Program-made: the position numbers and the translations under genes
Notes under the pieces: generated by a model
Seen by the model: only the letters and a program-made list of their open reading frames with translations
What the model was told of the DNA's origin: nothing
Database searches by the model: none
Shown: positions 1 through 64,000 of the stretch, one piece after another
Position numbering within the stretch: position 1 is the stretch's first letter
Layout: each line of letters opens with the position of its first letter
Source: Gammaproteobacteria bacterium
GTDB taxonomy: Bacteria > Pseudomonadota > Gammaproteobacteria > Eutrophobiales > Eutrophobiaceae
Reading direction: 5' to 3'
Length of the DNA stretch: 64,000 nt
NCBI GenBank assembly: GCA_965116495.1
Contig: OZ220696.1
Span: 2,208,001 to 2,272,000 of the forward strand

Positions 1-19
1 TTGTACGGTTTTCTTCGAC

Positions 20-1048
20 GTGAAGCCGGACAGGCACGCACTGGGGATCATGAAAAAAGCCTGCAAAGAGACCGGCAGGCGGCTGGTCACCGTCGATTTC
101 AACGGCGAACTCCCAGGGAAATGGTCGCCGTTCAGGACCGGCGCCGACCGAGAGATAAAGACCCGGCTGATGCAGGCCTATAACCTCGCAGAAAGAGGCG
201 ACACGGCGGACTTCTACAAGATTGGTGAGCGGGAATTCCTTGAATCAGTTTTCGACAAGTGGAACAAGGAACTCATCGACCTGCCGAAACTGCTCAGGGA
301 CTCGGCGAAACCACCACCCACCGTCACCAACCTGACCCGGGAGATGCTGGCTTTGTCCGCGCTGAAGCCGGGACGCAGCAAGGGGGTCGATATAGAACGT
401 GTGCTGCGGGAAAACGCGGTACTCTACGTGCGTTCGTCTGCCACGGACCCGGTTGTCAAACGCGCCACCCAGGTATTCCTGTTATGCCTCCTGCAGGCCA
501 CGACGCGCATGTATCGGCGCCGGGAACGATCCAGCCACCTGTTCATCGGCATAGACGAGGTGAAGTTCCTGGCTACCGATATCCTGGGGGACATGCTGGC
601 GACCATCACGGGGTTCGATTGCCACCTCGCCATCGCCTACCAGAGCCTGGGCGACCTGAAATCCGTCAACAAACGACTGGTCAACGTGGAAGCCCTGGAG
701 TTCAGCGTGGAGAACAACTGCAAAATGTCCCTGTACTACCAGCCCAACGACTTCGAGACAGCCGAATACGCCGCCCGGCAAAGCGGCACGAAACAGGCCA
801 GCCGCTACCGCATGAACGTGGATATCAACAAAGCGGGCGGCGAGGTATACGCCGAGAGAAACCTGATCACCCAGGAAGAGGTGTACTACATCCACCCGAA
901 TACCCTGATGATGCTGCCGTCCAGGGTGGCCATGGCAAAGATGCCGGGCAGACTGGCCGAGATCATCCACACAGCCTGGGTGGCCGTGGAGCCTGCTTAC
1001 CTGGACCCCCCTTGTCATTCCCGCGAAAGCGGGAACCCAGTCAATTAA
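20..1048 (+). CDS. Type IV coupling protein (VirD4/TraD/TraG-like, TraM-recognition C-terminal domain); likely 5'-truncated by the window edge
   Basis: Walker B-like 'FIGIDEVKF', 'AYQSLGDL', 'DFETAEYAARQSG' and 'LMMLPSR' are typical of TraD/VirD4 C-terminal halves; adjacent to trbM. Confidence 0.75.
   Translation: MKPDRHALGIMKKACKETGRRLVTVDFNGELPGKWSPFRTGADREIKTRLMQAYNLAERGDTADFYKIGEREFLESVFDKWNKELIDLPKLLRDSAKPPPTVTNLTREMLALSALKPGRSKGVDIERVLRENAVLYVRSSATDPVVKRATQVFLLCLLQATTRMYRRRERSSHLFIGIDEVKFLATDILGDMLATITGFDCHLAIAYQSLGDLKSVNKRLVNVEALEFSVENNCKMSLYYQPNDFETAEYAARQSGTKQASRYRMNVDINKAGGEVYAERNLITQEEVYYIHPNTLMMLPSRVAMAKMPGRLAEIIHTAWVAVEPAYLDPPCHSRESGNPVN
1014..1040. repeat. REP-like palindrome, family A (GTCATTCCCGCGAAAGCGGGAACCCAG)
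   Basis: Hairpin TTCCCGC-GAAA-GCGGGAA; related copies at 2069-2095, 3762-3847, 4349-4397, 25785-25810 and about 59555-59662. Confidence 0.8.
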
Positions 1049-1072
1049 ACAATCGCCGAAGGCGATCCTCAA

Positions 1073-1420
1073 TTAACGGGGAACAGACCTGGGGCCTGTC
1101 CCCGGCGCGATGACCCCCGGCGCACCCTCCCACTTGCGCGGCGCCCCGTTCGCCACCGCCCGGGCCAGTTTCGGCGTACCCGTCGGACACTTGTTCAGGA
1201 ACCTCAACCGCGCGGCAAATGTCGCCGGCCAGGTGAATTTCTTGATGGCAAAATAATGGGACAACGCCGGGTTACACGCCCCGGGACGCGCCGGTGAGGA
1301 CAGGCAAAGCAGGGCTTCACAGGACAGGCGCGTAACACCCGTTAACAGGTCGGCGCCGGGAACCGCCCGTCCCTGGCCAAGGATCAACAACAGGAACACC
1401 ATGTAACACATCCGTTTCAT
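1073..1420 (-). CDS. trbM: TrbM/KikA family conjugal transfer protein
   Basis: Signal peptide followed by 'LTGVTRLSCEALLCLSS..PGACNPALSHYFAI...RLRFLNKCP', the cysteine pattern of TrbM. Confidence 0.85.
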   Translation of the reverse strand: MKRMCYMVFLLLILGQGRAVPGADLLTGVTRLSCEALLCLSSPARPGACNPALSHYFAIKKFTWPATFAARLRFLNKCPTGTPKLARAVANGAPRKWEGAPGVIAPGTGPRSVPR

Positions 1421-1506
1421 TTCCTATACTCCTTTTTGATGACCGGGGACAGACCCCCGGAGATAAACAGCGATCAAATAATAGCGCAAAACAACACTTC
1501 CCCTAT

Positions 1507-1536
1507 AAAAAAAGGCGATCAAAAGATCGCCTTTTC
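1507..1536 (-). terminator. Rho-independent terminator
   Basis: AAAAAAAGGCGATC-AAAA-GATCGCCTTTT; hairpin plus U-tract just downstream of the minus-strand ORF ending at 1543. Confidence 0.75.
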
Positions 1537-1542
1537 CGCCGG

Positions 1543-1914
1543 TCAGTTCCAACCTGCTGCAAGCGCGACAGGCATGTCGCGTTGCGGTTGGACGCGGCGA
1601 AGGTGACGCACCGGTTCCAGGAATGCCTGGCAGACAGCTATTTTCTCGAAGCTGTCGAAATTATTGACCGCCTCATGGTAGTCAATAATGACAGAAGAGT
1701 AATAGCCTTCCTCCGCATCCTCGATACGGACTTCGGCAACGTAGAAGGGAGCACCAAATCCTGCGACCTCAAAGGTCAGGTTCCGGTACTTGTCGGTAAC
1801 CAGTTCACCTGTTTGGACTTCGCCGTCCCTGACTATCGTATACCAGCCATCTTCACTTTTCTCTGCCTTAACAGCAGAGTCAATACCAGCAATGAGTTGA
1901 TAATCAACGCTCAT
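1543..1914 (-). CDS. Hypothetical protein
   Basis: ORF with GAGG RBS before the ATG at 1914 and a terminator downstream; no family recognised. Confidence 0.55.
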   Translation of the reverse strand: MSVDYQLIAGIDSAVKAEKSEDGWYTIVRDGEVQTGELVTDKYRNLTFEVAGFGAPFYVAEVRIEDAEEGYYSSVIIDYHEAVNNFDSFEKIAVCQAFLEPVRHLRRVQPQRDMPVALAAGWN

Positions 1915-2068
1915 GATCGCTACCTCAAGAGTTAGTTTCAAGGGTAGGCAATCCGCAACTATCCGGGGGACCCGGATAAATCCGGGTCGCCCGTTTACTC
2001 ACTTTCAAGTATAGCTGAACGGGCCGGCCAGTCCAACAAAAGACAGTATTTATTTGCCCTCCCCGTTC

Positions 2069-2095
2069 GTCATTCCGGCGAAAGCCGGAATCCAG
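2069..2095. repeat. REP-like palindrome, family A
   Basis: GTCATTCCGGCGAAAGCCGGAATCCAG. Confidence 0.8.
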
Positions 2096-2254
2096 TAGAC
2101 CAAGAGTCACCTTTTGGGCGACACATCTGCTTACATCCCTGTGACTGGGTACCGGCCATTCCCTGGCCGGTATGACAGCCGGGTCAAGTCCGGCATGACG
2201 GCGGGTATGGCATTCATTGCTCCCTTTTCGTCGGGTTCCTGTTATATTGGCGAT

Positions 2255-3745
2255 ATGAAACAGGCAAAACTACAGCGTTTCGGAGAACTGCCGGAGCGCG
2301 CCCGGTTCGATGCGCTGGATCACTGGGTCATCGTCATAAGAGAACCGGAGGGAAAGCGGGGATGGCCGCACTTTCCTTACCGCGATGTCCTGCAAAAACG
2401 CCATCAACGGCTGCGCCGGAACGCCGATGACAGCTCGCCGCCGCTGCTCACCGACCTGCCCAATGACAGGGCCGGGCGCGTCGCGATGTCCACCATCAAG
2501 CCGGACTTGTCCACCTTCGAGTTGCTCAGCCTGGCGCGCAAACTGGTGGACGGCCACCATGACTACCGTACAACCGAACTGGGCATCGCTGTCATCGGCT
2601 TTTCCGCGAAACAGTCCGCGCGGGTGGCGGAAGCCCTGCTGGCGGCCGCGTTGGCGGCTGACGCGGAAATGCCGGACTATCACAGCAAACGCAAAGACCA
2701 CAGTAGGCTTGAACAGGTCCACCTGTACGGCGTGCCGGAAAAATACGGGTTTGAGCGCACCTTCGCGGAAGACGAGGGCAATGCCCTGGCGCGCTACCTG
2801 ACCGCCCTGCCCCAGAATGAACTGACCCCGGCGCTGTATCGCAAGCATATCGCCGGGTTAGCCAAAGAATTCGGCTGGAAAAGCCAGTTCTTCAGCATTA
2901 ACCAACTGGAGAAGAAAAAGGCCGGCGCGTTTCTGGCTGTCGCACAGGGAAGTCCCGACAAAGACGGGGGGATAGTGCGCCTGCGTTATGTGCCCGACGA
3001 ACCCGAATCCAACGACGCCCTGTCCCTGGTGGGCAAGGGCATCTGTTTCGACACCGGCGGCGTCAACCTGAAACCCCATAACTACATGATGGGCATGCAC
3101 GAGGACATGGAAGGCAGCGCGGTGGCGCTTGGCGCCCTGGCGGCGCTGACCCGGCTCAAGGCGCCGTTTCCGGTTGAATGCTGGCTGGCGATCTGCACCA
3201 ACCACATCGGCCCGGACGCCTACAACCCCGGCGATATAGTAACCGCCGTTGACGGCACCACTATCGAGATCGTCCACACCGATGCCGAGGGCAGGATGGT
3301 GCTGGCGGACACCCTGGCGTTCGCCTCCCGCAGCAAACCGAAACTGATTATCGACTACGCCACCCTGACCGGGGCCTGCGTCTACGCCATCGGCAAGACC
3401 TACAGTGGCGTGTTCACCAACAAGGCCAACTTTCTACCCGTCATGGTCAAGGCGGGGGTAAACAGCGGCGAGCGGGTCTGGCCGTTTCCCATGGACGAGG
3501 ACTACGACAAGGCCCTGGAGAGCAAGTTCGCCGACACCAAGCAGTGCAGTAGCGACCCCGGCGTGGACCATATCCTCGGTGCGCGCTTCCTGCAACGGTT
3601 CGTCAAGCACGACTGCCCGTGGATCCATGTAGACCTCTCCGCCGGCAACAACAAGGGCGGCCTGGCACACGTTCCCACCGACACCACGGGCTTCGGTGTG
3701 CGGTTTACCCTGAACCTGCTACTGGACCAGAAACTGATGAAATAA
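2255..3745 (+). CDS. Leucyl aminopeptidase (peptidase M17)
   Basis: 'VGKGICFDTGG', 'DMEGSA', 'HTDAEGRMVLAD' and 'ATLTGA' M17 motifs; start moved to ATG 2255 because the upstream extension reads through repeats. Confidence 0.92.
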   Translation: MKQAKLQRFGELPERARFDALDHWVIVIREPEGKRGWPHFPYRDVLQKRHQRLRRNADDSSPPLLTDLPNDRAGRVAMSTIKPDLSTFELLSLARKLVDGHHDYRTTELGIAVIGFSAKQSARVAEALLAAALAADAEMPDYHSKRKDHSRLEQVHLYGVPEKYGFERTFAEDEGNALARYLTALPQNELTPALYRKHIAGLAKEFGWKSQFFSINQLEKKKAGAFLAVAQGSPDKDGGIVRLRYVPDEPESNDALSLVGKGICFDTGGVNLKPHNYMMGMHEDMEGSAVALGALAALTRLKAPFPVECWLAICTNHIGPDAYNPGDIVTAVDGTTIEIVHTDAEGRMVLADTLAFASRSKPKLIIDYATLTGACVYAIGKTYSGVFTNKANFLPVMVKAGVNSGERVWPFPMDEDYDKALESKFADTKQCSSDPGVDHILGARFLQRFVKHDCPWIHVDLSAGNNKGGLAHVPTDTTGFGVRFTLNLLLDQKLMK

Positions 3746-3761
3746 CCGGCGCGCTCTGTCC

Positions 3762-3847
3762 GTCATTCCCGCGCCCGTTCGTCATTCCGGCGAAAGCCGG
3801 AACCCAGGCCAATTTTTTTACTGGATTCCCGCGTATACGGGAATGAC
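3762..3847. repeat. Cluster of family A REP palindromes (inverted pair) between convergent genes
   Basis: GTCATTCCGGCGAAAGCCGGAACCCAG ... CTGGATTCCCGCGTATACGGGAATGAC. Confidence 0.8.
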
Positions 3848-3867
3848 GAACAAAGAAAGACAGCCTA

Positions 3868-4314
3868 CTACCAGACTCCAACGTTCTCAGCCGATGCCCA
3901 CGGCTCCTGTGGCGCTCTCGCCCCACCCTTCTGCAACAGTTCAATGGAGATATTATCCGGCGTACGCAGGAACGCCATGTGACCGTCCCGCGGCGGCCGG
4001 TTGATGGTAACGCCGCTGTCCGCAATCTTCTGGCAGGTGGCATAGATATCATCCACCTCGAAAGCGACGTGACCGAAGTTGCGCCCGCCGGCGTACTCTT
4101 CCGGGTCCCAGTTATAGGTTAACTCCAGCACCGGCGCGGGCTGGCCCGGCCCCTCCATCCCGTCCACGTCACCGGAGGCGGCCAGGAACACCAGGGTAAA
4201 ACGTCCCTTCTCGCTCTCCATTCGTTTCACTTCCTGCATGCCCATGACGTCACAGAAAAAAGACATGGTCTTGTCCAGGTCGGAGACCCGGAGCATGGTG
4301 TGTAGATATCGCAT
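3868..4314 (-). CDS. gloA: Lactoylglutathione lyase (glyoxalase I)
   Basis: '[10 protein letters not shown]', 'LELTYNWD', 'NFGHVAF', '[10 protein letters not shown]'. Confidence 0.92.
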
Positions 4315-4413
4315 TGGTTTTCTCCTTTATCGGGGGTTGTTTATCTCACGTCATTCCGGTTTAAGTTTATCCCTGCGAAAGCAGGGACCGGAATCCACTA
4401 TTTGAATCATGTT

Positions 4414-5628
4414 TTAGCCGACGCCGGCCATCGCTGAAGCCTTAATCTGCGTGACCGAAAGTCTATTAAGCGCATTGTCTATCAAGTTTACCGCATCATC
4501 AATATCTGCGTCTGTCGTGTCAAAGCCGAGACTGAATCGGATGGATGCTTCGGCATCTTCAGGGGATAGACCTATGGCTTTGAGAACGTGGGAAGGTTCC
4601 GGAATCCCGGATGTGCAGGCCGACCCGGTAGAAGCGGCAAGATGGGGCTGAAGCACCTGCAGAATATCCTGGGCGTAGAAACCTTCGAAGCAAATATTGG
4701 CATTGCCGGGGTGGCGGGATTCTTCGGTGGGGCCGTTCAATCGGATGGACCAGGGCAAGTCCGCCAATTTTTCGAGGAGGCGATCCCGTCTTTGACGCAG
4801 GAAGGTACGCTTTTGCCTCGACTCAGTACTACTCAGAAGTTCGGCAGCCGCACCCATGCCTACGCACAAAGCCGTAGGAACGGTGCCTGCGCGCAAACCG
4901 TTCTGTTGTCCACCCCCGTAGATAAGCGGTTCCAGGCGATCCTGCAACTCCCGGCGGATGTAGAGCGTGCCGATACCTTTCGGTCCGTACATCTTGTGGG
5001 CGGACAGACTCAACATGTCTACATGCTCGGCAACTCCCCGTATATCCATGGAAACGGGAGCCTGGGCGGCATCGCAATGAAATATGGCGCCTGCGTTTCT
5101 CACGAGTTCAGAAATTTCTTGGATGTCCTGTATTGTGCCAATTTCATTATTCACCGCCATGATGGAAACGGCGAGTACGTCTTCATCCAAGGCATCTTCC
5201 AGTGACGCCAACAGGACGCGGCCTTCCCTGTCGACGGTTAGATGCTCTACAGGAAGACCATGCTGGTCGGAAATTACCCGTCCGGCTGCAAGCACGCACT
5301 TGTGCTCAATCTCGCTGAGGATAAAACGTCTCCTTCTGCTTAATGAGCGAACGCGACGGGCAAGCCCAAGCAGGGCCATGTTGTTCGCTTCAGTGGCGCC
5401 TGACGTGAAAATGATCTCATCAGGGTCGGCGCCAATCAAAGCTGCGACTTGCGCTGCCGCCTGCTCCACGGCAAGAGAACTTTTCCAACCGAGTGTGTGG
5501 TCTGCTGAATGGGGGTTGCCGAAGGATTCCCTGAAATACGGCAGCATCCGGTCCAGGATCTGTTGATCGACGGGTGTGGTCGCCTGGTGATCCAGATAGA
5601 TGGTTTCTGAAATCCTCATTAATTTCAA
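4414..5628 (-). CDS. sspA: Cysteine desulfurase (IscS/DndA/SspA-like), sulfur donor for DNA phosphorothioation
   Basis: 'YLDHQATTP', 'FTSGATE', PLP lysine 'SAHKMYGPKG', catalytic 'STGSACTS'; divergent from DUF4007-ATPase-PAPS reductase. Confidence 0.85.
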   Translation of the reverse strand: MKLMRISETIYLDHQATTPVDQQILDRMLPYFRESFGNPHSADHTLGWKSSLAVEQAAAQVAALIGADPDEIIFTSGATEANNMALLGLARRVRSLSRRRRFILSEIEHKCVLAAGRVISDQHGLPVEHLTVDREGRVLLASLEDALDEDVLAVSIMAVNNEIGTIQDIQEISELVRNAGAIFHCDAAQAPVSMDIRGVAEHVDMLSLSAHKMYGPKGIGTLYIRRELQDRLEPLIYGGGQQNGLRAGTVPTALCVGMGAAAELLSSTESRQKRTFLRQRRDRLLEKLADLPWSIRLNGPTEESRHPGNANICFEGFYAQDILQVLQPHLAASTGSACTSGIPEPSHVLKAIGLSPEDAEASIRFSLGFDTTDADIDDAVNLIDNALNRLSVTQIKASAMAGVG

Positions 5629-5774
5629 TCAGATATAAGAAAAAACCCCAAGCCGATAAAGTTTCTGACTTTGTTGCTGAAATATGCAAAAAAACGATAA
5701 CGTACGGATTGACTATAGCATACTCAATACATTAAAATCGAACTGGAGTTGTACTCCAGGAAGGAAATAGACTT

Positions 5775-6740
5775 ATGCCATATAAGCCACTGCTTGAAGC
5801 AAATTATCGCCCGTCATTCTCGGGACATGAGACCTTTCCCCTACGCTACGGATGGCTGAAAAAAGCATTCGACCGCGTTGCCGAAACTGAGCATTACTAT
5901 CATAATAAATCCCTGTGTTGGGCCGAAGACGCCATCGCACGCTTCGGTGTCGGAAAAAATATGGTTGCCTCCATACGCCATTGGGCAACAAGTTGTGATA
6001 TTATTGAAGAACCTGATAAGGAAGATTCAGTCAAAACGACAACACTTGGACAAAAGCTTTTTGGAAACAATGGGATAAAAGGGATTGACCCATATATGGA
6101 ACACCCCGCCACACTCTGGCTCATCCATTGGAAGTTGGCCGCCCAACCGAAGAAAACAACCTGGTTCTGGGCTTTCGGCCATTATCCGGCAGTTACCTTT
6201 TCCCGTAACCAATTCGTGCAAAAAATCGGGCGTCTTGCAAAGGATCGCGTGTGGCGTGTCTCAAATACGACTATCAAAAATGACGTTGCCTGTTTTATCC
6301 GGACTTATGCAGCACGGCAAGCAACGGGAAGAACCGGCCATGATGATGCACTGGAATCACCGCTGACGGAATTGGGATTGATCAAAACCGTAGGAGAAAA
6401 AGACGGATTTCGTTTTATGCGCGGCCCCAAAGCAACCCTCACTGACGGCGTGTTTGTATATGCCCTGCTGGATTTCTGGTCGCGCTACTCTGATGCCAAC
6501 ACATTGTCATTTGAAGCTCTTACTTACGAACCAGGCGGACCGGGGCGCGTGTTTGCCCTGGAAGAGAATGATGTAGTCGATCGCTTGACGGCGCTCGAAG
6601 ATATAACGAGTGGGAAGTTGCGATGGTCTGAGGCCGCCGGTTTGAAACAGGTGGTCCGCAATATTGATATCGACGAAGAAACAAAACTCCAATACCTGTT
6701 TTCCGATTATGACAGTTCAACCGTAGAGGGAACAAATTAG
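5775..6740 (+). CDS. sspB: DUF4007 family protein (SspB-like)
   Basis: 'FSGHETFPLRYGWLKK', 'FGVGKNMVASIRHW', 'DPYME...LWLIHW', 'ESPLTELGLI' match DUF4007. Confidence 0.88.
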   Translation: MPYKPLLEANYRPSFSGHETFPLRYGWLKKAFDRVAETEHYYHNKSLCWAEDAIARFGVGKNMVASIRHWATSCDIIEEPDKEDSVKTTTLGQKLFGNNGIKGIDPYMEHPATLWLIHWKLAAQPKKTTWFWAFGHYPAVTFSRNQFVQKIGRLAKDRVWRVSNTTIKNDVACFIRTYAARQATGRTGHDDALESPLTELGLIKTVGEKDGFRFMRGPKATLTDGVFVYALLDFWSRYSDANTLSFEALTYEPGGPGRVFALEENDVVDRLTALEDITSGKLRWSEAAGLKQVVRNIDIDEETKLQYLFSDYDSSTVEGTN

Positions 6741-6742
6741 TA

Positions 6743-9700
6743 ATGCTGAAAGAACACGTCCATATTGCCAGGCGTTTTTTGAGATCAATACGCATCGATA
6801 CTGATCTTACTGAAAGCTCGGCATTGGAAGGTTTTATTTGCCCGCAGTCATCCAGAGATGTCCTGATGACCATGGCACGCCACGTAACCGAAACCGGACA
6901 AGGCGCATTCACCTGGACCGGTCCGTACGGAAGTGGGAAGTCCAGCTTGGTCGTTGCACTGAGCGCATTGTTAAGCGGCAGTGCTTCTCTACGCGCGCAA
7001 GCGGGAAAGATATTCGGATGGGAATTGACGGATACCATCGCGGAAGCGATGCCCTCGGGAACTGAAGGATGGCGCATCGTGCCTGTGGTCGGTGTTCGGG
7101 ATGATCCTGTCAGGGTAATTGGAGAAGCCGCTCGACGGGAACTAGTCGTAAAACGCCGTCCTCGCGGCGGGTGGAGAGAAAGCAACCTGATAAAAGCGCT
7201 GACAGATGCCGCTGAATACAAGCCTGACAGGTACGGCGGGGTTGTCTTGTTCATTGACGAGATGGGCAAATTCCTGGAAAGCGCTGTCAGGGACGGTTCC
7301 GATATCTACGTCTTCCAGCAACTTGCGGAAGCGGCGTCACGGAGCAAGGGGCGCTTGCTGGTAATCGGTATACTGCACCAGTCATTCGAGGAGTATACCC
7401 ACCGGCTTTCCCATGAAATAAGGGACGAATGGGCCAAGGTACAAGGACGGTTCATAGACTTGGTGATCAATGCGACGGGCGAAGAGCAGATAGAACTGAT
7501 TTCCCGCGCAATCGAAAGTGATCGTCAACCCAAGATTATGGATGACCTTAGCTCCAATGTCGCTCAGGTTACGCTGCAAAATAACAAGATCGACATTGAT
7601 CGACTCGCCTCGAGGCTGACAGCATGCTGGCCCCTGCACCCGGTTGTCACCTGCCTGCTCGGCCCCATCTCGCGCCGTCGGTTCGGACAAAACCAGCGCA
7701 GCCTGTTCGGCTTTTTGAACTCGGCAGAGTTATTCGGGTTTCAGGATTTCCTGAAACACGCCGATGATGAGAAGTTATATACACCGGACATGCTCTGGGA
7801 TTACCTGCGCGCCAACCTGGAGCCATCCATATTGGCATCACCGGACGGCCATCGCTGGGCGTTGGCCGCCGAGGCGCTTGAACGGTGTGAATCTCAGGAC
7901 GGCAACGAACTACACATCAGTCTTTTGAAAACCATTGCCGTCATAGACCTGTTCAAGGAACGTTCAGGGATTATCGCAAACTTCAACGTACTGCAAACCT
8001 GTTTCCATGAAATACCCGACCAGGAACTCCCGGGCGCCTTGTTGAAGCTGAATAACTGGTCATTCACCATTTACAAAAAGTACCTTGAGACACATGCTAT
8101 TTTTGCCGGTAGCGATTTCGATATCGATCAAGCCACGCGGTCGGCGCTTGAACAGATACATGAGATAGATTTCAAGGAACTTAAATCACTAGCAGGCATT
8201 CAGCCCATTCTAGCCAAGCGGCACTATCACGAGACCGGGACGTTGCGATGGTTTGAGGTAAACATCATACCGCTCAGTGCTCTCCGTGATACTGTCGAGC
8301 ATTACCAGCCTGAGAAGGGGGCCATAGGCCAATTTATTCTTGCCGTACCCACCGCGGGTGAGAGCGAAGAAGAAGCAACAAAACTGTGTCGAGAAGCAGC
8401 CGACCATGATGCCCCCTGGGACAGTCTGGTCGGCATGTCGAAGGCATCATGGACGATTATTCCATTAGCCCGTGAACTGCTTGCATTGGAATGGGTAAGT
8501 GACGAACATCCTGAATTGGCGGGTGATTCTGTTGCTAGGCGGGAAGTTTCCGCACGCCTAGCAGCCCTGCAATCACTGCTTGAAACAGAATTGCACAAAT
8601 CCTTTGATAATGCCAAATGGTTTGGCAAATCACACACCGCCCAGCCCCTGAGGCAGGCTGAACTGAACAACATCGCATCAGAACTTGCAGACAGTCGTTT
8701 CAACCAATGTCCACACTTGCATAATGAACTGTTGAACCGGCAGAAACCGTCCGGCAGCGCCGTGGCAGCCCAAAATATATTGCTGCGACGCATGGTTCTG
8801 AACAAAGGGGAGGACAGGCTGGGCATCCGGAAATTCCCGGCAGAAGCCGGCCTGTTTGTTTCAATACTGGATGCGTCCGGGCTTTATCGGAAACGCAATG
8901 ATCAATGGCGATTCTTGCCTCCCGATAAACACTCGGACTCCTGTTGTCTTATCCCGATGTGGGAAGCTGCGAGCACGCTGGTACATGAAAAAACTATCAC
9001 CGTCACGGATTTGTATGATCTCTGGCGCAAACCACCCTTCGGTGTGAAAGACGGACTACTACCGGTTCTTTCCGTCGCATTCATTCTGTCACAACAGGAG
9101 AAACTGGCAGTCTACCGGGAAGGATTATTCAAAGCCCGATTTGACGACGTTGACGTTGACTACCTGGCAAAGGATCCGAACACCATCCAGGTCCGGTGGA
9201 TGGATTTATCCGACATAGCCCGCAGGTTATTGTCGGAAATGGCGGCAATAGTCCGGGACCTGGACGAAACCAACCGGCTCAGTCAACTTGAACCCATCGA
9301 CGTCGCCCGCGGATTGGTAGCGATATATGACCAATTACCACAATGGACTAAACGGACCATGCGGCTGTCAGCCAACGCGATCCACATCAGGGACATGTTC
9401 AAGCGCGCGCGCGATCCGAACAAGTTCCTGTTTGATGATATACCGGAAACACTGGGAGGAGATATTTCCCAAATCGACGAGGAAGCCCTGCACCGATTAG
9501 TAGAAAAAGTACGCGATGGTCTGACTGAACTGGCAAACGCCTATCCCTCAATGTTGCATAGGTTGCGAGAAACCCTGCTCTCCGAATTGGGTGTGCATAA
9601 TATCTCCCCGCAATCACTGAATGAACTGCGTGACCGCGCTGAAAACATCCGTCAGGTCGAAGGCGATTTCAAACTCGAAGCTTTCATCGGCAGGATTGCA

Positions 9701-10126
9701 CAATTCAATGATACCGGTGCAAGCATCGAAGATATAGCCAGCCTGGCGGCGAACAAACCACCCCGTCACTGGATTGATCCCGATCGCGACCGGACGACCG
9801 TCGAGATTGCTGAACTTTCGCAAAAATTTCTGCGGGCTGAATTATATGCTCGGGTTAAAGACCGACCTGACAAACGCCATGCCATGGCAGTAGTCGTCGG
9901 GATGGATGGCCGACCGACACCAGTTCATGAAGAATTTGCTATTGCTGACATGGATCGAAATCAGGTAGATCTATTAATCAAGCAAGTAAAAGACGCATTG
10001 GAGCACAGCGGAGAAAGACGCCGCAATATCATCCTGGCCGCCCTGGCAGAATTAAGCGCCTTGTATCTCAAACAGGCTGCATCCGATCATACGGATACAG
10101 AACAAAAGGAACAGACGGCGTCATGA
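6743..10126 (+). CDS. sspC: Large P-loop ATPase (SspC-like)
   Basis: Walker A 'GPYGSGKS', Walker B 'LFIDEMGKFLE', 'EWAKVQGRF', 'FGQNQRSLFGFL', 'PPFGVKDG'; lies between DUF4007 and PAPS reductase. Confidence 0.85.
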   Translation: MLKEHVHIARRFLRSIRIDTDLTESSALEGFICPQSSRDVLMTMARHVTETGQGAFTWTGPYGSGKSSLVVALSALLSGSASLRAQAGKIFGWELTDTIAEAMPSGTEGWRIVPVVGVRDDPVRVIGEAARRELVVKRRPRGGWRESNLIKALTDAAEYKPDRYGGVVLFIDEMGKFLESAVRDGSDIYVFQQLAEAASRSKGRLLVIGILHQSFEEYTHRLSHEIRDEWAKVQGRFIDLVINATGEEQIELISRAIESDRQPKIMDDLSSNVAQVTLQNNKIDIDRLASRLTACWPLHPVVTCLLGPISRRRFGQNQRSLFGFLNSAELFGFQDFLKHADDEKLYTPDMLWDYLRANLEPSILASPDGHRWALAAEALERCESQDGNELHISLLKTIAVIDLFKERSGIIANFNVLQTCFHEIPDQELPGALLKLNNWSFTIYKKYLETHAIFAGSDFDIDQATRSALEQIHEIDFKELKSLAGIQPILAKRHYHETGTLRWFEVNIIPLSALRDTVEHYQPEKGAIGQFILAVPTAGESEEEATKLCREAADHDAPWDSLVGMSKASWTIIPLARELLALEWVSDEHPELAGDSVARREVSARLAALQSLLETELHKSFDNAKWFGKSHTAQPLRQAELNNIASELADSRFNQCPHLHNELLNRQKPSGSAVAAQNILLRRMVLNKGEDRLGIRKFPAEAGLFVSILDASGLYRKRNDQWRFLPPDKHSDSCCLIPMWEAASTLVHEKTITVTDLYDLWRKPPFGVKDGLLPVLSVAFILSQQEKLAVYREGLFKARFDDVDVDYLAKDPNTIQVRWMDLSDIARRLLSEMAAIVRDLDETNRLSQLEPIDVARGLVAIYDQLPQWTKRTMRLSANAIHIRDMFKRARDPNKFLFDDIPETLGGDISQIDEEALHRLVEKVRDGLTELANAYPSMLHRLRETLLSELGVHNISPQSLNELRDRAENIRQVEGDFKLEAFIGRIAQFNDTGASIEDIASLAANKPPRHWIDPDRDRTTVEIAELSQKFLRAELYARVKDRPDKRHAMAVVVGMDGRPTPVHEEFAIADMDRNQVDLLIKQVKDALEHSGERRRNIILAALAELSALYLKQAASDHTDTEQKEQTAS

Positions 10127-10965
10127 ATACTGAAGCCAGTAAGCGGCATGTGCTGGGTCTGTCCGGCGGGCGAGACAGCGCGGCCTTGGCCGTATATATG
10201 CGGCAACACCACCCGGAATTGAATATCGAATACTTTTTTACAGACACTGGCAAAGAACTACCGGAAGTCTACGAATATCTTGGTCGTCTTGAAGGTTTCC
10301 TGGGCCAGCCGATATTACGGCTGAATCCAGACCGCGATTTCGACTTCTGGCTCAAGCAGTACAACGATTTCCTACCTTCGCCCCAAAGCCGCTGGTGTAC
10401 CAGGCAACTGAAACTTCGGCCATTCGAACAATGGCTGCGTCCCAAGCTCGAAAATGGGGAAACCATCTACAGCTATGTCGCAATCCGTTCTGACGAAGAG
10501 TACCGCGAGGGCTATGCTTCCAAAAACGACAGGCTCATAGTGCGACTGCCTTTTAAGGAAGTTGGCGTCGACAAGGCCGGAGTGCTCGAGATACTTGACG
10601 GCGCCGGCCTGGGCCTGCCGACATACTACGAATGGCGAACCCGTAGTGGTTGTACCTTCTGTTTCTTCCAGCAGAAAATCGAATGGGTCCGGTTGAAAGA
10701 ACATCATCCTGACGCATTCGAGGAAGCCAAGGCTTATGAAAAGAACTCAGTGGGCCACGGATCTCCTTTCACCTGGAGTCAAGGCGAAGCCCTTGATGAA
10801 TTGGAAAAGCCGGAACGGATCAGTCAAATCAGGCAGGAGCATGAACAGCGTCTGTTACGTATGCGTTGTAAGGTCCAGCCTAATCCGTTACGGCCTGATA
10901 ATGATCCGCTGGATATTGATGATTTATACGGTCGGGCGAAGGTTTGTTTGGCTTGTCATAAATAG
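10123..10965 (+). CDS. sspD: PAPS reductase family protein (SspD-like ATP pyrophosphatase)
   Basis: PP-loop 'SGGRDS', 'DTGKE', 'RWCT', 'SGCTFC', C-terminal 'CLACHK'; ATGA overlap with sspC. Confidence 0.88.
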   Translation: MNTEASKRHVLGLSGGRDSAALAVYMRQHHPELNIEYFFTDTGKELPEVYEYLGRLEGFLGQPILRLNPDRDFDFWLKQYNDFLPSPQSRWCTRQLKLRPFEQWLRPKLENGETIYSYVAIRSDEEYREGYASKNDRLIVRLPFKEVGVDKAGVLEILDGAGLGLPTYYEWRTRSGCTFCFFQQKIEWVRLKEHHPDAFEEAKAYEKNSVGHGSPFTWSQGEALDELEKPERISQIRQEHEQRLLRMRCKVQPNPLRPDNDPLDIDDLYGRAKVCLACHK

Positions 10966-10982
10966 AAACTGGAGAAAGATAC

Positions 10983-11507
10983 TTGAATTTCGATTTACTG
11001 GTAGACTTTGTAAATGAAGCAACCGAAGAAATAGCAAAGTATCAGGTTGAGTTCACCTTGTCTTCCCCGAATATGAGAGTAAACCAATATGTAGTTCCTT
11101 TCCTTAAGTGGGATTCAATAAGTTACGGTGATGCTGAGATATGTAAAGTCCCAAATGACAAACGAGGAATATATGCTTTTGCCATCTGTCAACTGAGTGA
11201 CGTGCTACCGCCTCATGGATACATTCTATATGTTGGAATTGCAGGCCGCGACTCTAAGCGCTCATTGAGAGAACGCTACAAAGACTATCTTAATGAAAAA
11301 AAAGTCATCAAATCATCTCCTAGAATTGCGCGAATGATCGGCACTTGGCATGATGTGTTGCGATTTTTTTTTGCTCCTGTAAGTGATGACGTTTCAGCAG
11401 ATGATCTGAAAAAACTAGAAAAAGAATTGAATTCAGTTCTAATACCACCGTTTTCTGAGAACGACTTAGAGGCAGACATTAAACGCAAACGGAGGGCGTT
11501 TCGATGA
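10983..11507 (+). CDS. GIY-YIG-like nuclease
   Basis: 'RGIYAF...ILYVGIA...SLRERYKDY...LEKEL...PPFS' follows the GIY-YIG layout (GIY, YVG, Arg, Glu). Confidence 0.65.
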   Translation: MNFDLLVDFVNEATEEIAKYQVEFTLSSPNMRVNQYVVPFLKWDSISYGDAEICKVPNDKRGIYAFAICQLSDVLPPHGYILYVGIAGRDSKRSLRERYKDYLNEKKVIKSSPRIARMIGTWHDVLRFFFAPVSDDVSADDLKKLEKELNSVLIPPFSENDLEADIKRKRRAFR

Positions 11508-12763
11508 AAAAATTGAGAAAGATTGTTCTACCTGCAATTCGCGGAATTATGGGTGACTGGGTATATTATTCATGCCTTATGGACTTGAAAGAGTTAAGCT
11601 CAAGAGTTCACTACGCAGAGGAGATTCATAAAAATCAGGCACTCTCAGATATGATTCAAAGAAGGCTAAAGGCCGGACGAAGTGCACAAATTGCTGAATA
11701 TCTCAAGATTCAGCCGGAACGTTTCTTTAATTCTCTCGTCGTTGCAACTTATGGCGGACAGCCTAACTGGCACGCTCTATCTAATGTTAGTGGCAAAACA
11801 GTTAACAATGAATTACGCGATATACGAGATGCAACTATCGCATCAGTCGGATTCTTAACTCTAAGAGGGGATGAAAAACTTTTTGCATTAGACGGACAAC
11901 ACCGGCTTGCTGGTATAAAAAAAGCTATTAGAGATGAAATGGAGCAAGATCCGTTTGATGAAGTATCAGTAATTTTTGTTGCCCACAAAGATACCTCCAA
12001 AGGCTTAGAGAGAACTAGAAGATTATTCACGACCCTCAATAAGACTGCGCGGCCGGTGTCTAAAGGCGATATTATTGCTTTAGATGAAGATGATGTAATG
12101 GCTCTTTGTGCTAGGCGACTTATTGAAGAAACTGATTTCTTTTTCGGGAATCGCATAGCATTCGTAGCAAATAATAACTTACCTGGGGCAAATATCACTA
12201 GCCTCACAACAATCGGAAATTTATATGACATTTTGACTATTTTGTTCACCAATGGGCAATCAGACTTGAAAAAAAGGAAAAGTGATCTACAAAGAGTACG
12301 ACCAAACGATGATATTCTTGAGCAGTACTATAAATATTCTGAGGGGTTTGTATCGCTACTTGGTGAAAATTTCGAAGAGTTATATGAATTTTTCGCTGCC
12401 AAAGATACTACCGCTATTGTAAAAAAATACCGGGGAAATTTTGGAGGCCGCGCAACTTTCCGTCCAATTGGTCTAGATGTATTTACAAGAGTAATAGCTC
12501 AACTCTCAAAAGAGATGACACTCGCCGAAGCTATTAAACTTGTTGCAAAATTGCCTCGAAATCTTTCTGATGCGCCTTACGAAGGATTGATGTGGGATTC
12601 AAACCAAAAGATAATTCTCAACGGGCATAAAGTAACTTTGCGCGAGGTGCTTTTATTCATGCTGGGAAGGAACACCAAAAAATATTCAGAACCGATACTG
12701 TTAGATAGATATAGGCGAGAAACTGATAACAACAAAATAAACCTACCCGAAAAACTAATTTAG
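11504..12763 (+). CDS. DGQHR-domain (DndB-like, ParB/Srx fold) protein
   Basis: 'IQR', 'RFFNSLVVA', 'LDGQHRLAGI', 'RRLFTTLNKTARPV'; ATGA overlap with the upstream gene. Confidence 0.85.
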   Translation: MKKLRKIVLPAIRGIMGDWVYYSCLMDLKELSSRVHYAEEIHKNQALSDMIQRRLKAGRSAQIAEYLKIQPERFFNSLVVATYGGQPNWHALSNVSGKTVNNELRDIRDATIASVGFLTLRGDEKLFALDGQHRLAGIKKAIRDEMEQDPFDEVSVIFVAHKDTSKGLERTRRLFTTLNKTARPVSKGDIIALDEDDVMALCARRLIEETDFFFGNRIAFVANNNLPGANITSLTTIGNLYDILTILFTNGQSDLKKRKSDLQRVRPNDDILEQYYKYSEGFVSLLGENFEELYEFFAAKDTTAIVKKYRGNFGGRATFRPIGLDVFTRVIAQLSKEMTLAEAIKLVAKLPRNLSDAPYEGLMWDSNQKIILNGHKVTLREVLLFMLGRNTKKYSEPILLDRYRRETDNNKINLPEKLI

Positions 12764-12770
12764 CAATAGC

Positions 12771-12943
12771 TGCGTAATCCGGCTGATCGTGAACACTCAT
12801 TCTGGTTGAACGTGAACACCGATTCCGGTTCATCGTGAACACCTGTTCCGGTTGAACGTGAACACTTTTCCGGTCATTTCCGGAATCACTGTTCACGTTC
12901 CCGGAATCACCGTTCACAATCAACCGGAATCATTCTCAACGCA
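12771..12943. mobile_element. IS21-family terminal region / MITE-like remnant without istAB
   Basis: Begins TGCG and ends CGCA; four ~23-bp units (core CGTGAACAC..TTCCGG) followed by inverted units, the multi-repeat architecture of IS21 ends. Confidence 0.7.
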
Positions 12944-13015
12944 TTGAACTTGTAACCCTTGGTAGGCTCTCTCCTTTTTGGAGGAACTTGTCCTTGAAAA
13001 TCTTTTCGCTAGTAA

Positions 13016-13450
13016 TTATGTAACTAGTTTTTCCAATTCATCAAACAAAGACCACAGCGGTCGCTCATCTGGATCAGACATTATTTGAATCAAGTAAGGC
13101 ATCCCAGCATTTGCGACACCTAGGCAATAATCAAAAATTTCCCTGTAATCAGACAAAGACTCTATATCCTCAGTTGTACCTAAGTATGCGAGTAGCATAT
13201 GGTTAATTCTGTATGGGTCAGTAGAGAAAATTGTTGCAGGAGTTGCGTTGTACGTGTCAGCGTCTGGCTCTGGGTCTAAGCCTTTCGAAAGACCTATTAA
13301 AAAAGCCATATACCAGAAATCTACTTGTCTTTTAAATGGGGCATACTCTGGTGTACTCTTATTTCCTCCTGTGCGGCTATAACTAACAACTGACTCTCTA
13401 TATTTGTTAGGTATTTCCACGTTGTATGATGCGAAAGGATTAGCAATCAT
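13016..13450 (-). CDS. Small protein at the end of the helicase/ABC-ATPase operon (PbeD/DndE-like position)
   Basis: 144 aa, directly downstream of the SMC-type ATPase; assignment is by position only. Confidence 0.55.
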   Translation of the reverse strand: MIANPFASYNVEIPNKYRESVVSYSRTGGNKSTPEYAPFKRQVDFWYMAFLIGLSKGLDPEPDADTYNATPATIFSTDPYRINHMLLAYLGTTEDIESLSDYREIFDYCLGVANAGMPYLIQIMSDPDERPLWSLFDELEKLVT

Positions 13451-13462
13451 ATCTAAACTCCT

Positions 13463-15604
13463 TTAAGAAACAGATTCGTTATTTACTCTTTCGCATGTAT
13501 GGCAACGTGATCTATGGTCACAACTGCATCTAATAATGCGAGCATCATTTACTTCCGCCTGGTGTACTAACATTCTCGGGTAGTGTGCAGGATTGGTTAT
13601 CGTATAAACCTTACCAGCCTTTGTATCAATAATGCTTTCAACACCCGCTATCTCGTCGTGCGTCAGGAAGAGAACAACTTGACTACCTTCCATAATGGTT
13701 CGTCGAAGAACAGATCTCTTTACGAAACCAGACATCATCCCTAGAGGGGTATCAATAACATTAGGTGCTTCGACTTGACTTACCTTTGTTAATGCCAAAA
13801 TAAATGCAAGAGTGATGGCCCTACGTGATGCTCCATTCAAATCTTGATCGGGATTGAGTTGGTGACCATTTGGCCCGTACACCAAGATATCGTAGTCTTC
13901 GGTCAACTCAGCTTTTGTAATCAATGTGAGGTCGTTGACCTCGGGCTCAGCACCGATCATCTCTAAAAATATGCGATTCATTTCATCACTTACCTTCTTT
14001 AGCTCTTCTTTCACCAAATGTTCCTCTATTTGGTGGAATATATTTTGAACATTACGTGATAGATTGAGCTTGTCCACAGACGAATCAGTTTTAGTAAGTT
14101 TCTTTTCGATTTTCTTCCTATTATCTTCGGCGTCCCGTTTGCGTTGTTTAGATTCTTCAATCGAACTCTCACGTTGGCCAAGTCGTATTCTCGCCGAATC
14201 CAATTTACGAGATAACGAATATTCCAGTTCTCGGTATTCGTTTAGTGAAGTATCATCTATAGCGTCGCGATCAGCGATGAGCTTCTTCAGTCTTTTTTGG
14301 TCAGCAGAAAGGTCCGACATGAACTCATAAAAATCCTTATTCCGCGAAGCATAATATTGAACCCACCCATCTGAACGCGACTTATCAAATTGTTCGCTTC
14401 TCACTGCGTAGAATAGGCTTGTCGCTGCCTCCTGTAACGCGTCGGAGGCTCGACTGTCCTCTATAGATTCTTGAATTGAGTCCCTTGCTTTCATCCCAAT
14501 TTTTGTTTCTGTAGATAAATCTGCACCACAAAAACACTTGTCACGGCTAAGAAGCTCTTCAAGTATAGGGATATTTACTTTTGGGAGTCGCTTCTTCTTA
14601 CTCATGCCATTTAGAAGTGCTAGACCTTTTTTTGCTGACTTAGATATAAGTACGGCTGATAAATGATCGGAATTAAGCAGGGTAGATATATCTTCTAAGG
14701 CTTTCTTTGAGCCTTGAGTACCACGTTCGATATCTTTTCTACACTTGTTTATGTCCGCTACCAATTTGGATTTGTCACCAAGCTTTAAAGCCTCTTCAAT
14801 CTTTTTTCGTGTGGAATTCAGTGTGCTACTGCCCTCACTGATCTCACTCTCGAGCGTTTTTCTTTCCTTTTCCCACTCAGTAATATCTTCCTCAAATCCT
14901 ACGATGCGATCATTAAATTTTTCAAGCTCTTTTGCATAATCAGTGTCATCAATCCTTGAGCCAAATTTGCTAGCGGCTTTATCGAGGTGGTTAATCGTCT
15001 TATCTAAAATATCGAGTCCTAATAATGCCTCAATGGCATCGCTCACACGCTTTCTTTTTACACCCCGAGTTGCTGCTGCTTCGATGAACGACATGGCGCT
15101 ATCACCGTCAGTAAAATACACATCCTTCAAGGCACCGGGAATACTGCTCTCGATAATTTCTTCCACATCGGAAGCCAATATACGTTCAGACCCCTCGGGC
15201 TTAATTTCAAAGAGTATTACTCCCTCTGCCTCACGGCGTATGTCCCCCGAATCACTAGGATACTCAATACACGTCCTAAGTAATCTGTATTGTTTTTTTT
15301 GGAGCTCATGAGCACTGCGCCCGAGAGTTACTACTTGGTCTGTCTCGAACTCTATCTCTACTGACACCTCAACTTTCTGGATAGTCTCCTTCATATCTGA
15401 AGGGAAAAGGGGGTATTGTTTACCAATACCAGGCAATGCTCTGTTTCCAAAAAGACCCCATAGCAAAGCAGTTTTGCATGTGGTTTTACCAGATTCGTTT
15501 GCAGCTCGTATTACAGTAAGATTTTTCTTTTCGTCACATGAAAAATCCAGTGTGAGGTCTTTCAATAAACGAAAATTATTAATACTTGCTCTTATCAACT
15601 TCAT
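13463..15604 (-). CDS. SMC/Rad50-like coiled-coil ABC ATPase (DndD/PbeC-related, C-terminal CxC motif)
   Basis: 'INNFR', Walker A 'AANESGKTT', 'FTDGD', hook 'CFCG', signature 'LNGASRR', Walker B 'VIDTPLG', H-loop 'LTHDE', C-terminal 'CSCDHRSRCHTC'. Confidence 0.85.
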   Translation of the reverse strand: MKLIRASINNFRLLKDLTLDFSCDEKKNLTVIRAANESGKTTCKTALLWGLFGNRALPGIGKQYPLFPSDMKETIQKVEVSVEIEFETDQVVTLGRSAHELQKKQYRLLRTCIEYPSDSGDIRREAEGVILFEIKPEGSERILASDVEEIIESSIPGALKDVYFTDGDSAMSFIEAAATRGVKRKRVSDAIEALLGLDILDKTINHLDKAASKFGSRIDDTDYAKELEKFNDRIVGFEEDITEWEKERKTLESEISEGSSTLNSTRKKIEEALKLGDKSKLVADINKCRKDIERGTQGSKKALEDISTLLNSDHLSAVLISKSAKKGLALLNGMSKKKRLPKVNIPILEELLSRDKCFCGADLSTETKIGMKARDSIQESIEDSRASDALQEAATSLFYAVRSEQFDKSRSDGWVQYYASRNKDFYEFMSDLSADQKRLKKLIADRDAIDDTSLNEYRELEYSLSRKLDSARIRLGQRESSIEESKQRKRDAEDNRKKIEKKLTKTDSSVDKLNLSRNVQNIFHQIEEHLVKEELKKVSDEMNRIFLEMIGAEPEVNDLTLITKAELTEDYDILVYGPNGHQLNPDQDLNGASRRAITLAFILALTKVSQVEAPNVIDTPLGMMSGFVKRSVLRRTIMEGSQVVLFLTHDEIAGVESIIDTKAGKVYTITNPAHYPRMLVHQAEVNDARIIRCSCDHRSRCHTCERVNNESVS

Positions 15605-15825
15605 TATCGATCTCCTAATTCCTTTATCCGATCTGCTACGAACGAAACTTCATCCATGATGCTCTCGATCATTCGTGATCTAGGGACAGATTCGGAACTA
15701 GCCTCCAACATGTATATTTTGTTGCAAAGCAATTTAATTTTCTCCTTCTGCCCATCAGTCCAGGAATCTGTCGAGTCCACTTCCCGAGAAATCATCTCTG
15801 ATATCTTTTTGTATCCAATACTCAT
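15604..15825 (-). CDS. Small helical protein between helicase and ABC ATPase (PbeB-like position)
   Basis: 73 aa; overlaps the stop/start of both neighbours (translational coupling). Confidence 0.6.
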   Translation of the reverse strand: MSIGYKKISEMISREVDSTDSWTDGQKEKIKLLCNKIYMLEASSESVPRSRMIESIMDEVSFVADRIKELGDR

Positions 15826-17939
15826 TTATCTCTCTCCAGCATAGATAACATTTCATTCATTAATTCAATGGAACCATCACTCTCAAGCCCGTTTGAACTG
15901 AGTTTAGAGAAGAAACTCATGCGCTCAAATTCGTTACGCAGAAGACTTTTAAGATCCCTATCCATCCTCCATGAATCCAACTTGGGTATTACAACAAAGT
16001 CATGTACAACAGCCTTTTCTTTTTGAGTACTGGGTGACAACCGTAGTACTCTGCCCAATCTCTGAACCCATTGACGCTTTACTGTATTACTTGCAAGAAA
16101 ATATGCAGTTTCTGTCTGAGGTATATTAAATCCTTCATCTAAGACACGCTTTGAGGTAAGAACTTGGTACTCTCCAGCTTCAAATGACTGAACTATTCGT
16201 TTTAGAGTCTTGGGACTACTTGTTTCGTCTGCGGTCACCTGATGAAAGTTTACTGCACGTTTAGATAAAAGTTGATTTAGTGCTTCTAACTGCTCAGGAT
16301 TTTTGTCTGTGCAAAAGAATAGTGTTCTTTGAATCTCGTATTTTTTCTTAGGTAAAATTTCAACTAGCCTAGAAATCTTTCCTGAAGCTGCCTCAACGAT
16401 TCTTCTTCTCTGTAAACAGAGCAGTTTCCAACGCTCTTTCTCGGAATTCCCATCATCCAACTCAGCTGCGTAGCTCAATTTACGAATCTTATCTGTTAAG
16501 TCAGACCATTGCTCTTGCTCTTCATAATCAAGTTGAACTTTGTGAACGTGGTAATCATATGGGACAAGGCAGCTTCCAATCGCTTTCTCTAGAGGAAAGT
16601 CATAAACCACGTCTCCAAAGTAATTTATCAAAAACTCAGTTCCACATTCATCAAACTGTCGAACATGAGTTGCTGATAGACCCATTAAATATTTAAAGCA
16701 ATCCCTAGCCTCAGCCTGAAAACCAATGCTTCCTAGGTTGTGAACTTCGTCCCCAATTAACATTATCGGCATAATCATACTGGCTTCTTCCAGAATTACA
16801 GTCAAATCAGACTTGAGTGCCTCATGGGTTAGCACAACAACCTCATTATGAGAGACCTCATGCCTTAGTTTTCTGATTTGTCCCTTAAGCACTCTCTTGA
16901 CTTCTCTTTTGGAAACTCCATAGGTATTTTGTGGAATAACAGAAAATGACCTCACATCATCGGACCACTGATTAAGCAAAGCTTTTGTAGGTACAGCAAT
17001 TACAATGAGTAATTTTTCTTCTCTTGAGCTAACTTTGCTCGCTGCAACTAAAGCGGTAAGTGTTTTACCTCCACCTGTAGCTATCGAGAGAATACCCTTT
17101 CCTTTTTTCATCCACGCATTTATCGCTTCGCCCTGATGTGCATACTCTCCAGTTTGATAATTTAACCATTTCGGGATAATCAACTTGGACTTTATATCTC
17201 CTACTTCACTAGAGCCTAATTCTTCAAGAATCTTGGCATTCAAATAAGATGGCCAGTCGCATACACCGCGTTTCTTCTCATTAATCTCAGAAAGGTATTC
17301 AATTGTTTTTTTATTGACTTCAATAGTCTCTACACCCTCGTATCTACCACTCCAGAGCAACTCGAAAGTCTCTCGAATTATATCGACACCTTGCTCACCT
17401 GCAGTGTTATCAAATTCTTTACTTATACCTATCTGTTCAGTATTTAGTGAAAACCCTTTGCCAGTTGCATTAACTGAACCGTGAATCGCTATTCCGCCGA
17501 ACTCAGTTTCAAAAATCCAACATTTTGCATGAAAAAGCCCTTGTTTCTGCAAACCTAGTTTTAGACTAAGTCGACCCGTTGCAACTAAATAAGCCAATGC
17601 GCTAACAGCTCTTGTTCGGAGATTGTCTTCTGTGAGCTCAAATCCAGGGAAAAGCAAAGAGATTATATTTTCGTTATTGACAATAGCAATTTTTAGCGCT
17701 TTTAAATCTTGCTCTTCTAAGTTTGGACCTACAATAAACCTTATTGAGCTGCCTTTAGCTGCTAAAAAGTGGCTTAATGAGCGGGCTAATTCGCTTAAAG
17801 CTCCACTAGTAAAATATCCACTCATACAAGATATTTTTGAAGCAATTTCAACGATAGGTAGAAATACTTCACGATCGATATCATGCTTGTTAACAAAGTA
17901 AACCGGCTTTAGTTCGGCGATTGTGTTTGAGGTAGTCAA
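15822..17939 (-). CDS. PLD(HKD)-nuclease + SF2 DExH helicase fusion (PbeA-like / PT-associated restriction enzyme)
   Basis: 'GYFTS', 'FHAKCWIFE...HGSVNAT' (HKD-like), Walker A 'ATGGGKT', 'DEVH', 'GLSAT', 'LDEGFNIP', 'QRLGRVLR'. Confidence 0.85.
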   Translation of the reverse strand: MTTSNTIAELKPVYFVNKHDIDREVFLPIVEIASKISCMSGYFTSGALSELARSLSHFLAAKGSSIRFIVGPNLEEQDLKALKIAIVNNENIISLLFPGFELTEDNLRTRAVSALAYLVATGRLSLKLGLQKQGLFHAKCWIFETEFGGIAIHGSVNATGKGFSLNTEQIGISKEFDNTAGEQGVDIIRETFELLWSGRYEGVETIEVNKKTIEYLSEINEKKRGVCDWPSYLNAKILEELGSSEVGDIKSKLIIPKWLNYQTGEYAHQGEAINAWMKKGKGILSIATGGGKTLTALVAASKVSSREEKLLIVIAVPTKALLNQWSDDVRSFSVIPQNTYGVSKREVKRVLKGQIRKLRHEVSHNEVVVLTHEALKSDLTVILEEASMIMPIMLIGDEVHNLGSIGFQAEARDCFKYLMGLSATHVRQFDECGTEFLINYFGDVVYDFPLEKAIGSCLVPYDYHVHKVQLDYEEQEQWSDLTDKIRKLSYAAELDDGNSEKERWKLLCLQRRRIVEAASGKISRLVEILPKKKYEIQRTLFFCTDKNPEQLEALNQLLSKRAVNFHQVTADETSSPKTLKRIVQSFEAGEYQVLTSKRVLDEGFNIPQTETAYFLASNTVKRQWVQRLGRVLRLSPSTQKEKAVVHDFVVIPKLDSWRMDRDLKSLLRNEFERMSFFSKLSSNGLESDGSIELMNEMLSMLERDK

Positions 17940-18329
17940 GAAAACCTTACAGTTATATCTGTGATGCGTAGGTTTTTATTCTTTAGCCCTACAGTTTTTT
18001 TGGAGTTTCCTCGATGAACTGCGCCAGAATTATGGAACATTATGTTATTGGAGAACTACCATAACATTATTTTAGCTCTGCAAATTTTCTGATACTAAAT
18101 CGTATATCTTTTTTACATCATATTCTGAAACAAATCTATAACAATGAAGACTTCAGAAATACCTAGCAAACGTTTTTTATAGTAAGAAATCAATCAAATT
18201 GGTGTCCATCTCCGAATTTCATCTCTGAATTTAGCATGCAGACGCAGCTATACTCCTTTCCGCATCCTAGCCAGCCGCAACAGCTAGCGTTTCATGGGGT
18301 TATCAACCCAGGAAGGGGGGATTAGAGGC

Positions 18330-18795
18330 TCAGATCTTTAAATTCAAAACCCCCTCAAAAACCCCAAACGCCACCTCCCCATACAAACAGAAAACCACTC
18401 TCACCAGCCCGGTTTCTCCCTGCAGGTAATCTATCGTAGCGGATAGCATGATCTCCGCGCAGCGCTCGATCGGAAAACCGAACACGCCGGTGCTGATAGC
18501 TGGGAACCCGACGCTTTTCAGACCGTTTTTGTCTGCGACTCTCAGGCTGTTCAGCTTTGCTTTCCTGAGTTTTTCCTCCTCGTCCCCTTCTCCCTTGCGC
18601 GGGCCGACGGCATGGATGATGCGCCGCGCCTTGAGGTTGCCGCCGCCGGTGACCACCTTTGGCGCGAATGGCGCCGGCCACGCCCGCGCCTAATATGAGC
18701 GAGGCATTGGCCGCATTGACGATAACGTCGGTGTGGAGTTCGGTGATGTCGCCCTCGACGAGTTCCAGGGTTTTATCGTTGATTTGAATGTGCAA
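18330..18795 (-). pseudogene. Macrodomain (ADP-ribose hydrolase, YmdB-like) gene broken by an internal frameshifting deletion
   Basis: N-part '[23 protein letters not shown]' and C-part '[30 protein letters not shown]' are in different frames, joined at about 18655; the usual intervening segment is missing. Confidence 0.8.
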
Positions 18796-18902
18796 TTTTG
18801 AATGCCATTAAAGTCAAGCTTGAGTTTAAAGGTGCTTTCGATCCGGAATATACACACGATTATACGGTTAGAAATTTAGCTTGAATACTTCTCAGGAAAA
18901 AC

Positions 18903-19025
18903 ACAGTTGTAACAAAGACGGTAATCTTGCAGTCCATACGTTGCCTGAAAAACGCGGGACTGCGCTGCTTGATTTATTGTCAACATTTGATGATGAATTT
19001 ATAGAAATTCTTGAAGAAAATTACC
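18903..19025 (+). repeat. 123-bp diverged direct repeat, copy 1 (copy 2 at 20707-20829); possibly an antitoxin gene remnant
   Basis: ACAGTT(G/A)TAACAAAGACG...GATTTATTGTCAACATTTGATGA...TTACC occurs twice and flanks the Fic gene. Confidence 0.85.
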
Positions 19026-19110
19026 AAAACCGGCTTTTACTGCTGCCAACCGTCGAATCCTTACTCTAATTGGCGATATAACACTGAATGCGACTTGAAG
19101 ATCGTTAAGA

Positions 19111-19177
19111 TCAATCCCCTCTGATCCACTCCAGCACCCCGCCCACCCACGGTCCGTCCAGGTCGCCGCATGCCAGG
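19111..19177 (-). pseudogene. Duplicated 3' end of the alpha/beta hydrolase gene (22186-22252)
   Basis: 67-nt ungapped match with 9 mismatches by eye; encodes LACGDLDGPWVGGVLEWIRGD* versus LACGDPDGLWAGRVMEWIRGH*. Confidence 0.85.
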
Positions 19178-19205
19178 CAAGTCGGCGGCCAGCCGCCACC
19201 GGTGA

Positions 19206-20603
19206 TCAGCGCGCCGACTGCATCTGTTTCCACTCGATAAATTCCGGTACCCGAAGCCTGTATCGCGCCAGTGCCGCCTCATGCAGGCGCTGCAATTCAT
19301 CGTCAACCAGACCAATGAACCTGTCGATATCTTCATCAGGGACACGGCCTTCTGTCAGGCATGCAATGGATTCCGCAGTGGCTGCAAGCCTGTCCTTGAC
19401 GATGCGGCCTATGACTGATTCAATTATCGGCCTGTATTTATGCCTGAACGGATCGGGCCTGCCGGCAAGGTCCTTTGAGAGATTGTACCGTTGGCATGAC
19501 CGTTCATAGGCCCAGACGAACACGTCGATCAGCAGGTCGGGCTGGTTCAGTTCGTACACGCCCAGCATCCCTTCAATATAGGTTTTTTTGGGGACGCCAA
19601 CGAACGATAACGGACACAGCCTGTTTTTGATCAGCGGGATGTTGGCGCCCAGCCGCGCCACCCGCTTATTGACATCGGTAAAAGGCTGCAGGTACGGGAT
19701 ATGAACCATCAGGAAAAACGCCTGCTCAAACGGGTCGTCGATGGCCTTTGCCTTGTCCAGAATCAGCCTGAAATACTGCTCTACCTGTTGGGGGACCGCC
19801 ATTGGCATGTAAACAGACCCGCCTATCTCAACGATCTTGTTCCGCAAGCGCCCGCTGTCATCCGGGCCGCTCATTAAACTGTCCGACAATACGGCGTGCA
19901 GGCTCAGGAAGGTGTACATGTTGAAATCCACGTATTCCACCTCCTGAACCAACATCTCTATGGCGCGTTTGTGGTTCAGGATCATCGTCGCCTCAAAAGG
20001 GTCTTTTCCTTCGGCGAGCCTGCCGGCTTCAATCAGGTTCTGTGTGTCCATGAGCGAATAGGTGTTTCCTTCAAGCCTGCTTGATGCCCAAGGCAGGTCT
20101 ATCAGCAACCTGTCAATTAAAACGAGCGGATAGGTCCCGTCATCTGCCTGTCCGGGTTCCTTGAGTGTCCCGATGTTGCGCAGGTGCGCCCTGATGTCGT
20201 CCGGCAAGTAGCTCGTCACATTTGGCCCGTAACTCTCCAGGTAGTCTCTATGGTAGGAGACGGGATCACGGCCGTGAACAGGCCTTTGCACATACTCCCT
20301 GATCGTCTTGCTCTCATCCGACACGGGGATCTGGATTTCAACGTCGGGTTCCGGTATTGCTGAGGAGGCTGGTGATCTGCCAGGTGGCTTCCTGTAATGC
20401 ACCGCACGCGCTTTCCCGACCCGGATGATTTTCCCTTCATCAACGAGGTCTGCCAGCCTGCGCATGAACGTTCGGTGACTTGGAGGGTCATCCTGCATCC
20501 TTTCCTTCAGGGCTTTAAATATGTCAGCGCTACCGAGGCCCTTATCGTTATCGGACGCGAGTACAATCTCTGATATCACTTCTGTTAAATCATTAATTTT
20601 CAT
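19206..20603 (-). CDS. Fic family protein with N-terminal wHTH
   Basis: 'SSRLEGNT', 'MILNHKRA', variant Fic motif 'YLQPFTDVNKRVARL'. Confidence 0.88.
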   Translation of the reverse strand: MKINDLTEVISEIVLASDNDKGLGSADIFKALKERMQDDPPSHRTFMRRLADLVDEGKIIRVGKARAVHYRKPPGRSPASSAIPEPDVEIQIPVSDESKTIREYVQRPVHGRDPVSYHRDYLESYGPNVTSYLPDDIRAHLRNIGTLKEPGQADDGTYPLVLIDRLLIDLPWASSRLEGNTYSLMDTQNLIEAGRLAEGKDPFEATMILNHKRAIEMLVQEVEYVDFNMYTFLSLHAVLSDSLMSGPDDSGRLRNKIVEIGGSVYMPMAVPQQVEQYFRLILDKAKAIDDPFEQAFFLMVHIPYLQPFTDVNKRVARLGANIPLIKNRLCPLSFVGVPKKTYIEGMLGVYELNQPDLLIDVFVWAYERSCQRYNLSKDLAGRPDPFRHKYRPIIESVIGRIVKDRLAATAESIACLTEGRVPDEDIDRFIGLVDDELQRLHEAALARYRLRVPEFIEWKQMQSAR

Positions 20604-20644
20604 ATATCAAACCTGCCTGGCAATGCGTATCAACTACACATAGA

Positions 20645-20686
20645 TGGCACGATACTGGCATAATACTGGCACAATAATGGCACGAT
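20645..20686. promoter_or_regulatory. Four 11-bp tandem repeats (TGGCA(C/T)(G/A)ATA-) upstream of fic; putative operator
   Basis: TGGCACGATAC TGGCATAATAC TGGCACAATAA TGGCACGAT; one helical turn period. Confidence 0.55.
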
Positions 20687-20706
20687 TTCAAGTCGACCAG
20701 CAAAAG

Positions 20707-20829
20707 ACAGTTATAACAAAGACGCTAATCTTGTAGTCCATACATTGCCTGAAAATCGCGGGACTGCGCTGCTTGATTTATTGTCAACATTTGATGACGA
20801 ATTTATAGAAATTCTTGAGGAAATTTACC
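20707..20829 (+). repeat. 123-bp diverged direct repeat, copy 2
   Basis: Matches 18903-19025. Confidence 0.85.
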
Positions 20830-20849
20830 TGAACCAGCCGATTTGATCG

Positions 20850-20890
20850 AATTTAGCAAGTTTATGATATTTTCATAAACTTGCTAAATT
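20850..20890. promoter_or_regulatory. Perfect 18-bp inverted repeat upstream of the AAA ATPase; putative operator
   Basis: AATTTAGCAAGTTTATGA-tattt-TCATAAACTTGCTAAATT, followed by TATAAT and the ATG at 20906. Confidence 0.65.
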
Positions 20891-20905
20891 AGCTATAATT
20901 CTGTC

Positions 20906-22102
20906 ATGGACCCTGTCAGAAATCCCTTTACACCCGGCGCCGGCACACCACCTCCGCAATTAGCTGGGCGTGATGAACTACTGGAACGGATGCGTATCGT
21001 CCTGGAACGCACCCGTCTTGGGCGGCCATCCAAGAGTCTGCTACTGGTGGGGCTGCGTGGTGTCGGAAAGACCGTACTGCTGGGCAAGATGTGTGACGAT
21101 GCTGAGGCTTCGGCTATGCAGACTCTCCGTATTGAAGCGCCTGAGGGCCGTTCCTTGCCTGCCATTCTTGCCCCGCAACTACGTCGGGCGTTATTGCGCT
21201 TGTCTGTTATCGAACAGGCAAGGGAATTGGCACAAAGAGCCCTGCGCGGGTTGGCCGGCTTCGCCACTGCGTTAAAGTTTAAGTACAACGACATTGAAGT
21301 TGGGCTGGATTTCGACACAGAACCTGGGCTCGCAGACAACGGTGATTTGGAACTGGACTTGCAGGCGCTGCTTGAAGTGTCCGGCGCAGCAGTCGCGAGC
21401 GCCGGGACGGGTCTGGCGCTTTTTGTTGATGAGTTGCAATACGTCGATGAAGACCAATTGGCGGCCTTGATTATGGCGCTGCATCGTACCGCCCAGCGTC
21501 GCTTGCCGGTGGTACTCGCAGGAGCGGGGTTGCCGCAATTGCGCGGGCGCATGGGAAAAGCGAAATCCTATGCCGAGCGCTTGTTCGATTTTCCTGAAGT
21601 AGGTCCATTACCTCCAACTGCCGCACGCGTTGCCATTAGCGACCCCGCTGAGGCCGAAGGTGAAAGCATAGACACAGATGCGCTGGATTACATTATTTCG
21701 GAAACACAGGGTTATCCTTATTTTTTACAGGAATGGGGCAAACAGGCATGGGATATCACCGAATCATCCCCTATCACTATGGAAGACGTGGAAAAAGCTT
21801 CTCAGAGTGCGATTGCTGCATTGGACGAAGGTTTCTTTCGCGTACGCTTTGATCGACTGACGCCTTCCGAAAAGCGTTACCTGCGCGCTATGGCGGAATT
21901 GGGGCCTGGACCTCACCGTTCAGGTTCTATCGCCGAAGTACTGGAACGCGGGGTGACCTCTCTTGCTCCTGTCCGCAGCCAACTTATAGCGAAGGGGATG
22001 ATCTGGAGTCCCAGCCATGGTGACACAACTTTCACGGTACCACTGTTTGACGGCTTCATGCGGCGCATCATGCCCGACGACGACTGGAAAACTGTATCCT
22101 GA
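20906..22102 (+). CDS. AAA+ ATPase (AAA_16-like) with C-terminal wHTH
   Basis: 'NPFTPGAG.PP.LAGRD', Walker A 'GLRGVGKT', Walker B 'LFVDELQ', 'GYPYFLQEWG'. Confidence 0.85.
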   Translation: MDPVRNPFTPGAGTPPPQLAGRDELLERMRIVLERTRLGRPSKSLLLVGLRGVGKTVLLGKMCDDAEASAMQTLRIEAPEGRSLPAILAPQLRRALLRLSVIEQARELAQRALRGLAGFATALKFKYNDIEVGLDFDTEPGLADNGDLELDLQALLEVSGAAVASAGTGLALFVDELQYVDEDQLAALIMALHRTAQRRLPVVLAGAGLPQLRGRMGKAKSYAERLFDFPEVGPLPPTAARVAISDPAEAEGESIDTDALDYIISETQGYPYFLQEWGKQAWDITESSPITMEDVEKASQSAIAALDEGFFRVRFDRLTPSEKRYLRAMAELGPGPHRSGSIAEVLERGVTSLAPVRSQLIAKGMIWSPSHGDTTFTVPLFDGFMRRIMPDDDWKTVS

Positions 22103-22185
22103 AGCACAGAGCCTGATAGCGTATTTCCCTCCCGGGGAGAGGGATGCCTACCCTGACTTATCCCTGAACCGGAAAATGACATGCA

Positions 22186-23007
22186 TCAATGCCCCCTGAT
22201 CCACTCCATCACCCTGCCCGCCCAGAGCCCGTCCGGGTCGCCGCATGCCAGGTTGGCCTGCAAATGGTCGCAACCCTCCAGTTCCAGGCTGGCAGTCTCA
22301 CCCCCTGCATTCCGCAGAGCCCGTTCCATCTTGTGCGCCTGGGTGATCAGGTGGGGGAAATCCCCGCTGCCCCAGGACAGGAAGAATGGCGGCGGCGTAC
22401 CCTGGATATTGCAGATGGGGCTGGCCGCTTCTTCGTTGCCGACCGGACCCAGGAAGCGCGGGCGCATGGACAGGCCTGAGCCTTCACGGAAGTCGAACAC
22501 GCCGGAGACGGGCAGGCAGCCGCGTACGACGTCCACGGGCAGCCCGTAGTCTTCCTGCCAGTCCTTGCGCACAGCCATCAGGCTGGTCTGGTGTCCGCCC
22601 GCGGAATGGCCGGATATGAACAGGCGGTCCGGGTCGCCGGACAGCTTGTCGACGTTCTCATAAACCCATTTCAGCCCGCTCATGCAGTCGTCCAGCCCGG
22701 CCGGGAAGATGTGGGCCGGGGCCAGCCGGTAACCGATGCTGACGAAACCGATGCCGGCCTGGTTGAAGACCGGCGCCATGAATGCCATCCACTCCTTATA
22801 GCCGCTGGTCCAGCCGCCGCCGTGGATCATGATGAACACGTTGCCGTCGGGGTCCGGCGCCGGGAACCAGAGCACGCTCTGGTAGGGATCCGGCCCGTAG
22901 TTGTCTTCGGCGCCGCCGATTTCCGCGGCTTTCTCCAGCAAGTACCTGTTGTATTCCCTGGCGAAGTCGGATACGGGTTCATGTGGGGGGTAGTCTTCGG
23001 GTTTCAT
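22186..23007 (-). CDS. Alpha/beta hydrolase (HSL / kynurenine formamidase-like)
   Basis: 'HGGGW' oxyanion motif, 'GHSAGG' nucleophile, 'YRLAP'. Confidence 0.88.
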   Translation of the reverse strand: MKPEDYPPHEPVSDFAREYNRYLLEKAAEIGGAEDNYGPDPYQSVLWFPAPDPDGNVFIMIHGGGWTSGYKEWMAFMAPVFNQAGIGFVSIGYRLAPAHIFPAGLDDCMSGLKWVYENVDKLSGDPDRLFISGHSAGGHQTSLMAVRKDWQEDYGLPVDVVRGCLPVSGVFDFREGSGLSMRPRFLGPVGNEEAASPICNIQGTPPPFFLSWGSGDFPHLITQAHKMERALRNAGGETASLELEGCDHLQANLACGDPDGLWAGRVMEWIRGH

Positions 23008-23196
23008 GGTGTTTGTTCCAGTGATTTGTGGGTTATGAATCTGGTTAGTATCCGGTTAAGGCGGATTGTTGTAAACCAATTATATCCAAGTTGCAGGATG
23101 TCATAAATTTCGTGATTGTATGATCGGGCGGAAGTTGTGGTTACAATGGCTGACAGGCCGATCTGTTATTCATGTTAACCAACCCGGGGGGCAGTC

Positions 23197-24363
23197 ATGG
23201 AATCCATAGCACAATCATCGGAGTTGCGTCAGGAATTGGAATCGGGCCGGTTTCTGGCCGCGGTGTTCATGACCGGGGTGCTGGGAATCGCTTCGTTCCT
23301 GGTGCTGCCTTCCCTCGTTCTCGGATTTGTCTCCGACCTCGGCTTCACTGAGCTTCAAATCGGCAGGATATCCACTTTCCAGTTGCTGGGGCTCGGTCTT
23401 GGTTCCGTTGCCAGCGTTTTCCTGATGAAACACCTCGATTGGAGGAACCTGTCGCGTTTCGGGCTGGCGCTGCTCCTGGCCGGCGATTTCGTCTGTACGT
23501 TGACCGGGGACTTTACATCTTTGCTGGTCCTGCGTTTTATCTCCGGGTTTGCCGGAGGGGTGTGCGTTTCATTTGCTGCCTACGGACTGGGGCTGACGGC
23601 CAATACGGACCGGAATTTCGGTATATTCATGACTGTACAGGTGGGTTTTGCCATTATCGCCAGTTTTTCTTTTCCGTCTGTACTTGACCTGGCGGGTCTG
23701 GATGGAATCTTTTTTGTCCTGTGTCTGCTGGAACTGGCGGGTATTATTCTGGTCTCCCGTTTCATGCCTGCAAAGCGCTGGGAAAGCGCATCACGGGAGC
23801 ATGGCAATGACCGCTTCCACTGGGCCATGTGTACGCTGGTGATGATCGGGCTCGTCTTCTTTTTCACGGCCATCGGCATGTTCTGGACTTATATTGCGCC
23901 CATTGGTCTTGATGCGGGGTTGAGCAAGCAACAGACCGGCAACGCGGTGAGTATCGCATTGTTCGGGGCATTGCTGGGCGCCTATGCCGCCGCCGCATTT
24001 AACATCAAATTTGGCCGGGTGCTGCCGCTGACGCTGACACTGGCCTTGCAACTGCTCGCATTGCTGCTGCTTTACCAGGGACTTGACTACCTGATGTTCT
24101 GCGCCGCTGCTGCGCTGTTCGGCTTCGGCTGGTACATGTACGTCCCTTACCAATTCGCGCTGCTGGCTGAGTTCGATAAGGACGGCAGGCCCATGCTCCT
24201 GTTGAATGCTGTCGCCGGCCTGGGTTCAGGCCTGGGACCGGCCATTGCCGCGTATACCCTGGCGGGCGGTTACTCCCTGCTCTATATGCTCTGCGCCCTG
24301 TTCCTGGTCTTGTCGCTGGCGTGGCACCTGGCGGCGATCGGTCTGGGGAAGAAATACCTGTAA
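23197..24363 (+). CDS. MFS transporter
   Basis: About 12 hydrophobic segments, 'LRFISGFAGG'. Confidence 0.85.
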   Translation: MESIAQSSELRQELESGRFLAAVFMTGVLGIASFLVLPSLVLGFVSDLGFTELQIGRISTFQLLGLGLGSVASVFLMKHLDWRNLSRFGLALLLAGDFVCTLTGDFTSLLVLRFISGFAGGVCVSFAAYGLGLTANTDRNFGIFMTVQVGFAIIASFSFPSVLDLAGLDGIFFVLCLLELAGIILVSRFMPAKRWESASREHGNDRFHWAMCTLVMIGLVFFFTAIGMFWTYIAPIGLDAGLSKQQTGNAVSIALFGALLGAYAAAAFNIKFGRVLPLTLTLALQLLALLLLYQGLDYLMFCAAAALFGFGWYMYVPYQFALLAEFDKDGRPMLLLNAVAGLGSGLGPAIAAYTLAGGYSLLYMLCALFLVLSLAWHLAAIGLGKKYL

Positions 24364-24386
24364 TCCGCGCTGGAACCTGTTGAGTC

Positions 24387-25769
24387 ATGAAACATATCAC
24401 TGAACCTTCCGCGGCGGACTGGCTTGCCCGGCTGAAAAATGGCGATATCTCGTCGGTGGAACTGGTCGAGCAGACCATCGCCCGGATTAACGAGGTCAAC
24501 CCGAAGCTGAACGCTGTAGTGGCGCATGACCCGGAAACCTGCGTCAGGCTGGCACAGGAGGCAGACATGCAACGCCGCAAGGGAACGGAACTGCCGCTGC
24601 TCGGCCTGCCTGTCACCGTGAAGGATTCAATAGATGCGGCCGGTTTCCCCTGCACCGGTGGTTCGTTTGCGCGCGAGCATTTCCGCCCGGACAAGGATTC
24701 CACCGTCGTGGCGCGCCTGCGTAAGGCAGGGGCTATCGTGGTTGCAAAGACCAATCTCCCCGAATATTCCTCTTCCTACGAGACCGACAACGCCATTTTC
24801 GGTTGTACCAACAATCCGTTCGATACACAACGCACCGCGGGCGGCTCCACCGGTGGTGAGGGCGCCCTGCTGGGCGCTGATGCCTCACTTGCCGGTATTG
24901 GCCTGGACGGCGGCGGCTCCATCCGCGTGCCCAGCCATTACTGCGGCATTTACGGCATCAGGCCGACTACGGGACGGGTGCCGGACACGGGAACCTGGCC
25001 GGAAACCCGGGATACGGGCTACCGGGACCTGATGTGCGTCGGGCCGATGGCGCGCTATGCCGAGGATCTGGCGCTGATATTGCCGGTCATCTCGGGGGCG
25101 GACTGGATAGATCCCTATGCGGTACCGGCGCCGCTGTTCTCGCCGGACGATGTGATTGTGAGCGAATTGCGCATTGGTTTTTACACTCATGACGGCGTCG
25201 CCAAAGTCAGCCAGGAAACCGAACAAGCAGTGGCGCGCATTGTGGAGGCCATGGAGCAGGCCGGTTGCCGAGTCACAGAGGCAGATTTACCGGACGTAAC
25301 TGATGCGACCGAAATCTTCTTTTCCATGGCAGGTGCGGACGGCGGCGTTCGCACCCTGAAAGATCTCAAGGGGGCAGATGACCGGCATCATATACAGTTC
25401 AAAACCTTGCTGGACGGTTTCGGCGAGTCCACGAGCCTGCCTGACTTTTTCGACCTGCAGGGCCGCTTTTTTGACTTCCGGGCACGCATGCGCCAATTCA
25501 TGAGTGGCTATGACCTCGTTATCGCGCCGGTGACTACCGGACCGGCGCCGCGCCACATGGAAACACCTTACGGCATTCCACAGGACGAATACTTTCTATA
25601 CCGCGCCTTCAACTATGTCCATACCTATGCCCTGGCCGGATTGCCTGTCGCCGTTGCCCCAGCAGGCGCCCAGGACGGGCTGCCGCTGGGAGTGCAGCTT
25701 GCCGCTCAGCCTTTTCGGGAAGATGTAGCGCTGGCTGTGGCCGCGTATTTGCAGGAAAACCTGGGTTAA
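24387..25769 (+). CDS. Amidase signature family enzyme
   Basis: 'GLPVTVKD', 'GGSTGGEGA', 'GLDGGGSIRVP'. Confidence 0.92.
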   Translation: MKHITEPSAADWLARLKNGDISSVELVEQTIARINEVNPKLNAVVAHDPETCVRLAQEADMQRRKGTELPLLGLPVTVKDSIDAAGFPCTGGSFAREHFRPDKDSTVVARLRKAGAIVVAKTNLPEYSSSYETDNAIFGCTNNPFDTQRTAGGSTGGEGALLGADASLAGIGLDGGGSIRVPSHYCGIYGIRPTTGRVPDTGTWPETRDTGYRDLMCVGPMARYAEDLALILPVISGADWIDPYAVPAPLFSPDDVIVSELRIGFYTHDGVAKVSQETEQAVARIVEAMEQAGCRVTEADLPDVTDATEIFFSMAGADGGVRTLKDLKGADDRHHIQFKTLLDGFGESTSLPDFFDLQGRFFDFRARMRQFMSGYDLVIAPVTTGPAPRHMETPYGIPQDEYFLYRAFNYVHTYALAGLPVAVAPAGAQDGLPLGVQLAAQPFREDVALAVAAYLQENLG

Positions 25770-25847
25770 AGAATTAGTTGCTTACTGGATTCCTGCTTTG
25801 CAGAAATGACAGCGGGAACCTGCGTTATAATTTCTTGTGCTTTTTTC

Positions 25848-27968
25848 TCAACGCCCAGGTACCAGGTTTGCCGGCATATACTCCGGGTCGTGGGCGCGTT
25901 TAATGATGTAGGCATGTATAGCGTCTGTTTCAGCTTTCTCCAGGTGCCCGGTAAAGCCGGGCATGCCTTTTGCCAGGCGCGCGCCGCCCAGGACGATTGC
26001 GTCCCAGAGAGTATGGGTGGCCGTATCCATGTAGCGTAAATCCGGGAGGACGCCGGCGCTGATACCGGCATCACCGTGGCAACGGGAGCAGTACTGGTGG
26101 TACAGCAGCTTGCCCAGGACTACGGTGTCAGCATCGGCTGTGTGCGCCGGTGGCGCCGGTGGTTCAGGTAACGGCGGGAGCGGCGGCAGTTCAGCGGTGC
26201 CGTCCAACGTGTAGGCCACGATACGGTTCAGCGCCCGCGCCCCGGCCCACTTGGCAACGATGCCTGATTCAATGCCGAAGGCCGTCCCGTAACCGGCCAT
26301 CACCGCCACGTACTGTTTGCCGCCCACCTGGTAGGTGACCGGCCCGGCCAGCACCGCGGTCTGGGCGTCGTGAGCCCAGAGACGTTCACCGCTGTCGGCA
26401 GCATAGGCGATAAACTCGCCATGGGAGGTGCCCTGGAACACCAGGTTACCGGCGGTCGCCAGCACGCCGCCGTTCCAGGCGATCGGGTGCTCCACGGTCC
26501 AGCGCGCCTGTTGTTCCAGGGGATCCCAGGCCAGCAGGTAACCCTTGAGCAGTTCGGAAATCCCTTTCTGGATTGCCGGGTCTTCCGGCATGGAGGCGAT
26601 GACCGGGTCCAGGCCGGTGTTCACCGTGACCTTGCTGAACTCGAACTGTTCCACTTCCTTGTACACCCAGGGCAGGTCCTGCGCCGGGATATAAACCAGC
26701 CCGGTGCCGGGGTGGTAGGCCATCGGATGCCAATTGTGGCCGCCGGGCGCAGCCGGCGAACTGGCGAACTCGCCGTCCTGGTAGCGGGCATTGGGCGCTT
26801 CGACGGGACGCCCGGTACGCATGTCGATGCGCAAGGCCCAGGTCACCTCGACGAAAGGCTCGGCCGACAGCAGTTCGCCGTCGGTCCGGTCGATGACGTA
26901 GAAGAACCCGTTTTTCGGCGCTTGCATGAGCACCTTGCGCGGTTCGCCGTCAATCTCCAGGTCCGCCAGCATGATATGTTGTGTGGCGGTGAAGTCCCAG
27001 GTATCGCCGGGCGCGGTCTGGTAGTGCCAGACGTATTTGCCTGTGTCCGCATCCAGGGCGACGATGGACGCCAGGAACAGGTTGTCACCGCCGCCCGGAC
27101 TGCGCACGCGCCGGTTCCAGGGGGTGCCGTTGCCTACACCCAGGTATACAAGGTTCAGTTCCGGGTCATAGCTGATGGCATCCCATACGGTGCCGCCACC
27201 GCCGTATTGCCACCACTCACCGGTCCAGGTCTCTGCGGCCTGTTCCAGGATGGGGTTTTCAAAGGGCAGTGCAGGATCGCCGGGTACCGTGTAGAAACGC
27301 CACACCTGCTCGCCGGTTGCAGCATCATAGGCCGTGACGAAACCCCGTGCGTCAAACTCTGCGCCGCCATTGCCGATAAGCACCTTGCCGTTGACGACCC
27401 GGGGGGCGCCGGTGATGGTGTAGCGCAGGTCGCCCGGCGTGGTCTGCACCGACCAGACTTCCTCGCCGCTTGCAATATCCAGCGCTATCAGCCTGCCGTC
27501 CAGCGTACCCACGTAAACCATGTCGCGCCACAGCGCAAGGCCGCGGTTGACCACGTCGCAACAGGCATCGATGCCTTTCTGTGGCGGCACCTGGGGGTCG
27601 TATTCCCACAGCAGTTCGCCGGCGGCGGCATCCAGCGCATAGACCCGGCTCCAGGTGCCGGTGGTGTACATGCGCCCTTCTGCGATCAGGGGCGTTGCTT
27701 CCAACCCGCGTTTGCTGGGCAGATCCAGGTGCCAGGCAAGTTTCAGTTGCGCCACGTTCTGCGCATTGATTTCACCCAGTGGACTGTAGCGTTGTTCACT
27801 GTAAGTGCGGCCGTGGTTCAACCAGTTGTGGGGTTCCGTATCGGCATTCACGAGGCGCTCATCACTGACCCCGGCGGTATCGGAGTCCTGCGGCGCTTCG
27901 CTGCGGTCGCAGGCGGCTAGCAGCAGGCATACAATAAAAAATCCGGTCGATACAAAACGAGCGCTCAT
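25848..27968 (-). CDS. PQQ-dependent quinohemoprotein alcohol dehydrogenase (type II, C-terminal cytochrome c)
   Basis: Lipoprotein-like signal, 'CCDVVNRG', PQQ beta-propeller W motifs, 'GGHNW', heme motif 'CSRCH'. Confidence 0.92.
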   Translation of the reverse strand: MSARFVSTGFFIVCLLLAACDRSEAPQDSDTAGVSDERLVNADTEPHNWLNHGRTYSEQRYSPLGEINAQNVAQLKLAWHLDLPSKRGLEATPLIAEGRMYTTGTWSRVYALDAAAGELLWEYDPQVPPQKGIDACCDVVNRGLALWRDMVYVGTLDGRLIALDIASGEEVWSVQTTPGDLRYTITGAPRVVNGKVLIGNGGAEFDARGFVTAYDAATGEQVWRFYTVPGDPALPFENPILEQAAETWTGEWWQYGGGGTVWDAISYDPELNLVYLGVGNGTPWNRRVRSPGGGDNLFLASIVALDADTGKYVWHYQTAPGDTWDFTATQHIMLADLEIDGEPRKVLMQAPKNGFFYVIDRTDGELLSAEPFVEVTWALRIDMRTGRPVEAPNARYQDGEFASSPAAPGGHNWHPMAYHPGTGLVYIPAQDLPWVYKEVEQFEFSKVTVNTGLDPVIASMPEDPAIQKGISELLKGYLLAWDPLEQQARWTVEHPIAWNGGVLATAGNLVFQGTSHGEFIAYAADSGERLWAHDAQTAVLAGPVTYQVGGKQYVAVMAGYGTAFGIESGIVAKWAGARALNRIVAYTLDGTAELPPLPPLPEPPAPPAHTADADTVVLGKLLYHQYCSRCHGDAGISAGVLPDLRYMDTATHTLWDAIVLGGARLAKGMPGFTGHLEKAETDAIHAYIIKRAHDPEYMPANLVPGR

Positions 27969-28018
27969 GGTTATAATTATATTGCAAAAACAATCAATGA
28001 AAAACGACGCGGAGATTC

Positions 28019-29302
28019 ATGGCTGACACACCTATCAGAGAGATGGAAGACAACATCGACGGATTGAATAAACGCCTGGAACCGTATCCCGACTACCTGA
28101 AGGCGGAACTGGGCCTGCGCAACCACTGGTACGCCGCGCTGTTCGGCCATGAACTGGAAGAAGGGAAATGCAAGGGTGAGATGATAATGGGGGAACGGAT
28201 CCTGTTCAAACGGGTTGACAGCGATGTGTACGCCATCGCTGATCGGTGCCCCCATCGCGGCGCGGCCTTTTCCGCCCGGCCCGAATGCTATACGAAAAAC
28301 ACGGTGACCTGCTGGTTCCATGGTTTTACCATCGATGTGCGGGATGGGATGCTCGTGCAGATCGTTACCGACCCGGACAGCAGGCTGATCGGCAGGCTCA
28401 AGCACAAGACTTACCCGGTCAGGGAGATTAACGGGGTTGTCTTTGTGTTCATGGGCGACATGGACCCGCCGCCGCCCATAGAACAGGACCTGCAGCCTAA
28501 ATTCCTGCGGCCCAAACTGGCGTTCCACCCGGTCGCCCGCAACAAGTTCCGGGCCAACTGGCGCATTGCCGCGGAGAACGGTTTCGACGCCGCCCACCTG
28601 TACGCCCACCGCAAGGCCGGCATATTCGATTTCACCGATGCCAGCATGCCCCTCTCCAGTTTCCCGAAAACACCGGATTCACTGGAGATCATCGACAACG
28701 ACGAGGGTCCCTGGGGCATCGTCAAGGTGGATGACTACACGGTCTGGACGACGGAGATCGAGGGCAAGACCGTGAACGCGGTGAACCTGGACCCGGACAA
28801 CATCCCTCCCCCGGATGTGCCCCAGGAGACCGTTGTCGGCATTTATCTGCCCTGCGGACTGGAAGTGGACTGGTGGCCGGCCCCCGGGGTGCTGCACTTT
28901 GAGTGGTTCACACCCATCGACGAAGACCACCACATGTATTTTATCTGCCATGCCACCGAAGTGAATTCGGAAGAGGAAGCAGAAGCCTTCTACAAGACCT
29001 GCCGGGAAGAATACATACCGGTCACCTGGAAGGCGGCAACGGACCAGGCCGCGCCCATGGGTGACGGCACCGAATGGGGTTTCAACAACTTCGACGCCTT
29101 CGGACGGGAGCAGATCCACCATGTGTATCAATACGAAGACTTCTGGCACCAGGAAAAACTGATCCGCCCCGACATGACCGTATCGAAATGGCGCATGCTG
29201 GCCAACAAGCGCATGCGCGGCATACAGCAGCGCCGGGGCTGGGCCAGGATGCAAGGCTGGTCGCCGGACGGGCAGGACTATGACCCGAAGAAGACCTGGT
29301 AG
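28019..29302 (+). CDS. Rieske oxygenase of the carbazole 1,9a-dioxygenase / 2-oxoquinoline 8-monooxygenase (CarAa/OxoO) group
   Basis: 'AELGLRNHWY', 'CPHRG...TVTCWFHG', 'NWRIAAENGFDAAH', 'FEWFTPIDE', 'GFNNFD'. Confidence 0.8.
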   Translation: MADTPIREMEDNIDGLNKRLEPYPDYLKAELGLRNHWYAALFGHELEEGKCKGEMIMGERILFKRVDSDVYAIADRCPHRGAAFSARPECYTKNTVTCWFHGFTIDVRDGMLVQIVTDPDSRLIGRLKHKTYPVREINGVVFVFMGDMDPPPPIEQDLQPKFLRPKLAFHPVARNKFRANWRIAAENGFDAAHLYAHRKAGIFDFTDASMPLSSFPKTPDSLEIIDNDEGPWGIVKVDDYTVWTTEIEGKTVNAVNLDPDNIPPPDVPQETVVGIYLPCGLEVDWWPAPGVLHFEWFTPIDEDHHMYFICHATEVNSEEEAEAFYKTCREEYIPVTWKAATDQAAPMGDGTEWGFNNFDAFGREQIHHVYQYEDFWHQEKLIRPDMTVSKWRMLANKRMRGIQQRRGWARMQGWSPDGQDYDPKKTW

Positions 29303-29318
29303 ATGTTGGGTTTACCTT

Positions 29319-29388
29319 GGGGACGGACTTACGTTCGTCCCCGGATGAGTCTGGGACTGTTTGGGGACGGACTTAAGTCCGTCCCCAG
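29319..29388. repeat. Tandem GGGGAC(G/A)G...C(C/T)GTCCCC palindromes (REP-like family B)
   Basis: GGGGACGGACTTACGTTCGTCCCC and GGGGACGGACTTAAGTCCGTCCCC; related motifs at about 1078-1104, 48243-48265, 52783-52808 and 54887-54903. Confidence 0.65.
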
Positions 29389-29429
29389 ATACGTACGGGG
29401 ATAACGAAAAACAATAGAGACTGAATAAA

Positions 29430-30056
29430 ATGACTGACAAAATTGAGCTTTTGACAAAAGACCTGTTCGGCCTGGAGTACTGGCCGGCGCTGCCCGCTTT
29501 CCTCATCTCAACCGCGGATGAAACAGGCACACCGCACCTGGCGCCTTACAGCCTGGTGTTCTTTCCGTCCTATACCAACGTTGCTGAAGACGAAGATACG
29601 CCCAAGATCATTTCACTGGTCATCGGTGATTACGATACCTTTGCCGGCGCAAAAGAGTCCCGTACCTACCGGAATATCGCGAATACCAAAGAGTTTGTCG
29701 TCAACGTGCCCACTGCGAAAATAGTCAACCAGTTAAATACCACCGTGTTCCCGGCCGACGATAAATTCGCGGCATCCGGGTTGACCCCGGAACCCTCGGC
29801 AAAAACAGCGGCGCCCGCGGTGGCGGAATGCCCGGTGAACTACGAATGCGAACTGCTGAGGGTGGAAGAACACCGCTGGCTGGGCGAAGTCATACACGGG
29901 AAAGTCGTCGCGGTACGGGTCGATACATCTTTGCACAACACCCCCGCCAAAGACCGCATGGCGTCCCTGGCGCCCGTCCTGCACTATGCCTACGACCATT
30001 ACAACGGCACCTACTACGGCCTTGGAGACGTGCTGCTGGAAGAGATAGAGGAATAA
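29430..30056 (+). CDS. Flavin reductase family protein (DIM6/NTAB)
   Basis: 'LAPYS', 'TYRNI..TKEFVVNV', 'PAVAECPVNYEC'. Confidence 0.85.
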   Translation: MTDKIELLTKDLFGLEYWPALPAFLISTADETGTPHLAPYSLVFFPSYTNVAEDEDTPKIISLVIGDYDTFAGAKESRTYRNIANTKEFVVNVPTAKIVNQLNTTVFPADDKFAASGLTPEPSAKTAAPAVAECPVNYECELLRVEEHRWLGEVIHGKVVAVRVDTSLHNTPAKDRMASLAPVLHYAYDHYNGTYYGLGDVLLEEIEE

Positions 30057-30258
30057 GATATTTGGGGGGATATTTGGGGTCAGAGTAAAAATACCCGACA
30101 TTAAGTCCGCTATATCTGACAAAGCACCGGCCCGGTCAGGTTAAGATAAAGCAGGCCCAGCACCGATGACTTGAACAACGGTGACCGGTCTTTACCCAGT
30201 TCCCCGGGATTAAGTGAATTTAATGTTGTGTCACCTGGATTACCTGAGTTAATATTTG

Positions 30259-30284
30259 ATATTATGTCATTTTTGACATAATAT
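30259..30284. promoter_or_regulatory. Palindromic operator of the TA operon
   Basis: ATATTATGTCA-tttt-TGACATAATAT immediately upstream of the toxin ATG. Confidence 0.65.
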
Positions 30285-30291
30285 TGCTTTT

Positions 30292-30630
30292 ATGGATGAT
30301 AAGGATAAATCTTTAGTCTGGCTACACGACGAGATAAGAACACCTCCATTTTCAGAAGGTGCCAGAATTGAGGCGGGTTTTTTGCTCAGGCGACTACAGC
30401 GTGGCGACAAGCTGAGTATGCCACAATCCCGACCGATGCCGGAAATCGGAAAACACTGCCATGAATTGAGGATTAATGACAAAAATCTAACCTGGAGAAT
30501 AATGTATCGAATTGCTCGCGATGCGATCGTCTTGCTTGGGGTCTTTGAAAAGAAAACTGGTAAAACACCAAAATATATAATCGACGTTTGTAGAAAACGA
30601 ATGAAGGCGTATGACGATGAAATCAAGTAA
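30292..30630 (+). CDS. Type II TA toxin, RelE/HigB (Gp49-like)
   Basis: 'TPPFSEGARIEAGFLLRRLQRG..MPQSRPMP..CHELRI..WRIMYR..VFEKKTGKTP'. Confidence 0.9.
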   Translation: MDDKDKSLVWLHDEIRTPPFSEGARIEAGFLLRRLQRGDKLSMPQSRPMPEIGKHCHELRINDKNLTWRIMYRIARDAIVLLGVFEKKTGKTPKYIIDVCRKRMKAYDDEIK

Positions 30631-30934
30631 ACGGGAAAAACTTGAAAAAGCCGGCTGGAAAGTTGGTACAGTCGATGAATTCCTGTCTCTTTCCCCTGAA
30701 GAATCAGCTTTTATTGAAATGAAATTGGCATTATGTGATTCAGTTAAATCAATGCGGGCCAAAAAACGCCTCAGCCAAACTGAATTTGCAAAGTTAATTT
30801 CATCCAGTCAATCACGCGTAGCCAAGATTGAAGCGGGCGACCCTTCTGTATCCCTCGACCTGGTAATGAAGTCTCTATTGAGTCTCGGTGCTACTAAAAA
30901 AGATGTAGCCAGGCTTATTGTAGCCGGCAAATAA
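30611..30934 (+). CDS. Type II TA antitoxin, XRE-HTH (HigA-like)
   Basis: 'LSQTEFAKLISSSQSRVAKIEAGDPSVSLD'; overlaps the toxin gene. Confidence 0.9.
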   Translation: MTMKSSKREKLEKAGWKVGTVDEFLSLSPEESAFIEMKLALCDSVKSMRAKKRLSQTEFAKLISSSQSRVAKIEAGDPSVSLDLVMKSLLSLGATKKDVARLIVAGK

Positions 30935-30975
30935 TTTAACCTGCCTGAACCGAACCAAGTCAAACGGAGCATGGA

Positions 30976-31266
30976 ATGATTATCGAAAACCAGGAGCAGG
31001 TCACCGAGGCCGTACTGGGCGAACTTGAGCGCATTGAGAATCCTCGTCTGAAGGAAGTACTTAGCGCTGCAGTCCGGCATCTGCACGATCTCGCCCGTGA
31101 AGTGCATCTTACCGAGGCCGAATTTCGCCGTGGATGTACGGTCCTGGCGCAGGCGGGGCAACTGACGAATAAAAGTCATAACGAAATCGTGCTCCTGGCC
31201 GGGACCCTGGGTTTAAGGAGACCAACGGCCGGAGCAGGTAGTGTGGGAGCGCCCTTGACATTATGA
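30976..31266 (+). pseudogene. N-terminal fragment of an intradiol (hydroxyquinol/catechol 1,2-) dioxygenase
   Basis: 'NPRLKEVLSAAVRHLHDLAREVHLTEAEF...NEIVLLAGTLGL'; catalytic domain absent, truncated at the next TA pair. Confidence 0.75.
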
Positions 31267-31278
31267 CGTTATGACGTT

Positions 31279-31524
31279 ATGATGCCTTACATGAAGACAG
31301 AATCCAAACGGGCAACCATCTATTTTTACCCTGAGCTTCACCATGCATTACGCCTGAAGTCGGTTGAGACAAACCGTTCCATATCGGACATGGTGAACGA
31401 AGCTGTGCAGTTAAGCCTTGCAGAAGATGCGGAAGACCTGGAAGCCATATCAAATCGCGCCAAGGAGCCGAACCTGGTGTTTGAAGACGTAGTAAAGGAT
31501 TTGAAACGTCGTGGAAAAATATAA
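31279..31524 (+). CDS. CopG/RHH antitoxin
   Basis: 'KRATIYF.PELHHALRLKS.ETNRSISDMVNEAV..LAEDAEDL'; preceded by TTATGACG tandem repeats (31261-31284); true start may be 31291. Confidence 0.85.
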   Translation: MMPYMKTESKRATIYFYPELHHALRLKSVETNRSISDMVNEAVQLSLAEDAEDLEAISNRAKEPNLVFEDVVKDLKRRGKI

Positions 31525-31777
31525 CATCCTTATCAAGCCTTCCGCAGTAAAGGAACTTGAAGCAATCCCCCAAAAGAAAATACGGCAACAAATAATTCGC
31601 CGGATTCAGAGCCTGGCAACAGACCCCTTCCCGCCTGGCGCCAGCAAGCTGGCCGGCAATGATCGATTCAGACTGCGTCAGGGCGCATATAGAATCATCT
31701 ATACAGTATGGAAGCTGCAACTTACGATCAACGTCATCAAGGTCGGACACAGGAAAGATATTTACAGAAATCAATAG
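31511..31777 (+). CDS. Type II TA toxin, RelE/ParE family
   Basis: 'SAVKELEAIP..KLAG..RLRQGAYRIIY..KVGHRKDIY'. Confidence 0.9.
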   Translation: MEKYNILIKPSAVKELEAIPQKKIRQQIIRRIQSLATDPFPPGASKLAGNDRFRLRQGAYRIIYTVWKLQLTINVIKVGHRKDIYRNQ

Positions 31778-33174
31778 ACGCGGGGTCGGTCCCTGGACTC
31801 GTCATTCTCGCCGGTCTGCAGCAGTTTCAGCGGCAAAGGGTAGGTTTTAACCTCACCTATCTCCCCCCAGGACCTGGTTTTTGTCCAGATTTCACCCTGC
31901 GGATATTGACTGATCTGTTTGATGTCCTTGGGCCGCAACTGGTTGGTCCATTTGACCTCGACGGGACAGCACTGCCCTTTTTTGATACAGGCGATATCAA
32001 CTTCACCCCGGGCCTTGATGTAGTACGTGGGAAAAAAACGGCGATGATGGGTGATCACGGCGGCCTCGACCAGTCTTGACGTCCATTCCGGGTCCTGAAT
32101 GAGCGGCAATACCTGCGCATTGTAAGGATCGGCAATGGGCTTGACCCAGGCATGTACGGCATGGAATATAAACGGGTCGCAGAACATCAGTTTTCTGGCT
32201 TTTTTCGGTGCGCCAACCAGCTTGTCTTCCAGCAGGGCGGACTGCACGAATACGGCGTCCATGTTTACCAGCACATCAATATAATCGGACACGGTTTTGG
32301 GGTGATCGATGGACAGGTCACGCGCCATGGCGTTCCAAGTGACCTGTGAAGTATAGCGTTTGATAATGGCTGCCATGATTTCACGCAGGTAATTTTCCTG
32401 TTTACCGCGTTTCAGCACATCGCCTCTTATCCAGTCGGAGTATGTATTCAAGGTGGTTTTACTGATCAGTCCGTTTTCGGCCAGGTCGTTGATGGCTGTC
32501 AAATATCCGCCATGCAGTAAATATTGATCAAACTCCCCGTAAATTGCATCGATAGTGCCTGCTTCAACCTCCCCGGGTTGACAAACGATATCATCAACAT
32601 TGATGTCCGGGTTTTTCAGGTTGAAACACTCCCTGAATGAAAGCGGATACATGTGGAAATCCACCACCTCCGCGCTGCCGCGCCGCCCGGGAAAGCGCAT
32701 GCGCGCATCCCTGATTAAACCCAGGTCCGAACCGGTCAGCACCAGGACGGTATGCTCCAGCAGGCCCGCATCTGCAGCGTATTTAACTGCCTTATCCCAC
32801 TGCCGGATATAGGTAACTTCATCAATTATCAAAAAATTGACGGAATCTGTGTGCGAATCACCCAGTTGAGCCTGCATCAACCCGAGGAGGCTGTGATGGT
32901 CATCGATAAGTTCGCCGGTAAAAAAACCGATCGATTGAGGCGCGACTCCCTGTACCAGCAATTCATTCATCCACTGTTTCAGCAGGGTAGATTTGCCGAT
33001 TTGCCGCCCTCCGCCTAAAGTGTAAATACCCGGTGATGCGGCAGCTAATTCATCCAGCAGTGCCGAGCGATATTGATATACCTGACGCTGCAGCAGGCGT
33101 AATTGAGGGTCCTGTTCAGCAAACCCGGCAGGGTTGTCAAGGTGACTGTTATGGGGCAGAAATCTTGGGTCCAT
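31771..33174 (-). CDS. AAA_14 ATPase with DUF4143-like C-terminal PD-(D/E)xK domain
   Basis: Walker A 'GGRQIGKST', Walker B 'IIDEV', 'LTGS', 'YLLHGGY', 'EVD...VEVKW'. Confidence 0.85.
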   Translation of the reverse strand: MDPRFLPHNSHLDNPAGFAEQDPQLRLLQRQVYQYRSALLDELAAASPGIYTLGGGRQIGKSTLLKQWMNELLVQGVAPQSIGFFTGELIDDHHSLLGLMQAQLGDSHTDSVNFLIIDEVTYIRQWDKAVKYAADAGLLEHTVLVLTGSDLGLIRDARMRFPGRRGSAEVVDFHMYPLSFRECFNLKNPDINVDDIVCQPGEVEAGTIDAIYGEFDQYLLHGGYLTAINDLAENGLISKTTLNTYSDWIRGDVLKRGKQENYLREIMAAIIKRYTSQVTWNAMARDLSIDHPKTVSDYIDVLVNMDAVFVQSALLEDKLVGAPKKARKLMFCDPFIFHAVHAWVKPIADPYNAQVLPLIQDPEWTSRLVEAAVITHHRRFFPTYYIKARGEVDIACIKKGQCCPVEVKWTNQLRPKDIKQISQYPQGEIWTKTRSWGEIGEVKTYPLPLKLLQTGENDESRDRPRVY

Positions 33175-33187
33175 GTGGCCAGACTGC

Positions 33188-33237
33188 CATAATGAATAAA
33201 ATTAGTCAATTATAAATGACTAAATTTATTCATTATG
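33188..33237. promoter_or_regulatory. 21-bp inverted repeat (1 mismatch) upstream of the AAA_14 gene
   Basis: CATAATGAATAAAATTAGTCA-8 nt-TGACTAAATTTATTCATTATG. Confidence 0.6.
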
Positions 33238-33410
33238 TTGTGACTATATAGCAGCCCACCATCAACATTATCAAGGTTGGTCACGGAGTGAATTTCAGAT
33301 ACGAATCCTTGCATGGTAGTCATATACCTGGGCTGTAGTCTGCCGCTATAATCTAGCTTGGATTGGTTTCATTTTTTTCCAATATCACACAAAATATGGG
33401 GTAATAGTTC

Positions 33411-34472
33411 ATGTTTCTGGCTACGGATCATTCGACTCAGGTCACCTCCGATTTACCCCCTCACTGCACCTTTTCGGAAAGTGACTGGCACATACTGGCC
33501 GGTTTCTGGCACCCTGTTGCATTTCTCCATGATATCGGTGACAAACCTGTCGCCGCCAGGTTACTCGATGTGAACCTGGTGGTCTACCGTACCAGCGAAG
33601 GCATCACGGTGGCGCATGACCGGTGCATGCACAGGGGAACCAGGCTGAGCCTGGGTTGGATGCAGGAGGACCTGCTGGTCTGTCCCATGCACGGCTTGCA
33701 TTATGACGGTCAGGGTGTTTGTCGAAAGATACCGTCCATCGCCGATCCCGATGCGAGAATACCGGAGAAGTTGCGGCTTAAAACCTGCCGGACGGAACAA
33801 CGCTACGGCATTATCTGGGTCTGTCTGAAAGATGACCCGGCCTGGCCGTTACCTTACTGGTGCCACCTGGAAGATTCTCAATTTCAATCCATGTATGTTC
33901 CTCCAGGGAAGTGGCAGGTTGCAGCGGGCCGTCACGTCGAAAACTTTAACGACGTGGCGCACTTCCCCTGGGTCCATGGCGACACATTCGGCGGTGAAAT
34001 GGACGCAGCCTTTCCGTTATACCGGGTGGAACAGACTGATTACGGTCTCAGCTTTCGATTACCTTACCTGGAACTGGGCAACCGCTTTCCTGACGGGAGA
34101 GACGATTTGCAAAACCGTGAAGTCGTCTACAGTTACGAGTTAACGTTTCCGTTTTCCACCCTGCTGGAAGTCAATGTGCAGGAGTCCGATTATATACAAG
34201 TGATACTGGATACGGTGTGCCCTATCTCCGCGCATGAGAGCGGCATTTTCCAAATCCTGGCCGACAACTCCGGTGAGCCGGTCTTGGATAGGGTGATACA
34301 GGAAACGATAGACATAAATAAAGAAGACCAGCCCCTGGTGGAAGCGCAATCACCGGAATTTTTGCCGCTTGATTTGCGCGAGGAGATCCATATTCCTGCT
34401 GATCGAATGTCACTGGAATACAGGAAGGCGCTTGCCGGAAAATTTAACCTGGGTGCACCGGCTATAAGTTAA
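33411..34472 (+). CDS. Rieske non-heme iron oxygenase (VanA/Ndm-type demethylase-like)
   Basis: 'CMHRG..CPMHG', Fe site 'ENFNDVAHFPWVH', 'EDQPLVEAQ.P', 'ADRMSLEYR'. Confidence 0.88.
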   Translation: MFLATDHSTQVTSDLPPHCTFSESDWHILAGFWHPVAFLHDIGDKPVAARLLDVNLVVYRTSEGITVAHDRCMHRGTRLSLGWMQEDLLVCPMHGLHYDGQGVCRKIPSIADPDARIPEKLRLKTCRTEQRYGIIWVCLKDDPAWPLPYWCHLEDSQFQSMYVPPGKWQVAAGRHVENFNDVAHFPWVHGDTFGGEMDAAFPLYRVEQTDYGLSFRLPYLELGNRFPDGRDDLQNREVVYSYELTFPFSTLLEVNVQESDYIQVILDTVCPISAHESGIFQILADNSGEPVLDRVIQETIDINKEDQPLVEAQSPEFLPLDLREEIHIPADRMSLEYRKALAGKFNLGAPAIS

Positions 34473-34489
34473 ACCCGCGAGAAGACAAG

Positions 34490-35473
34490 ATGACCAACGA
34501 TGCAATCATGCTCAATGACTGGTATGCGGTAGCGAACGCCCGGGCACTCTCGGACGGTGATAAGATCGCAACACAATTGCTGGAACAGGACATACTTGTC
34601 TGGCGCAGTCACGGTGAGATACATGCCTGGCTGGACCGCTGTCCCCACCGTGGTTCCAGGTTGTCTTTGGGCGACATCAGGAATGGCGACACGGTCGTTT
34701 GTCCCTACCACGGCTGGCATTTTAATGCCGCCGGTCGCTGCATCTGGATGCCTGCCCATCCTGGTCACCCTATCTCGGAAAGGGCCAGGACGACCCGGCT
34801 GCATGTGCAGGAGAAATACGACCTGGTGTGGGTGTGCCTGGGTGAACCGGCCGGCGACGTACCGCTGTTTCATGGTGTGGATGAGGATTATCACCTGGTG
34901 ATCACCGGGCCTTACGACGTCGAGACCAGCGGCCCCCGGGCCGTAGAGAATTTTCTGGACCTGTCGCATTTTCCCTTCGTACATACCGGTTACCTGGGAG
35001 AGGAACCCTATACGGAAATGGATGAGTACGATGTCGAGGTGATTGACAGCGAAATCAGCGTCACCAACGCGACCGTCTATCAACCCCGGGCCAATGTGAC
35101 CAGCGAGGAAGGCACCAAGGTTGCCTATTCCTACCGGGTACTGCGGCCGTTGACCGTCATGCTCACCAAGGAGCCCGGCGCGGCCGGCGAAAAACCATCC
35201 GACTTGATAATGATGTCGATACAACCGAAGGAGGAAACCCGTATCCGCGCCTGGTTTGTCCTTGCAATGAACTATGGTCATGGCGACCCGGAAGAAAACT
35301 TCCGGGATTTTCAGGATACGATCTTCTACCAGGACAAGGCAGTGCTGGAATCACAGCGGCCCAGGTGTTTGCCGCTGGATCCCGGTGCAGAGTTACACCA
35401 GCCGGCCGACAAGGTTTCGAACGTGTACCGGCGCTGGCTGAAAGAAATGGGATTACGTTATGGAACGAGTTGA
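34490..35473 (+). CDS. Rieske non-heme iron oxygenase (VanA/Ndm-type)
   Basis: 'CPHRG..CPYHG', 'ENFLDLSHFPFVH', 'QDKAVLESQRP'. Confidence 0.88.
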   Translation: MTNDAIMLNDWYAVANARALSDGDKIATQLLEQDILVWRSHGEIHAWLDRCPHRGSRLSLGDIRNGDTVVCPYHGWHFNAAGRCIWMPAHPGHPISERARTTRLHVQEKYDLVWVCLGEPAGDVPLFHGVDEDYHLVITGPYDVETSGPRAVENFLDLSHFPFVHTGYLGEEPYTEMDEYDVEVIDSEISVTNATVYQPRANVTSEEGTKVAYSYRVLRPLTVMLTKEPGAAGEKPSDLIMMSIQPKEETRIRAWFVLAMNYGHGDPEENFRDFQDTIFYQDKAVLESQRPRCLPLDPGAELHQPADKVSNVYRRWLKEMGLRYGTS

Positions 35474-35479
35474 GTAACA

Positions 35480-36616
35480 GTGCAGACCCGCGCGGATGAC
35501 CCGCTGAAATTTGTTATTGCGGTAATTGCCGCCCAGGTGGCCGGTGGATTGGTGACGCAGATGTCTCCCCTGGTGGTGGGCGGCGTTATCATCGGTCTTG
35601 AACTAACGGAACAACAGGCCGGTTTTGTCGCATTTGCAGAATTTATCGTTTTATCGCTCACCGCAATCGCGATAGCGCCGTTTCTGCCAAGACTGTCTTG
35701 TCGAGCACTGTGTTTCTGTGCCGCGAGCGTTGCCATTGCCGCCCAGGTTATCTCCATATTATTAACCGACTTGAATCTGATAGTGATCATGAGGTGTATA
35801 GCAGGCGTCGGCGAGGGCCTGGTGTATGCCGCATCGCTGGCCGCGGTGGCGTCACGTTCGGTCAACCCGGACAAGTTGTATGGTTATATCCAGGTGACCT
35901 GGGCAGTATTGAGCACCTTGTTGTTTACCGCAGGAGGCTACCTTACCGATATGTTCGCCCACCGTGGTATATACGGCATGATCGCCGGCATCACAATTGT
36001 CCTGATGATTTTTTTGCGCTGGCTGCCGGCCGGTGTTACGGCATCGGCTGAATCAGTCAATAAAAATCACAACGCTGCGCCGCCCTGGATGGGTATCGTC
36101 ACGTTAGCGGGAATTTTTATTTATCTGACCGCATCCGCGGCCATATATACTTTCACTGCGCCGTTGGGTGAACGGGCAGGGCTGTCAACGAACCAGATCG
36201 GCTATGCCCTGACCACAGGATCAGCCGTTGGTTTCAGCGGCGCAGTTCTGGCAACCTGGCTGAATATACGCAGGGGACGGGCCGTTCCTGTTTCGGTCTT
36301 CTCGGTTGCGTTCTCAATCATAGCCATCGTGTTATGTGTTAATACCCACCCTGTAATCTATGTGGTTACCCTGGTTCTGTCAGTCGTATTTTTCTATTTC
36401 TCTGTCCCCTACCTGTTCGGCCTGGCCGCGGCATTGGATGAGCAAGGCCGCTGGGCGGCGGCGGCGGGCTCTGCCTATTTGCTGGGTTTTGCCGTGGGGC
36501 CGGCCTTAGCCGGCACGATGATCGAGTGGTATGACTACATCGGACTGGGAGTGGCATCCGTTATAGCCACGATCATGGCCTGGATACTGTTGTTGGTGGT
36601 GGTCAGAAATTTGTAG
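35480..36616 (+). CDS. MFS transporter (paralog of 48277-49461)
   Basis: Hydrophobic segments; shared 'AVIAAQV.GG..TQ.SPLV.GGVI.GL' and 'VPYLFGLAAALD..GR'. Confidence 0.85.
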   Translation: MQTRADDPLKFVIAVIAAQVAGGLVTQMSPLVVGGVIIGLELTEQQAGFVAFAEFIVLSLTAIAIAPFLPRLSCRALCFCAASVAIAAQVISILLTDLNLIVIMRCIAGVGEGLVYAASLAAVASRSVNPDKLYGYIQVTWAVLSTLLFTAGGYLTDMFAHRGIYGMIAGITIVLMIFLRWLPAGVTASAESVNKNHNAAPPWMGIVTLAGIFIYLTASAAIYTFTAPLGERAGLSTNQIGYALTTGSAVGFSGAVLATWLNIRRGRAVPVSVFSVAFSIIAIVLCVNTHPVIYVVTLVLSVVFFYFSVPYLFGLAAALDEQGRWAAAAGSAYLLGFAVGPALAGTMIEWYDYIGLGVASVIATIMAWILLLVVVRNL

Positions 36617-36637
36617 CCCACTACTATAGTCTGCAGT

Positions 36638-37286
36638 TAGTAAAAACTGGAACCCCCCAGCTTTGCTGCGGAGACGCGCACAGTTTGACAGTTGCGGAAA
36701 TCTCATGGTAACTCCCAAGTGTGAACCGCCAAGCATCACACGATGGAGGAACCATGACAGAGATAAGCAGTTTAAGTCATACCCGCTGGGAATGTAAGTG
36801 TCATGTGGTATTTATCCCGAAGTATCGACGGAAGATGTTATTCGGCCAGATACGGTGGGAGTTAGGCGAGGTGTTTCACCGCTTGACCCGGCAGAAAGAG
36901 AGTGAGATAGAAGTGGGTCACGTGATGCGGGATCATGTGCACATGATGTTGTCGATACCGCCGAAGTATGCGGTGGCGCAGGTGGTGAGGTACATCAAGG
37001 GGAAGAGTGTGATCCATATAGCATAGACATATATGGGTCGGCAGAGGAATTATGCAGGGTAACCCTTTTGGGCGAGGGGATATTTTGTCTCGACGATGGG
37101 TCGGGATGAGCAGGTTATCCGGGAGTATGTACGAGATCAGGAGCGAGAAGATCAACGTATTGAGCAATTGAACTTGGTGTAAGAGTTGACCCCTTCAAGA
37201 ATCTCAAGGAGCCGACAGGCTCCGTTCATTACCGCTTTGAGCGGTTCACAAACTAAAGCCCCCGGCTTTGCCGGGGGATATTTACT
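36638..37286 (+). mobile_element. IS200/IS605-family element (IS200-like), inactive
   Basis: Subterminal hairpins (CCCCCCAGCTTTGCTGCGG left; CCCCCGGCTTTGCCGGGGG right) around a Y1 transposase. Confidence 0.85.
36754..37182 (+). pseudogene. tnpA: IS200 Y1 transposase with two in-frame stops (TAG 37024, TAA 37060)
   Basis: 'SLSHTRWECKCHVVFIPKYRRK', HUH 'DHVHM', then after the stops 'FWARGYFVST' and 'EYVRDQE'. Confidence 0.88.
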
Positions 37287-37532
37287 TGTGACCGTACCCC
37301 CTAATGTCGAATACAGATCCGGAACTTGAAGACTGGAAAGAACTTCCATGCCGCACCCCTCGCTCTGGCATTGATGCATTCGGTTGTCCCGGTTTCGCTG
37401 GGCTGACCGTTGGAATTTCACTGGAGGCATCAGTGCGGCCTGCATTCCGCGACGACACCTGACGCCTCGTTTGCTTCGTCGGTAGTGCATAATCTGTATC
37501 TTCGGGAGCACTATTCACTCGTATTTAAGCCA

Positions 37533-39836
37533 TTAGGGAATAGTGTCAAAGCGGACAAAAAATTCCTTCGCGCCATTAGAAATCTTGAACGCCGATTCAA
37601 GCTCTTTTGGAACAGGTACAAAGATTCGATCTTTGGTAATTATTGTTGTTGTCGGAAACATTGCGCCGCCTGTCGTGCCAGTCTCAAGCGGCTCCTTCAG
37701 TTTGAGGTCGTAATACAGGTTCAGTTCTCCAGTGCTGTCTGTAAAGATGTAGATTACACGGTGCGAGCCCCACATGAGCTTAGTCGTATGAGGCTGCCGT
37801 AGGAACTCGCCCTCTCTCCGAGCAAGACGCTCCGAGAGTGAAAGAAACATCTGAAAGCCATTAAGCTTCGAATGTGGCTCCCCAACTGTCAAAACCTTCA
37901 TGTCGCTGGTTAGCTCTAGTCGCAGAATAGGAGGTGACGCCTCATATGCATTGGCAGGTGGACCGTTATCTCCTGTACCAATAATGTCCGGTAACTCCTC
38001 CTCGACGGTGCCAATCTGATCCATTCGAACTTCCTGTCGTTGCCCGACCCCGTGCCCCGCAGATGATCTGATGACCTGTTCGAGATTAGCTTTTCCGGAG
38101 AGATAGTCAGCCAAGAGCGACTCTGCTTCGCCAAAGTCGCTTAAGTCGTATCTGAAGAGTTCCTCGTTCTCTTTAAGGCGACGATAGAGAGCGTCCCTTC
38201 CTTGCCTCGTGGAAGAAGGAACTTGATCGCGGATTTGCGGGTAAACGTGCTGCCTCACAAAATCGATCACGAACCCATGAAACACCTCCGGCGCCGATTG
38301 GTACGATTCAACGACCATACGTACCGCAGGCATATCACGTGCAAGCGAGATTTGAAGTCTATCGCCCTGACCTTCGATATGCAGGGACACGCTATGGCTG
38401 ATTGTGGCAAACGCGGCATCGACATCGGGCATGAAATAGTCATCAAGGAGGACACCTCTGAGACGCACCAAAAACATGGCTTCCTCCAGCGTAAGCTGTG
38501 TCTGGGGAAAACGCTCTACAAGAACTCTCTCCGGCACCTCCTCGACAGCCGAAATCTCGCGCAAGAAATGTAGTTGAAGTTTGCGTCTCGGATTAGCCTG
38601 ACTGACATGAAACAGGTTTGCTTCTTCACCAGAAAACCGTCGTTGAACTGTCGCGTCCTGTCCAGCGTAAAAAAGTTTAGACTTTACAGGCTCAAAGTCC
38701 CTTACGTCGCCAAGAGGCACCTGCCTATTACCTCCAGGAAGAACCGAGATCTTGATGTTCTTTGCAAGCGGAATAAGGCCATGGGAAAGAATATATCGTT
38801 GGAACTGCTGATTTTGATCTGCTGATACTGTTTGTGCGATGTCTTTTGACGCTTCAGCCTCGACCAAAGAGACGATATTATTGACAAACTGGATGCTTTC
38901 ACGGCTAAGTGCTTCCCGGCCGGCTGTAGGATTGAGGATGTTTAGGTTTACAAAACCACCAAAGTCATAAGCGCCCGAGATGGGAATTGGGGCAAGTCCG
39001 AACAAATTCCGAAAGCCGAGTGTCTGCTGGCCTCCCCCCTGCACAAAAAAAGCCTCACCCTTAATGGGATTGTTATTCAACGCAATATCCGTGATACGAA
39101 CAAGAACGCGCGCCTGCTCGTTAACGAACGTTCGAAGTATGCCAGATAACTGACCGTTAGATATGGTCCTTGAAGCGATTTCTTCAAAACCTTCAGCCTT
39201 GTTACCAAGTGTATCTTCAAACTGCTCCTGACTAATGATATTACCATTTACACGAACAGGAACAGGCAAAAAGCGGACATATTGTCTGAGATACTCTGAT
39301 GCCTCAGCCTCATTAATAGGAAAATCCGGATCAAGATCAGCCTTAATGATCGTGCCGGGCTCACGACCATCCTCAACGCGCTCAAGGTCGATGCAATTCT
39401 GTGCGATGCGCAAATCGGCGCGCTTGGCGGAGCTAATCAGTGTGACGCTGGTTTCGATGTTTCGGGACTCAACTTGCAAAGCAGTGCAGACACCGAAGTT
39501 GGCCATGGCCCCAATTCCGAATGTCCCAATTACCCCGGACCGTTGCGCAAGATCCGATTTCTTGCCGCTTGACCCTGCCTTCCAGAAGTTACTTCTCAAC
39601 ACTTCTTCCGTCATACCAATACCATCGTCGCGGACAGCTAGTTTTCCCTCACCTACGGTAATCTGTATCTCTCTGTCAGTAATCGGGAGATTATGGGCCG
39701 TACAGCGCATCAGAATGGCGTCATATGCATTCTGGACGTTTTCGCGTAAGAATGCCTTCGGAGAGTCATATATTTCAGACGAAAGAATCTGTAAGACTCT
39801 ATCGGTCGCGACATCAAATGCTATACGCTTTTTCAT
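37533..39836 (-). CDS. Hsp90/GHKL-type ATPase with long uncharacterised C-terminal region (not canonical HtpG)
   Basis: 'IYDSPKAFLRENVQNAYDA', 'DDGIGM', 'GSSGK', 'IGTFGIG'. Confidence 0.85.
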   Translation of the reverse strand: MKKRIAFDVATDRVLQILSSEIYDSPKAFLRENVQNAYDAILMRCTAHNLPITDREIQITVGEGKLAVRDDGIGMTEEVLRSNFWKAGSSGKKSDLAQRSGVIGTFGIGAMANFGVCTALQVESRNIETSVTLISSAKRADLRIAQNCIDLERVEDGREPGTIIKADLDPDFPINEAEASEYLRQYVRFLPVPVRVNGNIISQEQFEDTLGNKAEGFEEIASRTISNGQLSGILRTFVNEQARVLVRITDIALNNNPIKGEAFFVQGGGQQTLGFRNLFGLAPIPISGAYDFGGFVNLNILNPTAGREALSRESIQFVNNIVSLVEAEASKDIAQTVSADQNQQFQRYILSHGLIPLAKNIKISVLPGGNRQVPLGDVRDFEPVKSKLFYAGQDATVQRRFSGEEANLFHVSQANPRRKLQLHFLREISAVEEVPERVLVERFPQTQLTLEEAMFLVRLRGVLLDDYFMPDVDAAFATISHSVSLHIEGQGDRLQISLARDMPAVRMVVESYQSAPEVFHGFVIDFVRQHVYPQIRDQVPSSTRQGRDALYRRLKENEELFRYDLSDFGEAESLLADYLSGKANLEQVIRSSAGHGVGQRQEVRMDQIGTVEEELPDIIGTGDNGPPANAYEASPPILRLELTSDMKVLTVGEPHSKLNGFQMFLSLSERLARREGEFLRQPHTTKLMWGSHRVIYIFTDSTGELNLYYDLKLKEPLETGTTGGAMFPTTTIITKDRIFVPVPKELESAFKISNGAKEFFVRFDTIP

Positions 39837-41290
39837 CGCCTTGTTGATTTGAGCCTTGAGCTATATTTATCTCGAATTTCAATCACTGAAGGATCAGCGG
39901 ATTCAGCGATTATAGAGATATCAATGATCTCGGCTAGTCGCTTTCGCCTTCCGACATCCCATAGCGCGTCCATCACGTGAATTGCTTCCGCTTCACTTGC
40001 GGGCGGATCAAAAGTCTTAAGAAGGGATTTTGTGTCATTGAGTTTGAGCAGACAATCCAGAAGTAATTGCCTAGAGAGCCCCTCCTGTTTGACGACAGCA
40101 ATAAGAAGATCAACCGCCTTCTTGTATTCGCCCCTGATATGTAAGTCCTGCGCTTCTATCAGCACATTCGTGGTGTCGTTCATGGTAGAGAACCGTGGTG
40201 GAGGCGGATCGTATTTAAATTCATAGTATGGATAGGCATGAGACGGAAGCGCGCGGCGCCCCCATATCGGCAAGCGGAGATTGTCGTTTTGCACTTCCCG
40301 GACATGTAAGCGTCCGGTTCTTTCGGCGGTGCTGAGTTCAATGACGTTGTAGGCGCGCCCATGTCGGAAATCGGGGCCACCACAAAGTGTTCCCGCACTG
40401 ATGACGGTGATCTTCCGTTCCATCCCATGTCGGAACCTCGTATTTAGATACTGCGGTCGGTGCTGGTGTCCGTGCAATCCAAGGCTGAAACCACGATCCA
40501 TGAGGTTTTGTACGAGGTCGGGGTCCATGTAGTCAGAACGGGCGGGGGGGCCTTCGGTATTATGATGCCAAACCGCCATTCGCAGGCGGCTAGCATATGG
40601 TCGGTGACGAAGCCGGATTCCTGCTTCGGCTATACATCCGGGGTGTATCGCTCCTTGCCTGTTGTAAAGGTCATTGTTGTAGCAGCTCGAAAAACCGACG
40701 ATAGTGAGGTCAAACTCGGGGTAGTCGAAAATGTCGATTTGCTTGGCCGGATCAAGGTCATAGGACCGTTTGCCTTTGTAAAACTTGCGATAGAATTGGG
40801 CGAAAGCGTCCATGCGCTTCATATACATGGTTTGATCTGCGATCTTGTAGAGTTTCAAATCATGCCAAGACCACCGAAACGACGACTCAGGCAAGAAGAG
40901 TTGGTCAATTAGATCCTTTTTCCCATCCGGCAGGATGTCAATAAGTTCGAGGCTCTTGGCCAGATGGTAAGTGCTCATGTCGTGATTGCCGGGTACGATG
41001 ACTACGCGTTCTCGATCACCTTCAACAAAGCGCTCAGCGAGCTGGATCAAGAAATCGGACGCCTCGTCATACTGTTCGAGCAGGCATTTATAAGGTTCTG
41101 GAACATCGGACTTGATTCCGTAAATAATGTCGCCGCTTACAACAATCAGATTAGGAGGGCGGACTTTCGGATCTTCTTCGGTAGAGAAGTGACGGCAATC
41201 ATTTTCAAGTGAATCAAGCAAAACATCATTCCGTATTGGATTGTTTCTATCACGGTGTAAATCAGAGATATGCAGAATGGAAAGGTTCAT
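39833..41290 (-). CDS. Calcineurin-like metallophosphoesterase with helical (TPR-like) C-terminus
   Basis: 'HISDLH', 'SGD', 'PGNHD', 'WHH', 'HGHQH'; ATGA overlap with the Hsp90-like gene. Confidence 0.88.
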   Translation of the reverse strand: MNLSILHISDLHRDRNNPIRNDVLLDSLENDCRHFSTEEDPKVRPPNLIVVSGDIIYGIKSDVPEPYKCLLEQYDEASDFLIQLAERFVEGDRERVVIVPGNHDMSTYHLAKSLELIDILPDGKKDLIDQLFLPESSFRWSWHDLKLYKIADQTMYMKRMDAFAQFYRKFYKGKRSYDLDPAKQIDIFDYPEFDLTIVGFSSCYNNDLYNRQGAIHPGCIAEAGIRLRHRPYASRLRMAVWHHNTEGPPARSDYMDPDLVQNLMDRGFSLGLHGHQHRPQYLNTRFRHGMERKITVISAGTLCGGPDFRHGRAYNVIELSTAERTGRLHVREVQNDNLRLPIWGRRALPSHAYPYYEFKYDPPPPRFSTMNDTTNVLIEAQDLHIRGEYKKAVDLLIAVVKQEGLSRQLLLDCLLKLNDTKSLLKTFDPPASEAEAIHVMDALWDVGRRKRLAEIIDISIIAESADPSVIEIRDKYSSRLKSTRR

Positions 41291-41638
41291 ATGACTCCCC
41301 TAGAAGGAGCGACAAAATCATTCTCGTCAAATGGCAACAATACGAAGATATCATGTAAGCAACCACTGTAGTATCGAGGCGAATACAGGTGTTATGCTTG
41401 TCAGATCCCGGAAACCTAGCTTGTGCCCCACGGTATCGCACAGGTTCAGATACGTTTTCTCTTCCATGGAGCGAACGTTGTCCGCCATCCTCATCTGCAA
41501 GTGGATCTTCATATCGTCGTCGAGATTGCGGATCGCTTGCCATGGGTGGGAGTTCCGTTCACCCGCAAACCCAATTTACGCGGCGATTGCATCGGTTTCA
41601 TGCAGCACCTATTACCTGTTTCTGTTACCCGCGACAGC

Positions 41639-43231
41639 CTACGCAACCGGTTCCTCAAACAACTCGACTTGCTTTTCCCGTTGCGGTCGCGCCCACTCGG
41701 GTAACAGTTTGGTGATCGCTTCCGCAGGGACATTCCCGAGTTCATTCGGTTCCAGCTTGTGCAGTCCGCCACCGTAGACGCGACCTTCCCTAAGCATCGC
41801 CTGCGGGCAAATCTCGTTCAGGAACTCCCAGACCTGTCGTTTCAGAGCTGGCCTATCTTGTAGAGCGCGCTTGATAGGTCCCTTCGGGTACAACATCAAA
41901 TACACGTTCGCAGCCGTTGCCTTCGAATTGTTCAGTATGAAACGAAACGGCTTGCCACTCTTTTTGTCACTTCGGCCGAGATAGGTACAGACGAACGGTG
42001 CCGGAGGCCGGTATTCCTGCGTGTACCACAGCGTCCGATGCCGGCAGAGATAGCGATCAGCGATGCCTTCCGTCTTGCCTTCTTCTAGATAGTCCCACAG
42101 CCTTGGATAGCGTTCCCTGATCTCGTTTTCCGTCCATGGAGGGTCAAGCAGGAACAAACGCCGTTCCAGCACTGGGTTACCTTGCCGATCACCTTTGATC
42201 TCGTCGTCCGGCACATAGCGAGGGCTCGGCAGGATCGGCTTGAATGCTCCCAGTGGCAGCCTACGTCGCTCAACCTCCTGCGCTGACAGAATGAAGTAGT
42301 TGTTGTTGCCCGTAGCTAGGCCCCGCTTGATCTTGAAGAAATCGCCCAGCACCAGCCCCTCAGCCGCTTCATAGCCCTCCTTCATCGGATAGCGTGTCCA
42401 TTTTGGATCGCGGCGCAATGTCTGGATCGGTATCAACCGTTCCAGTTTCGGTCGTTCCAGCGTTCCGCCATAGGTAAATCGCACATCATGTCCTATTTGA
42501 GGAGGTTTGTTGCGGAACCACACCACGGCCGACGACACAAGCGAGTCACCGAACTGCACATCGTTCGGATCGAAGCGATGAATGTGCAGAAGAGTCACCT
42601 TGTCAAGCAAGTAACGTTTTACCGAGATGCCGTAATTTACGTCCATAAACTCACTCGGGATCAACCACCCCGCTAGGCCACCCTCGGCCATCCACACATG
42701 ACTCAAGCCTAGGAAATAGCAATATAGACCGGCCAGTCCGTTGATCTCCACCCCAGAGAAGTCCAGCGTACGTAGCTTCAATCGTCGTTTCTCGCAGTTA
42801 ACGATATGATGGTGCCGCACATAGGGTGGATTACAGATCAGCAGGTTGAACTTTTCGGCAACCCCTGGCGCTTCAGCATGTGTGAAGTCTTCTAGGCGGA
42901 TATCCAGCCCCGTCTCACCCCATAGTTTCGCCGCCGGTCTGCCGTAATGCGGATCGACCTCAAACCCCAAAGCAGCAGCGATACGGGCCTGCGGAAACAC
43001 ATCCAGCAGCGCCGAGTAGAATGAGCCTGTTCCGAACGCCGGGTCCATGAACCGCACTTTCTCGTTCTTGGCGAGATGCGCCTTCGCGTAGCGCTGTATG
43101 TCGACAGCCAAGCCCGTCGGCGTCGCAAACTGCCCCATCCGGTTTCGCACCGTCGCGTCTCTATGTACGTCCAGTTCTTCCTGAAGGGCGAGCCGCCGCG
43201 CCTCCAACTCTGCGACTTCTTTCTTCATCAT
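41639..43231 (-). CDS. N6-adenine DNA methyltransferase (Eco57I/TaqI-like, M.XamI-like)
   Basis: 'GQFATP', 'DPAFGTG' (motif I), 'NPPY' (motif IV), 'GRVYGGGLHKLEP'. Confidence 0.9.
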   Translation of the reverse strand: MMKKEVAELEARRLALQEELDVHRDATVRNRMGQFATPTGLAVDIQRYAKAHLAKNEKVRFMDPAFGTGSFYSALLDVFPQARIAAALGFEVDPHYGRPAAKLWGETGLDIRLEDFTHAEAPGVAEKFNLLICNPPYVRHHHIVNCEKRRLKLRTLDFSGVEINGLAGLYCYFLGLSHVWMAEGGLAGWLIPSEFMDVNYGISVKRYLLDKVTLLHIHRFDPNDVQFGDSLVSSAVVWFRNKPPQIGHDVRFTYGGTLERPKLERLIPIQTLRRDPKWTRYPMKEGYEAAEGLVLGDFFKIKRGLATGNNNYFILSAQEVERRRLPLGAFKPILPSPRYVPDDEIKGDRQGNPVLERRLFLLDPPWTENEIRERYPRLWDYLEEGKTEGIADRYLCRHRTLWYTQEYRPPAPFVCTYLGRSDKKSGKPFRFILNNSKATAANVYLMLYPKGPIKRALQDRPALKRQVWEFLNEICPQAMLREGRVYGGGLHKLEPNELGNVPAEAITKLLPEWARPQREKQVELFEEPVA

Positions 43232-44197
43232 TTATAACCCAAACTCTGCGAGATCGTTGATACGGTGCTCCCAGACCCAATCGATGCCTTCCGCCGCCTC
43301 GTAACCGAGATAGCCGCTGTCGAAATACCCGCAAAGAAACAAGATGTAGCGAACGTTATGACCGTAGGTCCGGCGCAGCTGGTTCATCTTCGTAGCTTCT
43401 TCCTTACGTCGCTTGTTGACGTTTGTGAAATCTCCTGCTGACTTTGCCTCGATCAGCAACGGCAGATCACCTGCGTTCGCCGCTTTGGGCATCACTACCG
43501 CATCCACGGGGATATTGACGGTCTTGGCCGTACCTCCCTGCTCGACCGGCACGTTGAGCCGGAACGAATACGTCCCTGGCTGCAGCTCGTCATATTTCGT
43601 GCCCTCGCCTCGCGGTCGGTTTTCATACTCCAGAGCCGTCAACCATTCGTCGATCGCGGTGAGCTGACGCTTTTCCTGTGCGTTACGGATGATCGGATTG
43701 GCGACAGCCCCGCACAGGCGATCGGCCACGATCGTCGCGGCCCGGTACAGTTCCTGTTCGTGCGGCTCATCCCCGCGCTCCAGCCAAACGAAGACATCTG
43801 GATCGGCCATCTTCTCAATGATTTCCCCGATCTTCTCAAGGTCGCTGTCCAGCCCCCGCCGCGGCATTCGCTGCGGGAGCCTGTTGTCCTTCTCCATCGA
43901 CTTGACCAGATTACCGGAGACGCCAGAAAGACCGATCAGACGATCCACGGCCAACGGTGGGCAAGTAGACATCCGCAGTGATGGCAACACCGAGGGCTTC
44001 GCCTTCAACAGGTCCACCCCCACATCCGTCAGGTTCTTCGTCGCTTTAAGCGTCGCTTCGACATCCTTTGTGGTCTGCAGCCGCGTCTTCCGGTAGGCCT
44101 CCGGTGCAAAACGCATGAACCAGTCGTTGTACATGTCTACCGACTGCACAATGTCCTGTTTCCACCGGTCCGGCTTATCCCTGTTGGCTGCCATCAC
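43232..44197 (-). CDS. XamI-family type II restriction endonuclease
   Basis: 'IEAKSAGDFTNVNKRRKEEA', 'LCGYFDSGYLGYEAAEGIDWVWEHR'; directly upstream of the MTase. Confidence 0.82.
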   Translation of the reverse strand: MMAANRDKPDRWKQDIVQSVDMYNDWFMRFAPEAYRKTRLQTTKDVEATLKATKNLTDVGVDLLKAKPSVLPSLRMSTCPPLAVDRLIGLSGVSGNLVKSMEKDNRLPQRMPRRGLDSDLEKIGEIIEKMADPDVFVWLERGDEPHEQELYRAATIVADRLCGAVANPIIRNAQEKRQLTAIDEWLTALEYENRPRGEGTKYDELQPGTYSFRLNVPVEQGGTAKTVNIPVDAVVMPKAANAGDLPLLIEAKSAGDFTNVNKRRKEEATKMNQLRRTYGHNVRYILFLCGYFDSGYLGYEAAEGIDWVWEHRINDLAEFGL

Positions 44198-44245
44198 TTG
44201 CTTTTCTCTGACTTGATCTGACCGCTTTGCCTGCCAGTAACGCCC

Positions 44246-44440
44246 TCATATCTCTTGAAAAAACTCGTTCAGGCACACATTTCGGCCTGCCGCCCCTTTC
44301 TTGAAAGCGTCCGCCGTCTGCTTCGGCAACCTGATCTGGATAACCTGCGTCGATTCTCGCGCCACCATCCCACTACTTTCTCCTTGGTTTGCTGCTAGTT
44401 TCATTGTTGTCGACGAGTCGGCACTTGTCAACAGCAGCAA
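44246..44440 (-). CDS. Small hypothetical protein, possible RHH DNA-binding remnant
   Basis: 'VIQIRLPKQTADAFKK.AA.RNV.LNEFF' resembles a ribbon-helix-helix; upstream of the REase. Confidence 0.3.
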   Translation of the reverse strand: MLLLTSADSSTTMKLAANQGESSGMVARESTQVIQIRLPKQTADAFKKGAAGRNVCLNEFFQEI

Positions 44441-44568
44441 CGCTCACTCGAATCTCCTTCAGACGACTACGCGGAACGTGCTCGGAGATGATTCGCCGGT
44501 CATCTTGCCCAATCACCGCAACGGCTCCAACATCTTGCGACGCCGACGTTTAAAGCCGGTAGCATTGT

Positions 44569-44745
44569 GCAGAGCAACCCTTTTGGGCGAGGGGATATTT
44601 TGTCTCGACGATGGGTCGGGATGAGCAGGTTATCCGGGAGTATATACGAGATCAGGAGCGAGAAGATCAACATATTGAGCAATTGAACTTGGTGTTTGAG
44701 CGGTTCACAAACTAAAGCCCCCGGCTTTGCCGGGGGATATTTACT
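44569..44745 (+). mobile_element. Partial second copy of the IS200-like element (tnpA 3' part and right end)
   Basis: Near-identical to about 37053-37286 but lacks roughly 37181-37236; has CAA where copy 1 has the TAA stop. Confidence 0.88.
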
Positions 44746-44841
44746 ACGAGTTCATCGCAATATTGAAATGCTTGGCTCTCATTGATAGTGTCCGCTAAAA
44801 AGTGTTACATTTAGTCAACCCAGCCGATAATTTTTACTTTC

Positions 44842-45867
44842 ATGCCTGCCGACGATATAAAACAATTTATCCATGAGATACCGAAAGCAGAGTTGCATAT
44901 ACACCTGGATTCGGTTCCCCCGGAATTACTGCTGAGATGTGCACGGCGTAATAATGTGGAGCTTCCTTTTTCGGACGTTAAGGGCGCAATCGAGTGGTAC
45001 CGGTTCAATGACCTTGAAGAATTTTTACAGAAATGGGAAGTGACTACCGGCGTGTTATTTACAGAAACCGATTATTACGAGATAGCTCTGGAGTTGGGCA
45101 AGGACATGCAGCGACAGAACATCATTCGGCGGGAAGTGATGTTTACCTATGCGGCTGCCCATGAAGGCAGGGTGGAACTGGATACGATTATGCAAGGACT
45201 GGCCCGTGGCCGTCAGCAGGTAAAGGAAGAATTCGGTCTTGATCTTTATTTTATTGCCGACATTGATCGGACCATCAGTCCGGAACGAAGCCTGAACTAT
45301 GTTAATGAAATTGCAGCCTATAAAGACGAAGTCGGGATCCTTGGAATCGGATTGGATTGCCAGGAGGTGGGTTATCCTGCCGGTGTTCACAAAAATGCGT
45401 TTGCTCGCGCCAGGGAACTCGGCTTTAAATTATCTGCCCATTGTGGTGAGGAATATGCTGCGGGGCCTGAAGGCGTCTGGGATGTGGTTAACGACCTGAA
45501 CGTGGACCGGATTGACCATGGCAACCAGGCAATACGGGATAATGATCTGATCGAACATATTGTCGGGCATGATATTCCCATGACTCTTTGTCCGGTAAGC
45601 AATGTTTCGATCAATGTTTATGAGTCGATTGCAGAACATCCGATTATTGAATTGAGAAACAGGGGCGCTACCGTTACGGTAAACTCCGATGACCCGCCTT
45701 TTTTTCAAACGGATTTAAATACAAATTTCACTCAACTGGCTGAGGCGTTCAATCTTGGTGTGGACGACATCATTCAACTGGTCCGAAACAGTTTTTCCTG
45801 TTCTTATGCCTCAGACGAAGAAAAGACTGCTTATCTGGCCGGATTGGATGATTGGTGTCGTGGGTGA
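44842..45867 (+). CDS. Adenosine/adenine deaminase family amidohydrolase
   Basis: 'PKAELHIHLD', 'AHCGE', 'RIDHG', 'CPVSN', 'NSDDP'. Confidence 0.9.
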   Translation: MPADDIKQFIHEIPKAELHIHLDSVPPELLLRCARRNNVELPFSDVKGAIEWYRFNDLEEFLQKWEVTTGVLFTETDYYEIALELGKDMQRQNIIRREVMFTYAAAHEGRVELDTIMQGLARGRQQVKEEFGLDLYFIADIDRTISPERSLNYVNEIAAYKDEVGILGIGLDCQEVGYPAGVHKNAFARARELGFKLSAHCGEEYAAGPEGVWDVVNDLNVDRIDHGNQAIRDNDLIEHIVGHDIPMTLCPVSNVSINVYESIAEHPIIELRNRGATVTVNSDDPPFFQTDLNTNFTQLAEAFNLGVDDIIQLVRNSFSCSYASDEEKTAYLAGLDDWCRG

Positions 45868-45983
45868 ATCCAGGATATGATTTTGTGTATTCCAGGTATG
45901 TTACTTTAACGAGAATCTTTTTATTATAGGATACTGTATTATTCGATTATTACGATCCGGATTCCAAATTATTTGGGGGGCTT

Positions 45984-48224
45984 ATGAAGCTTAACCTGTG
46001 TTCTCGCATTTACGTCTGCATTCTCTGTTCCGTAATCTTTCTGAGCTTGGTTGTGCCGGTAAATGTTCCCGCCGATACTCTCGAAGAAGTGATTGTCACC
46101 GCAAAGAAGCGTGAAGAAAGCCTGCAGGATGTCAGCATTTCAATCACGGCATTTTCAGGTGAGGAAATCAGGAATCGCAACCTGATTACTTCCAACGAAC
46201 TGGGTCAATATCTGCCGGGTGTCCAGGTTGAAGCTGCATCGGGAAACCAGTTTGCAAAAACCATCATTCGTGGCTCAGGAAGCGTGGATTTTGCCGGAAA
46301 CGCGAATACGACAGTCGGTGTCTATTCAGATGAAGTTTACATGAGCAGCATTTTTGCCCATACGCTGGTGCCTTTTGACATGCAGCGTGTGGAGGTTTTG
46401 CGAGGACCGCAAGGCACGCTGTACGGGCGTAACGCCACCGCCGGCGCAATCAACTATATTACCAACAAGCCTGAGCAGGAGTTTCATGGGTACGGTACCA
46501 TCGGCTATGGTAACTATGACGCCGTGCGCCTCGAAGGGGCGGTGACGGGTGGGGTAACGGAAAATCTTTCCCTGCGAGTCGCGGGAACCTACCAGAATGA
46601 TGATGGCTGGATGGAAGGCAGGTCTACCATACCGGGGACGATTGGCGGTACGTTTAACGATACGGATCAGTATTACTGGCGTGGCATGGCCTTATGGACA
46701 CCGCAAGAGAACATTGAAATTCTATTTAACGTACATGGGTCCCAGGACCATTCCAGCGGATTTCAGTACCAGCAGGTCGGTACCGTGGACCCTAATACAT
46801 ATGCGACCAACTGTGATGCCACGGTAAGAGACGACTGTATCAATTTTGATGGTTACACGGACCCGGACGGAATTGAAGAACGTGGCGATCCTACTGCCGG
46901 TGACTTTGATCTCTTCGGTCCCAGCGATCTTGAAACCCTTGGCGGTTATATACGGATTGACGTGGACTTCGATGGTTTCAGGGCCACGTCCATAACGGCT
47001 TATGACAAGTTTCAGCGAGCTATAACAGGTGACGATGATGGAGGCCCCAGTGCAATCAGCCATAACATCTATCGGCATGAAACCAGAACGTTTTCAGAAG
47101 AGGTTCGACTGACATCGACAAGCGAAGGACCCTGGGACTGGATAGTGGGTCTTTATTATGCGTCGGAGGAATTGCCGTCGACGAACGAATACGAATTCTT
47201 TGGTTTCATCACGTATTCAAATTACAAACAGGAATCGGACCATTTTGCAGCTTTTGCAAACCTGGGATACCAAATCAATGAGTTATTCAAGGTCTATGGG
47301 GGTCTCCGTTACACGAGGGATGAAATCGAAATTTATCATAACAGCGATTTATTTGACCCGCCTTACCCTGTAGGCTTCGGAACAGGGTTAAGTGTGTTTG
47401 ATCCGGGCACCAGTGGTGAACGCACATACGATGACGTGACGTGGAAAGTGGGTGTTGATTTTACGCCTGATGACGATTTGCTGGTTTATGCACATGTCGG
47501 CACCGGTTACAAGAGTGGCGGGATCAATGTCGGTTTTGGTGACCCTGCAGAGTTCAACATCTATGATGAAGAGACCATTCTTGCTGTTGAAGGCGGGTTC
47601 AAATCAACCCTGTTTGATGGCAGGGCGCAACTGAATGTATCCGGATTTTATTATGATTATGAAGACCTTCAGGTGTTCGATAATTTCATCGGCTCATTCG
47701 GCAACCTGCTGATTGTGCTCGGCAATGCGGACCAGGCAGATTATTACGGTATGGAAGCGGAACTGAAGACACGCCTCATCGATAGATTGGATCTGAACTT
47801 TGGTGTCGCATACCTGGATACGGAATTCAAGCAATTTACACGTGCTGTCACGGGTCAGGATCTTGCCGGGCATAGCAATGTGTATGCGCCGGAGTGGAAA
47901 TTTGTCGGCAACCTGGCTTACGAGTGGCCGTTACAAACCGTAACTGAAGGTACCCTGGCATTCAATTTTGACTGGAGTTGGACCGATGAAATGTTTCACA
48001 GCGTGGAAAATCATCATGCCGTACGGTCAAAAGCCCGTTGGCTGGTTGGCGCCCGGATATCTTATCGAATGTTGAATGAAAAGCTGGAGATAGCTGGTTG
48101 GGGGCGTAACCTTTCGGATACCAAGTACCGTGTACAAACATTCGATTACACCAGCATCGGGCTCCAGACCTCTGTGCCAAACAGACCGCGTACTTACGGT
48201 GTTGAGATCAGTTATAACTGGTAG
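45984..48224 (+). CDS. TonB-dependent receptor
   Basis: TonB box 'LEEVIVTAKKREE', 'RVEVLRGPQGTLYGRNATAGAIN', C-terminal 'PRTYGVEISYNW'. Confidence 0.93.
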   Translation: MKLNLCSRIYVCILCSVIFLSLVVPVNVPADTLEEVIVTAKKREESLQDVSISITAFSGEEIRNRNLITSNELGQYLPGVQVEAASGNQFAKTIIRGSGSVDFAGNANTTVGVYSDEVYMSSIFAHTLVPFDMQRVEVLRGPQGTLYGRNATAGAINYITNKPEQEFHGYGTIGYGNYDAVRLEGAVTGGVTENLSLRVAGTYQNDDGWMEGRSTIPGTIGGTFNDTDQYYWRGMALWTPQENIEILFNVHGSQDHSSGFQYQQVGTVDPNTYATNCDATVRDDCINFDGYTDPDGIEERGDPTAGDFDLFGPSDLETLGGYIRIDVDFDGFRATSITAYDKFQRAITGDDDGGPSAISHNIYRHETRTFSEEVRLTSTSEGPWDWIVGLYYASEELPSTNEYEFFGFITYSNYKQESDHFAAFANLGYQINELFKVYGGLRYTRDEIEIYHNSDLFDPPYPVGFGTGLSVFDPGTSGERTYDDVTWKVGVDFTPDDDLLVYAHVGTGYKSGGINVGFGDPAEFNIYDEETILAVEGGFKSTLFDGRAQLNVSGFYYDYEDLQVFDNFIGSFGNLLIVLGNADQADYYGMEAELKTRLIDRLDLNFGVAYLDTEFKQFTRAVTGQDLAGHSNVYAPEWKFVGNLAYEWPLQTVTEGTLAFNFDWSWTDEMFHSVENHHAVRSKARWLVGARISYRMLNEKLEIAGWGRNLSDTKYRVQTFDYTSIGLQTSVPNRPRTYGVEISYNW

Positions 48225-48276
48225 TGGTAAAGAAGGGTCGCTGGGGACAGACACATTCTGTCCCCAATAGTTTAAA

Positions 48277-49461
48277 TTGAACGTGCCGGATTCTCCACAT
48301 AAATCCAGTGATAAATTATTTTTCGTATACGCAGTAATAGCTGCACAGGTAATTGGTGGTGTAATTACCCAGCTATCACCTCTGGTGATCGGGGGAGTGA
48401 TAACAGGACTGACGCTCTCCGCCCAGCAAGCAGGTTATATCGCATTCGCTGAATTTCTGGTGTTGTCCATTACGGCGATCCTGGTTGCACCCGTATTACA
48501 CAGATTCCCTTATCGTACTATATGCTTTTCTGCGGTTTGTCTCGCAATAACTGCAAATGTTATATCTGTCCAGGTGACTGCCCTGACTACCATGATCATA
48601 GTAAGATGCCTGGCCGGTATCGGCGAAGGTATAATTTATGCCATCTCACTGGCAGCAGTTGCCTCGCATTCCCGTAATCCGGACAAGGTTTATGGTTACT
48701 TTCAAGTCGCCTGGGCGCTGGTCAGCGTTATTCTTTTTTCTGCCGGCGGTTATCTGACAGATATGTATGCCCATCGGGGAATTTTCGGCCTGACCGCAAT
48801 CGTTATGATTATTCTGGTGTTTTTCCTGAGAGGTTTACCATCGGATAAGCTGGCGACAGTAAACAGCAAGCCTGTGGCCGGGAGCGAAATACCGACAATG
48901 CTGGGAATTTGTACACTAGCCGGAATATTTATATTTATAGCGGGAGGAGCAGCCGTTTACACGTTTTTTGAACAAATAGGTGTTCGCAGCGGATTGACTA
49001 CTACCCAGGTTGGGTTTGTATTAACGGTTGGCAGCGGTGTCGGAATAATAGGCGCCGGTCTGGCCACCTGGTTGAACGTGCGGAAAGGGCGATTTATTCC
49101 TGTTACAACTTTTTGTATCTGGTACGCCTCAACAAGTATGGTTCTTTGTTTGAACAGCAATGCAACGGTCTACATTGTTGCAGTTATGTCATCGTTTATA
49201 TCATTTTACTTTGCAGTTCCGTATTTGTTTGGCCTGGCTGCTGCATTGGATAAATTGGGCAGGTTGGCCGCCGCCGCAGGTTCGGTGTATTTACTGGGAT
49301 TCGCTTTTGGACCCATGATTGCGGGCAACCTGATCGAGTGGCATGGCTATGCCGGACTGGGGTTCGCCTCAGCGTCTACAACAATGCTGTCCTGGTTGAT
49401 TTTAGTATATATTGTATATCGCCTGGGCACACAAAAACCTGCAGCCGTGCAGAACGACTGA
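48277..49461 (+). CDS. MFS transporter
   Basis: Hydrophobic segments; paralog of 35480-36616. Confidence 0.85.
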   Translation: MNVPDSPHKSSDKLFFVYAVIAAQVIGGVITQLSPLVIGGVITGLTLSAQQAGYIAFAEFLVLSITAILVAPVLHRFPYRTICFSAVCLAITANVISVQVTALTTMIIVRCLAGIGEGIIYAISLAAVASHSRNPDKVYGYFQVAWALVSVILFSAGGYLTDMYAHRGIFGLTAIVMIILVFFLRGLPSDKLATVNSKPVAGSEIPTMLGICTLAGIFIFIAGGAAVYTFFEQIGVRSGLTTTQVGFVLTVGSGVGIIGAGLATWLNVRKGRFIPVTTFCIWYASTSMVLCLNSNATVYIVAVMSSFISFYFAVPYLFGLAAALDKLGRLAAAAGSVYLLGFAFGPMIAGNLIEWHGYAGLGFASASTTMLSWLILVYIVYRLGTQKPAAVQND

Positions 49462-49474
49462 AGAACTGTCAACG

Positions 49475-50497
49475 ATGAGTAATGACCATTGTATCCAGCC
49501 AGTAAGCAGTACTTTTTCTGAGAACAACTGGAACATACTGGCGAACTGCTGGCATCCTGTCGCCTTCAGCAGCGAGGTCACAGACAAGCCGTTCGCGGCT
49601 ACGTTACTTGATGTCCCATTAATAATATACCGTACCAACGGAGGTATTATTGTTGCAAAACGGAATTGTCCGCACCGTGGCGCAGACCTGAGTCAGGGAT
49701 GGCTAAAAGATGGCCAACTGGTGTGTGCATACCATGGTCTGCATTACGACAGTTCCGGGCAGTGTACGTTGATCCCGGCAGAGGGTCATGATGCGAAGGT
49801 TTCTCTTAAATTACGCTTGAGCACCTTTCAGGCAATCGAGCGCTATGGATTGATCTGGACCTGCCTGGGTTCCGAACCCCGATTTACGTTACCTGACTGG
49901 AGCGCGCTCGAAACATCAGAATACCAGGTCATCGAATTAAGCACGGAATGGCAAACCTCGGCAGCCAGACACACGGAAAATTTCCTTGATATCGCACATG
50001 CCGCATGGATACATGCTGATACATTTGCGCCCCGGGATTATCCGGAGATCGGTAAATTTGACGTAGAGCAAACAGCAGAGGGACTTTATTACCAAATTAA
50101 AACCATGTTTTTGGCGGCTAACACATTTGAATACAAAGGTACAGTAGAGGAATGCCTGTCAGAATATACCCTGACCATGCCTTATGCGATATGTTTGAAG
50201 GTGACATCATCCGTTGGTGTTGAGTATATTTTTGATGTGGCAACACCCGTTTCGACAGACAAAATACGAATCTTCATGCTGAAGGCGCGCAACTTTGATA
50301 AAGACAAACCGGTATCTGACTGGTTGCAATTCCAGGAAGTTGTCAATGAAGAAGACAGAAGGATAGTTGAGAACCAGTATCCGGCGTACCTGCCGTTGGA
50401 TTTGTCACAGGAATTCCATATCCGGGCCGATATTATATCTATTGCATACAGAAGGAAATTGTCAGAGTTGGGTATCCGGCAAGAAGGGGGGTATTGA
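49475..50497 (+). CDS. Rieske non-heme iron oxygenase (VanA/Ndm-type)
   Basis: 'CPHRG..CAYHG', 'ENFLDIAHAAWIH', 'EDRRIVENQYP'; start set at ATG 49475. Confidence 0.88.
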   Translation: MSNDHCIQPVSSTFSENNWNILANCWHPVAFSSEVTDKPFAATLLDVPLIIYRTNGGIIVAKRNCPHRGADLSQGWLKDGQLVCAYHGLHYDSSGQCTLIPAEGHDAKVSLKLRLSTFQAIERYGLIWTCLGSEPRFTLPDWSALETSEYQVIELSTEWQTSAARHTENFLDIAHAAWIHADTFAPRDYPEIGKFDVEQTAEGLYYQIKTMFLAANTFEYKGTVEECLSEYTLTMPYAICLKVTSSVGVEYIFDVATPVSTDKIRIFMLKARNFDKDKPVSDWLQFQEVVNEEDRRIVENQYPAYLPLDLSQEFHIRADIISIAYRRKLSELGIRQEGGY

Positions 50498-50598
50498 GCC
50501 TTTGTATGTATCTAAGGAATCTCTGATCAAGTCCGTCCGGGACTTGTCAGATGGCACATCCCTGTACCGTAGGAACCTCTGACTTAATCAGAGGTTCC

Positions 50599-51429
50599 CT
50601 AATAATGTATTTCAGGCACGTCATTATTAAACTTGAACGGATCCCGCTGCCTTGTTTGTTGTCTCAGGTTCATAGGAGACAAACCGTAATGTTCTTTTAT
50701 ATGGCGTGAGAAATGATGGGGAGATTGAAATCCACATTGCTCAGCTATATGGTTTACGCTCAGTTTGGACTGGTGTAACAGGTACACGCCTCTTTCTGCC
50801 CGTAAACGCCACAAATAGCGTATTGGTGTCATACCAACATGCCGTTTAAACAACCGCAGCAAATACCGAGGGTTTAAACCTACGTGAGCGCCAATATCGT
50901 TCAAATCGCAGGCACCGGTAAAATTGTTCTCAATAAATCGTTTTGACCTCGCTACCGCTGGAGGATAAATGCTGTCTTCTTCCTTAAGATTGGCCCGGTA
51001 GAAATACTCATTGAACACGGCTTCTCCCAGCGAATTTCGCAGTCTGCTTAAGTTGATACTCTCACCATGATCCAGGTTAATGCCTTCCTTTATCAATAGC
51101 ATCATTAAGTTCGATACGGGCTGCGCCTTGGTTATGGATTTGAGTTGGGGTTTGTATTTTTTCGGAATGGACAGTTCACCGGTATGACACCAGCATATAA
51201 TATGCCGTTTGCCTTTTGGCAGGGTCACTTCGAAGTATTCTTCTGAATAGGCAAATATTGCGGTACCGGATAAATAATGATTTTCTGATCCATCTATTAC
51301 AAATGTTGCTTCTCCCTCAAGAATCACAGAGATGTCCAGATGCTCATGGGTTACAGGACCATAACGGCCTCCGGCCGGAAAAACTGCATCGCCAAATTGA
51401 AATGGTTGGTCCTTGGTGAAAATATTCAT
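50599..51429 (-). CDS. AraC family transcriptional regulator
   Basis: Cupin N-terminus; 'IAEQCGFQSPHHFSRHIKEHYGLSP'. Confidence 0.9.
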   Translation of the reverse strand: MNIFTKDQPFQFGDAVFPAGGRYGPVTHEHLDISVILEGEATFVIDGSENHYLSGTAIFAYSEEYFEVTLPKGKRHIICWCHTGELSIPKKYKPQLKSITKAQPVSNLMMLLIKEGINLDHGESINLSRLRNSLGEAVFNEYFYRANLKEEDSIYPPAVARSKRFIENNFTGACDLNDIGAHVGLNPRYLLRLFKRHVGMTPIRYLWRLRAERGVYLLHQSKLSVNHIAEQCGFQSPHHFSRHIKEHYGLSPMNLRQQTRQRDPFKFNNDVPEIHY

Positions 51430-51539
51430 TTATACATTTAGTATAGATTAGGGAAATGTGACTTTCAGACAAATAATCTTCACTTGCAAACATTCCTTTT
51501 TTATCAAGGATACATCAATAATTTATCAGGAGAAATGTC

Positions 51540-52766
51540 TTGAGCGTACATATACAAGCCACCGATTTTGTCGGCACACCGTTTAATGCCCGAACGGCAC
51601 CGTTAAATTATAACCAGCGCTGGGTTGCCTGGGACAAGTATCACATAGTGGATACATTTAACGGTTTTGACGCGGAATACCATGCCATCCGTAACGCCGC
51701 CGCAACCATAGACATGTCCCCGCTGGGGAAATACGACATTATCGGCCCCGATGCGAAACGATTCCTGGATTACCTGGTGACACGTGACATGACCGGTCAG
51801 CAGGTCGGACAGATCTATTATTCACCCTGGTGCAACGACAACGGAAAAACAGTGGGTGACGGCATGATATTCAGGTTGGAGAAGGATAAATTTCGCATTT
51901 CCACCGATCCCCAGTACCACTGGCTTAATAAACATGCACAGGGCTTCGATGTTGAGATTATAGATATCAGTCATGACTACGGCATACTGGCCTTGCAGGG
52001 GCCGAAATCACAACTTATCCTGGAAGCGTCGACGGGTGAGGACTGGTCCGATTTTGCCTTCTCGCGCATCCGCCATATAGATATTGATGGAGTTGCTGTT
52101 ACGGTCATGCGCCAGGGATTTACCGGTGAGCATGGTTATGAGTTGTGGGTGGAGAACGAAGATGCTGTCGCAGTCTGGGATGCCGTTTACCGGCACGCAG
52201 GACGCTTCGGTTTGCAGCCTGCCGGGTTCCACGCCCATGACGTGGCGCGCATGGAAGCAGGATTGATCATAGTAGGCCCTGACTACACAGGAGCAGGAAC
52301 CGACATGGATCGCGGCGCGGCTATCGAAGTGGACAGGCAGGACGAAAGGTCTCCGTATGAGATGCGTATAGGGAGTTTCGTACATCTGGATAAAGCCAGC
52401 TTCATCGGCAAGGAGGCGCTGAAGCGGGAAAAGGAAACGGGGGCAGCCAGGAAAATGCGGGGGTTACTGATTGATTGGGAGGGAATTGCCGGGTTATATA
52501 TAAAACAGGGGCTGCCGCCGGTGGTCGTGCCTGTACCGATCTGGTATCCGTTAAATATCACGATGAACAACAAAACAATCGGCCGGGCTACCAGCATTGC
52601 CTGGAGCCCCGCTGCAAACAGCATTGCCGGTTTCGCATTTGTTGACGCGGAATACAGTGAAGCGGGTACGGAGGTCTCGGTACAATTCGAAATCGGCCAG
52701 GAAACCGGCCTGGTGAATGCCACCGTGGCAACGCTGCCTTTCATCGATATTAAACGTACCGGATAA
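51540..52766 (+). CDS. GcvT-like folate-dependent aminomethyltransferase/demethylase (LigM/DmdA-like)
   Basis: 'EYHAIRN..IDMSPLGK', 'LALQGPKS', 'GFTGEHGYELW', 'RMEAG'. Confidence 0.88.
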   Translation: MSVHIQATDFVGTPFNARTAPLNYNQRWVAWDKYHIVDTFNGFDAEYHAIRNAAATIDMSPLGKYDIIGPDAKRFLDYLVTRDMTGQQVGQIYYSPWCNDNGKTVGDGMIFRLEKDKFRISTDPQYHWLNKHAQGFDVEIIDISHDYGILALQGPKSQLILEASTGEDWSDFAFSRIRHIDIDGVAVTVMRQGFTGEHGYELWVENEDAVAVWDAVYRHAGRFGLQPAGFHAHDVARMEAGLIIVGPDYTGAGTDMDRGAAIEVDRQDERSPYEMRIGSFVHLDKASFIGKEALKREKETGAARKMRGLLIDWEGIAGLYIKQGLPPVVVPVPIWYPLNITMNNKTIGRATSIAWSPAANSIAGFAFVDAEYSEAGTEVSVQFEIGQETGLVNATVATLPFIDIKRTG

Positions 52767-52859
52767 TGACGCTCCATGGAAAGGGCACAGGTTTCAAATC
52801 TGTCCCCCGCGAAATTCGTAATCGATATCAAACGCGGCGGGTGACAGCGAGGTGAAATA

Positions 52860-53837
52860 ATGACTGAAGTGATCAAACAATATTGGCATCCTGTCGGGTT
52901 GGCCGGAAACTTGACCGATGAAAAACCCATCGCGGCAACGGTATTGGGAGAGGACCTGGTGGTCTGGCGTTCAAAGGACAAGCTCTGCGCCTGGAAAGAC
53001 CTCTGCGTGCATCGTGGAGTACGATTGAGCCTGGGGACTGTTTGCAACAACCGCCTCCGCTGTGCCTATCACGGCTGGGAATATAATGACGCTGGGCAGT
53101 GCGAGCATATCCCGGCCCATCCCGAGATCAGAATGCCGGCCAAGGCCAAAGCAACTGCTATTTACAAGGCCAGGGAATATGCCGGGTTGATCTGGGTAAA
53201 TCTCAGCGATACTTCACGCCCTTTGCCTGATCTGCCCCAGTTCAATGAACCTGGTTACCGGGTAATTCCCTGCGGCCCTTATGAAATCAACGCCGCCGCC
53301 CCGCGGGTAGTGGAAAACTTCCTGGACCTGTCCCACCCGCCGATCCTGCACGACGGCATATTGGGGGATTCAAGTCACGCAGCCATTGATGATTACCGGG
53401 TGGAAGATACGGAAGAGGGATTTTTTGTAAAGAATATACGCTATTACCAACCCGATCCGGATGGCACGGGAGTAGGAGGGGATGCCTGGTATGATTTCGG
53501 TATCCTGGCCCCGTTAACGGTTTACTTCGTGAAACACATTGGCTCGCCCGCAAATGAGGAAAAGTTTGTCCTCATGTTTGCTGTCAGGCCTGAGACCGAA
53601 AACAGGTCCTGGGCACATTTTATCGCCGCTTATAACTACGCTGCGGATTTGAGTGAGCAGGACATTGCTGACTTTCACAGCCTGATTATCGGTCAGGACA
53701 TTCCCATACTCGAATCCCAGCGCCCCGAATTATTGCCCGTGGACCTGAGCGAAGAACTGCACCTACGATCGGATTTATTTACCTCAAAGTACAGGCGCCA
53801 CTTGAAGGACATCGGCATGGATTTTGGAGTTGCATGA
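52860..53837 (+). CDS. Rieske non-heme iron oxygenase (VanA/Ndm-type; closest to 34490-35473)
   Basis: 'CVHRG..CAYHG', 'ENFLDLSHPPILH', 'QDIPILESQRP'. Confidence 0.88.
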   Translation: MTEVIKQYWHPVGLAGNLTDEKPIAATVLGEDLVVWRSKDKLCAWKDLCVHRGVRLSLGTVCNNRLRCAYHGWEYNDAGQCEHIPAHPEIRMPAKAKATAIYKAREYAGLIWVNLSDTSRPLPDLPQFNEPGYRVIPCGPYEINAAAPRVVENFLDLSHPPILHDGILGDSSHAAIDDYRVEDTEEGFFVKNIRYYQPDPDGTGVGGDAWYDFGILAPLTVYFVKHIGSPANEEKFVLMFAVRPETENRSWAHFIAAYNYAADLSEQDIADFHSLIIGQDIPILESQRPELLPVDLSEELHLRSDLFTSKYRRHLKDIGMDFGVA

Positions 53838-53838
53838 C

Positions 53839-54894
53839 ATGTATTTACCCCCCAGCCACTCAACCACAACAGATTATCCGGCCGGCAGCGGTATTTCTGA
53901 AAATGACTGGCATATCCTGGCTGCTTTCTGGCACCCGGTAGCATTTACCTCGGAGATCAAGGACAAGCCCCTGGCTGCCCGGTTGCTGGATACCGACCTG
54001 GTGATCTACAAAACCGCGGCGGGATTCACGGTTGCTAAAGATCAATGTGCTCATCGCGGCGCAAAACTCAGCCTGGGCTGGTTGGATGACGACGGGAACA
54101 ACGTAGTCTGCCCGTTTCACGGCCATCATTACAACCACCAGGGGACGTGTACAAAAATTCCGTCCTATGCTGATCGTGATATGCCTGTTCCTGCGAAGAT
54201 GCGTTTAACGGTCTATCAATCGGTTGAACGCTACGGCCTGCTATGGGTGTGTCTCAAGGACGAACCCGTGCGGCCGTTGCCCGACTGGCCATTGCTGGAA
54301 AATCACGACGCCGGCTGGCTCAGGATCGAAATACCCAAGGGAGTCTGGCAGGCCTCTGCCAGTCGCCACTGTGAAAACTTCAATGATCTTGCCCATATTT
54401 CCTGGGTACACATGAAGACATTCGGGAACCGCCAGCGCCCGCAGTTGGAGGACTATATTCTGGAGCGTACCGACTACGGCCTGCACATGGAACTGCCTTA
54501 TGTCGAAGTGGAAAGAGGATTTAACGACGACAATACCGGTGAGCGGGAAGTCTACTATACCCATGACCTGACCTATCCGTACGCAACTGATCTCAAGGTT
54601 GATTATACGGAAGACATGACCAGCCATTTTTATGATATAGCCTCACCCGTGAGCGCCGCGGAAACAGCCATCTACCAGATCTCACTCACCAATATTCAAG
54701 GGGCGACAGCAGAAGAATATGCCGAGTACCAACTGGTAACAAACTCGGAGGATGTCGTTGTCGTAGAAAGCCAGAGGCCCCTTTCAGTGCCGTTAAATCC
54801 CGGTGCGGAAGTCTCGATACCCGCGGACAAGTTCTCAATTCAATACCGGCGTGACATGGTGAATTTATTTGGTATAGGCCAATCCAGGGTTTAG
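53839..54894 (+). CDS. Rieske non-heme iron oxygenase (VanA/Ndm-type; closest to 33411-34472)
   Basis: 'DWHILAAFWHPVAF', 'CAHRG..CPFHG', 'ENFNDLAHISWVH', 'PADKFSIQYR'. Confidence 0.88.
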   Translation: MYLPPSHSTTTDYPAGSGISENDWHILAAFWHPVAFTSEIKDKPLAARLLDTDLVIYKTAAGFTVAKDQCAHRGAKLSLGWLDDDGNNVVCPFHGHHYNHQGTCTKIPSYADRDMPVPAKMRLTVYQSVERYGLLWVCLKDEPVRPLPDWPLLENHDAGWLRIEIPKGVWQASASRHCENFNDLAHISWVHMKTFGNRQRPQLEDYILERTDYGLHMELPYVEVERGFNDDNTGEREVYYTHDLTYPYATDLKVDYTEDMTSHFYDIASPVSAAETAIYQISLTNIQGATAEEYAEYQLVTNSEDVVVVESQRPLSVPLNPGAEVSIPADKFSIQYRRDMVNLFGIGQSRV

Positions 54895-54994
54895 TCCGTC
54901 CCCTACCCACCTGGCGCCGGCAAATTAGCAGGACATGATAGATTCAGAAAACGGACTTTGCGAATTATGTCTGTAGAGAGTAGCAATCAATGAA

Positions 54995-55071
54995 TGGCGC
55001 GCCCGGAGAGATTCGAACTCCCGACCGCCTGGTTCGTAGCCAGGTACTCTATCCAGCTGAGCTACGGGCGC
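54995..55071 (-). tRNA. tRNA-Arg (anticodon ACG)
   Basis: Reverse complement GCGCCCGTAGCTCAGCTGGATAGAGTACCTGGCTACGAACCAGGCGGTCGGGAGTTCGAATCTCTCCGGGCGCGCCA; full cloverleaf with CCA. Confidence 0.97.
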
Positions 55072-55115
55072 ACTTGAAACAATTTCCTACTATAATGACT
55101 CACCCCCATGAAAGC

Positions 55116-55274
55116 AATGATATTAGCCGGTGGGACATCCGGGAGTTCCTTGACATTGCCGCGGCAATTCCCATCCGACCAAAGACCGAGAGCTATGCGC
55201 TCGAAGATGCCAATAAAGCAATACTGGATTTGAAGTTCGAGCCGGTGAAAGGCGCGAAGGTGCTGTTGGTGTAA
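55116..55274 (+). pseudogene. C-terminal fragment of a zinc-binding alcohol dehydrogenase
   Basis: 'DIREFLDIAAAIPIRP...YALEDANKAILDLK...KGAKVL' resembles an MDR/ADH C-terminus; no N-terminal domain. Confidence 0.55.
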
Positions 55275-55506
55275 TTAACCAGAGATCGATACAAGAACTG
55301 TCAGTCATTAACCCGAGCAAATCCATCCCGAAAATCCGTGCCGGACTTGCCAGAGTGCGAAAAATAACAATACACTGCCATCGTTGATCAGCGGCGCGGC
55401 GCTGGGTGAGATGGCCTGTATCGATAACCTGCTCCCGGATTGCCGAAAACAGTTAAACTTCAACGGATTGATCAACAGACAGAAGAATTCATTGCGGGAG
55501 GGGCAC

Positions 55507-56457
55507 ATGAGCCGTTTGTATGTGGTTGTGACTATCGCCATCTTGATGCGGACCTTTATACCGGGCCTGGCGCAAGCCGACTCGGGGTTATACCTGAGCG
55601 GTGAGTTGGGGGCCAACTTTGCGCCGGGGCTGGGTATCGTCGGTGACGCCAACGACCGTGCCAGCGTGTGTGACGAGTTCATCAACCCCGACTACCAGTC
55701 CGTGTCGGGATATTTACCGAATATCAATTGCACCGGGCCCAGGCCCTTCGAGACCTGGATGAACGATTTCAATGCCGCAGAAGGCATCCTGGTCGGCGCC
55801 GCGCTGGGTTATCGACCATGGGACCCAGGCCATGTATGGGGGAGCGTGCGGCTCGAGTTGGAATATTTCTACCGGGAGTCGGCCTACAACGAGACTGCCG
55901 ACGCACTGGGCGCGACGGGAGCGAACGTCGACAAGCTCGCCCGGGAACTCATCACAGGGACGGACCGGGTCGACCGCGTCACCTCACACAACCTGTTCGG
56001 AAACCTGTATTTCGACTTTGCCAACAACAGCCGCTTCACCCCCTATATCGGAATCGGAGTCGGTGTTGGTTTCACGGACGTGGGTTATGGGTACCTGTGG
56101 GAAAGAAATGCCGACCCGACTGCGATTGCCACGGGCGAGGGGCTACCGAATGCGGATGTCATCCGCCGGAACTTGGCTGGAACGATAAGCAGCCACCACA
56201 CAGGACTCGCGGATACACTCTTTGGTTACCAGGTCCTGTTCGGGTTGGACTACGCCTTCACGGAATCCATGTCCCTGGGGGTGAAAGGACGCTGGGTCGA
56301 CTTCGATACCTTTCGTGAGGACGGGCTTGTCGGGGACCTGCTGCGCAGCCACGAGGTCAACCTGAGGCTGGACGGCAGCGAGCCGGTGTCATACGGTATC
56401 GAGACCGGCGACATTAAAATGCTCGGTGTCAGCCTGAACCTGAAATACCGTTTCTAG
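55507..56457 (+). CDS. Outer-membrane beta-barrel protein (OmpA/Opa/Msp2-like)
   Basis: Signal peptide, 'GLYLSGELG', 'RLELEY', 'FTPYIGIGVG', 'FGYQVLFGLDY', terminal 'LKYRF'. Confidence 0.8.
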   Translation: MSRLYVVVTIAILMRTFIPGLAQADSGLYLSGELGANFAPGLGIVGDANDRASVCDEFINPDYQSVSGYLPNINCTGPRPFETWMNDFNAAEGILVGAALGYRPWDPGHVWGSVRLELEYFYRESAYNETADALGATGANVDKLARELITGTDRVDRVTSHNLFGNLYFDFANNSRFTPYIGIGVGVGFTDVGYGYLWERNADPTAIATGEGLPNADVIRRNLAGTISSHHTGLADTLFGYQVLFGLDYAFTESMSLGVKGRWVDFDTFREDGLVGDLLRSHEVNLRLDGSEPVSYGIETGDIKMLGVSLNLKYRF

Positions 56458-56467
56458 ACCGGATTTC

Positions 56468-58144
56468 TCAGAACAGGCCGGTAATATTGCCCTCGGAATC
56501 CACGTCGATCTTCTCGGCGGCGGGGACCTTCGGCAGTCCCGGCATGGTCATCATATTGCCGGCGATGGCCACGATGAAGCCCGCGCCGTTCGACAACCGG
56601 ACTTCGCTGACTTCCACGCTGTGCCCTTCCGGTGCGCCCCGGACCGTGGGGTCGGCGCTGAATGACATCTGGGTCTTTGCCATGCACACCGGGAAACTGC
56701 CGTAATCCCGGTTCAGTTTTTCAATTTCCGACCGCACCTTGCTGTTTGCGGTCACACTGCCGGCGCCGTAAATCTTCCTGGCAACAGCCTCTATCTTATC
56801 CCATAAGGGTGCATCGTCAGCATACACGTAGCTGTGGCTGCCGGGATTATTGTCCACTACGTCCGCGACGGTGTTGGCCAGTTCTTCGGCGCCGGCGCCG
56901 CCTGCGGCCCAGTGCCGGGCAACCACTGCCTTGCCGCCCAGGGCTTCAACCCGGCTCTTCAGCATGTCGATCTCGGCGTCGGTATCGTTGGTGAAGTGAT
57001 TGATGGAGACGATGCAGGGCAGGCCGTAGTGCTGCTGTATATTGTTCAGGTGCCGCTCCAGGTTGACCAGCCCCTTGTCCAGCGCCTCCAGGTTCTCCAC
57101 GTTCAGGTCTTCCTTGTTCACACCGCCGTGGTATTTCATGGCGCGGATGGTGGCGACCAGCACCACGGCCGCGGGGTTCAGGCCCGCCATACGGCACTTG
57201 ATGTCGATGAACTTTTCCGCGCCCAGGTCGGCGCCGAAACCGGCCTCGGTAATCACGTAATCCGCCAGCTTCAGAGCGGTTTTGGTGGCGGTCACGCTGT
57301 TGCAGCCATGGGCGATGTTGGCAAACGGTCCACCATGGACGACTGCCAGGTTGTTTTCCAGGGTCTGTACCAGGTTCGGCTTGATGGCGTCCTTCAGCAA
57401 GGCCGCCATGGCGCCGTGGGCGTTCAGGTCGCGGGCGTGCACGGGCTGTCTGTCGCCACGGGTGTATCCGATGACGATACGTCCCAGCCGTTCCTTCAGA
57501 TCCGCGAGAGAGGTGGCCAGACAGAATATGGCCATGACCTCTGAGGCAACGGTGATATCGTAGCCGTCTTCCCGCGGGAAACCGTTGGCAGTTCCGCCAA
57601 GGGAGACAACGACCTTGCGCAGGGCCCGGTCATTCATATCAACGACCCGCTTCCAGGCAATCAGGCGCGGGTCAAGGTTCAACCGGTTGCCGTGGTTGAT
57701 GTGGTTATCGAGCATCGCCGACAACAGGTTGTGCGCCGCGCCGATCGCATGAAAGTCGCCGGTGAAGTGCAGGTTGATATCTTCCATCGGCACGACCTGG
57801 GCATAGCCGCCGCCGGCGGCGCCGCCCTTGACACCGAAGCAGGGGCCGAGGGACGGTTCGCGCAGGCAGATCAAGGTCTTTTTACCGATCCTGTTCATGG
57901 CGTCGCCCAGGCCGACCGTGGTCGTGGTCTTGCCCTCACCCGCCGGCGTGGGACTGATGGCGGTGGTCAGGATAAGTTTGCCGTCGGCCTTGTCCTTGAG
58001 GCTGTCGATATAGTCCAGCGACAGCTTGGCCTTGTAATGGCCGTAGGGTTCCAGGTGCTCGCTGCCGATGCCGTACTGTTCCGCAGCGAGGTCGATGATC
58101 TGTGTTTTACTTGCCCGCTGGGCGATCTCGATGTCTGATAGCAT
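56468..58144 (-). CDS. fhs: Formate--tetrahydrofolate ligase
   Basis: '[15 protein letters not shown]', '[14 protein letters not shown]', '[14 protein letters not shown]', 'MTMPGLPK'. Confidence 0.97.
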
Positions 58145-58293
58145 TGGGATGATCCTCAGTGATAATTATTGTTTTCCCGTCAATGGCATACTATATCCAT
58201 TAACGCAAATGATCGAGCATGAACATCATCCACTTCGCCATCTGTTAGTATACCACTTATGCTTTTATTTTTATCTACACTCAGGGGTAAATT

Positions 58294-59385
58294 ATGAGCC
58301 AGCGTGTTTTACCTGAATGGAGTAAAGACGAACTGGAATACGTGGAACCGACCCAGGTTGTACGCAGTTTCGGTTACGACGTGTTTGCCAACGAAGTCAG
58401 TGAAGAAACCCTGGGCTACAACGAACAGACCATAACCAGGGTCCTGCAGGTGGACGGTGAAGTAGCCGCTGAAAAGAGACGTTTTTCCAGTCTCGAAGAA
58501 GCGGCGGAGAGTATCAAGCAGGTCGGTCTGGAAGCAGGCGCGGAAATGGTCGGGATTACCGAAGTCAATCCGTATCACGTATACAAGGGAAATGATGTCC
58601 CGCATAAGTACGCCGTGATCCTCGCCAGCAGAATGGAATACGACGAAATGAAGTACGGCGCCACGGAGCGGCACGTCAGGGAAGTGCTGCGCAGTTATGC
58701 TGAAATGGGTTCGCTGTCAGCGAAGGTGGCTGAATTTATCCGCGCATCAGGCTATCCCGCGCGTGCGCACTCGCTGAGGTTCGAGCAAATAAACATGATC
58801 CCTCATGCCGTCCAGGCCGGTTTGGGACAGCTAGGTAAACATGGCTCTCTTATTAATGAACAACTCGGTTGTTCGTTCCGGTTGTCGGCCGTCACTACCG
58901 ATTTGCCCATGAGGCTGGATTCGTTCAGGGACTACGGTGTTGAAGATACCTGCAGGAATTGCAGCATGTGTGTCAAGCACTGTCCGGGTGATGCCATCGT
59001 CCACGACAAGCAGGAAGTAAGAGGCATTATGAAGTGGGTGGTCGATACGGAGGCCTGCGCACCGTACTGGGGCAGCTACCATGCCTGCGGGATCTGCCTT
59101 GAGATCTGTCCCGCCAATGTGAAGGCGTTTGACGGCAAGTATAAAAACTCATTTATAGAACGCATAAAACAGATTGACGTCAAGCAACGGCGGCAGGAGT
59201 TGGAAACAGGTTTGCAGCAACCCTGGGAGAACGCGATTGAACCGGACGACAAGTCAGAAGGCTGGCGCAACCGGGTCAAGGGACAGGGCCACGCCGCGTT
59301 CCTGATGCAAGGCATTCCGGCTGAGGGATTGCCGGACGAGGTCTACGAGATTCGCTCAGCGATGGGAATCGAACCGGGGATCTGA
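58294..59385 (+). CDS. Reductive dehalogenase / epoxyqueuosine reductase-like 2x[4Fe-4S] protein
   Basis: 'GAEMVGIT', 'AEFIRASGYPARAH', 'AGLGQLGKHG', 'VTTDLP', 'CRNCSMCVKHCP', 'C..YW....CGICLEICP'. Confidence 0.8.
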   Translation: MSQRVLPEWSKDELEYVEPTQVVRSFGYDVFANEVSEETLGYNEQTITRVLQVDGEVAAEKRRFSSLEEAAESIKQVGLEAGAEMVGITEVNPYHVYKGNDVPHKYAVILASRMEYDEMKYGATERHVREVLRSYAEMGSLSAKVAEFIRASGYPARAHSLRFEQINMIPHAVQAGLGQLGKHGSLINEQLGCSFRLSAVTTDLPMRLDSFRDYGVEDTCRNCSMCVKHCPGDAIVHDKQEVRGIMKWVVDTEACAPYWGSYHACGICLEICPANVKAFDGKYKNSFIERIKQIDVKQRRQELETGLQQPWENAIEPDDKSEGWRNRVKGQGHAAFLMQGIPAEGLPDEVYEIRSAMGIEPGI

Positions 59386-59867
59386 ACTGCAGAATATATT
59401 CTTGACATACGGGAGAACATAAACGGCATATTGGCGGAGGGAGAGGCTGCCATTTCAAGGTTTTGTGCATTTCCTATTGTTCTCACTATTGTCAGGAACA
59501 AACCAGGGCAACCGCATACTTATATGCAGGCGAAAGACCTGCCTCGATTACGTACCACTCCTCTGCAAACGGGAGTCCAGTCAGACAACAGTCGCTTGCA
59601 ACACCTTATAACGTGTCCTGACAGGACACGTGTTCCACTGGACTCCCGCTTTCGCGGGAGTGGTATGAGATGTCTTCATACTTTTATTTCCTGCATATAT
59701 CAAGTATACGGTTGCCCTGTCACGTGCCTGAAATGATATTCGGTCGAGAGACGTCAAAGCAATAAATATGCTACGATAACTCATTGACAGAAAAATGTTT
59801 TCGTATGCAACAGGGCACGTGCCGCAGCACTTGACTTTCCGTAACTCGCAATCCTGCCCGTTCAATA

Positions 59868-60704
59868 ATGAGCCAGATGACGTCTGAACAAATCAATTTT
59901 TTCCTTCAATTCATCCACTTGGAAAAGTTGTTTGGCAATTTCCCCGGCGCAAGCGACCAGAACATAGCGCCGATATTCGGCCTTGACGCGGTTCGATACC
60001 GACAAATCAGGAACGATTTTAAGGAAAACGCTCGCGTTGCTGCTGAGACACTGCTGGCCGAGCCGGATTTTGCCAGCCTGGTCGACCGTCTGCCCTTCGC
60101 CCCTGACTCCACAATCCTGGCAGTGGGCGATAGCGTCACCGATGATGATCAATCCTGGCTAGAAATGCTGCGCCACCTGCTCAATATCAAGCGCCCTGAT
60201 AACCAGGTCCGGATTATCAATGCCGGTGTATCAGGCGATTCAACTACTCACGTCATCAGCCGCTTCCCTGAACTGACGTCGTCAGAACCTGACTGGATCC
60301 TGTTCATGATTGGCTTGAATGACGCGAGAAGGCACGGCAGGGCACCGGAGAAAACCCTGGTGAGCCTGGATGAAACAGGAAAAAACCTGAGTGAGTTACG
60401 ACGCCTCGCCATTGCGCAAACAAACGCCGAGCTTGTCTGGATAACGCCACCGACGCTGATTGAGCAAAAGGTTTTGGAATTCTGGCTGTTCAACGCCATG
60501 CAAACCTGCTGGACAAACACCGATGTTGACGCCGTCGCAAAGCTAATAAAACAATTGCCGGATAAAATCGTTGACGTGCATTCCGCATTCGGATTGCCGC
60601 CCATGCCTGAATTATTACTGGATGACGGCCTTCACCCGTCGTTACAAGGCCAGAAGACTATTGTAACCGCGTTGGTGGAAACTCTCGCTCGCAGCTCTCC
60701 CTGA
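59868..60704 (+). CDS. SGNH/GDSL hydrolase
   Basis: 'GDSVT', 'NAGVSG', 'GLND', 'DGLHP'. Confidence 0.9.
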   Translation: MSQMTSEQINFFLQFIHLEKLFGNFPGASDQNIAPIFGLDAVRYRQIRNDFKENARVAAETLLAEPDFASLVDRLPFAPDSTILAVGDSVTDDDQSWLEMLRHLLNIKRPDNQVRIINAGVSGDSTTHVISRFPELTSSEPDWILFMIGLNDARRHGRAPEKTLVSLDETGKNLSELRRLAIAQTNAELVWITPPTLIEQKVLEFWLFNAMQTCWTNTDVDAVAKLIKQLPDKIVDVHSAFGLPPMPELLLDDGLHPSLQGQKTIVTALVETLARSSP

Positions 60705-60752
60705 GCCCAAGGCAGCCAGGATCGGAAAGGAGGGAAATTCCGGGTGCTCAGC

Positions 60753-62210
60753 TTACACGCCAAAATAGTCATGGAACGAGCTGTCCGGATCGTACTGCTT
60801 GCGCAAGGCTCGGAGCCTGGTCCAACTATCCGGCGTGAATGACCGCCGGTTTCTTTCCGGGTAGTTGACGACGTCCTCGTTGTTGATGTAATGCCCCAGG
60901 GAGAACGGTTCCAGTACCGACATGGTGTCGCGTAACCACCCCGCTACCCGGTTATCGTCTTTTGCATCCTGCCAGGTGAGCACCGACAGGATATTCGTGC
61001 TGCCGATCAGTGAAAAAGCCGCATCCTCGGGCAGTCTGGTATTGCCCATAAAACGAATGCTGACAGTGGTGACAGGCGTCACCGCTTCCCGCATGCGTTC
61101 GCTGAGCGCGGCGATGACCGTAGCGATGGAATTGCTCCAGACGCCTTCAGTGGCCATGCGCCCATGCGGGAAGGATTCCCCTGTTTCACCCGTCAGTATC
61201 TTGAGATTGGTCGGCTCGTATTCCGTTTTTTGCAGCGGGTTATGGCCCAGACTGCTTTTTGCAACGGGTTCCAGCAATGCTCGCGCTTCCTCCTCGTCAG
61301 CGCCGTAGGCGATAGCGTTCACTATGCAAACCTGCCCGGGAGCGCCGGCCGCAACCGCCTGCTTGTCCGGATTACCCGTCAGCAGCAGTATCAATTCAAG
61401 CCTGTGGTCACTGTTCGGCACAAGCTCTTCCAGCACGGCGGCCACTCCCGCATGGTTATCCAGAGAGTGGATATACTGTGACGTGGTGATCGCCCCCGGC
61501 AACGAATACGCACGAAGGTAGTATTTTGTCACCACCCCGAAAAATCCGGGCCCGGCTCCCCGCACGGCCCAGTAAACATCAGGGTATTGCCGTGCATTGA
61601 CCGTCAGCATCTCTCCACCGGCGGTGACCACATCGGCGCCGGTAACGGAAAAACAGGCAATCCCCCATGTGTTGGGATTGAAGCCGAGGCCGCCGCCCAA
61701 CAGGAACCCGCCAATGGCGACACTGCCGCCCCTGGCCACAGGAAATCCCATCCCGTGCGGCTCAAGCGCGTGCAACAGGGTCGGTCCCCAGGTGCCCGGT
61801 CCTGCCGTAGCCGTAAGGTTTTCCGGGTCCACCGTCACATCCCTCATTCCGAGCAGGTCAATCAGCATCCCGTCTTCACGCAGGAATGAACCCGGTATGC
61901 TGTGGCCGCCGCTCTTTGCAATCACCTTCAAACCATGACTGCGCGCATGGTTGACGGCAGCAACCACGTCGTTGGCAGAATTCGCCTGAACGATTAAATC
62001 AGGCCGCCGCGCCGGTTTGGCCCGTTGCCATACCAGACCCCTTCTTATCGCTTCATAGTCGGAATGAGCGCGGCCAACCATCTTCCCGTTGGGCGCTCGT
62101 GCCGAAGTTTCCCGGGGTCTGGAAAAAGTAAGCAGCGTCCCGAGAAATCCAAGCAGGTTGCGCAAAAACTGCCTTCGGCAAAGACTGTTCAGCGCGGCCT
62201 TGAAAGCCAT
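60753..62210 (-). CDS. Tat-exported FAD-linked oxidoreductase (BBE/VAO family)
   Basis: 'RRQFL' Tat motif, 'KSGGHS', 'GGFLLGGG', 'WAVRGAG', 'YDPDSSF'. Confidence 0.88.
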   Translation of the reverse strand: MAFKAALNSLCRRQFLRNLLGFLGTLLTFSRPRETSARAPNGKMVGRAHSDYEAIRRGLVWQRAKPARRPDLIVQANSANDVVAAVNHARSHGLKVIAKSGGHSIPGSFLREDGMLIDLLGMRDVTVDPENLTATAGPGTWGPTLLHALEPHGMGFPVARGGSVAIGGFLLGGGLGFNPNTWGIACFSVTGADVVTAGGEMLTVNARQYPDVYWAVRGAGPGFFGVVTKYYLRAYSLPGAITTSQYIHSLDNHAGVAAVLEELVPNSDHRLELILLLTGNPDKQAVAAGAPGQVCIVNAIAYGADEEEARALLEPVAKSSLGHNPLQKTEYEPTNLKILTGETGESFPHGRMATEGVWSNSIATVIAALSERMREAVTPVTTVSIRFMGNTRLPEDAAFSLIGSTNILSVLTWQDAKDDNRVAGWLRDTMSVLEPFSLGHYINNEDVVNYPERNRRSFTPDSWTRLRALRKQYDPDSSFHDYFGV

Positions 62211-62215
62211 TCAGG

Positions 62216-64000
62216 CTAATTAAAATTGCGGCGCAGACTCACGGACCAGGTGGCCGGCATACCGTACACGCCCTCTATTATACCCGAACCGGCAACGCCC
62301 GTAGTGACGTATGCCTCATCAGTGATATTGCGTCCCGCCGCGGTAAGCGACCACCTGTCATCAGCATCGCGCCAGGTCAGGGCAAGGTTCAACAAGGTAT
62401 ATCCAGGTTGGGTCAATAACGGCGTATTTTTTGCGTCATTATATACCTTGCTGGTGTAGGACAGATCCAGGCGTGGCGTCAACGACCCCATATCACCCAG
62501 GCTATACTCGTATTGAGCTGCCACAGTCACATTCCACTCCGGCGCATTGGTCAACTCACCATCTATATCGAATTCAACCACGTCATCATCCAGTCGAACG
62601 TACTTCGAATCCAGGTAGCCTATGCCGACCTGCAGTAACGCTTCGGCGACCGGCGCAGCGGTCATTTCCAGTTCAAAACCCCAGAGTTCTGCCTCTGCCG
62701 CGTTCTTGGTGGCAAGACCGATAACGGGCTGCTCCGGGGAACCCGTGCCGGTTGCCGCATTTACAAACACCTGTAAATCAGTGTAATCGGTGAAGAAACC
62801 CGTGCCGTTCAACCGCACCCGGTTATCTAACCAGGTGGACTTGAAGCCCAGTTCATACACCTTCACAAATTCAGGTCCGGCTGTCGGCGTTGCCGTCGCC
62901 GGCGGGAACACCCGCTGGGTAAACGCGCCGGCCTTGAAACCCTCCGAATAGGAGGCATAAGTCATTAAATCCCCGGTCCACTGGTAAGACAGGTTGACGT
63001 AAGGCTGCAACTCACTGGTATCTGAATTAGCCGGCTCGGGCGGTAACACACAGGCGCCGTCTCCGGGCAAGGGAATCGGATTATTCCGACAATCGGGCAA
63101 GCCCCTGACCAGGCCATTGTGGTCTATGCCTACTTTGGAATCCGCATTGAACTGCTTATCCTCATCCGTATAGCGCACACCAGCCGTCAATGACAACTGC
63201 TCAGTTATGCCGTAGGTCCCCTGGGCAAAAAATGCCTTGCTCTCATTCTTGATGGAGCCACCACTGTCAAACACGGTATTCAACACCAGTTCCACCACGT
63301 CCAGGTGTTTGCCGGTTTCTTTCAGGTAATAAAGTCCCAGGATGTAACCCAGACGGTCATCAAAGGCATTGCCCAGCAACTGAAGTTCCTGGGTGGTCTG
63401 TTTCTGCTCATAGTCATTGGTAGTGCGGGCCAGAACGTGGTTCTGATTACCCGAATGACCACTGTCCCGGGACCAGAAACCATCTTCCACCCGGCGGTGC
63501 GCGCTGATGGATTTGAAAGTGAGGTTATCATTGAAATCCCATTCAATGGTCCCGCTGACACCCCAGACGTTCAATTCGGACGCCGGCCGTACACTGATAC
63601 CAAAATGCTCGTCCGTTTGCAATTCAGGCGTGGAACTGTGGTGACTGCTGTGGGTCCTGAAGGGGCCTATTGCCCATTGGGCGTTATAGCAGTTGGGATT
63701 ATTTAATCTGCCCGGGTCAGAACTGGTGCATTGCGGGTCGCCCGACAACACATTGTTGAAGGGAGTAAACCCCGCAGCAGCGCCACTGTCAATCGTTCCA
63801 ATCAGGACATTGGGGGCAGGCGCCTCGTCGGTGGTCGAATAATCGCCTGTAACATCAACCGTCAAGGCATCGGACGGCGTCCAGCGCAGCGCAACGCGCC
63901 CGGATAAATCCTCGTTATCGCCGAGATCAGGCTCTTTGGGCGCCCCCGGCACACAGTTAAGAGTACAACCAAGGTTTTTCACGTAGCCGTCCCGGTTCCT
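62216..64000 (-). CDS. TonB-dependent receptor (5' end beyond the window)
   Basis: Beta-barrel motifs 'YASYSEGFKAG', 'YELGFKS', 'NAAEAELWGFELE', terminal 'RNFN'. Confidence 0.88.
   Translation of the reverse strand, partial: RNRDGYVKNLGCTLNCVPGAPKEPDLGDNEDLSGRVALRWTPSDALTVDVTGDYSTTDEAPAPNVLIGTIDSGAAAGFTPFNNVLSGDPQCTSSDPGRLNNPNCYNAQWAIGPFRTHSSHHSSTPELQTDEHFGISVRPASELNVWGVSGTIEWDFNDNLTFKSISAHRRVEDGFWSRDSGHSGNQNHVLARTTNDYEQKQTTQELQLLGNAFDDRLGYILGLYYLKETGKHLDVVELVLNTVFDSGGSIKNESKAFFAQGTYGITEQLSLTAGVRYTDEDKQFNADSKVGIDHNGLVRGLPDCRNNPIPLPGDGACVLPPEPANSDTSELQPYVNLSYQWTGDLMTYASYSEGFKAGAFTQRVFPPATATPTAGPEFVKVYELGFKSTWLDNRVRLNGTGFFTDYTDLQVFVNAATGTGSPEQPVIGLATKNAAEAELWGFELEMTAAPVAEALLQVGIGYLDSKYVRLDDDVVEFDIDGELTNAPEWNVTVAAQYEYSLGDMGSLTPRLDLSYTSKVYNDAKNTPLLTQPGYTLLNLALTWRDADDRWSLTAAGRNITDEAYVTTGVAGSGIIEGVYGMPATWSVSLRRNFN

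Follow-up and report, generated by a model that had tools for sequence, protein, structure and literature searches.

The window, the whole stretch of 64,000 nt analysed here (contig OZ220696.1, positions 2,208,001 to 2,272,000), carries an ssp gene block and a convergent pbe gene block, with two further genes and the end of an insertion sequence between them (Table 1). The eight ORFs named in the original prediction are all present at the positions listed and free of internal stops, and a PADLOC run names the ssp genes, PbeA, and PbeC. That list was right in its eight genes; the minus-strand orientation of sspA and the two genes between the blocks had been overlooked.

Table 1. Genes and other features of the ssp-pbe locus, numbered from the first letter of the window
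Feature	Position	Strand	Size	Properties
sspA, cysteine desulfurase (sulfur donor)	4414..5628	-	404 aa	Divergent from sspB; PADLOC SspA 2e-133
sspB, DUF4007	5775..6740	+	321 aa	PF13182 1e-87; PADLOC SspB 1.1e-109
sspC, ATPase	6743..10126	+	1127 aa	PADLOC SspC 1349 bits, BrxC 362 bits
sspD, PAPS-reductase-family sulfur transferase	10123..10965	+	280 aa	PADLOC SspD 5.8e-135
GIY-YIG-type predicted nuclease	10983..11507	+	174 aa	Starts 17 nt past sspD
DGQHR (DndB-family) protein	11504..12763	+	419 aa	Overlaps nuclease gene by 4 nt; Pfam DndB 7.3e-27
IS21-type terminal remnant, transposase absent	12771..12990	.		23-bp direct and inverted repeat arrays (12771-12943)
pbeD, DndE-like protein	13016..13450	-	144 aa	Fold by AlphaFold, pLDDT 91.9
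pbeC, CxC-clade coiled-coil ABC ATPase	13463..15604	-	713 aa	PADLOC PbeC 4.4e-52
pbeB, small protein	15604..15825	-	73 aa	Positional, between pbeA and pbeC
pbeA, HKD (PLD) nuclease-SF2 helicase fusion	15822..17939	-	705 aa	PADLOC PbeA 5.7e-177

The four ssp genes are adjacent, with sspBCD arranged as an operon and the catalytic motifs intact. SspA has the motifs SAHK (209) and GSAC (335), SspC the nucleotide-site motifs GPYGSGKS (Walker A) and FIDE (Walker B), and SspD an SGGRDS loop and cysteine motifs; the match of SspD to the DndC model of PADLOC is merely 1e-5. SspABCD is the predicted maker of single-strand phosphorothioate (PT) on host DNA. The ssp and pbe genes are intact and under purifying selection, with dN/dS of 0.04-0.13 for sspBCD and pbeACD, and with dN of 0.012 and dS of 0.374 for pbeB relative to locus L004.

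The pbe genes form the mostly coupled operon that had been proposed: pbeA and pbeB overlap by 4 nt, pbeB and pbeC by 1 nt, and a 12-nt gap precedes pbeD. PbeA has PLDc_2, ResIII, and Helicase_C domains. Its H137, K139, GSxN, and helicase motifs are invariant in 42 sequences, and the HKD motif in the window reads HAKCWIFE, where E replaces D of HxKx4D. PbeC matches the DndD model of PADLOC more weakly (1.6e-33) than that of PbeC. Its Walker A, hook C357/C359, Walker B region, and tail cysteines are invariant in 49 sequences. The C-terminal cysteine cluster first noticed in this ATPase exists and reads C-x-C-x-H-x3-C-x2-C, but it is an extra element, as the defining CxC hook is the mid-protein C357/C359. 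Of the best 80 of 189 loci, 79 have the hook pattern and 79 the tail cluster, and the cluster is absent from 12 other Pbe/Dnd-type ATPases compared. The clade of this PbeC has an SH-aLRT support of 85 in a quick tree.

No matches to the 73-aa and 144-aa ORFs were found among the Pfam, PADLOC, and NCBIfam models. The smaller was assigned as pbeB by position and conservation rather than by homology to archaeal PbeB, the Atlas row of Sp-DndD reaching just 0.77; in 74 of 77 loci, pbeA and pbeC flank an ORF of about 70-100 aa, two of these ORFs being unrelated to the pbeB family. The model of PbeD aligned with DndE structures 7x4e, 5wtu, and 4lrv with VIA Z scores of 9.1, 9.0, and 8.8, respectively (rmsd 3.0-3.4, 96-111 residues aligned), while only 4 of 63 chains compared in VIA reached Z 2; the Foldseek E-values against DndE fell short of significance. 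With an HKD-SF2 fusion, a CxC-hook ATPase, an adjoining DndE cognate, and a small protein in between, the four convergent genes are PbeABCD, a CxC ABC-ATPase system. A sulfur-binding site was identified in none of the Pbe proteins.

The 174-aa ORF between the halves combines a GxY...YxG core with a conserved Arg and a conserved Glu and is a putative GIY-YIG nuclease. Residues G62, Y64, Y83, G85, R98, and E146, which we take to be the GIY-YIG active site, are invariant in 43 sequences. The best Atlas match was "putative GIY-YIG" (0.98), and Foldseek gave weak matches to T4 EndoII, Eco29kI, and Hpy188I, all with E above 0.001. The neighbouring DGQHR protein exceeds the cut-off of TIGR03187, and its DGQHR motif is invariant in 39 sequences. 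It reached 57 bits against the DndB equivalog model with a cut-off of 328, so it does not qualify as the DndB regulator, and it is 24% identical to DndB of a dnd operon. It was also considered as an SspE homologue and rejected (profile-profile probability of 0.4%; no solved-structure relative in phmmer). The pair resembles SspE in plan, with a putative nucleotide-binding sensor and nuclease placed directly after sspD, by analogy only. In 29 of 53 metagenome loci it directly follows sspD, beside several different effectors. It is not a core part, as DGQHR was found in 7 and GIY in 5 of the best 80 of 189 loci; it is a second Ssp-linked module, an optional cargo in a swappable slot.

Downstream of the pair, 23-bp repeat arrays mark the insertion sequence end that had been noted between the halves. 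Positions 12772-12990 match, at 78%, the terminus of an element of locus L004 that carries a transposase, and the genome contains a second copy at another place (86% over 111 nt). The name IS21 is presumed from the look of such ends. The effector operon is indeed more AT-rich than ssp: G+C content is 48-55% in the ssp genes and 39-42% in the remainder of the locus, about 10 points between the halves, while the median difference across 67 loci is just 0.02. The end does not border independent islands. In locus L030, only 58 bp separate sspD from pbeD, with 84-85% nucleotide identity over both blocks, and contigs from runs of two other studies connect position 10967 with 13014 through 24 letters. 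As sspD and pbeD are direct neighbours in close relatives, the AT-richness and the insertion sequence end are read as a swappable cargo slot. Assembly error is unlikely, as contigs of run X2, which may share the source of the window, are identical over most of the stretch.

The complete genome was searched for a distant SspE or Dnd writer, and none was found. DndC and DndD were not found in it, the sole DndD-like match being pbeC itself, below the cut-off. PglZ (PF08665) has no matches genome-wide, and full-length SspE of the DUF262-DUF1524 type was likewise not found in the complete genome; SspE-like matches are N-terminal only (29-42 bits) and belong to Orf5/HEC-06-like proteins within type I RM loci. 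Genome tblastn with one query each for SspF, SspG, and SspH gave just an FtsK-domain match for SspH, and genome HMM searches agree, the control of one search having matched nowhere. A dndC, dndD, or full-length sspE locus elsewhere, which would have explained each half separately, was not found in these searches.

The PbeC clade of the window was followed in 80 GTDB loci, the best 80 of 189; many of their hosts are alike, and the loci are not independent. One or more of sspB, sspC, and sspD lie in 70 of these 80 loci and at least two in 66; in tblastn with the proteins of the window, sspD was found in 67, sspC in 66, and sspB in 60. According to record titles, these best 80 of 189 loci span at least ten phyla. 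DndC, DndE, and SspF/G/H were found in none of the 80, so a recurrent pairing of the Ssp writer with Pbe that does not involve DndC, as asked for in the original prediction, does exist. The background frequency of SspD is about 2% (33 of 1,599 evenly drawn genomes, centres left out), and the control, type I HsdR, was found in 1 of the same 80 loci. Defence-island stacking, which had been offered as a caveat, is rejected as the sole cause of the adjacency on these figures. The link is one-sided, as among 34 evenly drawn sspD loci two hold the Pbe clade of the window and five other Pbe clades. The statement that Pbe stands instead of SspE did not hold, because SspE is also present in 14 of the 70 linked loci (of the best 80 of 189) and the locus holds a second candidate effector.

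Gene order varies among these 70 linked loci, with four arrangements in 35, 24, 8, and 3 of them. Within the Pbe half distances correlate at 0.87 and within the Ssp half at 0.78, against 0.33-0.37 across the halves (55 loci). Close relatives of the PbeC of the window (66-67% identity) adjoin an SspC of merely 26% identity, so the halves were re-paired and yet stayed linked. The varying order and the re-pairing suggest coupling through the DNA mark.

The known systems were compared as described in the available parts of the papers cited. DndCDEA-PbeABCD of Haloterrigena jeotgali A29 (PMC6459918) matches the Pbe of the window in its four genes, in gene order and protein size (a PLD-helicase, a protein of about 70 aa, a coiled-coil ATPase, and a DndE-like protein of about 150 aa), in the CxC hook, and in an adjoining PT writer. 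It was re-annotated as a CxC ABC-ATPase/DndE/HKD-SF2 system (PMC10853773). In the window, the writer is SspABCD of single-strand type, DndC is missing from all of the best 80 of 189 loci, and a DndC/D/E writer was found neither nearby nor in the genome; PbeC falls in a separate group, 22% identical to Dnd-linked PbeC, and has the extra cysteine cluster. PbeABCD was correctly said to have been described in archaea with the Dnd writer, but its wide occurrence in bacteria had been reported before (PMC6459918). SspABCD-SspE (PMC9646914) shares the writer genes, with full-length SspE missing from the genome of the window. SspABCD-SspFGH (PMC8092258) has the same writer and, as in the window, a multi-gene ATPase effector nearby; SspF and SspG are absent here and SspH is represented only by the FtsK-domain match. 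BREX type 4 (PMC12914056, PMC12839542) shares homologous parts with the locus, namely DUF4007, ATPase, PAPS reductase, and desulfurase; it differs in PglZ, absent from the genome of the window, and the SspC score is far above that of BrxC (Table 1). A description of an Ssp writer paired with PbeABCD was not found in the literature searchable here.

As the Pbe clade adjoins ssp in most related loci, the two blocks are likely one mark-and-restrict system: SspABCD and a distinct PbeABCD clade probably form one PT-dependent anti-phage system coupled through the DNA mark, a reading with a probability of roughly 0.6 by comparison of sequences. By analogy with characterised homologues, SspA would pass sulfur from cysteine to SspD, and SspB and SspC would guide single-strand PT to a short sequence motif, which is CCA in the systems studied. 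A clamp of PbeC, a zinc-hook ABC ATPase, and PbeD, a DndE-like DNA binder, might then scan DNA. The Pbe complex would be armed by PT in the host DNA, and marked DNA would be spared. Phage DNA that lacks marks would be traversed by the PbeA helicase and cut by its HKD domain, or the complex would act by stalling replication. As optional cargo, the GIY-YIG/DGQHR pair would likely be a second PT-linked sensor-nuclease arm. Archaeal Pbe, according to the available part of PMC6459918, requires the writer, spares PT-marked virus, and functions with about half of the sites hemi-modified. Pbe may nevertheless not be the PT reader, since SspE also occurs in some linked loci.

Other readings of the pairing are less probable. 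PbeC and PbeD could be helpers of the writer, a DndD/DndE-like clamp that guides or loads SspD or docks on Ssp in one shared machine. The DndE fold of PbeD, the position of PbeC as a sister of DndD, and the clade-specific cysteine cluster agree with this, as do 14 loci (in the best 80 of 189) where pbeA follows sspD within about 150 bp on the same strand. It is nevertheless improbable, as the SspC partners of this clade are only 20-30% identical between subfamilies, a divergence that hardly suits a fixed interface between proteins, 27 of 34 evenly drawn sspBCD loci have no Pbe, and SspBCD with IscS alone suffices for PT in the available part of PMC8092258. Pbe might also be a guard or back-up, causing arrest or death when a phage blocks Ssp or dilutes the marks, with the cargo as direct PT reader (here the GIY-YIG/DGQHR pair, elsewhere SspE). 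Sensor-like cargo besides SspE is common in linked loci, the pair stands 3' of sspD next to various effectors, and suicide action is allowed for in HKD-helicase systems (PMC10853773, section 17, as available). Against it, 18 of the 70 linked loci (best 80 of 189) have none of the recurrent cargo types, close relatives have no pair, and archaeal Pbe is non-toxic without PT in the part of PMC6459918 at hand; we consider it equally improbable.

About as improbable is that two independent defence systems travel on one island and Pbe ignores PT. CxC systems were argued to be often independent of a PT writer (PMC10853773, in its available part), and the GC gap, the insertion sequence end, and the loose co-evolution of the halves point the same way. 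Ssp-less copies of the clade exist: full-length SspD was not found in two Chloroflexota chromosomes with this clade (L064, L075), nor SspD in five further clade-bearing genomes, all assemblies in pieces. Within the same class, at least six PbeA matches belonging to other Pbe clades were found (three candidates per genome scored), three of the six partial or distant, and SspD was in none of these six genomes. The excess of linked loci over background and type I RM, the persistence of the link through reshuffled order and partners, and the small median GC difference speak against independence.

In the available parts of two surveys, 2,211 of 2,678 sspBCD clusters had no known effector (PMC8092258) and 165 of 553 pbeAC had no modification partner (PMC6459918); the Ssp-Pbe pairing would connect part of these orphan and solitary lists. 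A wider reading is tentative and rather doubtful: the zinc-tailed PbeABCD clade might be a dedicated reader of single-strand PT and a third restriction arm of Ssp, BREX-4-like writers included, explaining part of both lists, with the gap between writer and Pbe as a hot-swap slot for PT-gated effectors and the GIY-YIG/DGQHR pair as a two-protein SspE analogue. As to the action of PbeABCD, no DNA cleavage was seen in the available part of the experimental paper (PMC6459918), while cleavage was predicted in PMC10853773. The locus is a bacterial, clonable system of 14 kb for settling this, and it could show whether one effector design reads both double- and single-strand PT.

A search for plasmid carriage gave just one match among 72,556 plasmids (E<=1e-30). 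In one locus (L016), the Pbe clade of the window is joined to an SspC-like gene and brxL. In one genome (G401), the clade of the window adjoins ssp (L066), and a Pbe of another kind stands next to dndBCDE (L125).

The locus joins two known modules, a predicted single-strand phosphorothioate (PT) writer SspABCD and the anti-virus module PbeABCD, and this recombination is real and conserved; a clade marker and an additional, unnamed module belong to it. All four ssp proteins have their own PADLOC model as top match and retain their motifs. The original prediction of eight genes was right in that the named ORFs are intact, but the true count is ten intact ORFs; its gene list for the interval between sspD and the IS end had omitted a 174-aa ORF and a 419-aa DGQHR gene. 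The IS21 end that it placed between the ssp side and the effector operon is there, and the operon is indeed more AT-rich, with G+C content of 48-55% in the ssp genes and 39-42% in the other six genes (genome 54.7%).

Features of the window with their positions and main matches
Feature	Position	Strand	Remarks
sspA	4414-5628	minus	Divergent from sspB-sspC-sspD; PADLOC SspA 2e-133
sspB-sspC-sspD	5775-10965	+	PADLOC best models SspB 1.1e-109, SspC 1349 bits, SspD 5.8e-135
174-aa ORF	10983-11507	+	Begins seventeen bases 3' of sspD
419-aa DGQHR gene	11504-12763	+	Overlaps the 174-aa ORF; Pfam DndB 7.3e-27
IS21-type end	12771 to about 12990		After DGQHR gene, before four-gene operon
pbe operon, four genes	17939 down to 13016	minus	Convergent with ssp; after IS21-type end
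Macro-domain gene fragment, Fic-domain gene (465 aa), AAA ATPase	18355-22102		Adjoining pbeA
137-bp direct repeat	18898-19034 and 20702-20838		91%; brackets Fic-domain gene
27-bp perfect-core inverted repeat	20841-20899
Second small defence-like block	37533-44197		HATPase (767 aa), metallophosphoesterase (485 aa), Eco57I-type methylase, XamI endonuclease
Six Rieske oxygenase genes	28019-54894		Five with VanA-like C-terminal domain; transporters, adenosine deaminase and glycine-cleavage T-like gene in same stretch

The convergent four-gene operon is, by its predicted proteins, PbeABCD, as had been proposed. The 705-aa protein matched the PADLOC model of PbeA at 5.7e-177 and has HxK, GSxN and helicase motifs that showed no variation across 42 homologues. 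The 713-aa ATPase scored higher against PbeC than DndD in PADLOC and has a mid-protein CxC hook, unchanged in 49 homologues, which the available text of PMC10853773 gives as the defining mark of the CxC clade. Its C-terminus carries an additional C-x-C-x-H-x3-C-x2-C cluster, present in 79 of 80 related loci (best 80 of 189; the one missing stops at a contig edge) and in none of 12 other Pbe/Dnd-type ATPases examined. A small ORF lies between the helicase and ATPase genes in nearly all of these best 80 of 189 loci. The 144-aa pbeD product has a DndE-like predicted fold (pLDDT 91.9); Foldseek gave no significant match, and on re-comparison with its 63 chains DndE structures were the sole matches, with Z about 9. 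PMC10853773 states that the ssp system lacks a DndE cognate. Against two close relatives, dN/dS was 0.04-0.13 in the sspBCD and pbeACD genes, with pbeB at about 0.03.

Recurrent linkage to sspBCD, as predicted, was found when 185,579 species genomes were scanned with a PbeC alignment, which gave 189 relatives; the best 80 of 189 were analysed with flanks up to 10 kb. At least one of sspB, sspC and sspD was present in 70 of these 80 loci and at least two in 66, while SspD occurred in 33 of 1,599 evenly drawn background genomes (centre genomes left out, one unscored). The ssp HMMs behind the count of 70 were built from the same loci, and tblastn with the window's proteins gave nearly equal counts. 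Since these loci are related to one another and similar hosts contributed many of them, the counts overstate independence. With single-sequence queries, DndC, DndE and SspF/G/H were found in none of the best 80 of 189 loci and type I HsdR in one. The linked loci comprise 35 convergent arrangements as in the window, 24 with ssp upstream and 8 with ssp downstream on the same strand, and 3 divergent ones; in 14 loci no more than about 150 bp separates sspD from pbeA on the same strand. In one linked locus, L016 (491-12606), this Pbe clade immediately follows a set made up of an SspC-like gene, a 760-aa gene and brxL, which is BREX-type-4-like since brxL accompanies the SspC-like gene. Six of the ten ssp-free loci stop no more than 2.6 kb from the edge of a contig. 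Full-length SspD is encoded elsewhere in three of these ten genomes; two Chloroflexota chromosomes (L064 and L075) gave weak PAPS-reductase matches only, and five gave none. The PbeA ORF of L064 has merely 483 aa.

The reverse linkage is weaker. Among 34 sspD loci from the 33 SspD genomes, each taken out to 20 kb or as far as the contig runs, this Pbe clade was present in two (L108 and L120; L120 and L042 are one record), other Pbe clades in five from four genomes, SspE in two and SspFGH-like sets in three. The commonest sspD neighbour in this even sample, at 8 to 10 of 34 loci, is a trio of SF2 helicase, MORC-type HATPase and PLD-like genes (L104:10454-14809, and 7-9 further loci among L094, L095, L097, L100, L101, L106, L110, L115 and L116), matched in PADLOC only partially by PbeA and MzaB. 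Within the window's class, PbeA matches occurred in at least 6 of 369 further genomes, none of these six among the SspD genomes, and one beside dndBCDE. Thus an Ssp-type writer accompanies this clade in nearly all cases, whereas most Ssp writers lack this clade and Pbe overall is not Ssp-linked. Distant Pbe clades beside sspBCD (L105:2393-7062, L103:16971-19461, L113:11737-14399, L114:3297-8750), some with different gene order and no cysteine tail, suggest more than one recruitment.

The two halves have been re-paired. In 55 loci, phylogeny ignored, pairwise distances gave a correlation of 0.87 between PbeA and PbeC and of 0.78 between SspC and SspD, against 0.33-0.37 between proteins of different halves. 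Judged by identity, the window itself is a re-paired case, its PbeC kin (66-67%) adjoining SspC at 26% and its SspC kin (63-70%) adjoining PbeC at 37-39%. In a quick PbeC tree with long branches flagged, 30 rows of this clade are apart from Dnd-linked and other PbeC (SH-aLRT 85). Another genome, G401, has this Pbe clade beside ssp (L066) and another Pbe beside dndBCDE (L125, C1:342000-360000); its two Pbe ATPases belong to different groups.

The sspD-pbeD gap is a slot, as close relatives differ there: 58 bp in L030, other genes plus a transposase in L004, and both sides joined directly in contigs from two other studies. Recurrent neighbours in the best 80 of 189 loci are SspE (15), a short DUF262 (13), frequently accompanied by a kinase, a putative methyltransferase (12), an HATPase/kinase pair (10) and DGQHR (7); all of these cargo types are missing from 18 of the 70 linked loci. 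Of the 70 linked loci, 56 lack SspE in the flank fetched and 14 carry it, so that the proposal that Pbe stands instead of SspE is not supported as worded. In 10 of the 80 loci (L035:12712-16979 and nine others), pbeD is immediately followed by a 790-aa HATPase/histidine-kinase gene with a 633-aa gene matched to no known family.

In the window, the slot holds the GIY-YIG/DGQHR pair. For the 174-aa protein, 417 homologues were found at E<=0.001; it has a GxY/YxG/R/E set invariant among those aligned, weak fold matches to GIY-YIG enzymes and an Atlas top match named putative GIY-YIG. Its gene is directly followed by DGQHR in 43 of 45 metagenome loci with enough flank; among all 53, sspD is present in 30 (29 within 150 bp) and DndC in 3, and other neighbours are this Pbe clade, other Pbe, SspFGH and the helicase-MORC-PLD trio. 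The pair is thus associated with PT writers rather than with Pbe. It is like SspE in plan, although the DGQHR profile showed no similarity to that of SspE; the pair may have a regulatory, DndB-like role.

Parts, intactness, selection, linkage and re-pairing are established here. As to function, SspABCD would write PT on DNA, PbeC-PbeD would scan DNA, host PT would arm the complex and PbeA would attack unmarked DNA. This scheme is modelled on archaeal Pbe, which, in PMC6459918, requires its writer, is harmless without it, spares PT-marked virus and causes no visible cleavage, about half of the PT sites being hemi-modified. Since Pbe is exchanged freely among very divergent writers, coupling via the DNA mark is favoured, and the two modules more probably (about 0.62) form a PT-dependent anti-phage system of this kind. 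That Pbe rather helps the writer is improbable, equally so that it acts as a guard, and it is slightly more doubtful that the Ssp and Pbe halves are independent of one another.

No report of the Ssp-Pbe pairing was found by title or abstract, and Krishnan 2020, Xiong 2020 or the PMC10853773 supplement may list it. It is not described in the available parts of PMC6459918 (supplements searched), PMC10853773, PMC9646914, PMC12707154, PMC7464106 or bioRxiv 2024.09.26.614923, and 'pbe' is absent from the text of PMC8092258, PMC12914056, PMC12839542 and PMC8569181.

A dnd or sspE locus elsewhere, considered earlier as an explanation of the halves, was not found in the window's genome, which is one contig of 99.5% completeness: searches gave no DndC, no PglZ, no DndD beyond pbeC itself and only partial SspE matches. 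In tblastn with one natural DndC, DndD, DndE, SspF, SspG and SspH each, the sole match was FtsK-domain. Three DUF262 genes lie elsewhere; two match Orf5/HEC-06, sit inside type I RM loci and resemble SspE over about 100 N-terminal residues only; the matches of the third are to other candidate families. Type I HsdR-like loci number at least seven in this genome.
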